A stretch of 64,000 nucleotides of DNA from Dendrobates tinctorius. Taxonomy: Eukaryota. A model generated the notes under the pieces. That model did not search any database. It was not told where the DNA came from and saw only the letters and a program-made list of their open reading frames with translations. The DNA lies in NCBI RefSeq assembly GCF_039654945.1, contig NW_027361759.1, forward strand, positions 3,224,001 through 3,288,000. The letters are read 5' to 3'. Both the position numbers and the translations under genes were made by a program. Numbering within the stretch: position 1 is the stretch's first letter; the number at the start of each line of letters is the position of its first letter. Shown piece by piece: positions 1 to 64,000 of the stretch.

Positions 1-854
1 GTAAAGAAACTGCACCTCTGTGTCTTTCTCTCATTTCTCTGCACCCCAAAGTTCACAGCCATTTTTACTATTAATTTAACATCTTTGCCCTGGGACTATT
101 GCTCTACCTGTGGAGACCTATTTTCACCTCAGCTGTGACACAGTTTCAGGGGAACAACACCGCAGCGCTGGTCACCTCTGACCAGAATACCACAGGTGGC
201 ATCATGTATTTAACCATCTATAAACTTTATCTTAATTTTTACCACATAAATACCACATAACTTTCCCCTATTTTATTACTGGACGCCTCTGGGCCATGGA
301 CCGGGTCGCCGCCGCCATGACACCGTCCCCCATTGAAGTCGACAGGCCCGGTACCGAGTACCCCCCGGCCCCGCAGGGCCCTCAAGGAGCTCAGGCCATT
401 TCCCACACAGAGGCAATCGGGGATGAAGATGATGATTCTGTGGTGAACAAGACCTGGGAACCAGATAAGTCAAAGGAGTGTAGAGGAGGTGATGTCATCA
501 GAGAAGGATGTTGGCCTCATTGATACACAGTGCAGGCAACATGCAGCTAAATGATCTTTTGGGTCAAAATCTGCTTGTTCTGCGGACAGCTCTGAAGCAA
601 TGGATGCTGTACATGATGTTAGTGGAAGAGGCTCAACAACTGGAAGAATTGGTCGTGGTTATGTCAAGTTGTATGTGTCGGCATCCTGAGTGTGGAACTT
701 TTTGCACGCATTGCCAGTAGAATCCAATGGGCAAGGTGAAAAATTTGGACCTGGGCCCCTACCTGCATGTTGTTCAGATGTATGGGGCCTTGTAGCTTTC
801 TAGATCCTATAAAGATATGAGTGTTCACCCCCAATGTAATAAAGTCCCCCATCC

Positions 855-1765
855 TGGCTGTTTCCTGTAAGGATTTATCCCATTGTGTCCCCTTGCTGTA
901 ATAATGTGTCTCATTCTGGGTCCTTTCCTGATATAATGTTCCCCATCCTGTGCCCCTTCCGGTTATAATATCATCTGTGTTGTGCTTCTTCCTATTATAA
1001 TGTCATCCATCCTGGGCCCCTTCTTTACATAATGTCCCCCTTCTGGTATATCTTCCATCATGGGCCCCTTCCTATAATAATGTCTCCCATCCTGAGCCCT
1101 TCCAGTAATAATGTCACCCATCCTGTGCCTCTTCCTTGTATAATATCCTCTGTCCTGGGTCCCCATTCTGGCCTCATACTGTAACAATGTTCCCCATTCT
1201 TGGCCCTTTCAAATATTCATATCCCACATTATTTAACAGTGTCCCCTATCCTGGGCCCCTTAATGGTATATTGACCTCTATTCTGGTGTAATCTTCTCCA
1301 TTCTGGGACACATCTTGGTATATTGATCCCCATCCTGGTATAATGCCACACCTCCTGGGTCCCTTCCTTGTATAAAGTCCCGCATCCTGAGCCCTTTGAA
1401 GTAATAATGTCCTGCATCCTTGGCCCCTTCCTTGTATAATGTCCCCTGTCATGGGCCCTTACTGTAAATATGTCCCCCATCCTGGCCCCTTCCTTTACCA
1501 AAGTCCACCAGCCTGGTATAGTGTCCCTCATCTTGAACCCCATTCTGGTATAATGACTCTCTTCTTGGGTGCTATTCTGGTATAATGACCCCCATCCTGA
1601 GCTCTTCCTTATGTAATGTCCTCCAACCTGGGCCCCTTCTTTCTATAATGCTCCCCTTCCTGGGCCTCTTCCTTGTATTCTGGCCACCATCCTGGGCTAC
1701 TTCCTTGTATAATGCTACTCATCATGGGCCCTTTAGTGCTATAAACTTCTGGTATAATGTTCTGC
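855..1765. repeat. Degenerate minisatellite (~35-40 bp units, TATAATGTCCCCCATCCTGGGCCCCTTCC-like)
   Basis: Recurring TATAATG..CCCATCCTG..CCCTT motif throughout. Confidence 0.8.
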
Positions 1766-2893
1766 CACTCTTTTTTCTTTTTACCTTCCTCCGCTTCCAC
1801 AACACACGGCATCGTTTTTTGTAGCTGACTTGCATGTGCAGTGCATGTCACTGCCATGTGATGCTTGTGACTGGCTCGCCAATATCAGCTGCTGACCTCT
1901 GATAAGCGACTGTCATGTATTGCAATTCAGGAACTTGGCGAGTTTCTGCGTAGGAATACATTTCTGCTGAATGGGCGTCCTCTGATGTATGAGGTTCAAC
2001 CCGAGGGCGAAGATGGGGCATCAGGAACATTGATGCATCGCAGAATGCTTTGTTCCTGTGTGTCTCAGGGAGTAGAGAGAATAACCAAGTCTTTGCAAAA
2101 ACTCTAGGGAAGATTTCCACAGTTAATGTATAACAGGATGTTTGCAAGTCAGGGCCACCATCTACTGGCCAAATAATGTATAGCAAGAAAAAGTGGAAAG
2201 GATTGCATCAGCAGGAACTGCATAACAAAATGCCTGATTCCTGAGAGGAAGAGATTGGAGAAGACACCAGATCAGGTGACATCTGTGGCCCAGGTAATAT
2301 AAAGGGCCCAGGAGGGCAGTGAATAGGAAGAGTCGGCACCTGAACCTGTAGCAGGACAGACGTGTGGAGCCACGAGGTTGGCTTATGGCCGCCAAATCGA
2401 ATGACCAGACACGAGTGAAGAGTCAAGTGACCAGACCCGAATGAAGAGTCAAGTGACCAGACCCGAGTGAAGAATCGGGTAACCAGAATCGGGGGCAAGT
2501 GACCAGTGCTAAGTAGCCGGAAAAGGAAACGAGGGGCCAGCTCTAAGAGATCCGAGCGAAAGGAGCAGAGCCAGAGCAGAGAGAGACGACCAGGCCGTTG
2601 TAGAGGGGCGTTCAGGTTAGGTAAGACTTCCGGTGTAAATGTATGGTACACATGGAACCGGTGTCGTGCTTCAGGGAATGAATGGCGGCCCACATAGAGG
2701 TTGTGCAAAGTGATTAATCGAAAAGTGACTTGCGGGATAATGGTGTCATACGCTCCATTAGGGCTGGTATTATGACTCTTAATGCCTAAAGAGTGACAGA
2801 GAGATGGCAGTAATGAGCCTGATAGTAAAGGTGACGGACCTCAGGTTAAGGTACTATGACCAAGACATCTGTGATGAAAATATTTATTTGTAA

Positions 2894-3961
2894 CTAGCTG
2901 AAGAGCCCGACGCTGCCCGGGCATAGTAACTAACTGTGGTTAGTTACAGCAAATTATAATTATCCTCCATCCCATAGTCCCGTGCCCATATACCCATCAT
3001 ACAGATCCACGATCCCATAGGCCTGTGCCCATATACCCATCACACATCCTCCATCCCATAGTCCCATGCCCATATACCCATCACACATCCTCCATCCCAT
3101 AGTCCCATGCCCATATACACATCATACATATTTGCCATCCCATAGTCGAGTGCCCATATACCCATTACACATCCTTCATCTCATAGTCCCATGCCCATAT
3201 ACCCATCATACATATCCTCCATCCCATAGTCCTGTGCCCATATACCCATCATACATATCCACGATCCCATAGGCCCGTGCCCATATACCCATCACACATC
3301 CTCCATCTCATAGTCCCATGCCCATATACCTATCATACATATTCTCCATCCCATAGTCCTATGCCCATATACCCATCATACATATTCGCCATCCGATAGT
3401 TGAGTGCCCATATACCCATCACGCATCCTTCATCTCAGTCCAATGCCCATATACCCATCATACATATCCTCCATCCCATAGTCCCGTGCCCATATACCCA
3501 TCATACATATCCTCCATCCCATAGTCCAGTGCACATATACCCATCACACATCCTCCATCTCATAGTCAACCATTATGACATCATAATGAGCGGCGGGGCT
3601 TGCAACCTATGATGACATCAGCGTCGCCATGGCAACCATTGTGACATCATAATGAGGGGCGGTGCTTGATACGCACACACTGTTTCCCCCATTATGTAGA
3701 TAGGGGCATTATGACATCATAATGAGGGGCGGGGCTTGACGCGCATACACTTTTTCCCCAGTATGTAGATAGGGGCAAAATTGTTTGGTGAATTGGAATG
3801 TGCGGGGTTAAAATTTCGCCTGACAACATAGCGTAGGACGCTCTCGGGGTCCAGATGTGTGACTGTGCCAAATTTTGTGGCTGTAGCTGCGACAGTGCAG
3901 ATGCCTATCCCAGACATACACACACATACATACATACACACCTTGAGCCTTATATATTAGA
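2894..3961 (-). mobile_element. Non-autonomous Helitron containing a 41-43 bp minisatellite
   Basis: Minus strand starts TC (TCTAATATATAAGGCT, 3961) and ends with hairpin GCCCGGGCAGCGTCGGGC plus CTAG (2894-2897); inserted between A and T with no TSD. Confidence 0.8.
2960..3570. repeat. 41-43 bp minisatellite (CCATCCCATAGTCCCGTGCCCATATACCCATCATACATATCCT)
   Basis: About 14 visible tandem units inside the Helitron. Confidence 0.9.
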
Positions 3962-4601
3962 TATGTAAAATCCCTGCCGGCATCACTGCATAGATTCCCA
4001 TTCCCCATCAGGCTGATACACTGACTTACCACTCCGGGCCATGCTGTGAGTTCTGCCCTCCGCCTGCTCCATGCTGTAAACCACGTGTCCTCTGTTTGCT
4101 GGCTGTGTGCCTAGGGCGGCGGCGCCGCCTGCACTTCCTGTCTGCTGCCAGCTCCATGTTCTGTGCATGTTTCCTGGCTGTGTGCATAGGTGGGCGGCGC
4201 CAGAACTCTCTGCTTCTTATGGAGTCAGGGTGCACCTGTCTAATGTGTCCCTGACCAATTACCAAGAGCCCTCCAGTATTTAGGGCAGCTCCACCCTGTG
4301 GAACTTGCCTGTGTAATGTGTTAACTCTGTTAGTTTCTTGCTGCTGAGTAAGCCGGGTCCTGTCCTATGTTTTGCCTTCTCTGGAGGTTTTATTCCTAGT
4401 CTGTACCTTTTATAGTACCTCCGTCTGCCCTCCAGGAGGCAGAATATCCTGATCCTTGTACTATAGTTTCTTATTCCTTGCCTTATCCTGGTCTTTGTTC
4501 TAGCCTTGTCTTGAAACTATCCTCTCTGCCCACCAGGAGGCAGTGTCTCCTGGTTCCTGTGTCCTCGCGCCGTTATCTTGTCTGAACTCTGTCCTACCTC
4601 T

Positions 4602-5245
4602 TGTAGTGTCGGTGGTGGGGTGCCGAGCTGGGGGGGGTGGTCCTACTTTTATACCGCGCAGAGATGACAACAGAGACACGATGGAGGCAGATTCTGGGTG
4701 CAACAGGTCCAAGTTTATTTCTTCACTTGCCGTCCGACTGACGGCACACCTCGCGGCCCTCCGTTTCCAGAGCCGCTTCTCACACCGTACACTGGAGACG
4801 TGTCTGCACACACCGTCCCCTCCTTTACTGTCGACGCTCCTGACAGTTCCGTCACTGTGGCCGCCTTAGGCCCATTAACCAACAGCGCTTCTACTGCTCA
4901 GCCGTCGTGTCACATACGGTGTCTTACACCCAGTACCTCGTCTCAACTGCGGTCCTTTCCTGTCAGGACCACCCCCCTGACGTCCTCTCTCCTCAGTCCC
5001 CCTGGTCTGGATTCTCCTCAGAGTGCACAGACTGTCGTAGTCCTCCTGTCACTTGAGCTCCCCCTGGGGACTGGAACCCTCCCTCAGTATTTATAACTCC
5101 CCCGGTTCCTTGAAACTGTCACTCTAACTGTCACCACGCCCCCCATGACCAACAATTTCTAAAGCCCTAAGCTGCTGTAAAGTCCTTTGCTCACACTCCA
5201 CCCTGCCATCTAATGGTCATCCCAAGGTACTGCACGTCCACTACA
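4602..5245 (-). mobile_element. Solo LTR inserted in the LTR of element A
   Basis: Termini TGTAGTG...CACTACA (7-bp inverted); AATAAA on the minus strand near 4713; flanks CTCT/CTTT are an imperfect TSD. Confidence 0.65.
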
Positions 5246-5479
5246 CTTTCCTAGTTGTTTTCCCACTGTAATCACTGACTCCTACCTACACTGTGCAAAC
5301 CTATCTTTCTTCACTCTGACTAGTCCGTCCGTCAGGTCACCTTCCCTACACTCTGTCTGTCAGTCTCCTTTCCCTGCTGTCTCTTTCCTTGTGTCCTCTC
5401 TGTCTGCTTGTGCTCCGTACTCTTGCAGTTCTGCTTCTGCAGAACCTCTTGCTGCTCTCCAGCTCTTCTCCGCAGCCTT

Positions 5480-5800
5480 GCAGTTCTCCTCCAAGTGTGA
5501 ACAGGTCCAAACCTGTTCCTTTATACTCCATTCCTTCCTGCATCCCATGTGTGAGCAGGTCCAAACATGTTTCGTCATACTCCACCCCTTCCAGTCAGTA
5601 CCCGTACCTCCTGTGTGAACAGGTCCAAACCTGTTCCGTCATACTGCACTCCTTCCTGCCTATTCATGTACCTGCTCCTGCTGTGTGAACAGGTCTCTAC
5701 CTGTCCCTTCATACACCGTTCCTTCCTGCCTGTACCAGTACCTGCACCCGCTGTGTGAACAGGTCACTACCTGTTCCTTCATATACAACTCCTGCCTGCC
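5480..5800. repeat. ~55-73 bp tandem repeat (CTGTGTGAACAGGTC..ACCTGTTCCTTCATA) in the LTR of element A
   Basis: Five recurrences of GTGA(A/G)CAGGTC. Confidence 0.75.
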
Positions 5801-7107
5801 CTGTGTCTCAGCCATGCCACCGTCTCCCCAAGTGGGATCAGCAGCCACACACCACCCTGGAGTGGCACCTGGCTGCCGCACAAGCCTGACCTCACCATCA
5901 CAGGCTCCAGTGAAAACCAAGGCAGCTGTCCTAGTCACGCCCCTTCCAGGGTAGTCTGGTTTGTGGCACAGTGGGGCCACAACCCCCTGGCTCACGCCCA
6001 CCAGTCAGGGTGTGTAAGGCGTCGGGTTCCTGTCGCTGCACAGCAGGAGTCCCAAGCCTTGCCTTCGGCAGTCTCCCATTCCTCTTCGGCCGCAGAGGAA
6101 GCTACTCAGCAGACTCGTCGATCCCGGTGCTCTGCTCAGACCAGCTCTGTGGGTTTGGTTGCTGCTGCCACCTCTGGTCCAGCTATAGCAACGCATGCTG
6201 GTCAGCAGCGAGCTACTACAGGGACTAAGTCCTCCTTTCGGTCTACTGAGCATGCCCGTGGGACGATCTCTCATTGGAGATCGGAGGTCACATGCTCAGG
6301 TCCTTCTCCAACTCGGATTGGACCATCAGGAAGGTTCCAGAAGGACGTTGCTAAAAAAGGCTTGCATGGACGCTTGGCCATGCGCTAGTATGCACAGTAT
6401 TTGGTAGAGGTGTGTGTGTTGATGGGTGCTTGTGAAACGCAGACTGACTTTTTATGAAACCCCTTTCCTTTGATACGCATGTGGTTAGGGTTAGAGTTTA
6501 CAGTCAGCGCCGAGTTGTGACACTGCCTAGCGCCGCAGTGCTCCTGCTCCTCACCCATGCTAGCGCCAATGGGCGCCAAGCTATAAGGCATCACGGTACT
6601 GCCTCAAGTAGCTGCAACCGCCAGTAGCGGCGCCATGCGCACGTTGTGCGCTTTCCTTGCCCTAATCAGGGAAGTTAGTGGCGTTCGCAAGAGCGGTGCA
6701 GCACACACCTAGCGTGCTTATATTTCTATTGCTCTCTCTGGTACCGCAGCTGCGGCGCCGAGCGCTAGTGGTCTAGAGGGACTCTAACCCTGTGCCTCTG
6801 GGGCAGAGTCCTGTGACCGTATTCTAGCACTCAGCCGACCGAGGCCTGTGAGTTTTAACAGGCTTTGGTAGTTACACTCTGCGGCAAGGCGCTTCTGTGA
6901 AGCAACAGAACTCGCCACTGTACACACTGGGCGACTTTAACCCGCGTGTTTATATATTACTTTGCCGTATAGTCTCCGCCATTACTGAGCAGCAGTTTAC
7001 CATCTCTGCACGGTGGACTCCAGGCTGCGAACGCACCTCATTATCATTTTATTATTTGGTGCGTTCCACCAGCCTAACATTATACTAGCGCCAGGGTCTG
7101 GCTAGTA

Positions 7108-7973
7108 ATGGCGGACGAACAGCAACTGCAGCGGTACATCCAGCAGCTTGATGGCTCTCGAGCGCTCAGCCTCAGCTGTGGATGATACCGCGGTCGCTGT
7201 TCAGGCAGCCACAGAGGCTGTCTCCTGTGTGTCCCCTGCCATCCCTGTCCCGACTTTGTCCCGCTTCCCATTGCCCGAGAAGTTCTCGGGCGATAGTACT
7301 TCTTGTAGGGGTTTCGTGAGCTAGTGTACCATACAGCAGGAGCTGCTGGCTGCACGATTTCCCTCCGAGCGGGCTAAAGTGGGATTTGTTATTTCTCTAT
7401 TGTCGGGCAGGGCTCTGGAGTGGGCCACACCGCTGTGGGAGCGTGGTGATCATGTGGTGCAGAGTGCCTCGCAGTTCTTGGGCACGCTGAAGCAGGTCTT
7501 TTTGGGACCACGTGTCACCATGATACAGCGCTCCAGCTGCTGGCATTATCACAGGGCCCGTCTCTGGTTAGCCATTATGCCATCCAGTTCCGGACGCTGG
7601 CTTCAGAACTGGAGAAGTCAGATAAGACCCTCGTTCCAGTATTCTGGAGAGGTCTGGCTGACTATGTGAAGGACACACTGGCCACCAGGGAGATTCGCGC
7701 CACACTGGAGGAGCTTATCATCTCCACCCGCACAGACCTTTGTTTTTCGGAGCGAATGCTGAAACGGTCCCAGTGTAGGCAGAGGTTTAAGTTGGCACCC
7801 ACTTTTGCTAAACCTCCGGAACCTCCCAATCAGGCGTCCGAGCTCTAAGAGGCCATGGGGAATTCTCGCGAGGGATCCAGGTTCTGGTCCCGCGAGCACC
7901 CGTGGTCTGTCACATTTGCCGGCAGTCTGGTTACCCTGTCAACAGGTGCCCACAGCGGCCAGGAAAACGCTAG
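7108..7973 (+). pseudogene. Disrupted gag of Gypsy B
   Basis: Fragments such as FVISLLSGRALEWATPLWE and TLEELIISTR lie in different frames, with stops. Confidence 0.8.
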
Positions 7974-7979
7974 CCTCTA

Positions 7980-9345
7980 GTGGCTGTTGGAGGAAGCCTA
8001 CTAGATACAGCAACGTTTTCCTCCAAGCTGCCCTTTGAGGGGACGCTTGAGTTTGGCTCTTCCACTCTGGCGGTGGAGGTTTGCATGGACTCCGGGGCGG
8101 AGGGCAATTTCATGTCGTCTGCCTTCGCCCAACGGCACGCAATTCCTCTGGTTTTACTACCTCAGCCAGTCACCATCAGAGTGGTGAATGGAGCGACACT
8201 ACCCTCTCAGATCACCCACCAGACCGCCCCGCTGATACTCTCGCTGTCTCCTTCCCATCAGGAGACGCTATCTCTCCTTGTCATGCCCGAGGGTATCGAC
8301 CAGGTTCTCTTAGGGGTTCCCTGGTTGCGTCATCACTCTCCCCATATAGAGTGGTCCTCGGGGAGAATTCTCAGGTGGAGTAAATCCTGTGAGGGTAGGT
8401 GTCAGAGGGAGTGCGTTCAGGTTGCCTCCACTGAAGTCCACACAGATCTCTCCTCTCTTCCCAAATACTATCGACAGTATGCAGACGTGTTCTCCAAGAA
8501 GGCGGCGGAGACCCTTTCGCCTCACCGCCCCTACGACTGTCCTATTGACCTCTTGCCTGGTCCTGAGCCTCCCCGAGGTCGAGTCTATCCCCTATCTCTC
8601 CTGGAGACAGAGGTCATGTCTCAGTATATCAGGGAGAATCTGGCAAGGGGATTCATTAGGAAGTCGGTGTCACCAGCAGGGGTGGGATTCTTCTTTGTCC
8701 AGAATGGAGAACTACGTTCCTGCATCGATTACAGGGGTCTTAACGCTATCACTGTTAAGAATAAGTATCCTCTACCCCTGATATCAGAACTGTTAGATAT
8801 GGCTACGGGGAGCGAGAGTATTTACTAAACTTGATCTGCGGGGTGTTTACAACCTGATTCACATCCGTGAGGGGGACGAATGGAAGACGGCTTTTAACAC
8901 CAGGGACGGGCACTATGAATACCTGGTGTTGCCCTTCGGGCTCTGTAATGCTCCGGACGTTTTCCAGGACTTTGTGAATGACATCTTCTGTGATTTGCTC
9001 ACCACCTCGGATGTAGTCTATCTGGATGATATCCTCATCTACTCTCCAGATATAGACTCCCACCGGAGAGATGTTTGCAAAGTCTTCGACCTCCTACGAG
9101 AAAACTCCCTCTACGCCAAGTTGGAGAAGTGTGTGTTTAAGCAGGAGTCCTTGCCATTCCTGGGCTTTATCATCTCCACCCAGGGATTGGCCATGGATCC
9201 TGCCAAGCTGCAGGTGGTTATGGATTGGCAGGAACCTCATTCCCTCAAGGCGGTGCAGCGCTTATTGGGATTTATTAACTATTACCGCCAATTCATTCCC
9301 CACTTCTCAGCCTTGGTAGATGTCTTGGTTGCCGTCACCAAGAGG
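7980..9345 (+). pseudogene. Disrupted, truncated pol (protease-RT) of Gypsy B
   Basis: ORFs 7980-8828 and 8926-9372 carry DSGAEGNF, LLGVPWLRHH, PFGLCNAP and YLDD; frameshift near 8800; no RNase H or integrase. Confidence 0.9.
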
Positions 9346-11169
9346 AGGTCTCCAAGGCCTAACAGGGCGTGAGCATGACACTTAGCAGGAGATGCCTTGA
9401 AATGGCTCAACCCCCTCTGGGAAACAGGGGATCCTATCACCTCCAACCTACATGCCTTCCTGGTGGCCTTCTGTAAAGTCTTCAATGTGCCTAGTTCTGC
9501 TTCTTCTGCAAAGACTTCCCTTCCAAACTTCCAGAAATGAACCAGACGGGTGACGCCTGTGTGAAAACCGTCACGTCTGTCCACAACCGTCCAAAAACCA
9601 TCTGTTCTTCAACCTGTAAAAGCAGCTACTCGAGCAAAACCCAAGAAGGCTGACAAAAGTGGGCTGGCTGAGCAGCAGCCTGAATCCAGTCATGAGAAGG
9701 GATTGCGGTATCGCTGCGGTTGTGTGGCACAACCCTCTGCCCTGAAAAGATTAAACTCCAAAACCTTGGGAAAGTAGGAGAGGCTGCCCTTAGCGAGAGT
9801 ACTTCATCTCCACTAAGGTCTATGACTGTCTCCATGCCTTGTGGGAGCTTTGGTTCAGCAGATGTATTAAAGCTGCAAGCCATACGGAGTCAGTGAGTGA
9901 TTCCTGTTCAACAGCTCCAGAATCTGGTGAGGGTGTTGTCTGGTGATGAGCGAGCCCTACTCAAGAACAATCTAGTCTTGCAGGAACAACTACAGCTCCA
10001 AGTCGGAGCATTATACATGGAGAAGATCATTTTCCCCATGCTCTCTGATACGCCCATAGGTCATTCAGAGCCAAGAACTCTACTACCTGTTTGGGTCTGG
10101 AGACCTAGTGTGGTGCTTCTTTGGGAACAACCAAATCATGAGAGCTGTCTGGTTTCCATACGTTAAGGTCAGTCAGCAGTGTTAATTTCTTCACCTGGTC
10201 TACTAGTCATCGAATCATGGTGTGCTGACGTCACCAAAGAAAGGGGAGTGGTGGAGTTTTCTCCACACATCACCAACAATTGTACCAATGATCAGTTCCC
10301 AGGAACATCCCTGCCTCTGGAATGTCTTTCTCTGGATAACGGACAGAAGATGAATCCTGTGAGGGCGCCGTCAGTTTCTATATGGCCGGTTAATGAAGAT
10401 GTCAAAACGGAAGCTTTCACGTATCTGCTTTCCACTAATTAGGAGGAAGAGGTTCAGATTGTTGTATCTTCTGGGATAGGAGCTGACCTCGTCGGGCAGA
10501 GAGAGATTTGGCATTACGGGATTCCTGATATCACGCCTGCCTCATTCTACCCTAAGGATGTCTTGATGGACTGGACTGTGCGTGATCCTAAAGAGAGTTG
10601 GGCTATACTCTTTCTGCAGACTATCCTGGCAGACTTGAAGAAGAGGGGGTGTAAGGGGGGAGTACTGTAACATCCCTGCCAGCATCAATGCATGGCTTCC
10701 CATCTCCCGTCAGGGTGATGCACCGACTTACTCACTACTCCGGGCCATGCAGTGAGTTCTGCCCTTCGCCTGCTCCATACTGTAAACCACATGTCCTCTG
10801 CTTGGTGTGTGCATACTTCCTGGCTGTATGCCTAGGGCAGTGGCGCCTGCACTTCTTGAGTCTTAAAGAGACAGTGTGCGCATTCCTAATGTGTCCCCAG
10901 CCTATTGCCAAGACATACCGGGTATTTAAGGCATCTCAACGAATTGGAAGATGCCTGAGCAACATACTCTCTAAGTCAGTGCTACTAAGTTGCCAGGTCT
11001 TGTCCTGTTTCTGCTTTTGTTTCTGTCACCCTGGGGGCTGTATACCCAGGCCTGTACCTGTATCCTATGTGTCTTGTTTCTGTCTCCCTGGGGGGGTGTT
11101 TACCCAGACCTGAATCTGTCATCCTGAACTTTTTCCGGTGTCTGACCTTGTCTAAAGTAAATTAAATTG

Positions 11170-11700
11170 ACAAGGGGAATTGCTGACCAAAAAGGAGGAG
11201 CCCACCAGGAAATAAGATCCAATAATATAGTAAAAACCTTGAGGTACATAGTAGATACTGGTGATTCAATTTTTATTGCATAATGGATAATTGTACACGC
11301 TAGGCATAAACTGTGTTTGGTATAACAGAAAAACTAACGTTTCGGCCATAAAAGGGCCTTGTTACGGTTATCTAAACAAAATACAAAAGAAATCCATGAC
11401 CAAATCTACACCAGGCAATTTGGAAAAAATAATAGAAACAAGCATAATCCAATAGTATTCAGCATCATACTAATTAAGGAACATAATATTTCAAAATAAA
11501 GTAGTGCTTTAAAGAAAAGCATCCTCGTTCGTGGAAACGCACTGACATGTGCACAGACCCATTCACTTGAATAGACAAATAGCGCTCCGTTCCTCGCGAG
11601 TCTCTCCGCAAGGCTGCAAAATAGTATAAACTTCTGTGACACACCCATAGTGTAAATATGATCACTGCACCCGTAGATGTATTAATTGAGAGTTTTAGTT
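11170..11700 (-). mobile_element. Probable Penelope-like 3' remnant
   Basis: Minus-strand decayed hammerhead-like motif (AAGGCC..GGCCGAAACG, 11338-11368) with a downstream AATAAA; no coding remnant recognised. Confidence 0.35.
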
Positions 11701-11701
11701 C

Positions 11702-12927
11702 ATAAAGTGGGGTCACTTATGGTTGGGTTCTACTGTTTTGGCACCTCATGGGCTCTCCTAGTGAGTCATTACACCTGCAAACCATAAAAGTAAAATCTGG
11801 CGCTCCTTCCCTTCTGAGCGCTACCATGTGCCCAAACAGTGGTTTACCCCCACATATGGGGTATCAGCATACTCATGACAAATTGCACAATAACTCTTGG
11901 GGTCCAATTTCTTCTGTTAAGCTTGGGAAAATAAAAAATTGGAGGTGAAAAGATAATTTTTGTGGAAAAATTATGATTTCTTATTTTTACGGCTCTGTTA
12001 TAATCTTCTGTGAAGCACTTGGGGGTTCAAAGTGCTCATCACACATCTAGATAAGTTCCTTAGGGGGTCAAGTTTCCAAAATGGGGTCACTTGTGGGGGG
12101 TTTCCACTGTTTAGGGGCATCAGGGGCTCGCCAAATGCAGCGATCTTAATTCCAGCCAATTTTGCATTGAAAAAGTCAAACGGCGCTCCTTCCCTTCCGA
12201 GCTCTGCCGTGCGCCTATACAGTGGTTAACCCCCACATATGGGGTATCAGCGTACTCAGGACAAATTGCAAAACAACTTTTGGGGTCCAATTTCTCCTGT
12301 TACCCTTGGTAAGATAAAAAAAATTGGATCTGAAGTAAATGTTTTTTGTGAAGAAAAGTTAAATGTTCATTCAAAAAATTCCTGTGAAGCACTTGAAGGG
12401 TTAATAAACTTCTTGATTGTGGTTTTGAGCACCTTGATGGGTGCAGCTTTTAGAATGGTGTCACTTTTGGGTATTTTTTATCATATAGACCCCTCAAAGT
12501 GATTTCAAATGTGATGTGGTCCCTAAAAAAATATGGTGTTGTAAAAACGAGAAATCACTGGTCAACTTTTAACCCTTATATCTTCCTACCAAAAAAAATT
12601 GTGTTGATGCAAAGTAAATATGTGGGAACTGTCACTTATTAAGTATTTTGTGTGATATATCGCTGTGATTTAAGGGCATGAAAATTCAAAGTTGGAAAAT
12701 TGCGAAATTTTAGCAAAATTTTCATTTTTTTCACAAATAAACCCAAGTAATAGGAAATAAATTTTACTACTATCATGAAGCACAATATATGTCATGAGAA
12801 AACAACGTCAGAATCACCGGGATCCATGGAAGTGTTCCAGAGTTATTACCTCATAAAGGGACAGTGGTCAGAATTGAAAAAATTGGCCCCGTCATTAACA
12901 TGCAAACCACCCTTGGAGGCAAAGGGG
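11702..12927. mobile_element. Right end of a large non-autonomous TTAA-flanked DNA element (piggyBac-like terminus)
   Basis: Internal ~400-bp duplicated blocks (GGCGCTCCTTCCCTTC.GAGC..CCCCCACATATGGGGTATCAG at ~11800 and ~12180); ends GGGG|TTAA at 12927. Confidence 0.6.
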
Positions 12928-13089
12928 TTAATGGTTGCTAGGGGATCAAATGCTTATATCTCACTGCACAATGCAAATAAATTTCTCTAATTTATACAAT
13001 GTGATTTTCTGGATTTTATTTTTGATATTCTATCTCTCAATGTTAAAATTAGCCTACTCTAAAATAAAAAAAAAATCACAAAAATGATC

Positions 13090-13485
13090 TTTTCGCCGCC
13101 AATTTTTTATTTTCCCAAGGGTAACGGGAGAAATTGAACCACAAGAGTTGTTGTACAATTTGTCCTGAGTTCACTGATTACCCATATGTGAGGGAAAACC
13201 ACTGTTTGGGCGCGCAGCAGAGCTCGGAAGGGAAGGAATGCCGTTTGACTTTTCAATGCAAAATTGGCTGGAATTGAGATCTGAATACCATGTCGCATTT
13301 GGTGAGCCCCTGATGTGCCTAAACAGTGGAAACCCCCTACAAGTGACCCCATTTTGGAAACTAGACCCTGCAAGGAACTTATGTAGATGTATGGTACGCA
13401 CCTTGAACCCCCAAGTGCTTCACAGAATTTATAACGTAGAGCCATGAAAATAAAAAATCATTTTTTCTACATAATGATTTTTAGC
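13090..13485. mobile_element. Inverted fragment of the same family as 11702-12927
   Basis: Reverse complement of the ~11950-12330 block. Confidence 0.7.
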
Positions 13486-14029
13486 CAGAGTCTGAAAAAT
13501 GAAGAAAGGTGGGATCCTCTCCCTCTCTGTCAGTGTCGGAGGCAAGGAAAGTGTATGCCTCGTCCACTGAATAGCATTTTTGGGATGAGAGGGACAACTT
13601 TTTTTTTATGCATGTGGTGTTTGTGTCAGTACATTATTCAGTTGTGTGTGTGACAGAGTGCTTGGGGTAAACTTTTTTTTTTTTTAAAGAAAAAGATAAA
13701 TGAAAAAAAGCAGCAACCGGGGAGAATAAAAAGTCAGTGAAAAAAATAGTGTAATACAACAAGCACGAGCGCTGATCAGTGACTAATCCAACACTTGGCG
13801 GCTGCTGGATGTGCGCACGGGGATGGTGCAAAGGGGGGGGAGAAAAAATAAGTGAAAAAACAAGTGTAAAACAGCAAGCTGACATCTTGGCTGATTTCTT
13901 TAGACTTTCCCATGATGCTACATAAGAACGGTTTCATACATCCTGATATTTCCGGTACAGGAAAATCTGGTACAGGAGATATAAGTGTCCGTGTGTGTAC
14001 TACGTGTGGCACACGTGTGGCAATGTGAC

Positions 14030-14730
14030 ATCACTGCTACTCACTGAGTCTGCGCGCTGCTTCTTATTCATTCCCCAGTAGTTTACAGCCGGAGCGGTCG
14101 CATTAGCACCGCTCTGGCTGTAAACTGTATTTCCCCAGATATGGATTATGGCGTGGGACTGACTGAACGACGGACAGGTATGGGTATATTGTTGGTTTAT
14201 TATTTTTCTTTTTTTTTTCCAGGAGATCGAGGGCTTTGCTTTGGGTTAGTAGTTTAATAAAGATGGCAAAACTGTGTTGTGCATGATTTCATTTAAAGAC
14301 TTTATTCTTATTATGTGGTGTTTATTTAACCCTTTACCAACTATAGGATTAGTAATGGATAGGTGTCTTATTGACGCCTCTCCATTACTAAGCCGGGCTT
14401 AATGTCACCTTACAATAGAAAGGTGACATAAACCCCTTATTACCCCACTTGTCACCTCTACAGGGCAAGTGGGAATAACCAGGCAACGCTCCAGAATAGG
14501 CGCATCTAATAGATGCGCCTTTTCTGGGCAGCTGCGGGCTGCTGCTTTTAGGCTGGGGGGGCCAAGATTAATGGCCCCTTACCAGTCTGAGATTATCAGG
14601 CCTCAGCTGTGAGCTTTAGTCAGGTTGATTGTCAAAAAAGAGGGGGACCCCAAGCCTTTTTTTAAAATTATTTATTTAAATAATTAAAAAAAACAGTGTG
14701 GGGACCCCTCTATTCTGGATAACCAACCTT
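14030..14730 (+). repeat. Unclassified interspersed repeat
   Basis: Shares TTTACAGCC..CATTAGCACC, ATGTCACCTT..AAGGTGACA and GGCGCATC..AGATGCGCC motifs with the inverted copy at 23500-24650. Confidence 0.65.
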
Positions 14731-14934
14731 TTTCAAGTAAGGCCACAATATGGCCGAAACGTATTTTATACTGGCAGAATAAATCTTTGATACGATTTTT
14801 CACCTGGACCGGATGCTGTTCCTTTTCCTAATTTGGACTATTGTTCATTTGGGTCCATGAACCTTTGATCCTGCATCTACTTTTCCGCTGTGCTGTCGGC
14901 TGCTCTTTGCTGCATGTTGGTAGGTGCAGTCTTA

Positions 14935-15810
14935 GGCTATGTGCACATGTTGCAGAACTCATTTTGACACGCATTTTAAATTCAAGCGATTTTCCCGCGG
15001 AAAAACTAGTGATTTGCAAGCGTAATTAGCTTGTAGAATGCTAGCGTTTTCCAAGCGATCTGTAGCATCGCTTGGAGAACTGATTGACAGGTTGGTCTCA
15101 CTCGTCAAACATAGTGTTTGACAAGTGTGAGCAACTTTTTACTATTGAGGCCGCCTATGCGGTATCAGAAGTAAAAAGATCTAATGTTAAAAATAATTTG
15201 AAAAAAATTTAAAAAATGGTGTTTTTCTCACCTTCCCGCGCAGCGTTCCCGATCATTGCGATGCTCCCGTTCCCAGTAATGCCTTGCGAGACCTTTGATG
15301 ACATAGCGGTCTCGCGATACTGTAGCGGTCTCGCGAGACTGCTACGTCATCACAGGTCCTTGCCGCAAGGCATTACTGGGAACGGGAGTTGGCGGGAGCA
15401 TTGGTAAGGCTGCGTGGGACCTCGGAAGGTGAATATAACCCGATTTTTATTTTAATTCTATTTTTTACAGGGGTATGGTACCCAGAGCCCGGAGGACAGT
15501 CTCCTCTCCTCTACACCGTGGGTACCATCCGCTAATGTTCTGCTTACTTTTCACATGGTGAGCACAGCCACATGCGGAAAGTAAGGAGAACAATGCATTA
15601 ATATGTGGGCGGAATTGCCGCGATTCCGCAAAATTAATGAGCATGCTGCGTATTTTACCGCGATGCGATTCAGCTGCGGGAAAATCTGCAGCATTAGCAC
15701 AGCATTGCGGAATCCCATAGGATTGCATGGGATGCTGTTTTTTCGCGGCAAAATTGCGCGCTAAAAACCGCCGCAAAAGTGCAAAAAAAACGCAACGTGT
15801 GAACGCAGCC
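14935..15810 (+). mobile_element. Harbinger/PIF-type MITE family 1 (~0.9 kb)
   Basis: GGCT..GTGCACA.GTTGC / GCAACGTGTGAACGCAGCC termini, TTA TSD; homologous to 29591-30525 and 55566-56483. Confidence 0.85.
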
Positions 15811-15830
15811 TTACACATCGTGGGGCCTTA

Positions 15831-16032
15831 GGGCTCATACTCACTTGCGAGAGACTCGCACGATTCTCGTGCAAGTCTCTCACATGAAAACCTGACACTG
15901 CCGCCGGCACTCAGACCGGAGCATGCGGATACATGTATGTCAATGCAGCTGCATGCTCCGGTCGGAGTGTCGCTTTCATGCGAGAGACTTGCACAAGAAT
16001 CGTGCGAGTCTCTCGCAAGTGAGTATGAGCCC
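15831..16032. mobile_element. Palindromic Harbinger-type MITE (202 bp)
   Basis: GGGCTCATACTCACTTGCGAGAGACTCGCACG... and its reverse complement; flanks TTA/TCA. Confidence 0.85.
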
Positions 16033-16279
16033 TCACACTTGTGTCTCTCAGAATAAGGCAACACAGAAACGTAGGGATTTCCTCTTAGATTAGTTTTCCC
16101 ATATAAAGCATTGTTTGCTAACATTACCTCAGAGGCAGGAAAACATGACAAAAACCGCTGCTCGGTGTCGCCAGAATCATAGTAATCCATTGAATAATGC
16201 TAACGGGCCATTCACAGCTTGGAAACTTCATGTAAATTAGCACTCCCCTTCAAAAATATAATATCTTATCTATTTCAAA

Positions 16280-16646
16280 ATACCATGGAAAACACTGAAA
16301 TAAAGGCAGGGATTGCAGCGTCTCCTCGCAGACTGTGATTGCCTTGTGGACCGTAAGTGACCGTGATGTCTATGGAACATAAAGAGTTAATTCCATTTCC
16401 TCTGACCCTCCCCCCTATACAATACCAGCAACATAACCGCGTGATGCCCCTAGTGGCTACTTCTAGTATTACACAGAACGGAAAGAGTTCCTGTAAGCGA
16501 GCAGTTCTCCACCTGGTGGTGGCTGCTGATATTACATCGCAGCTTCTCCACTGCCTGACGCTCACTGGCAGTAGGTTGTGCAGGAACTAGAGTAGGGCCC
16601 TGAAGATCCAGGCCTGCGGGCCCAGCGTCCTGCTGGTCAGGTGAGG
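16280..16646 (+). promoter_or_regulatory. Candidate promoter and non-coding first exon (possibly of TCEANC)
   Basis: Apparently non-repetitive GC-rich island between repeats; CTCF-like CCACCAGGTGGAG on the minus strand near 16507-16519; good splice donor CAG|GTGAGG at 16640/16641. The link to TCEANC is inference only. Confidence 0.35.
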
Positions 16647-17014
16647 TCAGACGCTGTGCTCGGCTTGTGCCCCTTCAGTGTCGCAGCCATCCTCCGGTCC
16701 TGTGCAGGGTGTGCTGTGTAGAGGGAGCACAGTACAGCACAGCGTGCAATGCTGGAGCCCTCGGGCATATATGACGGTGGCTGCGGTATTAGTGGGTGCC
16801 CCCGTCCCCCATGTAGTGCGCCCCTGCATTGTGTGCCAGTAGGCAGTGCGGGCAGCTCAAGGTCACTGCCCCGTGCCTGGCAGAGCCGCAGCCAGGCCCC
16901 TCTGGCACCCTAGGACACCGATGTTTGGTAACTTTCTCCAGTATTATTACACAGTGACATATGGAGGTGGTCCTTCCCCACATGAGGGGAGACGCTCCTC
17001 ATCTGAGCATCACA

Positions 17015-17743
17015 CACCAGCCATAGAAGTCCACTGTCCCCCCTGCTGCGGCACCAGCCATAGAAGTCCACGGTCCCCCCTGCTGCGGCACCAGCCATAG
17101 AAGTCCACTGTTCCCCCTGCTGCGGCACCAGCCATAGAAGTCCACTGTTCCCCCTGCTGCGGCACCAGCCATAGAAGTCCACTGTCCCCCCTGCTGCGGC
17201 ACCAGCCATAGAAGTCCACGGTCCCCCCTGCTGCGGCACCAGCCATAGAAGTCCACGGTCCCCCCTGCTGCGGCACCAGACATATCAGTCCACGGTCCCC
17301 CCTGCTGCGGCACCAGCCATAGAAGTCCACGGTCCCCCCTGCTGCGGCACCAGCCATAGAAGTCCACGGTCCCCCCTGCTGCGGCACCAGCCATAGAAGT
17401 CCACGGTCCCCCCTGCTGCGGCACCAGCCATAGAAGTCCACGGTCCCCCCTGCTGCGGCACCAGCCATAGAAGTCCACGGTCCCCCCTGCTGCGGCACCA
17501 GCCATAGAAGTCCACGGTCCCCCCTGCTGCGGCACCAGCCATAGAAGTCCACGGTCCCCCCTGCTGCGGCACCAGCCATAGAAGTCCACCGCCCCCCCTG
17601 CTGCGGCACCAGCCATAGAAGTCCACCGCCCCCCGCTGCGGCACCAGCCATAGAAGTCCACGGTCCCCCCTGCTGCGGCACCAGCCATAGAAGTCCACCG
17701 TCCTTCTTGCTGCGGCACCAGCCACAGAAGTCCTGCTGCAGCG
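17015..17743. repeat. 37-bp minisatellite, left block (CCAGCCATAGAAGTCCACTGTCCCCCCTGCTGCGGCA)
   Basis: About 19 highly homogeneous tandem units. Confidence 0.97.
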
Positions 17744-18554
17744 TGTTATGAATGAGTCACCGGAGGAGGAAAAACAAAAATACAAGCTAAGTCCAGAAAA
17801 CCGGAGTGGTTGGTAGCTAGCGGATTGCAGACCCCTGATCCTATTCACAACTAACAGTAGCCGTGAGGTGTTCCTACGGTGGTCCTAGACACCTCGTTCA
17901 CAGCTGGAGAACTAAATAAACCTAAAGAAAGAAAGGGGAAATCTAAACTGCCCCAGAGCAGACCCCAAAGCAATAGACAGCCCCCAACATGTATTGACGG
18001 TGAAAACACAAACACAGACAGAAAGACAGGCTGAGCAAACGATGGGGCCCTCACTAACTAGATAGGACAGGAAAGAAAAGCAACTGTCTGCAATCACGCA
18101 AAAACCCTGCCAAAAATAATGTCCAACGCGTCTGATAGAAAAGGCCCTGAAGTCACTAGACTTCAAAATCACTATATCAGCACTCAGGTATATTCTGAAA
18201 ACAGAGCAAAGAGATCAACTGATCAGAGACAAAAAATGGAGTTCAGCCATTCCCAACCAGGGCTGGCTGAACACAAACACTAAGTAAACCAGACAAAATC
18301 TCATGGAACAATAGCAGAGCAAAAACTTAGCTTTAGTAGACAGGACTAAATTGGAGCTCAGAGCAGAGAGGATCACCAGCAACCCAGCAGGGCGTCGGCT
18401 GCCTTATATCCACTCAGAGATTCCGGATGTCCAATCACACTCCACCTGTTCAGATGACAGGTTTTTCCCATCCAAATCAATTTCACTACCTCCTTTCACC
18501 AGCAAAGGGAGTTCATCGGACATCAAAGGTGAAGGAGAAAATGAGCTCATAACA
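17744..18554. mobile_element. Solo LTR splitting the 37-bp minisatellite
   Basis: Termini TGTTATGA...TCATAACA (8-bp perfect inverted); the array resumes on the right. Confidence 0.8.
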
Positions 18555-19928
18555 GCGGCACCAGCCATAGAAGTCCACTGTCCCCCCTGCTCCTGCGCCA
18601 GCCATAGAAGTCCACTGTCCCCCCTGCTGCGGCGCCAGCCATAGAAGTCCACTGTCCCCCCTGCTGCGTCGCCAGCCATAGAAGTCCACTGTCCCCCCTT
18701 CTGCGACACCAGCCATGGAAGTCCACTGTCCCCCCTGCTGCGGCACCAGCCATTGAAGTCCACTGTCCCCCCTGCTGCGGCACCAGCCAAAGAAGTCCAC
18801 TGTCCCCCCCCTGCTGCGGCACCAGCCATAGAAGTCCACTGTTCCCCCTGCTGCCGCACCGGCCATAGAAGTCCACTGTTCCCCCTGCTGCGGCACCAGC
18901 CAAAGAAGTCCACTGTCCCCCCCCTGCTGCGGCACCAGCCATAGAAGTCCACTGTTCCCCCTGCTGCCGCACCGGCCATAGAAGTCCACTGTTCCCCCTG
19001 CTGCGGCACCAGCTATAGAAGTCCAATGTACCCCCTGCTGCGGCACCAGCCATAGAAGTCCACTGTTCCCCCTTCTGCGGCACCAGCCAAAGAAGTCCAC
19101 TGTCCCCCCTGCTGCGGCACCAGCCATAGAAGTCCACTGTCCCCCCTGCTGCCGCACCAACCATAGATGTCCACTGTCCCCCCTGCTGCGGCACCAAACA
19201 TAGATGTCCACTGTCCTCCCTGCTGCGGCACCAGCCATAGAAGTCCACTGTCCCCCTGCTGCCACACCAGCCATATAAGTCCACTGTCCCCCCTGCTGCG
19301 GCATCACCAATAGAAGTCCATGGTTCCCCCTGCTGCGGCACCACCCATAGAAGTCCACGGTCTCCCCTGCTGCGGCACCAGCCATAGAAGTCCATGGTCC
19401 CCCCTGCTGCGCCGCCAGCCATAGAAGTCCACTGTTCCCCCTGCTGCAGCATCACCCATAGAAGTCCACGGTCCCCCCTGCTGCGGCACCACCCATAGAC
19501 GTCCACTGTCCCCCCTGCTGCGGCACCAGCCATAAAAGTCCACGGTCTCCCCTGCTGCGGCGCCAGCCATAGAAGTCCACTGTCCCCCCTGCTGCGGCGC
19601 CAGCCATAGAAGTCCACTGTCCCCCCTGCTGCGGCGCCAGCCATAGAAGTCCACTGTCCCCCCTGCTGCGGCGCCAGCCATAGAAGTCCACTGTCCCCCC
19701 TTCTGCGACACCAGCCATGGAAGTCTACTGTCCCCCCTGCTGCCGCACCAGCCATAGAAGTCCACTGTACCCCTGCTGCCGCACCAGCCATAGAAGTCCA
19801 CTGTCCCCCCTGCTGCGGCACCAGCCATAGAAGTCCACTGTCCCCCCTGCTGCGTCGCTACCCATAGAAGTCCACTGTCCCCCTGCTGCGGCACCAGCCA
19901 TAGAAGTCCAATCTCCCCCCTGCTGCGG
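18555..19928. repeat. 37-bp minisatellite, right block
   Basis: About 37 units, more diverged than the left block. Confidence 0.97.
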
Positions 19929-20576
19929 AGGCTGCACTGCGACCACTTGTGTAGATGAACAGGCCACACACTGACACTCGTGTGACGCTGGCCATTTGTT
20001 AGGGACCGCTGCAGACCACCACATCTTCTCCGGTCCTCGTCACATCTCTATAGCTGCTCGTGTGCAGCGAGACTCCAGCCTACTGTGGAGACATCTTAGG
20101 CTCAAAACCAACTTTTCCAGTATTAGCTGCTTCAGGGAACGCTCCTTCCTTGCGGAATTTTTCCTATCCTGAAGCGGGGTTTGCAGCTATTTATTGAACA
20201 CTTGCCTAGTTTGTAGAGTTTCCCATCAGGAGATGCCTCAAACAAATGAGAAGTGTTTTCTTTTGTTCCTTACCAAGAGTTTTTCAAAATTGAAGTGTAA
20301 AAAGAAAAGCCAAGTATCTGGGCCATAAGGCTGTGAGCACACCAGACCTTTGACAGGCAGATGCCTAAACGTGCAAAAGAAGAAACACATTTCTATGTAA
20401 AGATGTCATAAACATCATGAAAGCAATCAAAAGGCACAAAAAAATGCTAATGAGGCTTCAGGGGAAAAAAGTCAACTTTTTATGATGTATCTCAGGCATG
20501 AAAAATCTGTTAGTGGTTTTACAGTAGAAATACATTGAGTCTTTCAAAGTGCACCTGTCACCTCGTTTTTCAGCTA

Positions 20577-21222
20577 GGCCCCGCCACACTAAGCGACTTA
20601 CCAGCGATCCCGACACCGATATCAAGGTGTCAGGATCGCTAGTAAGTCGCTATGTGATCGCTGGTGAGCTGTCACACAGACAGCTTCACCAGCGATCAGC
20701 ACAGCGATGCCGAGCGCCCGGCATCGCTTGCCATCCCTGTAAAAAATAGAATCAAAATAAAAAATATAGTTATTCTCACCTTCCGATGTCCCGTTCAGCC
20801 ATCCTGCCTCTCTCCACGCTCCGGTCCCAGTGATCCTTTGCGAGAATGACCGCGAGATGTCACGGTCTCGAGGGATAACAAAGTCTCGCGGTCATTCGTG
20901 CAAAGGATCACTGGGACCGGAGCGTGGAGAGAGGCAGGATGGCTGAACGGGACGTCGGAAGGTGAGAATAACTAGATTTTTTAAATTATTTTTTACACCT
21001 GATCGCTGGTCTCCCGCCTGTCACACACAGCGATGCGTGCTGGCCAGCGGGAGACCAGCGACCAAAGAAATATCCAGAGGTTTCTTCCAGCGATACCGGC
21101 AGGGGGGCCGCTCGCTGATCGCTGTCACACGTAGCGATCTCGCTGGTGAGATCGCTGTTACGTCACAAAAGTTGTGACTCAGCAGTGATCTCGCTACCGA
21201 GATCGCTTAGTGTGACGGGGCC
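20577..21222. mobile_element. Harbinger-type MITE nested in a Kolobok/T2-like MITE remnant (~20547-21515)
   Basis: GGCCCCGCCACACTAAGCGA / TCGCTTAGTGTGACGGGGCC termini; flanks CTA/TTA; internal hairpin at 20775-20967. Confidence 0.8.
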
Positions 21223-21519
21223 TTAAGATGCGGCCACTGCCTTTCGGGGCTTATCTACACCATTCTATAATGCTGTAAGTAAGCTCCTGGTACAACCAGA
21301 AAGATAAGAAAAATAAGTTTTATTATACTCACCCAGGGGGCGGTCTGGTCCGATGGGTGTCACAGGTCCAGTCCGGCGCCTCCCATCTTCATGCAATGTT
21401 GTCATCCTGCATGCTTCGTGCAGTGCTCCTGCGCAGGCATACTGATCTGCCCTGTTGAGGGCAGAGCAAAGTACTGCAGTGCGCAGGCGCCGGGAAAGGT
21501 CAGAGAGGCCCAGCGACTT

Positions 21520-21674
21520 GCCAAATCAGACAAGGTGATTTTCTGGATTTGTTTTCTCATTTTGACTCTCAATAGTTGTGTTCTGCCTATGATGTCAATT
21601 CCAGGCCTCTCTCATCTTTTTAAGTGGGAGAACTTACACAATTGGTGGCTAACTAAATACTTTTTTCCAAACTG
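21520..21674 (+). mobile_element. Diverged Tc1 right-TIR fragment
   Basis: Aligns by eye with the right TIR of 26097-27703 (GTGATTTTCTGGATT..CTCATCTTTTTAAGTGG..CTAAATACTTTT). Confidence 0.7.
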
Positions 21675-21802
21675 CGTGTATTCTAAGGTTGGAGTCACAC
21701 TAGACATATAAAATATCGGTCCGTTTTTCACGGACGAGAATCACACAAATGTTTCATGAACAGTGATCCAGAGGGCAGATATTAATAGCCAAGAGAGGGA
21801 CC

Positions 21803-22678
21803 ATTAAAGGGATCTCCTGTACGGAAGTTAGGGCAAATCCCTCAACGCTCTGATTCTGATCCCAGGGTTCTATTAAAGGGATCATTGGTATGCAAGTCAG
21901 GGCAAATCCATCCAGCGCTCTGGTTCTGATCCCAGGCTTTCTTAGGCCTACTTCACACGTCAGTATTTTTGATCAGTATTTCATCAGTATTTGTATGCCA
22001 AGACCAGGAGTGTCTCCAAAACAGAAAACATGTGTCAATCTTTCAGTTATAGTTTTTTTCTGTAAGTTCCACTCCTGGTTTTGGTATACAAACACTGATG
22101 CAAAAATACTGATGTGTGAATGAGGCCTTAAAGGGATCCCCGGTATGGAAGTTAGGGCAAATCTACTCAGCGCTCTGGTTCTGACCCAAGGCCCCTCTTA
22201 AAGGGATCCCCGGTATGGAAGTGAGGGCAAATCCAATCTGCCCTTTGGTACTGACCCCAGTCCTCTCTTAAAGGGATCCCCGGTATGGAAGTCAGGGCAA
22301 TTGCCTTCAAATGCTCTGGTACTGACCCCAGGCTCTCAAAGGGATCTCCTGTACGGAAGTTAGGGCAAATCCCTCAGTGCTTTGATTCTGACCCCAGGGT
22401 TCTATTAAAGGGATCATTGGTATGCAATTCAGGGCAAATCCACTCAGTGCTCTGGTTCTGATCCCAGGCTTTCTTAAAGGGATCTCCGGTATGGAAGTTA
22501 GGGTAAATCCCTCAGTGCTCTGATTCTCACCCCAGGCTTCTATAAAAGGGATCATTGGTACGGAAGTCAGGGCAAATCCAGTCAGCGCTCTGGTTCTGAC
22601 GCCATGCCTCTCTTAAAGGGATCCCCGGTATGGAAGTTAGGACCGTTCCACTCAGCGCTCTGGTTCTGACCCCAGGCC
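21803..22678. repeat. ~70-bp minisatellite (TTAAAGGGATCCCCGGTATGGAAGT.AGGGCAAATCC..)
   Basis: Period of 70 visible at 22129, 22199 and 22269; interrupted by a MITE. Confidence 0.9.
21945..22127. mobile_element. Harbinger-type MITE (183 bp)
   Basis: GGCCTACTTCACACGTCAGTATTTTTG / CAAAAATACTGATGTGTGAATGAGGCC termini; TTA TSD. Confidence 0.85.
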
Positions 22679-22681
22679 AAC

Positions 22682-23120
22682 AGGATGATGTGGGATATTA
22701 GGGGTAGTAGTCCGGTGGCTCTGGCTGACGGGATGATGAGGGATATTAGGGGTAGTAGTCCGGTGGCTCTGACGGGATGATGTGGGATATTAGTGGTAGT
22801 TGTCCGGTGGCTCTGGCTGACGGGATGATGTGGGGTATTAGGGGTAGTAGTCCGGCGGCTGTGACGGAATAATGTGGGATATTAGTGGTAGTTGTCCGGT
22901 GGCTCTGGCTGACGGGATGATGTGGGATATTAGGGGTAGTAGTCCGGTGGCTCTGGCTGACGGGATGATGTGGGATATTAGGGGTAGTAGTCAGGTGGCT
23001 TTGACGGGATGATGTTGGATATTATGGGTAGTAGTCCTGTGGCTCTGGGTTACGGGACGATGTGGGATATTAGGGGTAGTAGTTCGGTAGCTCTTGCTGA
23101 TGGTATGAAGTGGGATATTA
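22682..23120. repeat. 41-48 bp minisatellite (GGGATGATGTGGGATATTAGGGGTAGTAGTCCGGTGGCTCTGGCTGAC)
   Basis: About 10 tandem units. Confidence 0.9.
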
Positions 23121-23250
23121 TAGTGAATGTGGCTATGCGGAGTGGGCGGGGCTCTACACTCAGCTTTATATATAGATATAATCATTATAATTTATTATAA
23201 CTAACCGTAGTTAGTTACTATGCCCGGGCAGCGCCGGGCTCTTCAGCTAG
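23120..23250. mobile_element. Helitron termini: minus-strand 5' end (23176) abutting a plus-strand 3' end (23250)
   Basis: Minus-strand TCTATATATAAAGCTGAGTG; plus-strand GCCCGGGCAGCGCCGGGCTCTTCAGCTAG|T, nearly identical to the 3' end of the 2894 element. Confidence 0.7.
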
Positions 23251-23289
23251 TATATATATATATTCAGTGATACACACATATATATGTAC

Positions 23290-24650
23290 ATGTATTTATA
23301 TTGTACAGAAATATAGACAGAACAAAAGCCGCTAATTCATTTGTCGGCTTCTGTAAAATCAATACAGGATCCGATAGGATAGGAGACATGGTTTACATAC
23401 ACTAAATAGATGTAGAATAGGTTGATATATATGTAGATGTCAGTGATCAATGCAATTATGTGTGCAAATTAGGGGACCTGTACTTCATTAATAAATGTTT
23501 CTTTTTTTGAAAAAAATTGTGTGGGCTCCTGCACAATTTTTCCAACCAGAGAGGGAATGCTGAGGGCCGATGTTTATAGCCTGGGAATGGGTTAATACCC
23601 ATGGATCATCACAGGCTATGAATATCAGCCTGCAGCTGTATATTTAGCCTTTACTGGCTATTAAAATAGGGGGACCCCAGAAATAAATGACGTGGAGTCC
23701 CTCTATAATTTATAGCCAGAAAAGGCTATGCTGAGGGCTGATATTCATAGGCTAGAGAAGGGCCATGGATATTGCCCCCCTGGCTACAATCACCAGCACA
23801 CAGCCGCCCTAGAAATGGCGCATCACTAAGATGCGCCAAATACAGCACTTAGCCTCTCTCTTCCCACTGCTGTGAAGCCATGGCATATGGCGTAATAAGG
23901 GGGTTAATGTCACCTTTGTATTGTAAGGTGACATTAAGCCTGGTTAGTAATGGAGAGTTGTCAATTTATCCATTACTAATCCTATAGTTCTGAAGGGGTT
24001 AAAAAAGACACATCCAGAATAATGTCCTTTATTTGAAAGAAATTACACAGACTCCTTTATTGTTCTTAATTAAACCATACTTACAAACACGTCTAATCCA
24101 AGCGAAGCCATCAGTTTCCTGTAAAAAAAAAAAAGTCAAAAAAACAAACCAACAATATACCATACCTGTCCGTCGGTTGTGTCCCACGCAATAATCCAAT
24201 ATCTGGGGGATATACAGTTTACAACCGGGAGTGGTGCAAATGTGACCTCCCCGGCTGTAAGCCACTGTGGAATGAATGAGATGCTGCCGGCACACAGTCT
24301 CAGTGAGTACCGGTGACGTTCCGGAGTCTGACCTCCCTGCCGGCCTGACCCGCGGTGAACTCTTGAGCGTGGGAAAATGTCAGAACATATTCCCACGCTG
24401 CAAAGTTCAGCTCAGGTCAGCCTGTGAGGGTGCGCAGATTCAGTCACGTCACCGGTACTCACTGAGGCTGCACGGCAGCTTCACATTCATTCATATTCAT
24501 TCATTCCATAGTGGTTTACAGCCGGGGCGGTCACATTAGCACCACTCTCGGTTGTTTTTGCAGAAGCCGACAAATGAATTAGCGGTTTTATTCTATCTTT
24601 CTGTGTAATACAAATACATATATACTGACAGCTGAGAGGCATGGGAAGAG
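23290..24650 (-). repeat. Unclassified interspersed repeat, inverted relative of 14030-14730
   Basis: Shared motifs as above; inverted ends AAGCCGCTAATTCATTTGTCGGCTTCTG (~23326) and CAGAAGCCGACAAATGAATTAGCGG (~24561). Confidence 0.65.
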
Positions 24651-25509
24651 GTGTGGGGATTGACGGCATGGGTCAATCTGACTGACCGATCACAACATGA
24701 CCGCGCAGGAGATGCTGAAATATCAGCAACTCCCGCCCGATCAGTGCAGGAACTCAGCGCTGCCAGTGGCTGAGCTTCTGCACTAACAGCCAGGAGCGGT
24801 GTCCGCGCCACCCCTGGCTGTTAACCCCCTGATTGCTGCAATCGAGCGTGATCGCAGCCTTCTGATCGTCGTCCCTGCGACGTCATCGCCGGGCTCGATC
24901 TCTGAAATGATGACCTGAAAATGATACCAATAAAAAAGTCAGCTTGTCCTGCAAAAAACAAGCCCTCACAAGACTGTTGGCTGAAATATGGAAATATGGA
25001 AAAATTATAGCTCTCAAAATATGGTGACGCAAAAACTTCTTATAAAAAAAAAAGCGTCTTTTAGTGTGTGACAGCAGGCAAACATAAAAAAAGGATATAA
25101 ATCTGGTATGGCTGTAATCGCGCCGACTCGAAGAATATCCCCTTAAGCCCCGGAGGTATTGTCGTTTTTACGTTTTCCGCTCCCCTTCTTCCCAGAGCCA
25201 TAACTTTTTTATGTTTCCGTCAATATGGCCATGTGAGGGCTTATTTTTTGCGAGATGAGTTGTACTTTTGAATGACATCATTGATTTTAGCATGTCGTGT
25301 ACTCAAACGGAGAAAAAAATTCCATGTGCGGTGAAATTGCAAAAAAAGTGCAATCCCACACTTGTTTTTTGTTTGGCTTTTTTGCTAGGTTCACTAAATG
25401 CTAAAACTGACCTGCCATTATGATTCTCTAGGTCATTATGAGTTCATAGACACCAAACATGTCAAGGTTCTCTTTTATCTAAGTGGTGAAAAAATATTCC
25501 AAAGTTTAC

Positions 25510-26010
25510 AGTGATGTGACGCCTGTGCTGTGTCTCAGGACCTGAGACACGCATCGCGCATGCGCCAGCCGCGCCAATGTGATTGGTCTCTGTAGACCAC
25601 GTGACCCTGCATTGTCACTATTTTAAGGTCCTCAAAGACACGCCCCATCATCCCCTTGATAAAGCTGTGCCTCGGCCAACGAAATGCGCGTCGGGGTCGC
25701 ACATCCTGACGGGGGTCACCTGCTCCATTCTTGTAACTTACCTGGTAAGCCTCCCTTGATTAGTGTTACATACTTTTATTAGGAATTTTTGATTTAGAAC
25801 GTTTGGTGAGGCATCCTAGGGGGGGTTCTTTGTATTATGTCATTGTGTTGACAAATTACTAGTACTCTGATTATGAAGGGGTGCTCCTCACCCATTGTGC
25901 TATCATCTTGTTCTCTCTATTATCTTGTTTTGGTACTGTTTTATACATTTTTTACCTCTTTTGATATTTAATAAAATTTAGATATTTTTCATTATTAGCA
26001 CTCGTTACTT
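25510..26010 (+). mobile_element. Penelope-like pseudo-LTR remnant with decayed hammerhead
   Basis: CCCC-TTGATAAAG...GAAA-TGCGCG-TC-GGGG at 25652-25696, TATTTTAAG upstream, donor-like CTG|GTAAG and AATAAA downstream. Confidence 0.55.
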
Positions 26011-26096
26011 GTTTCTTCTCCAATTAGTGTATGTGTGTTTGTGTGCATGTATGTATGTATGTATATATATATATACAGTATGTATGTATGTGTATA

Positions 26097-27703
26097 CAGT
26101 GGGGAAAAAAAGTATTTAGTCAGTCAGCAATAGTGCAAGTTCCACCACTTAAAAAGATGAGAGGCGTCTGTAATTTACATCATAGGTAGACCTCAACTAT
26201 GGGAGACAAACTGAGAAAAAAAATCCAGAAAATCACATTGTCTGTTTTTTTTTTAATTTTATTTGCATATTATGGTGGAAAATAAGTATTTGGTCAGAAA
26301 CAAGCAATCAAGATTTCTGGCTCTCACAGACCTGTAACTTCTTCTTTAAGAGTCTCCTCTTTCCTCCACTCATTACCTGTAGTAATGGCACCTGTTTAAA
26401 CTTGTTATCAGTATAAAAAGACACCTGTGCACACCCTCAAACAGTCTGACTCCAAACTCCACTATGGTGAAGACCAAAGAGCTGTCAAAGGACACCAGAA
26501 ACAAAATTGTAGCCCTGCACCAGGCTGGGAAGACTGAATCTGCAATAGCCAACCAGCTTGGAGTGAAGAAATCAACTGTGGGAGCAATAATTAGAAAATG
26601 GAAGACATACAAGACCACTGATAATCTCCCTCGATCTGGTGCTCCACGCAGAATCCCACCCCGTGGGGTCAGAATGATCACAAGAACGGTGAGCAAAAAT
26701 CCCAGAACCACGCGGGGGGACCTAGTGAATGAACTGCAGAGAGCTGGGACCAATGTAACAAGGCCTACCATAAGTAACACACTACGCCACCATGGACTCA
26801 GATCCTGCAGTGCCAGACGTGTCCCATTGCTTAAGTCTGTACATGTCCAGGCCCGTCTGAAGTTTGCTAGAGAGCATTTGGATGATCCAGAGGAGTTTTG
26901 GGAGAATGTCCTATGGTCTGATGAAACCAAACTGGAACTGTTTGGTAGAAACACAACTTGTCGTGTTTGGAGGAAAAAGAATACTGAGTTGCATCCATCA
27001 AACACCATACCTACTGTAAAGCATGGTGGTGGAAACATCATGCTTTGGGGCTGTTTCTCTGCAAAGGGGCCAGGACGACTGATCCGGGTACATGAAAGAA
27101 TGAATGGGGCCATGTATCGTGAGATTTTGAGTGCAAACCTCCTTCCATCAGCAAGGGCATTGAAGATGAAACGTGGCTGGGTCTTTCAACATGACAATGA
27201 TCCAAAGCACACCGCCAGGGCAACGAAGGAGTGGCTTCGTAAGAAGCATTTCAAGGTCCTGGAGTGGCCTAGCCAGTCTCCAGATCTCAACCCTATAGAA
27301 AACCTTTGGAGGGAGTTGAAAGTCCGTGTTGCCAAGCGAAAAGCCAAAAACATCACTGCTCTAGAGGAGATCTGCATGGAGGAATGGGCCAACATACCAA
27401 CAACAGTGTGTGGCAACCTTGTGAAGACTTACAGAAAACGTTTGACCTCTGTCATTGCCAACAAAGGATATATCACAAAGTATTGAGATGAAATTTTGTT
27501 TCTGACCAAATACTTATTTTCCACCATAATATGCAAATAAAATGAAAAAAAAAACAGACAATGTGATTTTCTGGATTTTTTTTTCTCAGTTTGTCTCCAA
27601 TAGTTGAGGTCTACCTATGATGTAAATTACAGACGCCTCTCATCTTTTTAAGTGGTGGAACTTGCACTATTGCTGACTGACTAAATACTTTTTTTCCCCA
27701 CTG
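26097..27703 (+). mobile_element. Full-length Tc1 (DD34E) transposon, copy 1
   Basis: ~200-bp TIRs starting CAGTGGGGAAAAAAAGTATTTAGTCAG; TA TSD; intact transposase. Confidence 0.97.
26464..27486 (+). CDS. Tc1 transposase, 340 aa, DD34E
   Basis: [15 protein letters not shown] and SPDLNPIE with 34 residues between the second D and E; paired-like HTH N-terminus. Confidence 0.96.
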
Positions 27704-27713
27704 TATATGTGTG

Positions 27714-27747
<34 letters not shown>

Positions 27748-27773
27748 CAAATTTGAAATGCCTGGCTTCCTAA

Positions 27774-28251
27774 GGTTAGTTTCACATTTGCGCCTTATAG
27801 CGCAGCGACGGCCTGCGCATGGTCGCCGCTGAGCCCCGCCCTCTGCCGGCTCCCTGCCCGCCCCATCCGGTCATCGCCGCCTACTAGCGCACATAGGCGC
27901 TTGCGATCTGCGCACCCTATCTTTAGCATAGGGTGCGCTGGACGTGCGCTAGCAGGATTTTGCCATGCGCTGTGCACTTTTGAAGGTGCGCCGTGCGCGC
28001 CGAAATGCAACATGCTGCGTTCGGCGCACACGGGCGCACCTTCAAAAGTGCGCAGCGCACGGCAAAATCCTGCTAGCGCACGATCTGCGCACCCTATGCT
28101 AAAGATAGGGTGCGCAGATCGCAAGCGCCCATGTGCACTAGTAGGCGGCGATGACCGGATGGGGCGGGCAGGGAGCCGGCAGGGGGCGGGGCTTAGCTGC
28201 GGCCATGCGCAGGCCGTCGCTGCACTATAAAGCGCAAATGTGAAATTAGCC
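27774..28251. mobile_element. GC-rich fold-back Harbinger-type MITE (478 bp)
   Basis: GGTTAGTTTCACATTTGCGC / GCGCAAATGTGAAATTAGCC termini; almost the whole element is self-complementary; flanks TAA/TTA. Confidence 0.9.
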
Positions 28252-28362
28252 TTAATTGTATTTTTTTGCAGATGCATATGAATACAATACCTGTATGCAA
28301 GTTTCCCCAGATTTGTCAGTTAAAACTATTTCTGTAACATCAGAGCCGCATGATAGCATTAA

Positions 28363-29461
28363 GGGTACGTGCACACGTTGCAGATTTGCCTGCAGAATTT
28401 TCTGCACGGAATCTGCATCTCTTGGCAGAAAACGCAGGTAAAAATCCACGCAGTTTTTTTTGTGGATTTTGTGCGGATTCTTTGCGGATTGGCATGCGTT
28501 TTTAGCCCTGTGGATTTCATTAATTCAATGGATGTAAAACGCATGTGGATCCGCAAAAAGAATTGACATGCTGCGGAAAATAAACCGCTACGGATTCTGT
28601 GCGGAATTTTCCGCAGCATGTGCACAGCAGTTTTTTTTTCCCCATTGGTTAAAATTGTTTGTTTACACACTTGCGGATCTGCAGCAATTCTACACTTAAA
28701 ATCTGCTACGGATCCGCAGCAAATCCGCAACGTGTGTACACATCCTAAGGGTATGTGCACACATTGCAGATTTGCCTGCAGAATTTTCTGCACAGAATCT
28801 GCATCATTTGGCAGAAAATGGAGGTAAAAATCCAAGTGTTTTTTGTGCGGATTTTCATGCTTTTTTTACTGCGGATTTGTCTGCGTTTTTGTAAGCTAAA
28901 TATATATTATTTAACAAAAAAAGAACTGTGATGTCTCTTTGTCCAACCTCTTATTTTACATATTCCATTGAAGAATAATGTTTACACACACAGATATATC
29001 TATAGCTATATCTATCTATCTAGATACAAAAAAAGTTGAGGCAGCACACCAAATATAAGGTTACAAAGTGCTCTTTAATAGCCCATGTGGCTTCGTTTCG
29101 ATCCTGGGTGCAGACCTTTCTCAAGCCCACACACTTCCCTCCTCCCGATCTGCAGCGTTTCTCGCATCCACATCCGCAGCAAATCCACAGATCTTTTTTG
29201 TATGTGCGGTTTTGCTGCGAATGTGCCTGACTGCATGGAAGTCAATGGGTGCAGAAACACTGCAGATCCGCAAAAAGAATTGACCTGCTGCGGAAAAAAA
29301 CGCTGTGTTTCTGCTCGGATTTTTTCTCAGCATGTGCTCAACAAATCTCCATGTCCCATAGATTAACAGTGGCTGTGCACTACACTGCGGATTTGAATCG
29401 AATCCGTGCAGCCAAAATCGCTGTGGATCCGCATCTAAATCGGCAACGTGTGCACACAGCC
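28363..29461. mobile_element. Two tandem Harbinger-type MITEs (28363-28745 and 28749-29461) sharing a TAA
   Basis: Both start GGGTA.GTGCACAC.TTGCAGATTTGCCTGCAG and end GCAACGTGTG.ACA..CC|TAA. Confidence 0.8.
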
Positions 29462-29590
29462 TAACAAGTTATGGTAAAAATAGCAGGATTATTGAGACTG
29501 TGATGTAATGTCAGTGTTTCCATATGGGAATTAACCCCTTCACATCCTTAGGATTTTTTGTTTTCTGCTCATTTTCTTCCCAGAGCCTTA

Positions 29591-30525
29591 GGCTGGGTTC
29601 ACGCGTAGCGGAACTCTTGCGGAAATTAACGCGAGAATTCCAGAATTCCATTCCGCGGGAAAATCGCATTTTAAATTCCCGCGATTTTCCCACGGAAAAA
29701 CTAGCATTTTGCAAGCGTAATTAGCTTGCAGAATTGCTAGCGTTTTCCAAGCGATCTGTAGCATCGCTTGGAGAACTGATTGACAGGTTGGTCACACTCG
29801 TCAAACATAGTGTTTGACGAGTGTGACCAACTTTTTACTATTGAGGCCGCCTATGCGGCATCAATAGTAAGAGATAGAATGTAAATAATAATAATAAAAA
29901 AAATATATTGTTATTCTCACGTTCCGACGTCCTGCGCTGCCTTCCCGCCTCTCTCCACGCTCCCGGTCCCAGTAATCCTTTGCGACAATTACCGCGATGA
30001 CGTCCGTTCTCGCGGGATCGCAACGTCTTGCGGTCATTCGCGATGACCGCGAGAACGGACGTCATCGCTCGCAAAGGCTTACTGGGACCGGGAGCGTGGA
30101 GAGAGGCGGGAAGGCTGCGCAGGACGTCGGAAGATGAGAATAACAATATTTTATATTTTAAATTCTGTTTTTTACAGGGATATGGTACCCAGAGCCCGGA
30201 GGATAGTCTCCTCTCCTCCGGACCGTGGGTACCATCTGCAAATGTTCTGCTTACTTTTCGCATGGTGTGCACAGCCACATGCGGAAAGTAAGCAGAACAA
30301 TGCATTCCTATGGGTGCGGGATCGCCGCAATTCCGCGAAATTAATGAGCATGCTGCGTTTTTTACCGCTAAGCAATTCCGCCACGGTAAAAACCGCAGCA
30401 TTAGCACAGCATTGCGGAATCCCATAGGAATGCATGGGATGCTTATTTTTCACGTTTTTGCGTCAAAATCGCGCGGTTAAAACCGCTGCAGAAACGCGAA
30501 AAAAACGCCACGTGTGAACTCAGCC
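29591..30525 (+). mobile_element. Harbinger-type MITE family 1
   Basis: GGCTGGGTTCAC / GTGAACTCAGCC termini; TTA TSD. Confidence 0.88.
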
Positions 30526-31336
30526 TTAATGTTTTTATATTTTTCCTTCAATGTGTGGGCTTGTTTTTTGCAGGATGAGTTGTACTTTTGAATGACACCA
30601 TTGGTTTAACCATATATACTTTATTGTACTGGAAAACGGGAAAGAAATTGCAAAAAAAAGTGCAATTCAACAATTTTTTTATTTTTTTTTTACCATGTTC
30701 ACTAAATGCTAAAACTGACCTGCTATTATGATTCTCCGTGTCATTTTTTTTAAAGTAGTGTAAAAAAAAGCTCCAATTTCTGAGACCTGTTGCGTCTTCA
30801 TTTTTCCATTCTTCGGAATCTGGGGCTTATTTTTTTGCGCGCCGAGCTGACGTTTTTATTGATATCATTTTTTTTTTTTTTTAGATACGATGTATTGATC
30901 ACCTGTTAATGCATTTTAGACATTGCCTCAACCAAAAAAAGGTAATTCTGGTGGGGGGTTTTTAAAAAATGTTTTCACTTTTTTTGCACCATTTACATAT
31001 CAGATTAATTTAGCTTATATTTAGATAAATTGGACATTTCTGAACACATTCCCAAATGTGTATTTTTTTTTGTTTTGTGTTGGGCAAAAGGGGGGCGATT
31101 TGAACTTTTATTTTTTTAATTTTTTAAATATTTTTTCAAACATTATTTTTCTATTGTTTAACTTGCGTCGATAGTTTCCTTAGGAGTCTTGAAGCTGCGA
31201 TCATCTGAACGCTTGTGCTACACATTGTAGGGTATCAGACCATCTATAATATAATGCTAGGAGCGTCACTCTGTCCGAAGCCTTTATAGACTGCACAAGC
31301 GCGACATGCCTGCGCAGTCTGGACCCCACAGAGTAA

Positions 31337-31822
31337 GGCCGGTTTCACATTAGCGCTTTTTAAGCGCACGCACGGCCGGGGGTAGCTCCGCCCCCGAGCC
31401 GGCTCTCTGCCCGGCGTGCCCGCCCCTTGCTTATAGCGCCGCCTCCTAGCGGACAGCGGCGCCTGCGATCGGCGCACCCTATCTTTAGCATATCGTGCGC
31501 AGGCCGTGCGCTAGTTGCGCTTTGACCTGCGCTGCGCACTTTTGACGGTGCGCCGTGCGCGCCAAAATCGAACTTTCGGATTTTGGCGCGCACGGCGCAC
31601 CGTCAGAAGTGCGCAGCGCAGGTCAAAGCGCAACTAGCGCACGGCCTGCGCACGATCTGCGCACCCTATGCTAAAGATAGGGTGCGCCGATCGCAGGCGC
31701 CGCTGTCCGCTAGGAGGCGGCGCTATAAGCAAGGGGAGGGCACGCCGGGCAGAGAGCCGGCTCGGGGGCGGAGCTACCCCCGCCCGTGCGTGCGCTTAAA
31801 AAGCGCTAATGTGAAACCGGCC
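31337..31822. mobile_element. Near-perfect palindromic MITE (486 bp)
   Basis: GGCCGGTTTCACATTAGCGC...GCGCTAATGTGAAACCGGCC; TAA TSD. Confidence 0.92.
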
Positions 31823-31904
31823 TAACGCATCCAGGGATGAGAAGTGTGGCCCAGGAGATCGCGGTATGCATAAGCACTGAACGTATCTCCGGCACAACAA
31901 CTTA

Positions 31905-32402
31905 GGCTGGTTTCACATTAGCGCATTTTCAGCGCGCGCACGGCCGGGGGTAGCTCCGCCCCCGAGCCGGCTCTCTGCCCGGCGTGCCCGCCCCTTGCTT
32001 GTAGCGCCGCCTACTAGCGGACAGCGGCGCCTGCGATCGGCGCACCCTATCTTTAGCATAGGGTGCGCAGATCGTGCGCAGGCCGTGCGCTAGTTGCGCT
32101 TTGACCTGTGCTGCGCACTTTTGACGGTGCGCCGTGCGCGCCAAAATCAAACTTTTCGGATTTTGGCGCGCACGGCGCACCGTCAAAAGTGCGCAGCACA
32201 GGTCAAAGCGCAACTAGCGCACGGCCTGCGCACGATCTGCGCACCCTATGCTAAAGATAGGGTGCGCCGATCGCAGGCGCCGCTGTCCGCTAGTAGGCGG
32301 TGCTACAAGCAAGGGGCGGGCACGCCGGGCAGAGAGCCGGCTCGGGGGCGGAGCTACCCCCGGCCGTGCGCACGCTGAAAATGCGCTAATGTGAAACCAG
32401 CC
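31905..32402. mobile_element. Near-perfect palindromic MITE (498 bp), same family
   Basis: GGCTGGTTTCACATTAGCGC...GCGCTAATGTGAAACCAGCC; flanks TTA/TCA. Confidence 0.92.
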
Positions 32403-32902
32403 TCAACGATCCGATATTGCGGCTGGGTCTCGCCGTGATGTCAGGAGATGGTGAGTTGTGGCACCGGAATCGGCGCCTGTGCAGTCCGCTGTTTCCGGCC
32501 CCATTTTGATGAAGACACACTGCTTTGTGTCTTCAAGAAAATGGTGCCGGAAAGCGCGGACTGCGCAGGCGCCGATTTCAGAGGCACAATCCCGCCCTCT
32601 CCTGACATCTCGGCACAACAACTTACCGATCCGGTATTGCCGCGGGATCTCGCCGCCCTCTCCTGACATCATGGCAAGAACCCGGGGCAATATCAGTGTC
32701 TTAAAAAAAATGGCGCCGGACAGCGCGGCCTGCACAGGCGCTGATTCCGGTGCCACAGTGTACCCATGCCCCCTCTGCTGACATCAATGATTTATTTGAA
32801 TATGCAACTGCTGCCCACAATTCACCCCCATTTTAAAAACACAAGATTTTTGCGCCATACAGTGCCTCCGGTGTCTGTCTTAAAAACAAATCTGGTACTA
32901 TA

Positions 32903-34123
32903 CACTCACTGGCCACTTTATTAGGTACACCATGCTAGTAAGGGGTTGGACCCCCTTTTGCCTTCAGAACTGCCTCAATTCTTCGTGGCAGAGATTCACC
33001 AAGGTGCTGAAAGCATTCCTCAGAGATTTTGGACCATATTGACATGATGGCATCACACAGTTGGCGCAGATTTGTCGGCTGCACATCCCTGATGCAAATC
33101 TCCCGTTCCACCACATCCCAAAGATGCTCTATTGGATTGAGATCTGGTGACTGAGGAGGCCATTTGAGTACAGTAAACTCATTGTCATGTTCAAGAAACC
33201 AATCTGAGATGATTCGAGCTTTATGACATGGCGCATTATCCTGCTGAAAGTAGCCATCAGATGTTGGGTACATTGTGGTCATAAAGGGATGGACATGGTC
33301 AGCAACAATACTCAGGTAGGCTGTGGCGTTGCAACGATGCTCAATTGGTACCAAGGGGCCCAAAGAGTGCCCAGAAAAAATTCCCCACACCATGACACCA
33401 CCACCACCAGCCTGAACCGTTGATACAAGGCAGGATGGATCCATGCTTTCATGTTGTTTACGCCAAATTCTGACCCTACCATCCGAATGTCGCAGCAGAA
33501 ATCGAGACTCATCAGACCAGGCAACGTTTTTCCAATCTTCTACTGTCCAATTTCGATGAGCTTGTGCAAATTGTAGCCTCAGTTTCCTGTTCTTAGCTGA
33601 GAGGAGTGGTACCCAGTGTGGTCTTCTGCTGCTGTAGCCCATCTGCCTCAAAGTTCGACGCACTGTGCATTCAGAGATGCTCTTCTGCCTACCTTGGTTG
33701 TAACAGGTGGCAATTTGAGTCACTGTTGCCTTTCTATCAGCTCGAACCAGTCTGCCCATTCTCCTCTGACCTCTGGCATCAACATGGCATTTCCGGCCAC
33801 AGAACTGCCGCTCACTGTTTTTTTTTTCTTTTTCGGACCATTCTCTGTAAACCCTAGAGATGGTTGTGCGTGAAAATCCCAGTAGATCAGCAGTTTCTGA
33901 AATTCTCAGACCAGCCCTTCTGGCACCAACAATCATGCCACGTTCAAAGGCACTCAAATCACCTTTCTTCCCCATACTGATGCTCGGTTTGAACTGCAGG
34001 AGATTGTCTTGACCATGTCTACATGCCTAAATGCACTGAGTTGCCGCCATGTGATTGGCTGATTAGAAATTAAGTCTTAACACACAGTTGGACAGGTGTA
34101 CCTAATAAAGTGGCCAGTGAGTG
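32903..34123 (-). mobile_element. Full-length DD36E (Incomer-type) Tc1/mariner transposon, 1221 bp
   Basis: Perfect 29-bp TIRs CACTCACTGGCCACTTTATTAGGTACACC; TA TSD; intact ORF. Confidence 0.95.
32935..33975 (-). CDS. DD36E transposase, 346 aa
   Basis: [14 protein letters not shown] and SPDLNPIE; I count 36 residues between the second D and E. Confidence 0.95.
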
Positions 34124-34252
34124 TATATACACATATATAGTACACACTTCGCCGCCATTTGAAAAACACAAGATTTTTGCACCACACAGTGCCTCCGGTC
34201 TCTGTCCTAAAAAGAAAAAAAAAAAAATTGGGACTATATATAGTACACATAT

Positions 34253-34400
34253 ATCGATAAGTATTATAGAATAGGGGCGCAGGATGGGAGCAGCACATGA
34301 CAGAATAGGGGCGCAGGATGGGAGCAGCACATACCAGGATGGAGACCATATACCAATATAAATGCTCGCCACCTGGGCGTAGAACGGGTTCAGTAGCTAG
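34253..34400 (+). mobile_element. Short Helitron-like 3' end
   Basis: Imperfect hairpin CCTG..CGGG followed by TAGCTAG|T; preceded by two 33-bp repeats. Confidence 0.5.
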
Positions 34401-34981
34401 TCTATATATAACATAAATGAACAACTCATATGAAAGCCGGCCAATGGCCAGCATTCATAGGAGATCTTCAGGTACAAGCACAGGGGTCTACTGCACACCC
34501 CCAGCCATCATGCCAATCCATCATCGCCCCCCGAGATCATGTGCGAGGGGTGCTAATGGGCGGGGTTTGTGACGCACTTCCGGTAAGCGCGAGTTAAATT
34601 ACTCTGTCAGAGATTGACAGCGTCATTTAATATGTTAACAGCCGCGGGTAGATCGCGATTCCACGCACAGCTGTTCCTGAAAATACTGGCACACGACCTA
34701 CGATGTCCCTATACATCACAGGTTGTGAAGGGGCTAAGGTTGGGGTGGGCTGGCATAGAAAAATCAAATTCCTGCTACTTGCACACCTCGAAGTCCTTTA
34801 TCATGCCTTTATTTCAAAATCCAAGAAGTATCATTTCTCCTTGCGGAGAATGACATGCTAAGCATGTCGAGACGAGGAGACTTAAAGCCGCAATGCTCCT
34901 CTGGGAAATATGCTAATTATGCAAATTGTCTCTTCAGAGAGGAAGAGGACTAGAACTCTAGTGCCACCTAGTGAATCTCAA

Positions 34982-35026
34982 TTTGCAGACACTGTATTTC
35001 GGGGTATTGCCCCTCGTCAGTGCAAA
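34982..35026 (-). ncRNA. Type I hammerhead ribozyme motif
   Basis: Minus strand reads TTTGCA-CTGACGA-GGGG-CAATA-CCCC-GAAA-TACAGTG-TC-TGCAAA. Confidence 0.8.
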
Positions 35027-35090
35027 GTGTGAGATCTGGTTTGGCTGTGAGAGAGGCGTCTGACCGATATCCAAGAAGTATAATTTCTCC

Positions 35091-35135
35091 TTTGCACTGA
35101 TGAGGGGCAGTACCCTGAAACACAGTGTCTGCAAA
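35091..35135 (+). ncRNA. Type I hammerhead ribozyme motif
   Basis: TTTGCA-CTGATGA-GGGG-CAGTA-CCCT-GAAA-CACAGTG-TC-TGCAAA, with a G-U pair at the base of stem II. Confidence 0.8.
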
Positions 35136-35164
35136 TTGAGATTCTGACTTGGCTTTTATCCTAA

Positions 35165-35530
35165 AGGCCCTTTTACATTTAGCGATGCACCAGCGATCCG
35201 ACCCGGTCAGGATCGCTGGTGCATCGCTAAATGATCGCTAGTGAGCTGTCACACAGGCAGACCTCACAGCGATGCAGCAGCGACACAGCACACGATACTC
35301 ACCTTCACACACAGCGATTCTGACGTCCTCCCGCCCGCCTCCACGCGTCGCTCGTCGTCACAGCAGGAAGCTGACGACGAGAAATGGAGCCGGACGTTCT
35401 CGCGCGATCAGCGATGGACAGCGGGGGAGCCGGTCGGAGGTAAGTATCACACATGGCGATATTGCTAGCGATATCGCTATATCGTCACAAAATCGGTGAC
35501 ATAGCGATATCGCTATGTGTAAAACCCCTT
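35165..35530. mobile_element. MITE inserted into the retrozyme-like element
   Basis: TAA duplicated at the insertion point (uninterrupted unit reads TTTTATCTTAAGTCATG at ~56790); TTTTACA..TAGCGAT / ATCGCTA.GTGTAAAA inverted ends. Confidence 0.8.
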
Positions 35531-36973
35531 TAAGTCATGTAACAAGGCTCGTTAAAGGGTCGACATTGACTTTTAGGATGGCTACTTCCAATAGTTGCCA
35601 TGAGAGTTCTAGTCCTCTTCCTCTCGAAAGAGACTATTTGCATAATTAGCTTATTTCAAAAGAGACAGCAGGGTTTGTAATGATCTGAAGATGTTATCTT
35701 TCAACTGGCAAAGCACAGAGTCTATAAAGTGTGCTTGTTTTCTGCACTAGGGAATGTGGACACATTTAAAGGGGGTTATCCAGGACTATTTTTTTTTTTT
35801 TTGCTGTAACTGCTGTAGCTGGTGTTGCTCTCCAGTGACATAGAACGGTCACTGACCGTTCCCTCCAGCACTTCAGCGGCTTCTCATCTGCTCTGCTCTG
35901 TTGATGAGGTGTCACTGCCTATGTCATGCTGATTGAGAGCCGGTTCTCCGCTGCATAACCGCGAGGAGCCAGATGTCAATCAGCATGATATTAGCAGTCA
36001 CGCCTCATTGGTACAGCAGCCCCAGAAAAAGAAGAGCTGCTCTATCAACGTACAGCAGCTGAATCACCCACAGGTGCGGTTGGTGACCACTCTGAGCTGG
36101 CATTGGGTAAAACAGGCAGGTAGTTGCTTCTGGTTGTCTGCCAGCACAGAATGACTGTTCAAACAAAATACAGGTGTTCGGTGCACCCTTGGCGTGGGCA
36201 AACATTTAAGTGCATTTTCCAATCTACAGTACTTGTCTTACCTCTATCCCCACATTTCTCTGGCTCTATAGAGCCAAATCTGCCAACCAAAGAAGAGGAG
36301 TTGGAGATAGAGATTAAAAAAAAAGTAGGTGGGAAGGCGCACTTAAATGTTTGGCTACTCCAAGGGTGCACCGAGCGCCATTAATAATTGTCGCATTCTA
36401 TGCTGACACTGCTTTTAAAGAAATTGGCTACGTTCTAGCCAAATTCCTAAGATGCACTAAACTGTTGTGTCTTATCACAAGGAACCATGAATATTCCCCA
36501 TCCAGTACATGCACTGATGCAGGAGATTCCGCAGCCTGTTTCTGCACCAGCGCAGAAATGGATCAAGACAGGAAAGCAGTCATGTTGTTATCTATTTTCA
36601 GTATTATTGGCAGAGGCATTGTTTCACCGCTGATCCATTGACAGCATTGTCCTTGAAACACAGGGCAGTGGTAAGCAATGGGAGTATGCATGACTGCTTA
36701 TGTCAGTATGCAAGAGTTTAGCGCATTTTGGACATCTGGCTAGCAAGTGACCTACCCATTTAATTTACAATTATTGGCCAGGATGCCTTCAATATATTTG
36801 TAGTGTGCTGCATCACATTCAGATTGCCTGTGCAGTGCACTGAAGAGGGACAATCACCCCGAAACAGACTGTAGATGAGTTTTTCCTTCTCTGGTCGCAA
36901 AGCTATTTAAAGGGAATCTGTTTACTAATCTGCAGGTAAATAGCCTTAAAACCCTGTGTAACCGGCTGACTTA

Positions 36974-37317
36974 GGGTATGTGCACATTGCAGATTCGTAT
37001 TCGTATGCGGAATTTTCCACGCGGATTCTGCTATTTTTGGCAGAATCCGCAGGTCAAAATCCACGCGTTTTACCTATGGATTTTGTGCAAATTTGGCCTG
37101 CGTTTTTACACCTACGGATTCCTATAATGGAATGGGTGTAAAAATCCGCACAAAGTATTGATATGCTGCGGAAAATAAACCGCTGCGTTTCAGCACGGAT
37201 TTTTGCGCTGCATGTGCACAGCGGGGTTTTTTTTCCATAGATTTACATTGTACTGTAAACCACTAGGAAAACTGCAGCGGATCCTCAGCAGCAAATCTGC
37301 AACGTATACACATACCC
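36974..37317. mobile_element. Harbinger-type MITE nested in a Kolobok/T2-like MITE (~36911-37668)
   Basis: GGGTATGTG...CACATACCC termini, TTA TSD; host starts TTAA|AGGGAATCTG. Confidence 0.8.
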
Positions 37318-38386
37318 TTAGTTCGGCTACACAGAGAAAATTACGTTTTGATCACGATGTTATCATTGTGTAGTGGCTCTCTCCTAATTATAGGAGTGCT
37401 GCGGGGACTGCTTACATCACAGCTCAGTACAGTGGGAGCGCAGCAGTAACCACTCCCCAGCACTAAGAGTGACAGTTCGCTCTGCCCACACACGTAGAGA
37501 GGATGTCATTCACAGTGCTTCTGGGAGAGAGGTTGCACTGTGATTAAAACATCATTTTCTATGTAGCAGCACTTCGTCAGCTGACTACACAGGGTGTTAA
37601 AGGCTGTTTATCCATAGATGAACTCTACATCTGCAGGTAAATAGCGTTTTTCTGATGGCAGGATCCCTTAGAGGGACAAACATTGACTTGTGTATTTGTG
37701 AGATCAGCTCTTGCAGGACAAAATAAATGAGGTGCATACTTTTCTCCCATTCTCTCTCAGCTGATCTCTTTTAGAAGAACAGTACTTACCTGTTGTGGCC
37801 AAGAAATGCACTAGGATGTAGGCTGGATTCAGATGAGCATAGCTCATGTTCCACATGTGGACTGTAATGCTTGGACTGACCACAGGTCTACTGATCCAAA
37901 CTCAAAGCCGCAAATGTACACGAGGCTGTAAATTCTGGTCGAGACAAGTGGCCAGTTTGGGCATCGCAGTCCATATATAACCCACCCCATTTCAACCCAG
38001 AATTGGTCCTTGACTAAAGACAAGTGACTAGTTTGGAGCTGTTCTCTGCATCGCTATAGTTGACAGGTCTCTGGATGTGTGTATACTTCCCAGCATCTGG
38101 AACAGCTGGGGACCACACCGGATTAGTCACATCTCTCCCTGGCCGACACTTCAAACTAAGTTTTTGTTTTTTTTCTGAAATACTCTGGCAATTGCACAGC
38201 CAGGTTCTGAAATGCCGCCTGTGGTTTGGCCAGCATGAATCAAGTGACAGATTCCTTTTAAGCTGTCATTATATATTGCCTGAAATCTATTTGATTTGTA
38301 GTAATATTTGATCTCTTCAAGCTAATTCTGCAATTGTCAAGTGATCACTCTAATCACTCTTTTCTTTGTGTCTATCAAGCATAGGA

Positions 38387-39406
38387 ATGTCAGACTCCGA
38401 GGGTATTAAGGAGCTGATCTTCAGAGCTTTACAAGTGGAGAGTCTTTTACACAACAGAATGTATGAAGAAATTGAATCCCATCTCTCTTTCTTTGAAGAA
38501 GCAAAGGTCAATTGTGCAAACCTACAGCAGACTGATGTCCTCAGAGTTGTGTACAGAGTACTTAAAAGCTGTCCGCCAGGAGCACTGAAAAAGAAAGCAA
38601 AGTGCTTACTCTCCAAGTGGAAACTCTTGTACAAAGACAGCTGTCTTCATACCTACACAGTTCAGGAGAAGTTTATGGGTGAACTAGAGAGGAATGACAA
38701 TGCAACTGTGACGCAAGCTCAAGACAGCGCACAAAACCTCACAGGTCTCGAGAGTACAAGTGGTCATTCCTCTACTGTGACTGAAGAACAAAATCTGGGG
38801 TCAAGCTCACAAGCGGTATGCAGTAAGGAGCACAGGGCAGGTACCCAAGATCAGCAGAAAATGAGTGTTGAGGGCTTGAGAAAGAAGTGCCGAGAACTTT
38901 TGTATCAGGCTTTAGCTGATCCTTCACAGTGCCATGAGAAAGCCCAGGAGTATACAAAGGAGCTTGAGGAAAGCATCTACATTCTGTATGCTGGGAATGA
39001 AAAGAAATACAGAAGCTGCATTCGTAGTAAAATTGCCAATCTGAAAAATCCTAAAAATATGCACTTGAAAACTCTCATTTATTCTGGAGCTCTGAACCCC
39101 AAAACATTTGCTGGAATGACTGCTCTGGAGATGGCAAGTGAGGATCTCCGAGGCCTCCGAGCTAGCTATACTCAGGCTGGTGTCCAGGAGCATCAGCTTC
39201 CCCAGCGCAATGATGGAGTCCAGACTAGGAAAATTAAATGTAGAAAATGTGAAAGGTTTAATTGCACAGTAACCATGATTTCCCGAGGGACACTCTTTCT
39301 GCCAGGCTGGGTACGTTCCGGGAACCCAGACGAAGAGATGATGACATTTGCCATTTGTAATGAATGCGGAGAACAGTGGTATCATAGCGGATGGATATGT
39401 CTGTGA
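38387..39406 (+). CDS. TCEANC: Transcription elongation factor A N-terminal and central domain-containing protein (single coding exon, 339 aa)
   Basis: Intact ORF from ATG at 38387, just after a pyrimidine tract and AG acceptor (38383-38384). N-terminal TFIIS-N-like region (LQQTDVLRVVYRVLKSCP..LKKKAKCLLSKWK), central domain (KKYRSCIRSKIANLKNPKN) and C-terminal Zn ribbon CRKC..RGTLFLPGWVRSGNPDEEMMTFAICNECGEQWYH match vertebrate TCEANC as I recall it. Confidence 0.95.
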   Translation: MSDSEGIKELIFRALQVESLLHNRMYEEIESHLSFFEEAKVNCANLQQTDVLRVVYRVLKSCPPGALKKKAKCLLSKWKLLYKDSCLHTYTVQEKFMGELERNDNATVTQAQDSAQNLTGLESTSGHSSTVTEEQNLGSSSQAVCSKEHRAGTQDQQKMSVEGLRKKCRELLYQALADPSQCHEKAQEYTKELEESIYILYAGNEKKYRSCIRSKIANLKNPKNMHLKTLIYSGALNPKTFAGMTALEMASEDLRGLRASYTQAGVQEHQLPQRNDGVQTRKIKCRKCERFNCTVTMISRGTLFLPGWVRSGNPDEEMMTFAICNECGEQWYHSGWICL

Positions 39407-40850
39407 AGTGATTAGGAGAATGTGAGATTTTATATTCTTCAAATTCACCTATAAGTATGGATTAAGTCACTGTGATAATTAAATGGTTAATTTTTTAATC
39501 TGTAGTTTCTGTTTTTTTCCTAATCTCATAGTTGCCATTTAGGAATAATGGTCTGTTATCTGTTTTCTGTATAGACAATATAGTTTACTGTTACATGTAA
39601 GCAGCCATTTAAAGGGAGTGTAGCACCAGAAAATTACCTGTTGTTTAATCCCTTATAGATGATCGCTGTACATGTACAGCTTAAGTGTGTTATCATTGTT
39701 TGGATCAAGTTCTGTACCTGGGCCTGCTTCTCTGCAGTGTGAGTGACGGGTGTCTTATGTAGCTGGCATCATGTCAGTCTAACCATTTAAATGCTGTCAA
39801 GGCCTTTATAACTCTTCAAGATGATGGTTATCACTTCTGATGACCACTGGCACTACATGGAAGGTGACTATTAGTGGCCATAGCAGCCAGTGGCCAACAT
39901 GTCTGTCATCTGAGATTTCTTATGAAGGAGCAGCCTGTCACATTACACAGTAATATTGATGTAATGAAGTGTATTGCATATGCCATCAATAAATTGCAAT
40001 TTAAGTCCCCTAAGAGGACTAATTCAAAATGAGGAAAGAAAAATCAAAGTATTTTTAAAAAATATAAAAAAAATGTAAAAGTTGAAATCACTCACCTATA
40101 TGTTAAAATAAATGGTATAATTCAAAACCTCAACTTGTCCGACAAAAACAAGCCCTCATTGTCATGATACCAGTGCTGGGTGACCGGCACTTCTGGGGTT
40201 AATGTTCTGATCTCAGTGCAGACTCTCACCTGCACACCTGGGACCTATTATGGTGACCTCTCATTGGTTCTGGGGAGGCTTCTTATAGCCTCAGGAAGCT
40301 TCCATCCCCCGTCAGTTATACTTTCGCCCTATTGTGTGGTGACCCCTGAGTGTGTTAGTGCTGTGTTCTGGTTGCATGATTCTCTGTGTATGACTCGGTC
40401 TGGTCTCTGGATATTGCTTTGGATTCTGCTTGGTACCTTCTACGTCTGCTTGGCCCTGACTATCCGTTCTGTCTCATCCCTGGTACTTTACTGATATCTT
40501 GTGTATGACCTTTGGTGTTGTCTGACCTCCCGTCTGTTTATCCCTCCTGTACCTCGCTTGCCTGTACTGTGCATGACGTCTTCTTTGCCCGACTCTGAGT
40601 TTTCTACTTTCTCTGAAAGCAGGATGCTAAGCCCGCCCCCTTGCAGTCTCATGACCGTAGGTCCTGTGCCAGCTTGCTAAACTTCTACTTTCAGGTCCTG
40701 TGCATCTTTATTTTCCGGCTGTTCTTGTCCCCAGGGGTCCCTACGGTGCGGGTGAGTCCCTGCTTAGCGGAGGCTGTACGCCGGCGCTGTCAGGACCCTG
40801 ACATTATAACTGACCATTAAGTTTTTTTGGGGTTTTTTATGCAGAGAGTT

Positions 40851-41736
40851 ATGGATCCCATACAGTCTCTGGCTGACCAGATGAAAAGTCTGAGTCAGAT
40901 GTTTCAGGGTTTATCTCTGGAGCAGCAAGCTCTGGCTCGTTCTCAGCAGCAGGTTTCTGAGACAGTGCGGGGGACTTTAGCTGCTGGGTCTCTGGGGGCT
41001 GGGGCGAGTGATGTTGTTTTGGTGTCCCCAGAACCACCTGTTAAACTGCCTGACTTTTTTTCTGGAAACAAAAAGGAGTTCAGGGTCTTCATGGAGGGGT
41101 GCAAACTTTTTTTTAGTTTGAGATGACGTTCCTCTGGGGACGAAAGTCAGAAGGTTGGGGTCATTATGTTTCTGTTAAGAGGGTCCCCACAAGCTTGGGC
41201 TTTCTCCCTTTCTCCCACTGCCCCTGAGAGAGTGTCTGTGAATGCATTCTTTGAGGCCCTCGGGCACATTTATAATGAGCCTGACCGAGTGCGATTGGCA
41301 GAGGACATGGTGATGAGCGTCTGTCAGGGGAAACACTCAGCTGAGTGGTTTTGTACTGAATTCCGCCGCTGGGCCGCAGAGGTCTCTTGGAACGACGCCG
41401 CACTCCGAGGACTCTTTCGCAGAGGCTTGTCCGAGCGGCTGCAGGATGCCTTGGCGTTACATCCCCCACCTAACTCTCTCGAGGACGCCATGACCCAGGC
41501 CGTCTGGATGGACCGCAGGCTGTGGGCCAGAGGGGTGATGCAGGTGGAGACTCCATTGTTCCCCAGTGGAAAAGAGACTGCCCCTGAGCTCATGGATGTA
41601 GGCTCCCTCTCCCTGAAGGATACGGAGGAAACGCTGGAAGGACAAGCAGTTATGCTTTTACTGCGGTAAAACGGGACATTGGAAAAGGGAGTGTCCTGAT
41701 TGCCCGTCTTCAACCCGGTCGGCGGGAAACGACTAG
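40851..41736 (+). pseudogene. Disrupted gag of Gypsy C
   Basis: PEPPVKLPDFFSG, LLRGSPQAWA and Zn knuckle CFYCGKTGHWKREC; stop at 41124 and a frameshift near 41620. Confidence 0.9.
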
Positions 41737-42726
41737 GTCTGGGTAGCCAACGGGGAGACTACTCAGACACTCAGGTACCCTTTTCCTCATTTTCTAAAGT
41801 GTTACTGCCTGTGCAACTGTTTGTGGACGGTAGTTCTTTTTCCTCTACAGCCTTCATGGACTGTAGGTCATCGATTAATCTCATTGACTCCCAATTGGTC
41901 ACACACTGCAAGATAGGGACAATTAGGCTCAAGGTTCTGATCAAGGTGATGGCCATTGACTCCTTTCCCCTCACTAAGGAGGGAATTCTCTTTTATGTCT
42001 GACTTGTTTCCGCTCAGATTGGGCGCTACTCATGTGGAAAAGCTAAGTTGTTTTGTTCTGGACAATCTACCTGCAGTGTTGGTGTTGGGCATGCCCTGGT
42101 TACAGCGCCATAACCCAGTTATTAACTGGAAAACGGGGGAGATTGTGCAATGGGGGTTTAATGATTTTAAGTTATGTGATAAATCCGCACTGCTGGTTGA
42201 ACCTGTTAAATCTGTGTCTGTATCATCTGTCGAGCTGGAAGGTATTCCGGAATACCTGAAGGACTTCGAAGATGTATTCTCCGAAAGCGAGGCCGAGACG
42301 TTACCACCACATAGACCCTTTGACTGCGCTATTGAGCTGGTCCCGGGGGCTAAATTACCTAAAGCCCGTCTGTTTAATTTGTCCGGTCCTGAGCGCTTGG
42401 CTATGAAGGAGTACATTGCTGAAAGTCTGCGCAAAGGACACATACGTCCTTCAGTCTCACCTGTGGCGGCAGGTTTCTTTTTTGTAAAGAAAATAGATGG
42501 CGGGTTACTCCCTGTCTCGATTTTCGGGAGCTTAATCAGATTACTGTACGGAATACATACCACCTTCTGTTGATTCTCGATTTATGTAACCAACTATCAG
42601 GGGCAAAGTGGTTTTCTAAACTGGATCTTCGGGGGGGCATATAATTTGATAAGGGTCCGAGAGGGGGATGAATGGAAAACGGCGTTCCTTACGACCGAGG
42701 GACTGTTTGAAAATTTAGTCATGCCG
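41724..42726 (+). pseudogene. Gypsy C pol, 5' part (protease, start of RT)
   Basis: [35 protein letters not shown]; frameshifted; cut by L1 after FENLVMP. Confidence 0.9.
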
Positions 42727-42872
42727 GGGGGCGTGGCCTAGCAGAGCATGGTGCTGGTCACATAATCCAGGACCTCTGACGACTTCAGGCAGAGAAGCGG
42801 CTCACACATCTTACCGGCAGTTCTTTCAGCGGTGAATCTTTCTCCAGGCACTTAGTATCACCCTGGGATCAG

Positions 42873-43874
42873 ATGAGGCGGTCCAAAACTGGGCTCCGGA
42901 GCTCCCCCAGAAAGGTATCTGACTTCTTTGCCAGAGGCACCAGGCTGGAGAGGAGTTCTAAGATGGCTGCTGCCTCCCCTCATGCTGCAAAGTCTGCAGG
43001 ATCAGTACGTTCTGCTACTTCCTCTGCCTCAAGCAGAGAAGGCTCCATGGAGACTGCGGGTACTGTGGAAATGGCAAGCCCTGACAACCAGCCTGTCACA
43101 AAGGAGCAGATGAAATCCCTCTTTGCAGCTTTCAGGAAATCTATGAAAAATGATATAATGAGCATGTTGGCAGAGCTGAAGGGGGAAGTAGGAGCTATAG
43201 GGAACCGCACAGATCATTTAGAGAACAAAATGGAGGAGTTAACAGGGTCCCACAATGCACTGATAGATGAGCATGAGGAGCTTAAAGCTGAAGTCCGCAA
43301 GTTAACATCTAAAATGCTGGACAGATCCAGGAGAAGCAATGTTAGAATAAGAGGAATACCAGAAGAAGTACATGATAAAGATTTGCTCCCCCTGTTACAG
43401 GACTTTATTCAGGCTGTTGTGCCTGAAGCTGAAGGGAGAGATATCTTAGTGGACCGGATTCACAGAATCCCTAAGCCTCGAGAACTTAACCCTTCGATTC
43501 CCAGAGATACTATTGCCCGCATTCACTTCTATAAAACAAAGGAGGCCTTCCCGCTTTGTTTAAAGAAGAAACCTTCCCTGCCAGACAGATTTGCTCGCCT
43601 TTCGGTATTCCCAGACCTCTCAGCTGGCACGCTTGCGAGGAGGAGAGAATTCACCCCTTTTACAAAGATTCTACGGGATAAAGGCATTATATATCGTTGG
43701 GGTTTCCCTATCAAGCTCATTGTCAGTAAAAATGGTAACACTCTGGTTTGCTTCTCTACTGCGCAACTTGGGAAAGTGTTTGAGGACTGGGATATTCCAC
43801 CCCCTCCGCCATCTTCCTTGGATAAAGGTTCACCCCAAAACAGGAGAATTAACCCTGAATGGTTTAAAGCTTGA
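42873..43874 (+). CDS. LINE-1 ORF1p (coiled coil, RRM, CTD)
   Basis: DRSRRSNVRIRGIPE, DRIHRI, VFPDLSAGTLARRREF, YRWGFP; open frame of 333 aa. Confidence 0.9.
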   Translation: MRRSKTGLRSSPRKVSDFFARGTRLERSSKMAAASPHAAKSAGSVRSATSSASSREGSMETAGTVEMASPDNQPVTKEQMKSLFAAFRKSMKNDIMSMLAELKGEVGAIGNRTDHLENKMEELTGSHNALIDEHEELKAEVRKLTSKMLDRSRRSNVRIRGIPEEVHDKDLLPLLQDFIQAVVPEAEGRDILVDRIHRIPKPRELNPSIPRDTIARIHFYKTKEAFPLCLKKKPSLPDRFARLSVFPDLSAGTLARRREFTPFTKILRDKGIIYRWGFPIKLIVSKNGNTLVCFSTAQLGKVFEDWDIPPPPPSSLDKGSPQNRRINPEWFKA

Positions 43875-44226
43875 AGTTCCCATAACTTTCGCCTTTTGAG
43901 GTTGTGGTCTCCATTTTTCTGGATTTTTTTGCTTTTGTTTCTGTAGAGGGCGCTGGCTACTAAATTTTGTGGCCGCATCCAGCCCACCTGCAGTTCCTGC
44001 CCCACGAGCGTCTTTTTTTCGCTCTTACTGCTTTGACTGCTTGTCAGTCCTTGTGTAGCTCCGTCATGTTATGTGAGGAGTAACTTGTTTCTCAGTTTTT
44101 CTTTAATTGTTATGTCATGTTATTTGTTGTTAGGTCTTGCCTGTTTGTACCGTTTCTTTCTGCAGGGTTAATACTCCAAAGGAAGCAGATTCTCGGCTAT
44201 CACAGCCACTTCTGGCCTTACATACC

Positions 44227-47200
44227 ATGGGTTTAAAGGTATTGTCTCTAAATGTAAAGGGATTAAATTCTCTGCATAAAAGGTCATGGGTCTGGAAGGA
44301 GGCAGGGAAGGCGAGTAGTGATGTTTTGTGCATTCAAGAATCACATTTATTAGCCCAGGATAATGGTAGAATGAAAAATGTTAATTATCCTCATCAGTTT
44401 TTTGACAATAATGTCCACAAAAGGGCGGGTGTGGGAATCCTCATTAAAAGCTCTGTAGCCTTCCAGCTTGAAAGGGTGGTAGGGGACATTGAGGGGAGAT
44501 ATGTCATTTTAATTGGTCTACTAAACAATGTGCAATTTACTATTGCTTCAGTGTATGCTCCCAATGTGGGCCAGTTGAGATTCATACGCAAATTTTTGGA
44601 GACTTTTAGGGGAATAGCAAAGGGTTCCTCGGTGATATGCGGAGACTTTAATGTCCCTATGTGTAAATTCCTAGATTGTTCTCACCAAGCCCCGGTCAGA
44701 AAAGAGATGAGCCACCTGATCCGTGAGTTTCGTTTTCATGATATATGGCGATATGCTCATGCAGGAGAGAGAGACTACTCTTTTCACTCCCTAAGGTTTA
44801 ATACCTACTCTAGAATAGATTATATCTTAGTAGATGATTCGTTACTGTTGGGTTGTGACCAGATTAACATTGGCCCCATTACGTGGTCGGACCACGCGCC
44901 CGTTATGTTAACAATTTCAGACGGGGGTCCTACCCGGTCTCCTTCCAAATGGAAACTGAATGATTATATCCTCACTAACCAAGATACCAGCGATGAAATC
45001 GCTCGGCAATTAAAAGAATTTTTTGCCATTAATGATAATCAAATGGTCTCGGATGAAATTCTTTGGGCGGCCCATAAGGCCTTTGCTAGAGGTGTCCTCA
45101 TCAAAATTGCAGCAATGGAGAAAAGGGAAAGGTTAAAAACATTTAATGATATTTTGTCTAAACTCCAGCTCCTGGAAAGGGCAAACAAGGCCCACCCCTC
45201 TGACATTTTCCTTGACTCTATTAGAGGTCTGAGAGATCAGATGAGATCAATTATGCTGTATTCCTATGAAAAAAATCTAAAAAAGCTTAAATCCAAATTC
45301 TATAGCTTGGGTGATAGAGCCGGTAGGGTCCTAGCAAGTCGAGTGAAGAAAAGGGAGGCTCGGATGGCCATTCCCTTTTTAATTAAGCACGACGGGTCCA
45401 AAGTTTTAAACCCTACTCATATAGCTAGTGAGTTTAAAGAATACTATTCCCAACTATATAATCTCAAGTCAGATCCTAAAACACACCAGCCCACGAAGGG
45501 TGAAATCTCTTCTTTCCTTGCTAAACTAAATTTGCCCAAACTTTCCCCCACGGCTCTGGCTGCTCTTAATGCCCCCCTTACTGAGGAGGAAGTAGTTCGG
45601 GTTATTAAATCTTCTAAGAGACTTTCTGCCCCTGGGCCAGATGGTTTTTCTAATTCTTACTACCGCCAGTTTGCGCACATCTTGGCTCCATTTTTGGTTA
45701 GAACGTTCTCACTATGGAGGGACTCATCTGATATCCAATCTGAAAGCTACAATCACTACTATTCCTAAACCGGGGAAGCCTCCAACCTCTCCTGGTAACT
45801 TCAGACCTATCTCTCTTTTGAATTGTGATGTGAAGTTACATGCAAAAGTCTGGGCTAATAGACTCCTCTCAGTTTTGCTGGCTCTGGTCTCCCCTGACCA
45901 AGTGGGATTTGTCCCAGGGAGGCAGGCTAGAGATGGCACTAGAAGAGTGATTGATTTGATGGATTTTCTTGAGTCCAGTGGTACCCCCGGTGTATTCCTG
46001 TCTCTAGATGCGGAAAAAGCGTTTGACAGGGTACATTGGGGCTATGTGGACGCTGTTTTGGACACATTTGGTTTCTATGGTAATATAAAGGGTGCTATTA
46101 TGGCCTTATACAAAAAAAAAAATGCTTTGGTCTGTGCAGCTGGCTTCTATTCTGATAGATTTGACCTGACTAATGGGACCCGCCAAGGTTGCCCCCTTTC
46201 CCCTATAATTTTTGCTTTAGTCATGGAGCCCCTGGCGGAGTCCATTAGGCTCAACCCGGAAATCTCTGGAGTTAAAATAGGCCCTGTAGAGCATAAGATC
46301 GGTCTATATGCAGACGATGTAATTCTCTCTTGCACTGATAGTGAAAGATCATTGATAGGGATCAAAAATGCTCTCCTTGAATTTTCTAAGATTTCATATT
46401 ACAAGCTAAACGAAGGAAAATCGGTTCTCTTCTCGGTTAATGTTCCACCATCTGTTAGAAATAGAATCTCCTCACTTGTCCTATATACTTGGGCCCTGGA
46501 CAGCTTCTCGTACCTAGGACTAAGGATTTGTAAACTTTCCAATATTGTCAAACAGAATTTTAATACTCTGCTTGATTCCATTCGAAAGGACATAGACAAT
46601 CAAATACATTTACCACTTTCCTGAATGGCGCGCATTCAGATAGTTAAGATGATGTTCTTACCAAAAATTATTTATTCCGTTGTCTTCCCTTGAGGTTCCC
46701 CAAGAGGTTTCTCTCTCTTCTGCAGGCAGTTGTGAGCAGATTTATTTGGGCAGGAAAGAAACCTAGGCTTAGTATGTCTACCTTATTTTATAGTTATTCA
46801 CATGGTGGTCTGGGGGTCCCGAATTTTTATTTGTACCATAAAGCAGCAGTTCTAGAGGCGTTAAGGGAGTGGTATGATGATTCTAGTACTCACAAATGGG
46901 TGCTTGTGGAGAAATGCTTGGCCCCGCGTGGGACTTTGAGATTTCTGCTGGAGGCCCGAGTGCTTGGTTCCTTTGCCCCCTCTCTTCCCTTGCAGACAAT
47001 GAAAGTGGCATTTTCTTACTGGTCTGATCTGGTCTCTTCTCGTCAGGTGATTAAATTTGAGTCTATCTCTATTAGAGCCCCGGAGCTTCATGTGGATGGC
47101 CTCACGTTAGGCAATTGGGTGAGGAATGGTATTGTCGTCATGAAAGATATCCTCTTAATTCAGGAGTTGAAATCTTTCTCTGTCCTAATGGATGAATTTG

Positions 47201-47976
47201 GCCTTCACAGAAATAACTTCTACCAGTACCTGCAAATTCGGCATTTTTTAAATTCATGTGTATTTCCCTTATCCTGCCATAATGCTGTTTGCTCGCCAAT
47301 ACAGCGGTTTTTTAGTTCTTCCTCCTCTCAAAAACACATCCTCTCGGTAGTATATAAAGTGTTTAATTCCCCCGGTAATGGTCCTAAACAAGCGTATATG
47401 AGGCGCTGGGAAGGGGCTCTTGCTTTCTCCTCAACCCCGGACCAATGGTGGTCCGCTTCTGGCGACTTGCACAAATATTCCTCCTGTATCAATCATCTTG
47501 AGCAGCTTAAGAAAGTTCACTTTGACTGGTATTACACCCCGCTGAAGATTTCCAAATTCCGTGGTTCCTATCCCCGATCCTGCTGGAAGGGCTGCTCGGG
47601 TGTTGGTTCCCTAGGGCACGTGTGGTGGGATTGCCCGCTCATCCGGCCTTTTTGGGAAGAAGTGTCTAACATTATTACCTCAGTTACAGGCCTGGCTGGA
47701 AGTTTGAGCGGTCCGCTAGTGGTTTTGGGGATCGGTTTACATATATTCCCTGGCGATTTGAGACCAATTGTATCACACATTCTAATAGCAGCACGTATGT
47801 GTCTGGCAGATCACTGGAGAGAAATAACTATCCCCTCTAAATTGGAAATTATCCAAAAAATCAATAAACATTACCAATACGAGCGCCTTCTGACCTCAGA
47901 TATGTTTACCAAAAATAAAATAAGGAATCGCTGGTTCCCCTGGGTGGTGTCCAAATTCTCGTCCTTCCAGTCCTGA
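44227..47976 (+). pseudogene. LINE-1 ORF2 (APE endonuclease-RT-CCHC), disrupted
   Basis: SLNVKGLN, CIQESH, GDFN, SRIDY, WSDH; GTRQGCPLSP, YADD; CWKGC..HVWWDC. Frameshift near 45740, stop at 46622, frameshift near 46680. Confidence 0.95.
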
Positions 47977-48214
47977 TTGGTGGACCTGTGATCTTATTAC
48001 CTATCATCCCTACCCTTGCTACCTATGTTGCACATTGTATCCCCTAACCCTGCTATGCAGAATTTTCAGCTGTTATCTGTTTTTTCTTTGAATTTTATTG
48101 TCCTGCTGTTATAGGACAAATTTTTCAACTGTACGCATGTTTGTTGCCGTGTATAATCTGTTTTATATAAAATCTTATAAAAAATTATTGATATAATAAA
48201 ATTTAGTCATGCCG

Positions 48215-50490
48215 TTTGGTCTTACCAACGCCCCCGCCATATTTCAGAATGTCATCAACTTGGTATTCTCGGATCTCATTGGTCGTTTTGTCGTTATCTA
48301 CTTAGATGATATTTTGATATACTCCGAAAAGCATTCTCATTTGGAACATGTATGAACTGTTCTCCAAAGACTGAGAGAAAATCATCTGTATGCCAAATTG
48401 GAGAAATGTGTATTCTGTGTGCAAGAATTGTCTTTTTTGGGATTAATTGTATCCGGTGAGGGTTTTCGCATGGACCCCAAGAAGGTGCAGGCCATTGCGG
48501 ATTGGGTGCAACCCCGAGATCTTAAGGGTCTTCAGCGCTTCTTGGGGTTCGCCAATTATTACCGCAAATTTATCCGGGGGTTTTCGCAAATGGTCAAACC
48601 TCTCACGGATCTAACATGCAAAGGTGCGGATGTGAGAAATTGGTCCTCACTCGCAAAAGAGGCCTTTGCGACGCTGAAAAAATGTTTTATGTCTGCTCCT
48701 GTGTTGGTACAGCCAGATCCGTCCAAACCATTTGTAGTGGAGGTGGATGCCTCCGAGGTGGGGGTGGGGGCAGTGTTGTCCCAAGGGCCTGCCACTCTAA
48801 CCAAACTCAGGCCATGTGCCTTCTTTTCTTGTGGTCAAGTTGACGTTTGAGGAATGGAGGCACTTTTTGGAGGGGGCCAGTCACCCGGTTACTGTGATCA
48901 CTGATCACAAAAATTTGTCTTACATTGGGTCTGCTAAAAGATTAACGCCCAGACAGGCCCGTTGGTCACTTTTTTTTTCTCGTTTTCAGTTTACTATTAC
49001 ATTCTGTCCAGGGTCAAAGAATGTCAAGGCTGACGCCTTATCTCATAGTTTTCACCCTGTATCTGTCCCTGAACCACCATCCTCCATTCTGCATCCTGGG
49101 GTGGTGTTAGCAGGGATCTCGTCTGAATTGGAACGGGAAATTGAGGGGGCCCAGTCGCTGGCTCCTGCGGCCAAGCCAGGGGGCAAGTTGTTTGTCCCAG
49201 AGCAACTTCGCCTTAAACTCTTGCAAGAGTTCCACGAATCCAAGTTGTGTGCTCACCCTGGTATATCAGCCACGCGACTGGCGGTGGGTAGGATCTTCTG
49301 GTGGCCTACTCTGGGTTCTGATATAAAGAAATTCATTTCTGGTTGTGGGGTCTGCACTCGTTCTAAAAGCTCCCATAGCCTGCCGGCGGGGGAGCTGATG
49401 CCCTTGGAAGTTCCCGAAAGACCGTGGACCCATCTGCCCATGGATTTTATTACCAATCTTCCCTTTTCCAGGGGTAATACGATGGTATGGGTAGTGGTGG
49501 ACAGATTTTCAAAGCAGGCTCATTTTGTACCCCTGTCCGCATTACCTTCAGCTGAGACCTTATCCAGATTGTGCAGCATGTGGTCCGCTTGCATGGGGTA
49601 CCCCTGAATGTGGTGTCTGATTGTGGTGTGCAGTTTGTGGCTAAGTTTTGGCGTGCTTTCTGCAAAAAAATAGGGATATCTCTGTCCTTTTCGTCTGCAT
49701 ACCATCCTGAGAGTAATGGTCAGACGGAACGCACTAATCAGTCTCTGGAACAGATCCTCAGATGTCTGACTTCTGCTAGACAGAATGATTGGTGTGATAT
49801 ACTGCCGTTGTCTGAATTTGCCTTCAATAGTCGGGTGAGTCAATCCACTGGTATGTCCCCTTTCTTGATCAACTATGGGTTCAGTCCTCATTTTGGTGAG
49901 TTTTCTCGTCTGGATTCGGGGTGTCCTGGGGCTGAGGACTCTGTTCAGTGGTTAAAAGATACATGGTCAGAAGTCCAGCGGCGTATATCTAGGTCTCAAG
50001 GCAGGTATAAGTTTTTCACGGACTGGAAACGAACACCTGGTCCCATGTTTCAGGTTGGAGAGAAAGTTTGGCTCTCCACGCGAACATTAAGTTAAAGATT
50101 CCGTCAGCCAAGTTGGGCCCCAAATTCATTGGCCCGTACAAGATTGTAGAAAAAATCAACCCAGTAGCATACAGGCTGTGCCTTCCACCCTCTTTCAAGA
50201 TCCCTAACATCTTCCATAGATCTCTACTGAAGCCGTTTGAAGCAGTCCGGGGAGAATCAGAGTCCGCTGCTCCTCCGGTTTCGGTTGAGGGACATGTGGA
50301 ATATGAGATTGGTCACATCATAGATTCTAGGTTGGTACGGCGGTCAGTACAGTACCTAGTTCATTGGAAGGGGTATGGGCCGGAGGACAGGTCCTGGGTG
50401 CCAGCCCGGTTGCTGCATGCGGATCGTCTGGTTCGGGCTTTCCATGCTAGATACCCGGGCAAGCCTGGGGGTCCAGAGGCCCCCCGTTGA
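48215..50490 (+). pseudogene. Gypsy C pol, 3' part (RT, RNase H, integrase, chromodomain)
   Basis: FGLTNAP, YLDD, VDASEVGVGAVLSQ, HHCC, PESNGQTERTNQ, GPKFIGPY, YLVHWKGYGPEDRSW; multiple frameshifts. Confidence 0.95.
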
Positions 50491-51474
50491 GAGGGGGGTA
50501 CTGTCATGATACCAGTGCTGGGTGACCGGTACTTCTGGGGTTAATGTTCTGATCTCAGTGCAGACTCTCACCTGCACACGTGGGACCTATTATGGTGGCC
50601 TCTCATTGGTTCTGGGGAGGCTTCTTATAGCCGCAGGAAGCTTCCATCCCCGTCTTTTATACTTTCGCCCTTGGCATTGTGTGGTGACCCCTGAGTGTGT
50701 TAGTGCTGTGTTCTGGTTGCATGATTCTCTGTGTATGACTTGGTCTGTTCTCTGGATATTGCTTTGGATTCTGCTTTGTACCTTCTACGTCTGTTTGGTT
50801 TTGATCTCTGCTTGGCCCTGACTATCCGTTCTGTCTCATCCCTGGTACTTTACTGATATCTTGTGCATGACCTTTGGCTTTGTCTGACCTCCCGTCTGTT
50901 TATCCCTCCTGTACCTCGCTTGCCTGTATTGTGCATGACATCCGCTTTGCCCGACTGAGTTTTCTACCTTCTCTGAAAGCAGGACGCTAAGCCCCGCCCC
51001 CTTGCAGTCACATGACCGTAGGTCCTGTGTCAGCTTGCTAAACTTCTACTTTCAGGTCCTGTGCATCTTTATTTTCCAGCTGTTCTTGTCCCCAGGGGTC
51101 CCTACGGTGTGGGTGAGTCCCTGCTTAGTGGAGGCTGTACGCCGGCGCTGTGAGGACCATGACAATCATATAAAAAAAATGTACAAGTTGAAATCACTCA
51201 CCAATATGTTAAAATAAATAGTATAATTCAAAACCTCAACTTGTTCGACAAAAACAAGCCCTCAGGCTATTTTGATGACGGAATAAAAAAAGGTTAAGGC
51301 TGTTGGAAGAAAGGGAAAGCACAAAAACGAAAAACTGACTGGTTCTTAAGAGGTAAAATAAAGTTATTGTGTTAAATGTATTTTTATTTTTTATAAATAC
51401 TGACAATTTTTGTTCCATTATACCAAGATCTGTATTTAAAAAGATGGCAATTTTGACATTGGTCATTGAGGCTA

Positions 51475-53080
51475 CAGTGGGGAAAAAAAGTATTTAGTCA
51501 GTCAGCAATAGTGCAAGTTCCACCACTTAAAAAGATGAGAGGCGTCTGTAATTTACATCATAGGTAGACCTCAACTATGGGAGACAAACTGAGAAAAAAA
51601 AATCCAGAAAATCACATTGTCTGTTTTTTTTTTATTTTATTTGCATATTATGGTGGAAAATAAGTATTTGGTCAGAAACAAGCAATCAAGATTTCTGGCT
51701 CTCACAGACCTGTAACTTCTTCTTTAAGAGTCTCCTCTTTCCTCCACTCATTACCTGTAGTAATGGCACCTGTTTAAACTTGTTATCAGTATATAAAGAC
51801 ACCTGTGCACACCCTCAAACAGTCTGACTCCAAACTCCACTATGGTGAAGACCAAAGAGCTGTCAAAGGACACCAGAAACAAAATTGTAGCCCTGCACCA
51901 GGCTAGGAAGACTGAATCTGCAATAGCCAACCAGCTTGGAGTGAAGAAATCAACTGTGGGAGCAATAATTAGAAAATGGAAGACATACAAGACCACTGAT
52001 AATCTCCCTCGATCTGGTGCTCCACGCAAAATCCCACCCCGTGGGGTCAGAATGATCACAAGAACGGTGAGCAAAAATCCGAGAACCACGCGGGGGGACC
52101 TAGTGAATGAACTGCAGAGAGCTGGGACCAATGTAACAAGGCCTACCATAAGTAACACACTACGCCACCATGGACTCAGATCCTGCAGTGCCAGACGTGT
52201 CCCACTGCTTAAGCCTGTACATGTCCGGGCCCGTCTGAAGTTTGCTAGAGAGCATTTGGATGATCCAGAGGAGTTTTGGGAGAATGTCCTATGGTCTGAT
52301 GAAACCAAACTGGAACTGTTTGGTAGAAACACAACTTGTCGTGTTTGGAGGAAAAAGAATACTGAGTTGCATCCATCAAACACCATACCTACTGTAAAGC
52401 ATGGTGGTGGAAACATCATGCTTTGGGGCTGTTTCTCTGCAAAGGGGCCAAGACGACTGATCCGGGTACATGAAAGAATGAATGGGGCCATGTATCGTGA
52501 GATTTTGAGTGCAAACCTCCTTCCATCAGCAAGGGCATTGAAGATGAAACGTGGCTGGGTCTTTCAACATGACAATGATCCAAAGCACACCGCCAGGGCA
52601 ACGAAGGAGTGGCTTCGTAAGAAGCATTTCAAGGTCCTGGAGTGGCCTAGCCAGTCTCCAGATCTCAACCCTATAGAAAACCTTTGGAGGGAGTTGAAAG
52701 TCCGTGTTGCCAAGCGAAAAGCCAAAAACATCACTGCTCTAGAGGAGATCTGCATGGAGGAATGGGCCAACATACCAACAACAGTGTGTGGCAACCTTGT
52801 GAAGACTTACAGAAAACGTTTGACCTCTGTCATTGCCAACAAAGGATATATCACAAAGTATTGAGATGAAATTTTGTTTCTGACCAAATACTTATTTTCC
52901 ACCATAATATGCAAATAAAATGAAAAAAAAACAGACAATGTGATTTTCTGGATTTTTTTTTTCTCAGTTTGTCTCCCATAGTTGAGGTCTACCTATGATG
53001 TAAATTACAGACGCCTCTCATCTTTTTAAGTGGTGGAACTTGCACTATTGCTGACTGACTAAATACTTTTTTCCCCACTG
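51475..53080 (+). mobile_element. Full-length Tc1 (DD34E) transposon, copy 2
   Basis: Same TIRs and TA TSD as copy 1. Confidence 0.97.
51842..52864 (+). CDS. Tc1 transposase, 340 aa, DD34E
   Basis: Intact; differs from copy 1 at 5 residues. Confidence 0.96.
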
Positions 53081-53753
53081 TATTTTAGACTTGTATCTCC
53101 TGATATTCACATATGAACTTTCAGATATCTCACTATCATCACCGGTAGGATTACATGACTGGTAATGCCTCTATACACTGCTGATAACACCGGATCCACC
53201 ATTGATAATAGGTGATGTCACAGTTGTCGCTGATCCTCCTGCCTTCAAAATGGCATTTCAACATTCTGAATAAATGCTTCAATACTAAAGATAGGGTCTG
53301 AGTCAGCCTATTGTAGCCAATGTATATAAAGATTTCCTGAAAGAATAAAACGTATGTCTCTAAAATAGCCCCAGGAAAAAAAAAAAATACATTTAACACG
53401 AAAACCTGATTTAAACAAATGGTCTGTTTCTGATGACACCTTCCCTTTAAGGCAGGAAAGACTCTGACACTAGTGCTACTCAATGGGAACCTTATTATCT
53501 TTTCCTTAGTAGGGGAGCAAGAGTCGAAGACTCCAGCTCCCATCCATCTTGCAATACCATCAGGGACGCTTCAGATTAGCTCCAAATTTAATCTGCAACA
53601 GGACAACATCCCCAAGCATACAGACAACGTCATTATTTATCAGTAGGATCAACCGTCTTAAGCTATTTAAATAGGCATGTAGATCATAGGAAGCTGAATA
53701 AAATGATATCTGTGATGCAATGTCTTATTCCAGAGAGATCCACCTTTTTCTTA

Positions 53754-54187
53754 GGCTAGTTTCACACTAGCGTTACCGGGCGCAGTGCACGGCCGCCACT
53801 AAGCTCCGCCCCGGGCCACGCCCCCTCCGGTCAGCTCCTCCTCTGATCGCATGACGTTGCATGCGATCAGCGTACCCTATATTTAGTGTTGGGTACGCTG
53901 GTCGTGAGCTGGTACACTTGCCGGAGCTTGCGCCCTTTTGGCGCTGCGCCGAGCGCACAAAAACGCACTGTGTTGCATTTGTGTGCGCTCAGCGCATCGC
54001 CAAAAGGGCGGATGCGCCAGCAAAACTGCTAGCGCACGACCAGCGTACCCAACGCTAAATATAGGGTACGCTGATCGCATGCAGCGTCATGCGATCAGAG
54101 GAGGAGCTGACCGGAGGGGGCGCGGCCGGGGGCGTAGCTTAGCAGCTGCCGTGCGCTGCGCCCAATAACGCTAGTGTGAAACTAGCC
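53754..54187. mobile_element. GC-rich fold-back Harbinger-type MITE (434 bp)
   Basis: GGCTAGTTTCACACTAGCGTTA / TAACGCTAGTGTGAAACTAGCC termini; TTA TSD. Confidence 0.9.
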
Positions 54188-54684
54188 TTATATATAAATT
54201 AGCTTTCCAGACTGTGAGGCGGATACTGATCTGCATGAGAATCTGCATCCAGAGCTTATATTAAATGACGGGAGGCGTTGCCAGTGTGAGTCATGTAACT
54301 AACACAGATCAGTAGGATTGAACTTTGTTTCATTACAAACATGTTAACAGCTGCATCTCAGATAGCTCAACACTACTGCAACCCTGTCTGCCTGTGAAAT
54401 GGAAACTGAGCGGAACCTGCAGATGTGTCAAGTATAATTACGCACAGCTCTGCAGTGAGATCAGGAGAGCAGACAACGGCCATTATACATCTCACCGGTA
54501 ACTTCCCCTTCATTTAAAATAAGCTCTAGAGGCAGATTCTCACCCAGATCAATCTCCGGGCCATAACCCTAAACAACCCTGTATAATAAAAATGTGGATC
54601 TCTCTATAATAAGACATTGGATCGCATATATAAGAGTAACATTTTATTCAGGGTGCTATGACATAAATGACAGATTCCCTTTAA

Positions 54685-55066
54685 AGCAAACTGTCATCAG
54701 GTTTGGCCGATACGAGTTACGTCCACGTCTAATGCTGTAGATAAGCCCCCAATCCGACCTGAAAGAGAAAAAAAAAAGTTTTATTATACTCACCCGGGTG
54801 GGGTGGGGCGGTCCTGTCCGATGGTTGTTGCAGGTCCTGGTCCGGCGCCTCCCATCTTTTTGCGATGCCGCCCTCCTGTTTGCTTCATGGCTCCCCGGCA
54901 TCGCACTCCTGCACAAGCGTACTTATCTGCCCTGTTAAGAGCAGAGGAAAGTACTGTAGTATCCTGGCGCTGGGAAAGTTCAGAGAGGCCCAGCGCCTGC
55001 GCACTGCAGTACTTTGCTGTGCCCTCAACAGGGCAGATAAGTACTGTACGCCTGCGCAGGTTCCCT
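54685..55066. mobile_element. Kolobok/T2-type MITE
   Basis: TTAA|AG.AAACTG ... CAGGTTCCCTT|TAA ends; interior homologous to 21230-21515 and 62669-62825. Confidence 0.7.
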
Positions 55067-55565
55067 TTAAGCATAAAGTGAGTTCCGGAAGTGATAACAT
55101 GTTCCCTGCAGAGCCCTGATGTCAATAAATCTGAGAAAAAGGAAACTTGGCACTCAGGAAATTGATGAGATGAAGATATTTTTAATAAGGAATCCCAAAA
55201 AGAAAAATGTAAAAATGTTTTGGCCTGTGTTAGACCTTCATCAATGTACTACATGGAAACAGATTTTTTTTTTTTTTTACAATATAGCAAACATCAGCAT
55301 AAATATATAATGTCACCTGATAAATCTTTTGTAAGGTGCCCAGGACTGTGCTGTAGTCATTGTTGAGGGGCTGCATTTCCACGCTCTGGCACCCCACAAA
55401 TCAACGGTGTCCCAGTCCCTTAGTGTCACACTGTGTACAGTGCAATTTACTCACCTTCAGTCCAGAGGCCTCCGCTGCATCCACGTCCTTTGGCCCAGCA
55501 ACAGCCGCACAAAAATCACGGGACACTCACTTCTTATCAAACATTCCAACTTTACTTAACAGTCA

Positions 55566-56483
55566 GGCTGCGTTCACACATTCAGGTTTTTTAGCGTTTT
55601 CGCAGCGGTTTTTACGGCAAAAAAAGCATCCCATGCATTCCTATGGGATTACGCAATGCTGTGTTAATGCTGCGGATTTTCCCGCAGCGGAATCGTATCG
55701 CGGAAAAATCAGCAGCATGCTCATTAATTTGCGGAATCGCGGCGATTCCGCCCACACAGGAATGGATTGTTCTGCTTACTTTCCGCATGTGGCTGTGCCC
55801 ACCATGCGAAAAGTAAGCAGAACATTTGCGGATGGTACCCACGGTCCGGAGGAGAGGAGACTGTCCTTCAGGCTCTGGGTACCATATCCCTGTAAAAAAT
55901 AGAAATAAAATCGGGTTATATTCACCTTCCGACGTCCCGCGCAGCGTCCCCAGTCTTCAGCGATACACGCCGTAGCTCCCGTTCCCAGTAATGCATTGCG
56001 ATGACCTTTGCTGACATCTCGTCTCGCGATGCTATAGCGGTCTCGCGACGTCATCAAAGGTCATTGCCGCAATGCATCACTGGGAACGGGATCGGCCGTA
56101 CCATCGCGGAGGCCTGGGGACGCTGCGCGGTACGTCGGATGGTGAATATAACCCTTTTTTTTTTTTTTTTTTAATTTATTTATTATTTTTAACATTAGAT
56201 CTTTTTACTACCGATGCTGCATAGGCAGCCTCAATAGTAAAAAGTTGGTCACACTCGTCAAACACTATGTTTGACGAGTGTGACCAACCTGTCAATCAGT
56301 TCTCCAAGCGATGATACAGATCGCTCGGAAAACGCTAGTATTCTGCAAGATAAAAACGCTTGCAAAACGCTAGTTTTTCAGCGAGAAAATCGCGGGTATT
56401 TAAAATGCGATTTTCTCGCGGAATGGAATTCCGGAATTCTCGCGGTAACTTCCGCGGGAGTTCCGCAACGTGTGAACTTAGCC
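55566..56483 (-). mobile_element. Harbinger-type MITE family 1 (inverted copy)
   Basis: Reverse complement of 29591-30525; TCA TSD. Confidence 0.88.
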
Positions 56484-56496
56484 TCAGAGTTCAACC

Positions 56497-56907
56497 GTTA
56501 AAGTGTCGACATTGACTTTTAGGATTGCTGCTTCCTATAGGTGTAACTAGGGTTCTAGCCCTCTTCCTCTCTGAAGAGACAATTTGCATATTTCCCAGAG
56601 GAGCATTGTGGCTTTAAGTCTTCTCATCTCGGCATGCTTATCATGTCATTCTCCGCAAGGAGAAATGATACTTCTTGGATATCGGTCAGACGCCTCTCAC
56701 ACAGCCAAACCAGATCTCACACTTTGCACTGACGAGGGGCAGTACCCCGAAACACAGTGTCTGCAAATTGAGATTCTGGTTTGGCTTTTATCTTAAGTCA
56801 TGTAACCAGGCTTGTTAAAGTGTCAACATTGACTTTTAGGATTGCTACTTCCAATAGGTGGCACTAGAGTTCTAGTCCTCTTCCTCTCTGAAGAGACAAT
56901 TTGCATA
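56497..56907 (+). mobile_element. Retrozyme/satellite-2-like tandem repeat, 317-bp unit x 1.3
   Basis: The first ~93 bp recur 317 bp later (octamer at 56582 and 56899); non-coding; contains a complete hammerhead. Confidence 0.85.
56703..56786 (+). ncRNA. Type I hammerhead ribozyme with extended stem I
   Basis: Core CTGACGA (56729-35), stem II GGGG/CCCC, GAAA (56749-52), short stem III, GTC cleavage triplet (after 56761); stem I TTTGCA/TGCAAA extended by ATCTCA/TGAGAT and AGCCAAACCAG/CTGGTTTGGCT. Confidence 0.9.
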
Positions 56908-56939
56908 GTTCATCTGATGTTACAGAACAGTACGATTCC

Positions 56940-57522
56940 GTGCTCTCCGTTAATTTTTAAGCCTGAGCTATCCCTTCGCTTACTGGTTCCTTCAGCCCTC
57001 AGGCTACTCCGTTTGGCTCCACAGTACTCACAAGACCCGACCCATCTCCCTAACATGTTTTCCCGTCCGTCTTCCACTTGTTGGCAGAGAACAAGACACG
57101 CTTCACAGTGCCTAGTTTGGACCGTAGGCTGCGAACATGACAGGAATGTCTGCTGAAGACAGTCACCGACAATCTCATGCTGCCAAAGCAATTCTCACTT
57201 CTCGTGCCCGCCAGCCCTCTGGCTTTAAACTCTTTCCCACATGCTTTATGCTTCTATCAGCCCTCTACATCTGTACTGTTGCACACTTAACATTATGGCT
57301 GGTCCATACAATCAGGGCAATTGTTACCACCCACCTTTCGTGTCTACCTCTTTCCTCATAGACTGTAAGCTTGCGAGCAGGGCCCTCATTCCTCTTGGCA
57401 TCTGTTATGATCTATGTGATTATTGTTATGCTGTAATGTCTATCATCTGTACAAGTCCCCTCTGAAATGTAAAGTGCTGTGGAGTATGTCGGCGCTATAG
57501 AAATAAAATTTATTATTATTAT
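56940..57522 (+). mobile_element. 3' end of an L2/CR1-clade LINE
   Basis: TAGACTGTAAGCT..GAGCAGGG, GTAAAGTGCTG..GGCGCTATAGAAATAAA and an (ATT)n tail. Confidence 0.65.
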
Positions 57523-57630
57523 AGTTAATATAAGTATCACTCATATGGAAAGAGGAAAGGAGATGCTCAACCATTAAAGGTCACACAATAAAGGACGGGC
57601 AGATAACATGAGGCATGCGGGGAGAATAAA

Positions 57631-57674
57631 CGGACGACAGCCGTTTCGCGTACACAGACACTTCAACAGGTCCG
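57631..57674 (-). ncRNA. Minimal variant hammerhead in the PLE pseudo-LTR
   Basis: CGGAC-CTGTTGA-AGTGT..ACGC-GAAA-CGGCTG-TC-GTCCG; core is CTGTTGA rather than CTGANGA. Confidence 0.6.
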
Positions 57675-57881
57675 GGTGTGTAATTACATGATGTCATTTC
57701 CTTAAATAGGTCTATGACTAACAACAAGTGAACATTTAAAATCATGAAAAAACATTTTCAATTAAAAACAAGTAGCATAATTACATCTTCAAGCTGACTG
57801 AGAAACAGATCACAACGAGTTATTTTCTTTTTATCTTTTCAAAAAATCTTTTTACAATAAAGTAAAAATATAAGAAATTCC

Positions 57882-59455
57882 TTACAAAAAGATAGACAAA
57901 TCCAACCTATCATTCAGTCCTATTGGACCCTGCGCGTTTGATTTAATTATCCATCTGGCTTCGTGTCTCATCAAGAGTTTATTATGATTACCACCTTGTG
58001 GTGGAAATTTTACAATTTCTAAACCAGCAAAGCGTAATAATTCAGGGTTGGAATTGTGTTTTTCTGGCATATGTTTTATCAAGCGCAAAGACCCTTTTCC
58101 TGTGCTAATGGAATGATAATGTTCGTGAAATCGTGTTGCAAGTGGTCTAATAGTTTTTCCTATGTAAAAAAATAAACAAGGACAAAACAAAATATATACC
58201 ACAAATTTACTTTTACAAGAAATAAAATCTTTTACCCAATGCTGAACGGGTCCGATTTTTAGAGGATTGGAAGTCATATGTAAATGACAGTAATTACAAT
58301 TACCGCATTTAAAATTCCCCTTTGGTGAATTTTTTTGTAACCAGTTTTTGTCAAGAGGGAGCAAACGATTGTGTACTAAAAGATCAGCTATGTTATGAGT
58401 GCGTTTATATGCAAATTGCGGAGCCATAGCACTAATTTCCTGCAAATCTTTATCGGAGCGCAAAACATGCCAATTTTTTCTGATGGCTGTGTGTTTAATC
58501 CTATCGGTGGAACTATGTTTGAAGCTAAAGAAAAATCTCTTGTGAATTTATTTCATAATTCATTTGTTTTTTTATGGCGTTTGGTGACGCTTTTTAATAA
58601 ATCACTTTGTGAAATGGTTTTGACTCGTTCGTTAGCTTCATTTAAAACACCAATAGGATAACCTCTCCTCAACAAACGTATTTTTAATTCCTCAATTTGT
58701 TTATTACATATGTCATCGTTATTGTTCAGTTTCCTTAATCTAACCATCTGGCTAAAGGGAAGCCCTTTTTTAGTTGTGCATGGGGTGTGCACTGTTGAAA
58801 TGTAGGAGTGAATTAGTCGCGGTTGGTTTTCTATGTACCCTGATGATCATATTACCATCTACAATATCGATTTTTATATCCAAAAATTCTGTTTTTCTGC
58901 CCGAAGCAAGAAGTAAATCGCATATTTTCCACATTCATTTCGTTTAGATATTGAACAAAGTTGTTACAATCATTCTGAGAACCGTCCCATATGATGAAAA
59001 TATCATCCACGAATCTCAGAAAGATGCGGATGTGCTTTAAGAAGGGATTGGATATATTTGTAATATATTTTTATTCAAACGTTGCTAGAAACAAATTAGC
59101 AAAAACACATGCTACGGGCGTTCCCATAGCAGTACCAATTTTCTGAAGATACCATTGGTTCAAAAATTTAAACATGAGATAGTACAAAATCCAATCCGTC
59201 CAAATTGAAAGCAATCCAATCAAGACTCTTATCAGAATTCATCAAAATTTTATGGATTGCCTCAATAGCATTTTTTTGAGGAATCCGTGTATAAAGATTC
59301 ACTACATCGATTGTGGTTAAAGAAAAACTTGACTGCCAATCGAAGTTTTTTAAAATAGAGATAAAATCACCTGAATCTTTTACATAAGAAGGAATCTGGG
59401 AAAGTAATGGTTTGAGAAGCCAGTCTAAATATTGTGATAACGGTTCTGTCAATGA
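57882..59455 (-). pseudogene. PLE RT and GIY-YIG endonuclease, left arm, disrupted
   Basis: ORF fragments 59168-59455, 58553-58792 and 57882-58463. Confidence 0.9.
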
Positions 59456-59461
59456 ATTAAT

Positions 59462-60890
59462 GTAGTGAATCTTTATACACGTATTCCTCAAAAAAATGCT
59501 ATTGAGGCAATCCATAAAATTTTGATGAATTCTGATAAGAGTCTTGATTGGATTGCTTTCATTTTGGACGGATTGGATTTTGTACTATCTCACAACGCGT
59601 TTAAATTTTTGAACCAATGGTATCTTCAGAAAATTGGTACTGCTATGGGGACGCCCGTAGCATGTGTTTTTGCTAATTTGTTTCTAGCAGCGTTTGAAGA
59701 AAAATATATTACAAATATATCCAATCCCTTCTTAAAGCACATCCGCATCTTTCTGAGATTCGTGGATGATATTTTCATCATATGGGACGGTTCTCAGAAT
59801 GATTGTAACAACTTTGTTCAATATCTAAACGAAATGAATGTGGAAAATATGTGATTTACTTCTTGCTTTGGGCAGAAAAACATAGAATTTTTGGATGTAA
59901 AAATCGATATTGTAGATGGTAATATGATCATCAGGGTACATAGAAAACCAACCGCGACTAATTCACTCCTACATTTTTACAGTGCACACCCCATGCACAA
60001 CTAAAAAAGGGCTTCCCTTTAGCCAGATGGTTAGATTAAGGAAACTGAACAATAACGATGACATATGTAATAAACAAATTGAGGAATTAAAAATACGTTT
60101 GTTGAGGAGAGGTTATCCTATTGGTGTTTTAAATGAAGCTCACGAACGGGTCAAAACCATTTCACAAAGTGATTTATTAAAAAGGGTCACCAAACGCCAT
60201 AAAAAACAAATGAATAATTAAATAAATTCACAAGAGATTTTTCTTTAGCTTCAAACATAGTTCCATCGGTAGGATTAAACACACAGCCATCAGAAAAAAT
60301 TGGCATGTTTTGCGCTCCGATAAAGATTTGCAGGAAATTAGTGCTATGGCTCCGCAATTTGCATATAAATGCACTCATAACATAGCTGAGCTTTTAGTAC
60401 ACAGTCGTTTGCTCCCTCTTGACAAAAATTGGTTACGAAAAAATTCACCAAAAGGGAATTTTAAATGCGGTAATTGTAATTACTGTCATTTACATATGAC
60501 TTCCAATCCTCTAAAAATCGGACCCGTTCAGCATTGGGTAAAAGATTTTATTTCTTGTAAAAGTAAATTTGTGGTATATATTTTGTTTTGTCCTTGTTTA
60601 TTTTTTACATAGGAAAAACTATTAGACCACTTGCAACACGATTTCGCGAACACTATCATTCCATTAGCACAGGAAAAGGGTCTTTGCGCTTGATAAAACA
60701 TATGCCAGAAAAACACAACTCCAACCCTGAATTATTACGCTTTGCTGGTTTAGAAATTGTAAAATTTCCACCACAAGGTGGTAATCATCATAAACTCTTG
60801 ATGAGACACGAAGCCAGATGGATAATTAACTCAAAAGCGCAGGGTCCAATAGGACTGAATGATAGGTTGGATTTGTCTATCTTTTTGTAA
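59462..60890 (+). pseudogene. PLE RT and GIY-YIG endonuclease, right arm, disrupted
   Basis: ORF fragments 59465-59854, 59982-60221, 60310-60612 and 60588-60890. Confidence 0.9.
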
Positions 60891-61098
60891 GGAATTTCTT
60901 ATATTTTTACTTTATTGTAAAAAGATTTTTTTGAAAAGATAAAAAGAAAATAACTCGTTGTGATCTGTTTCTCAGTCAGCTTGAAGATGTAATTATGTTA
61001 CTTGTTTTTAATTCAAAATGTTTTTTCATGATTTTAAATGTTCACTTGTTGTTAGTCATAGACCTATTTAAGGAAATGACATCATGTAATTACACACC

Positions 61099-61142
61099 CG
61101 GACCTGTTGAAGCGTCTGTGTACGCAAAACGGCTGTCGTCCG
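61099..61142 (+). ncRNA. Minimal variant hammerhead in the PLE pseudo-LTR, GAAA mutated to AAAA
   Basis: Same motif as 57631-57674 but with G12 lost. Confidence 0.5.
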
Positions 61143-62185
61143 TTTATTCTCCCCGCATGCCTCATGTTATCTGCTCGTCCTTTATTGTGTGACCTTTAAT
61201 GGTTGAATAAAGAAAGACTGCACTGCAAATTGGGTGAGTGCCGCATCTCCTTTCCTCTGTCCATATATCTTACATGTTTTTTCTGATGCAGAGCGCCGTT
61301 ATCCCTAGCAGCGTGCTGCATACTGTGTGCCCTTGATTGATCCTGGACTAGTTGCTGGTGGATTGATGCCTTGGTGCCGTTCACCTGTGTTTTTTCTGAA
61401 TTGAATAAGTATCACTCAATCTAATCTCCAACTGATGTAACCAGGAAGTGCTCCCCTTTTTATATTCTCCTTCCCCCTCTCATGCTGGGCTGATCCCAAA
61501 CATATTAACTGTATCTCTTCCTGCAGTCTGTTGCTGGGACAATCTAACCTTTCACCTACATTCCGGCACCCAGCTTGCATTACTTTTCTACATTAACACT
61601 ATACTAACAATACTTATACCATACCTATCACTTATACACCAATAGGCGCCCAATGCCTATCTGCCTTAATGTTCCAACTCCTGAGCTGAGTGTACCAGGT
61701 TCCCTTAATCATTACCAATACAGTACCACATAGCAGCATCAGTACTTAAAACACTCTCTACTTTTTTCATTATACCATCAAAGCACAATACAATCGCATG
61801 TTAATATTCACACTACAATTGTTGTCTAAAGGGGACGGTTTATGACTGTCCCTGTTACACCCTTACTTTTATCATACTCAAAAGATGCAAAAAATAACAT
61901 ACTGGCATCATATAATCCTAACATATTATATGAAGGGGATTTAACACAAGATCCAAATGTATGTCAGATAGTCTGTAATAAGGAAAACGAGCACCTTAGA
62001 ATAATACTGAATAAGACTGAGAGTGTGGTTGTTGAGAATGACAGAGTGGCAGAAAAAAACCTAAGAGGCTGCACAAAAGAGACATACCAGATTGCAAGTT
62101 TCTTTAAGAGACAGAAATTTGCAGTGAGAAAGCGCTGAACATGACTTCCATTGCTTGTTCCAGGCAAGAGCAGAGACGGGTAGGG

Positions 62186-62416
62186 TAGCATGGTGACTAA
62201 GTGGTTAGTCCTGGGTTCAAATCCCACCAAGAACAAGTTTGTATGTTCTCCCCGTATTTGTGTAGGTTTCACCAAGGTACTTCGGTGTCCTCCCACATTC
62301 CAAAGACATACTGATAGGGAATTTAGATTGTGAACCCCCTCATGGACAGTGCCGACAATGTACAGACAAAGCGCTGTGGAATTAATGGCGCTATATAAAT
62401 GAGTAAAATAAATAAA
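62186..62416 (+). mobile_element. tRNA-derived SINE (V-SINE-like)
   Basis: A-box-like TGACTAAGTGG, B-box GGTTCAAATCC, central GTTTGTATGTTCTCCCCGT..CTCCCACA.TCCAAAGACAT and an L2-like tail with (AAAT)n. Confidence 0.75.
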
Positions 62417-62829
62417 GTGAAGAGGTGGGGACAAAAGCGCCACTCCCAACAATCAAATTGCAAGCTGTGGTTGTGTGTCCTATGATAGACAGAAAGGGAC
62501 CAGTAAGCCCACACACTATACTCCTCTTCTGCTAAAGCTAGCGATTTGATTGTTGGGGGTGACGCTTTTGACCCCACCTCTTCCCTTTATCGCCCGTCTC
62601 TCTGCGCTTTCCTGTAACAAGTGGTGGACGTTCAGCATTTTCTCACTGCAAATCGCCTGTCTCTTAAAGGAATCTATCACCTATTTTTTTGCATATAAGC
62701 TGCGGCCACCGTCATCAGGGGCTTATCTACAGCATTCTGTAATGCTGTAGATAAGCCCCCGATGTAACCTGAAAGATAAGAAAAACAAGTTATATTATAC
62801 TCACCCAGGGGCGGTTCAGGTCCAAGGAC

Positions 62830-63030
62830 AACCAAGGACAACATCTGCAAGCAGTCTGTATAGGTTCTCATGTTTGCATGGGTTTCATCTCTGTACTTCA
62901 ATTTCTTCCTACACTCCAAAAACTTACTGATAGGGAATGTAGATTGTGAGCCCCAATGGGGACAGTGATGATAATGTCTGTAAAATGCTGTGCAATTAAT
63001 GGTGCTAAATAAGTGAGGAAAATAAATAAA
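62830..63030 (+). mobile_element. Second diverged copy of the same SINE
   Basis: TACTGATAGGGAAT.TAGATTGTGA.CCCC..GGACAGTG and the tail are shared with 62186-62416. Confidence 0.7.
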
Positions 63031-63119
63031 GATGCATATTCATTTTCCATATCTAATGCAATTCTGTGGGGAAAATCTGCAAATAAAACTCAGCTTAACC
63101 ACAAGCGAAACTGACACGC

Positions 63120-64000
63120 CAGTAGCGTAGCTACCGGGGGGTGGGGCAGAGGAGGCAGTGGGCCCGGGCCCCGCGCTCTGAGGGGGCCCACCCGGAGCTA
63201 CGCTACTGTAACTATCGGCGTGCGCAGTGCGCCGATACAGTTACATTATGCGACAGAGCAGGGAGAATCAATCTCCCTGCTCTGCCGCCCGGCCGCTATG
63301 GACCCCTGAGCAGGCGGTGGGGGGCCCTGTGCCAGCAGTGGGCCCCCCTCCCGTCATTGCAGGGTCAGCTGTATCGGCATCTAGCCAATACAGCTGACTG
63401 CAACGATGAGAGGAGTGAGAGTTCCTCCCATCATCCCCCTCTCAGCATCTGACGGGGGCACGCTGACGTCACTGCCCGGCGCCCGCTGTCAGGAGATGAG
63501 CGGGAGCAGTGAGCAGCGCAGGAGCCGGGAGGAAGAGAGGTGAGTACTGGATTTATTATTTTTGTAATGGGGGTGCATTATAATACAAAGGTTGACTATG
63601 GGGGGTGCATTATAATATAGAGACTGCCTATGGGGGTGCATTATAATATAAAAGCTGCCTATGGGAGTGCATTATAATACAGAGGCTGCCTATGGGGGGT
63701 GCATTATAATATAGAGGCTGCTTATGGGGGATACATTATAATATAGAGGCTGCCTATGGGGGTGCATTATAACACAGAGGCTGCCTATGGGGGGTGCATT
63801 ATAATATAGAGGCTGCCTATGGGGGTGCATTATAATACCGAGGCTGCCTATGGGGGTGCATTATAATACAGAGGCTGCCTATGAAGGTGCAGTATAATAT
63901 AGAGGCTGCTTATGGGGGATGCATTATAATATAGAGGCTGCCTATGGGGGTGCATTATAATACAGAGGCTGCCTATGGGGGTGCATTATAATATAGAGGC
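63120..64000. mobile_element. Left part of a non-autonomous hAT-like element with a 30-31 bp minisatellite (from ~63565)
   Basis: Starts CAGTAGCGTAGCT with GC-rich GGGCCC subterminal motifs; unit GGGGTGCATTATAATATAGAGGCTGCCTAT repeats to the window edge. The hAT class is inferred from the terminus only. Confidence 0.6.

What the first reader, a model, noticed from the sequence alone, without database searches (positions are those of the whole stretch)
56497..56907. Frog satellite-2/retrozyme-like 317-bp unit with a complete type I hammerhead ribozyme
Seen: a non-coding 317-bp unit in 1.3 tandem copies with all hammerhead core nucleotides (CUGACGA, GAAA, GUC), a 4-bp stem II, a very short stem III and a ~23-bp bulged stem I. 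Two more copies of the ribozyme sit at 35 kb, so this is a dispersed family. Known: newt satellite 2 and metazoan non-LTR retrozymes are tandem repeats of this size with type I hammerheads that process multimers into monomeric or circular RNAs; short stem III hammerheads tend to cleave as dimers. Inference: this is an anuran retrozyme family, possibly undescribed in this lineage.
Basis: partly seen in the sequence, partly recalled or inferred. Interest (0 to 1): 0.9.

Follow-up and report, generated by a model that had tools for sequence, protein, structure and literature searches.

The report
Frog hammerhead retrozyme, single worn copy
This is one old, non-coding 415-base copy of an abundant frog jumping repeat that carries a small self-cutting (hammerhead) RNA motif; repeats of this kind are already described in salamanders and clawed frogs, so it is a clean but ordinary example.

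Summary
Window 56497-56911 is 1.3 head-to-tail copies of a 317-bp non-coding unit. It carries one complete type I hammerhead at 56723-56767: core CUGACGA/GAAA/GUC, 6-bp proximal helix I extended to 23 bp, 4-bp helix II, 2-3-bp palindromic helix III, predicted cut after C56761. Two more copies sit at 35 kb.

Rfam Hammerhead_1 matches full-length but below its gathering score (25.5 vs 34 bits). A descriptor scan finds 3 hammerheads against 0.017 expected.

The best reading is a dispersed "monomer" copy of a non-LTR retrozyme, a non-autonomous relative of Penelope-like elements (PLEs). The ribozyme is the canonical metazoan type, very like axolotl HHR_Amex2, not the minimal type of PLE terminal repeats. 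The 35-kb sibling is a two-armed insertion with an 11-bp AT-rich target duplication. Both plus-strand copies end at the same unit position, beside a hairpin and an ATTTGCAT octamer.

With one ribozyme, this locus cannot release a unit-length RNA. Poly(A) RNA reads from a related species gave no pile of ends at the cut site and no circle evidence.

Retrozymes are already reported in Xenopus and all seven amphibians sampled (bioRxiv 10.64898/2026.07.22.740005). This scan has noted the same kind many times elsewhere in this genome, including a ~317-nt unit. It is a new member of a known kind, of low interest.

The parts
56497..56813 (+). One full 317-bp non-coding repeat unit
   Evidence: 317-bp spacing of the terminal direct repeat. 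blastn and nhmmer self-hits. No ORF longer than 73 codons in a dimer; GC 44.8%.
56814..56911 (+). Partial second unit (first 98 nt of the unit, 92% identical to 56497-56594). Its right end is the 3' junction of the insertion.
   Evidence: Similarity to the unit stops at about 56906-56911, right after the octamer.
56723..56767 (+). Type I hammerhead ribozyme core with proximal 6-bp helix I, 4-bp helix II and 2-3-bp palindromic helix III
   Evidence: Rfam Hammerhead_1 model positions 1-45/45, 25.5 bits, E 1e-4 on a 101-nt stretch, below gathering score 34. Descriptor hit. Shuffle control.
56703..56786 (+). Extended hammerhead: helix I continued to 23 bp (6+5+12) with a 3/1-nt internal loop at the usual place of loop 1
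   Evidence: Fold. The active fold with extended stem I is -35.2 kcal/mol; the MFE is -39.1 kcal/mol.
56761..56762 (+). Predicted self-cleavage site (after C17 = C56761)
   Evidence: Read from the GUC triplet in the Rfam alignment. Not supported by read ends (table 6: none).
56561..56589 (+). Hairpin CTCTTC/GAAGAG (56561-56566 / 56573-56578) followed by octamer ATTTGCAT (56582-56589). The same hairpin and octamer recur at 56878-56906, directly at the 3' junction.
   Evidence: Sequence. Octamer positions. The hairpin appears in the circular fold. This stretch has the highest contig depth of the family (table 2).
34820..35650 (.). Sibling insertion of the same family. Minus arm 34820-35092 (unit 161-280, then 42-184). 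Plus arm 35090-35164 and 35531-35650 (unit 226-317, then 1 to about 100), interrupted by a MITE-like insertion at 35165-35530. Flanked by an 11-bp direct repeat TTATTTCAAAA at 34809-34819 and 35651-35661.
   Evidence: The target duplication was read.

Best explanation
The stretch 56497-56911 is one old insertion, 1.3 units long, of a non-coding retroelement family of the 'non-LTR retrozyme' class. Its 317-nt unit carries a canonical metazoan type I hammerhead.

At family level (inferred from the known biology of the class): multimeric sense transcripts fold two neighbouring ribozymes into a double hammerhead through the palindromic helix III. [quoted passage not shown] A host tRNA ligase can then circularise these RNAs.

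New copies are made by the reverse transcriptase/endonuclease of Penelope-like elements acting in trans. The endonuclease nicks an AT-rich target. cDNA synthesis starts at a fixed place of the unit, just after a hairpin and an ATTTGCAT octamer about 145 nt downstream of the cut site. It runs for more than one unit on a circular or uncut multimeric template and is often 5'-truncated or two-armed.

This particular copy crosses an uncut or religated cleavage site and has a single ribozyme. It cannot release a unit-length RNA on its own and is most likely an inert relic.

Shown here: the anatomy, the family relationship of the three copies, the target duplication and two-armed form of the sibling, and the shared 3' end. 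Inferred: cleavage, circles and the PLE enzyme.
For: 1. Complete hammerhead with canonical proportions. Helix I is 6 bp, helix II 4 bp, helix III short and palindromic. This matches the definition of canonical metazoan HHRs in PMC4209133. The count is 3 observed against 0.017 expected.

2. The helix III segment self-pairs as 4+4 bp around an A.A mismatch at -8.4 kcal/mol. The single-motif active fold is 3.9 kcal/mol worse than the MFE. This is the behaviour described for newt and axolotl motifs that cut as dimers (PMC7229834; PMC7761336).

3. By eye the motif is very close to the axolotl Ax353 ribozyme printed in the supplement of PMC7229834. It shares loop 2 CAnUA and GAAACAC(A)GUGU, and helix II differs by paired changes.

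4. The unit length of 317 bp, GC below 50% and the lack of an ORF fit the class.

5. The sibling at 35 kb has two head-to-head arms and an 11-bp AT-rich target duplication. An AT-rich target and extension of both DNA strands are properties of a PLE enzyme in vitro (PMC11167929).

6. The two plus-strand copies end within about 7 nt of each other in unit coordinates, at 56906-56911 and 35650. PLE insertions likewise end at an internal reverse-transcription start site roughly 85-92 nt downstream of their hammerhead cut.

7. A PLE (RT plus GIY-YIG-like C-terminus) lies 630 bp away, so the presumed helper class is present in this genome.

8. The family is abundant and widespread. 31-mers of the unit are held in runs of seven organism labels and 11 studies. 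1450 contigs of one run lie on it, with the deepest cover just upstream of the 3' junction.

9. Among the three window copies, the hammerhead/stem I part is 93-97% identical and the rest 84-88%. Only 3 of the 35 listed variable places fall in the 84-nt extended hammerhead, all in loops (table 3). This table is truncated, so the point is suggestive only.
Against: - No direct sign of cleavage or circles. In three poly(A) RNA-seq runs of a related organism there is no pile of read starts or ends at 56761/56762.
- Cover there is low on both strands and similar to that of the neighbouring unrelated TE.
- The strong peak at 56757-56907 comes from diverged copies inside other transcripts, mostly in the orientation expected for antisense RNA.
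- Rfam's curated threshold is not reached.
- This copy has no convincing target duplication. The only candidate is an imperfect 9-mer, AGTTCAACC at 56488-56496 against AGTTCATCT at 56907-56915 (7 of 9, read).
- The shared 3' end rests on two insertions only.
- The minus arm of the sibling ends at a different unit position (about 184).
- The circular monomer is only moderately structured (z -2.9, 60% paired).
- The link to a particular PLE is not shown. The neighbouring PLE fold-back has no similarity to the unit and no hammerhead.
Confidence: 0.8

Rival explanations
1. It is simply the terminal repeat (pseudo-LTR) of an autonomous Penelope-like element left by a severely 5'-truncated insertion, not a separate non-autonomous family.
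For: PLE insertions are mostly 5'-truncated and keep one terminal repeat with a hammerhead. In Xenopus, 24 of 57 retrozyme families match PLE termini in Repbase. A PLE lies 630 bp away.
Against: The repeat period is 317 bp, so the template had units of 317 nt with no ORF between them. The ribozyme is the canonical type (helix I 6 bp, helix II 4 bp, loops present). PLE pLTRs are described as carrying the minimal type, with helix II 7-8 bp, helix I 4-5 bp and no helix III. The neighbouring PLE shares no sequence with the unit and is in a separate fold-back. Repbase and Dfam could not be searched here.
Confidence: 0.1
2. It is a broken-off piece of a tandem satellite array that was moved or left behind by DNA-level events (unequal crossover, segmental duplication), with no retrotransposition involved.
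For: Newt satellite 2 and retrozyme multimers form long arrays. This copy lacks a clear target duplication.
Against: The sibling copy has an exact 11-bp target duplication and inverted arms. Both plus-strand copies share the 3' end. There is no array in 64 kb.
Confidence: 0.05
3. The hammerhead at this locus has been taken over by the host, for example to process or regulate an overlapping transcript, as proposed for the conserved intronic hammerheads of amniotes.
For: The core is intact although the flanking repeat parts have drifted by 8%. Amniote intronic hammerheads resemble Xenopus repeat hammerheads (PMC3088659).
Against: No host gene or exon was recognised around it; the neighbourhood is a pile of transposons. 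There is no excess of reads and there are no read ends at the site. Three copies in one window all keep the core, so an intact core is the family norm.
Confidence: 0.03

Closest known systems
Axolotl non-LTR retrozymes Rtz353/Rtz331 (HHR_Amex2/HHR_Amex1), Cervera and de la Pena 2020, PMC7229834
   Same: Non-coding unit of about 330-350 nt against 317 nt here. Canonical type I hammerhead with weak palindromic helix III that needs a dimer. By eye the Ax353 motif shares loop 2 CAnUA and GAAACAC(A)GUGU with the frog motif.
   Different: The axolotl units form long arrays with about 120,000 motifs, and circular RNAs were shown by northern blot and RT-PCR. Here there is a single 1.3-mer, and RNA circles were not shown.
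Newt satellite 2 (Epstein and Gall 1987; extended hammerhead, Pabon-Pena et al. 1991; as reviewed in PMC6155905)
   Same: Repeat of about 330 bp. Hammerhead that cuts as a double hammerhead or as an 'extended' single motif with an internally looped longer helix I. The frog motif also has a 23-bp looped helix I. An octamer in the unit recalls the snRNA-type promoter reported for satellite 2 (cited in PMC2220036).
   Different: The newt element is a satellite in long arrays with mapped transcripts. The promoter parallel here rests on one octamer motif and was not tested. The original papers were not held.
Xenopus non-LTR retrozymes incl. REP4_XT (Li, Clavereau and Pollet 2026, bioRxiv 10.64898/2026.07.22.740005)
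   Same: Anuran host. Mean amphibian consensus length 316 bp. Monomer, dimer and multimer copies, with monomers dispersed along chromosomes. Proposed origin from PLE terminal repeats.
   Different: A different frog lineage, and most probably a different sequence family.
Hammerheads of Penelope-like element terminal repeats (Cervera and de la Pena 2014, PMC4209133; Frangieh et al. 2024, PMC11167929)
   Same: Type I hammerhead on the sense strand upstream of the insertion's 3' end. Partial-tandem insertions. AT-rich targets. Two-armed copies. A fixed internal start of reverse transcription.
   Different: PLE motifs are minimal (long helix II, short helix I, no helix III), and the unit is a 3-5 kb coding element. 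Here the motif is canonical and the unit is 317 nt without an ORF.

Membership tests
Hammerhead ribozyme, type I (Rfam RF00163) | Conserved core CUGANGA ... GAAA ... UH with three helices, open end in helix I | tested here: met
   All core positions are present. Helix I is 6 bp (extended to 23), helix II 4 bp, helix III 2-3 bp.
Hammerhead ribozyme, type I (Rfam RF00163) | Score at or above Rfam's gathering threshold (34 bits) | tested here: not met
   25.5 bits, E 1e-4 on a 101-nt stretch, with a full-length model match. Nothing in the whole-window search or the 601-nt search. The shortfall comes from the one-base insertion in helix III and the loops, not from the core.
Hammerhead ribozyme, type I (Rfam RF00163) | Self-cleavage after position 17 | not testable with these tools
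   No pile of read ends at 56761/56762 in poly(A) RNA of a related organism. That is not informative either way.
Canonical metazoan type I HHR (as against PLE minimal HHR) | Helix I 6 bp and helix II 4 bp with loops able to interact; helix III 1-2 bp with a small palindromic loop (PMC4209133) | tested here: met
   UUUGCA/UGCAAA, GGGG/CCCC with loop CAGUA, an internal loop after 6 bp of helix I, and ACAC-A-GUGU. The loop-loop contact itself was not tested.
Non-LTR retrozyme | Tandem non-coding units of about 170-400 bp (51-972 bp in vertebrates), GC below 50%, no LTR/PBS/PPT | tested here: met
   317-bp unit, 1.3 copies, GC 44.8%, longest frame 73 codons.
Non-LTR retrozyme | At least two consecutive units, each with a complete hammerhead (criterion for an active element) | tested here: not met
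   There is one hammerhead at this locus. The 35-kb sibling has two, but on opposite strands. So this is a 'monomer' derivative of the family, not an active element.
Non-LTR retrozyme | Expression as unit-length linear and circular RNA | tested here: inconclusive
   The poly(A) RNA-seq runs are from another organism label. They show low two-strand cover and no circle-specific signal. The tandem reference cannot separate circles from multimers.
Non-LTR retrozyme | Insertion by reverse transcription (target duplication longer than 4 bp when present) and co-occurrence with PLEs | tested here: met
   The sibling copy has an 11-bp target duplication. A PLE with RT and a GIY-YIG-like domain lies in the same window. 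For the 56-kb copy itself, the target duplication is not convincing.
Autonomous Penelope-like element (pLTR) | Terminal repeat flanking an RT + GIY-YIG ORF | tested here: not met
   There is no ORF between the repeated parts; the period is 317 bp. The only PLE in the window is not similar to the unit.

The most novel reading that the evidence does not exclude
The insertions of this family carry the signature of the Penelope enzyme's internal start of reverse transcription. This is a fixed 3' end just after a conserved hairpin and octamer, about 145 nt downstream of the hammerhead cut, with an AT-rich target and two-armed products. If so, a non-coding retrozyme is recognised in trans through a short RNA signal and copied from uncut multimeric RNA. 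Neither cleavage nor circles would then be needed for its spread. The indel hot spot right after the octamer would be the scar where units are joined head to tail.
Probability: 0.3. Interest if true: 0.45.

Novelty: new member of a known kind. Interest (0 to 1): 0.2.

Why it matters
As a single locus it matters little. It adds one more well-preserved example to a class already described in salamanders and clawed frogs, and this scan has noted it repeatedly in this genome.

Its modest value is as a data point for an open question: what mobilises animal retrozymes? Two independent copies in one window share a 3' end beside a hairpin and an octamer. One of them has the two-armed, AT-rich-target form of Penelope insertions.

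A genome-wide census of ends in this repeat-rich frog could turn the proposed retrozyme-PLE partnership into a testable rule. It could also show whether the hammerhead is needed for spread at all.

Tried and rejected
- Rfam at the gathering threshold on the whole window, and at E up to 10 on 601 nt, gave no hammerhead. Only the 101-nt search, with laxer filters, showed it.
- TRF found no array.
- Exact-pattern scans of metagenome contigs (two patterns) and viral contigs for more copies found nothing.
- Reads: no start or end pile at the cut site. The strong peak at 56757-56907 comes from diverged copies in other transcripts. One such copy begins about 3 nt after the predicted cut, which is suggestive of a cDNA run-off on a cleaved RNA but is a single case. 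Run X15 has very deep cover but an unknown library type, so I did not use it as expression evidence.
- Asymmetry of the 8 differences between the two 98-nt repeat parts: about 6 are private to the first copy and 2 to the second. I considered this as a sign of a heterogeneous template and rejected it as not significant.
- Target duplication for the 56-kb copy: only an imperfect 9-mer (7 of 9), and it overlaps the end of the neighbouring TIR element. I do not claim it.
- I looked for a link between the unit and the neighbouring PLE fold-back and found none.
- Pfam did not recognise the GIY-YIG part of that PLE. Only the Atlas feature search did.
- The papers on the newt satellite 2 promoter and extended hammerhead, and on PLE dimer hammerheads, are not held.
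- The supplement of the 2026 preprint holds no sequences.
- I left out an alignment of the frog unit with the axolotl Ax353/Ax330 sequences printed in a supplement, because those letters have no reference here. The comparison is by eye and limited to the ribozyme.

Full report
**What is there**

The window holds no N. At 56497-56911 a 98-nt stretch occurs twice, at 56497-56594 and 56814-56911. The two copies are 92% identical and exactly 317 bp apart. blastn and nhmmer of the unit against the window give the same picture. The locus is therefore 1.3 head-to-tail copies of a 317-bp unit, 415 bp in all. TRF reports no array because there are fewer than two copies. The unit has no reading frame longer than 73 codons even when doubled, and its GC content is 44.8%.

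**The ribozyme**

The plus strand reads UUUGCA-CUGACGA-GGGG-CAGUA-CCCC-GAAA-CACAGUGUC-UGCAAA at 56723-56767.
- Every conserved hammerhead core position is present.
- Helix II is 4 bp.
- Helix III is A-U and C-G, possibly with a third A-U pair, closing a 3-5-nt loop inside the palindrome ACAC-A-GUGU.
- The predicted cut is after C56761.
- Helix I has 6 proximal base pairs, then a 3/1-nt internal loop, then 5+12 further pairs, making 23 bp over 56703-56786.

Rfam's Hammerhead_1 model aligns over all 45 positions, but at 25.5 bits, below the curated 34. It was only reported when a 101-nt stretch was searched (E 1e-4). The whole-window search and a 601-nt search returned nothing.

A descriptor of my own requires the core, at least 3 bp in helix II, at least 2 bp in helix III and at least 4 bp in helix I. 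It finds exactly three sites in the window, against a mean of 0.017 in 60 dinucleotide shuffles. The other two sites are at 35020-34988 (minus) and 35097-35129 (plus). Each has two changes at tolerated positions: N7, a G.U pair in helix II, loop 2, or a U.G pair at 15.2-16.2.

**How the motif is likely to behave**

With the hammerhead pairs enforced, the extended motif folds at -35.2 kcal/mol. The unconstrained optimum is -39.1 kcal/mol and pairs part of the core (ACUG) with the helix III loop. The helix III segment pairs with a second copy of itself as 4+4 bp around an A.A mismatch, at -8.4 kcal/mol.

This is the pattern described for newt, axolotl and other amphibian type I hammerheads. They are weak as single motifs and efficient as dimers (PMC7229834; PMC7761336; PMC6155905).

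The proportions match the published definition of canonical metazoan hammerheads: helix I 6 bp, helix II 4 bp, short palindromic helix III. They differ from the minimal motifs of Penelope terminal repeats, which have helix II of 7-8 bp, helix I of 4-5 bp and no helix III (PMC4209133).

By eye, the axolotl Ax353 ribozyme printed in a supplement reads CUGAUGA-UGCC-CACUA-GGCU-GAAACACGUGUA. It has the same loop 2 pattern and the same helix III palindrome. Its helix II differs by paired changes.

**The family and how it moves**

The copy at 35 kb is informative. Read, it consists of three parts:
- a minus-strand arm at 34820-35092 (unit 161-280, then 42-184, with 78 nt missing between them);
- a plus-strand arm starting at 35090 (unit 226 onward, through the unit junction, to about unit position 100 at 35650);
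- a later MITE-like insertion at 35165-35530 within the plus arm.

The whole is flanked by an exact 11-bp direct repeat, TTATTTCAAAA, at 34809-34819 and 35651-35661. That is an insertion with a target duplication in AT-rich DNA and two head-to-head arms.

The plus arm ends at ...ATTTGCATAATTAGC. The 56-kb copy ends at ...ATTTGCATAGTTC. So two independent insertions stop within about 7 nt of each other in unit coordinates. They stop directly after a CTCTTC/GAAGAG hairpin and an ATTTGCAT octamer, some 145 nt downstream of the ribozyme's cut site.

A purified Penelope-like enzyme from a lizard has matching properties (PMC11167929). It nicks AT-rich DNA and extends both strands. It starts reverse transcription at a fixed internal site roughly 85-92 nt downstream of its own hammerhead cut. 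That start site explains the common end of genomic PLE copies, and ribozyme activity is not needed for insertion in vitro.

The parallel is close. I take it as the best available account of how this family spreads, although it rests on only two 3' ends, and the minus arm of the sibling ends elsewhere (about unit position 184).

A Penelope-like element is present 630 bp to the right, as a 5'-truncated fold-back with arms at 57567-59312 and 59455-61206. It has a weak RVT_1 match and a C-terminal part whose nearest Atlas clusters are eukaryotic GIY-YIG proteins. It has no similarity to the unit and no hammerhead. It shows that the helper class is in this genome, not that it is the helper.

**Is it just a Penelope terminal repeat?**

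A severely truncated autonomous PLE would leave less than one terminal repeat, or repeats several kilobases apart. Here the period is 317 bp with no ORF, and the ribozyme is of the canonical rather than the minimal type. I therefore rate that rival at about 0.1.

The distinction is partly semantic. [quoted passage not shown] Repbase and Dfam could not be searched here.

**State of this copy**

The insertion runs across the cut site, so its template was either uncut multimeric RNA or a religated circle copied for 1.3 turns. The present data cannot tell which. The two 98-nt parts differ at 8 places. About six of these are private to the first part and two to the second, which is not a significant asymmetry.

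There is no convincing target duplication, only AGTTCAACC against AGTTCATCT (7 of 9). The left flank is the end of an unrelated TIR element at about 55562-56487, which has copies at 29587-30533 and 14970-15814.

With a single ribozyme, the locus cannot release a unit-length RNA. By the criterion of the 2026 preprint it is a monomer derivative, not an active retrozyme.

**RNA and distribution**

Sampled 31-mers of the stretch are held in runs of seven coded organism labels from 11 studies. None of these holder runs is on record as RNA.

I laid three raw poly(A) RNA-seq runs of one of those organisms, plus one contig set of unknown type, on 56400-57000 at 90% likeness.
- The unit has low cover on both strands, similar to the neighbouring unrelated TE.
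- There is no pile of molecule ends at 56761/56762.
- There are no read-level joints in the RNA runs.
- A strong peak at 56757-56907 comes from diverged copies embedded in other transcripts, mostly in the orientation expected for antisense RNA.
- One such copy begins about 3 nt after the predicted cut, behind unrelated sequence. This would fit a cDNA that ran off a cleaved RNA, but it is one case.

The contig set shows 1450 pieces on the stretch, with the deepest cover just upstream of the 3' junction. That fits many 5'-truncated copies. However, depth summed over contigs of an unknown library is weak evidence.

Poly(A) selection, a different species and the tandem reference all limit this test. 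It neither supports nor refutes cleavage or circles. The circular monomer is moderately structured: -92.9 kcal/mol, z -2.9, 60% paired.

**Signs of constraint**

Among the three window copies, the part with the hammerhead and stem I is 93-97% identical, and the rest is 84-88% identical. Thirty-five variable places are listed in the read table within the element. Only three fall in the 84-nt extended hammerhead, and all three are in loops (table 3). That table is truncated, so this is suggestive only.

**Comparison and novelty**

The closest known things are:
- axolotl Rtz353/Rtz331 and newt satellite 2, which share the ribozyme type, unit size and dimer logic;
- the Xenopus non-LTR retrozymes, including REP4_XT;
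- more distantly, the hammerheads of PLE terminal repeats.

Repeat-associated hammerheads in Xenopus were noted in 2011 (PMC3088659). Retrozymes were found in all seven amphibians sampled in 2026, with a mean consensus length of 316 bp.

The scan's own notes list dozens of hammerhead-retrozyme findings on other pieces of this genome. They include units of 257, 266, about 317, 325, 352/353 and 394 nt. I treat those notes as leads, not as support. This is therefore a new member of a known kind: a clean, well-preserved, probably inert copy.

The only part with some wider interest is the shared 3' end and the two-armed sibling. These bear on the open question of which enzyme mobilises animal retrozymes and whether the ribozyme is needed for it.

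Noticed in passing
window 57567-59312 and 59455-61206: 5'-truncated Penelope-like element as a near-perfect fold-back (arms 96-98% complementary). It has RT and GIY-YIG-like ORF pieces on both arms, no hammerhead inside, and no similarity to the 317-bp unit.
   Followed up: partly
window 35165-35530: MITE-like insertion with terminal inverted repeats (TAAAGGnnnTTTTACA...TAGCGAT) inside the plus arm of the 35-kb retrozyme copy. A related piece lies at 20629-20701.
   Followed up: partly
window 56589-56594, 56906-56911, 35643-35650, 34912-34920: Indel hot spot directly after the octamer ATTTGCAT. The variants are GCAT-ATTTCCC, GCAT-AATTAGC(A/T)T-ATTTCCC and, in reads of other organisms, GCATA-TTTA-ATTTCCC. 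This is also where insertions end, so it may mark the place where units are joined.
   Followed up: partly
window 56757-56907 (reads of organism C): Poly(A) RNA reads from a diverged family copy that begins at about 56765, 3 nt after the predicted hammerhead cut, behind unrelated sequence (77 and 49 reads in two runs). Mostly first-mate-on-plus, so probably antisense read-through of a host transcript.
   Followed up: no
window 38366-39406 (+): Uninterrupted 346-codon frame with TFIIS central domain, Med26-type helical bundle and TFIIS zinc ribbon. It looks like an intronless TFIIS/TCEA-like gene or retrocopy among transposons.
   Followed up: no
window 55562-56487, 29587-30533, 14970-15814: Three copies (78-80% identical) of a TIR element of about 930 bp, with ends of the form AGGCTnnGTTCACAC. 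One abuts the retrozyme copy 9 bp from its left end.
   Followed up: partly
window 26464-27486, 51842-52864, 32935-33975, 44137-46624: Tc1/mariner (Sleeping Beauty-like) transposase ORFs in three places, and a LINE with APE endonuclease and RT domains. The window is largely a pile of transposons.
   Followed up: partly
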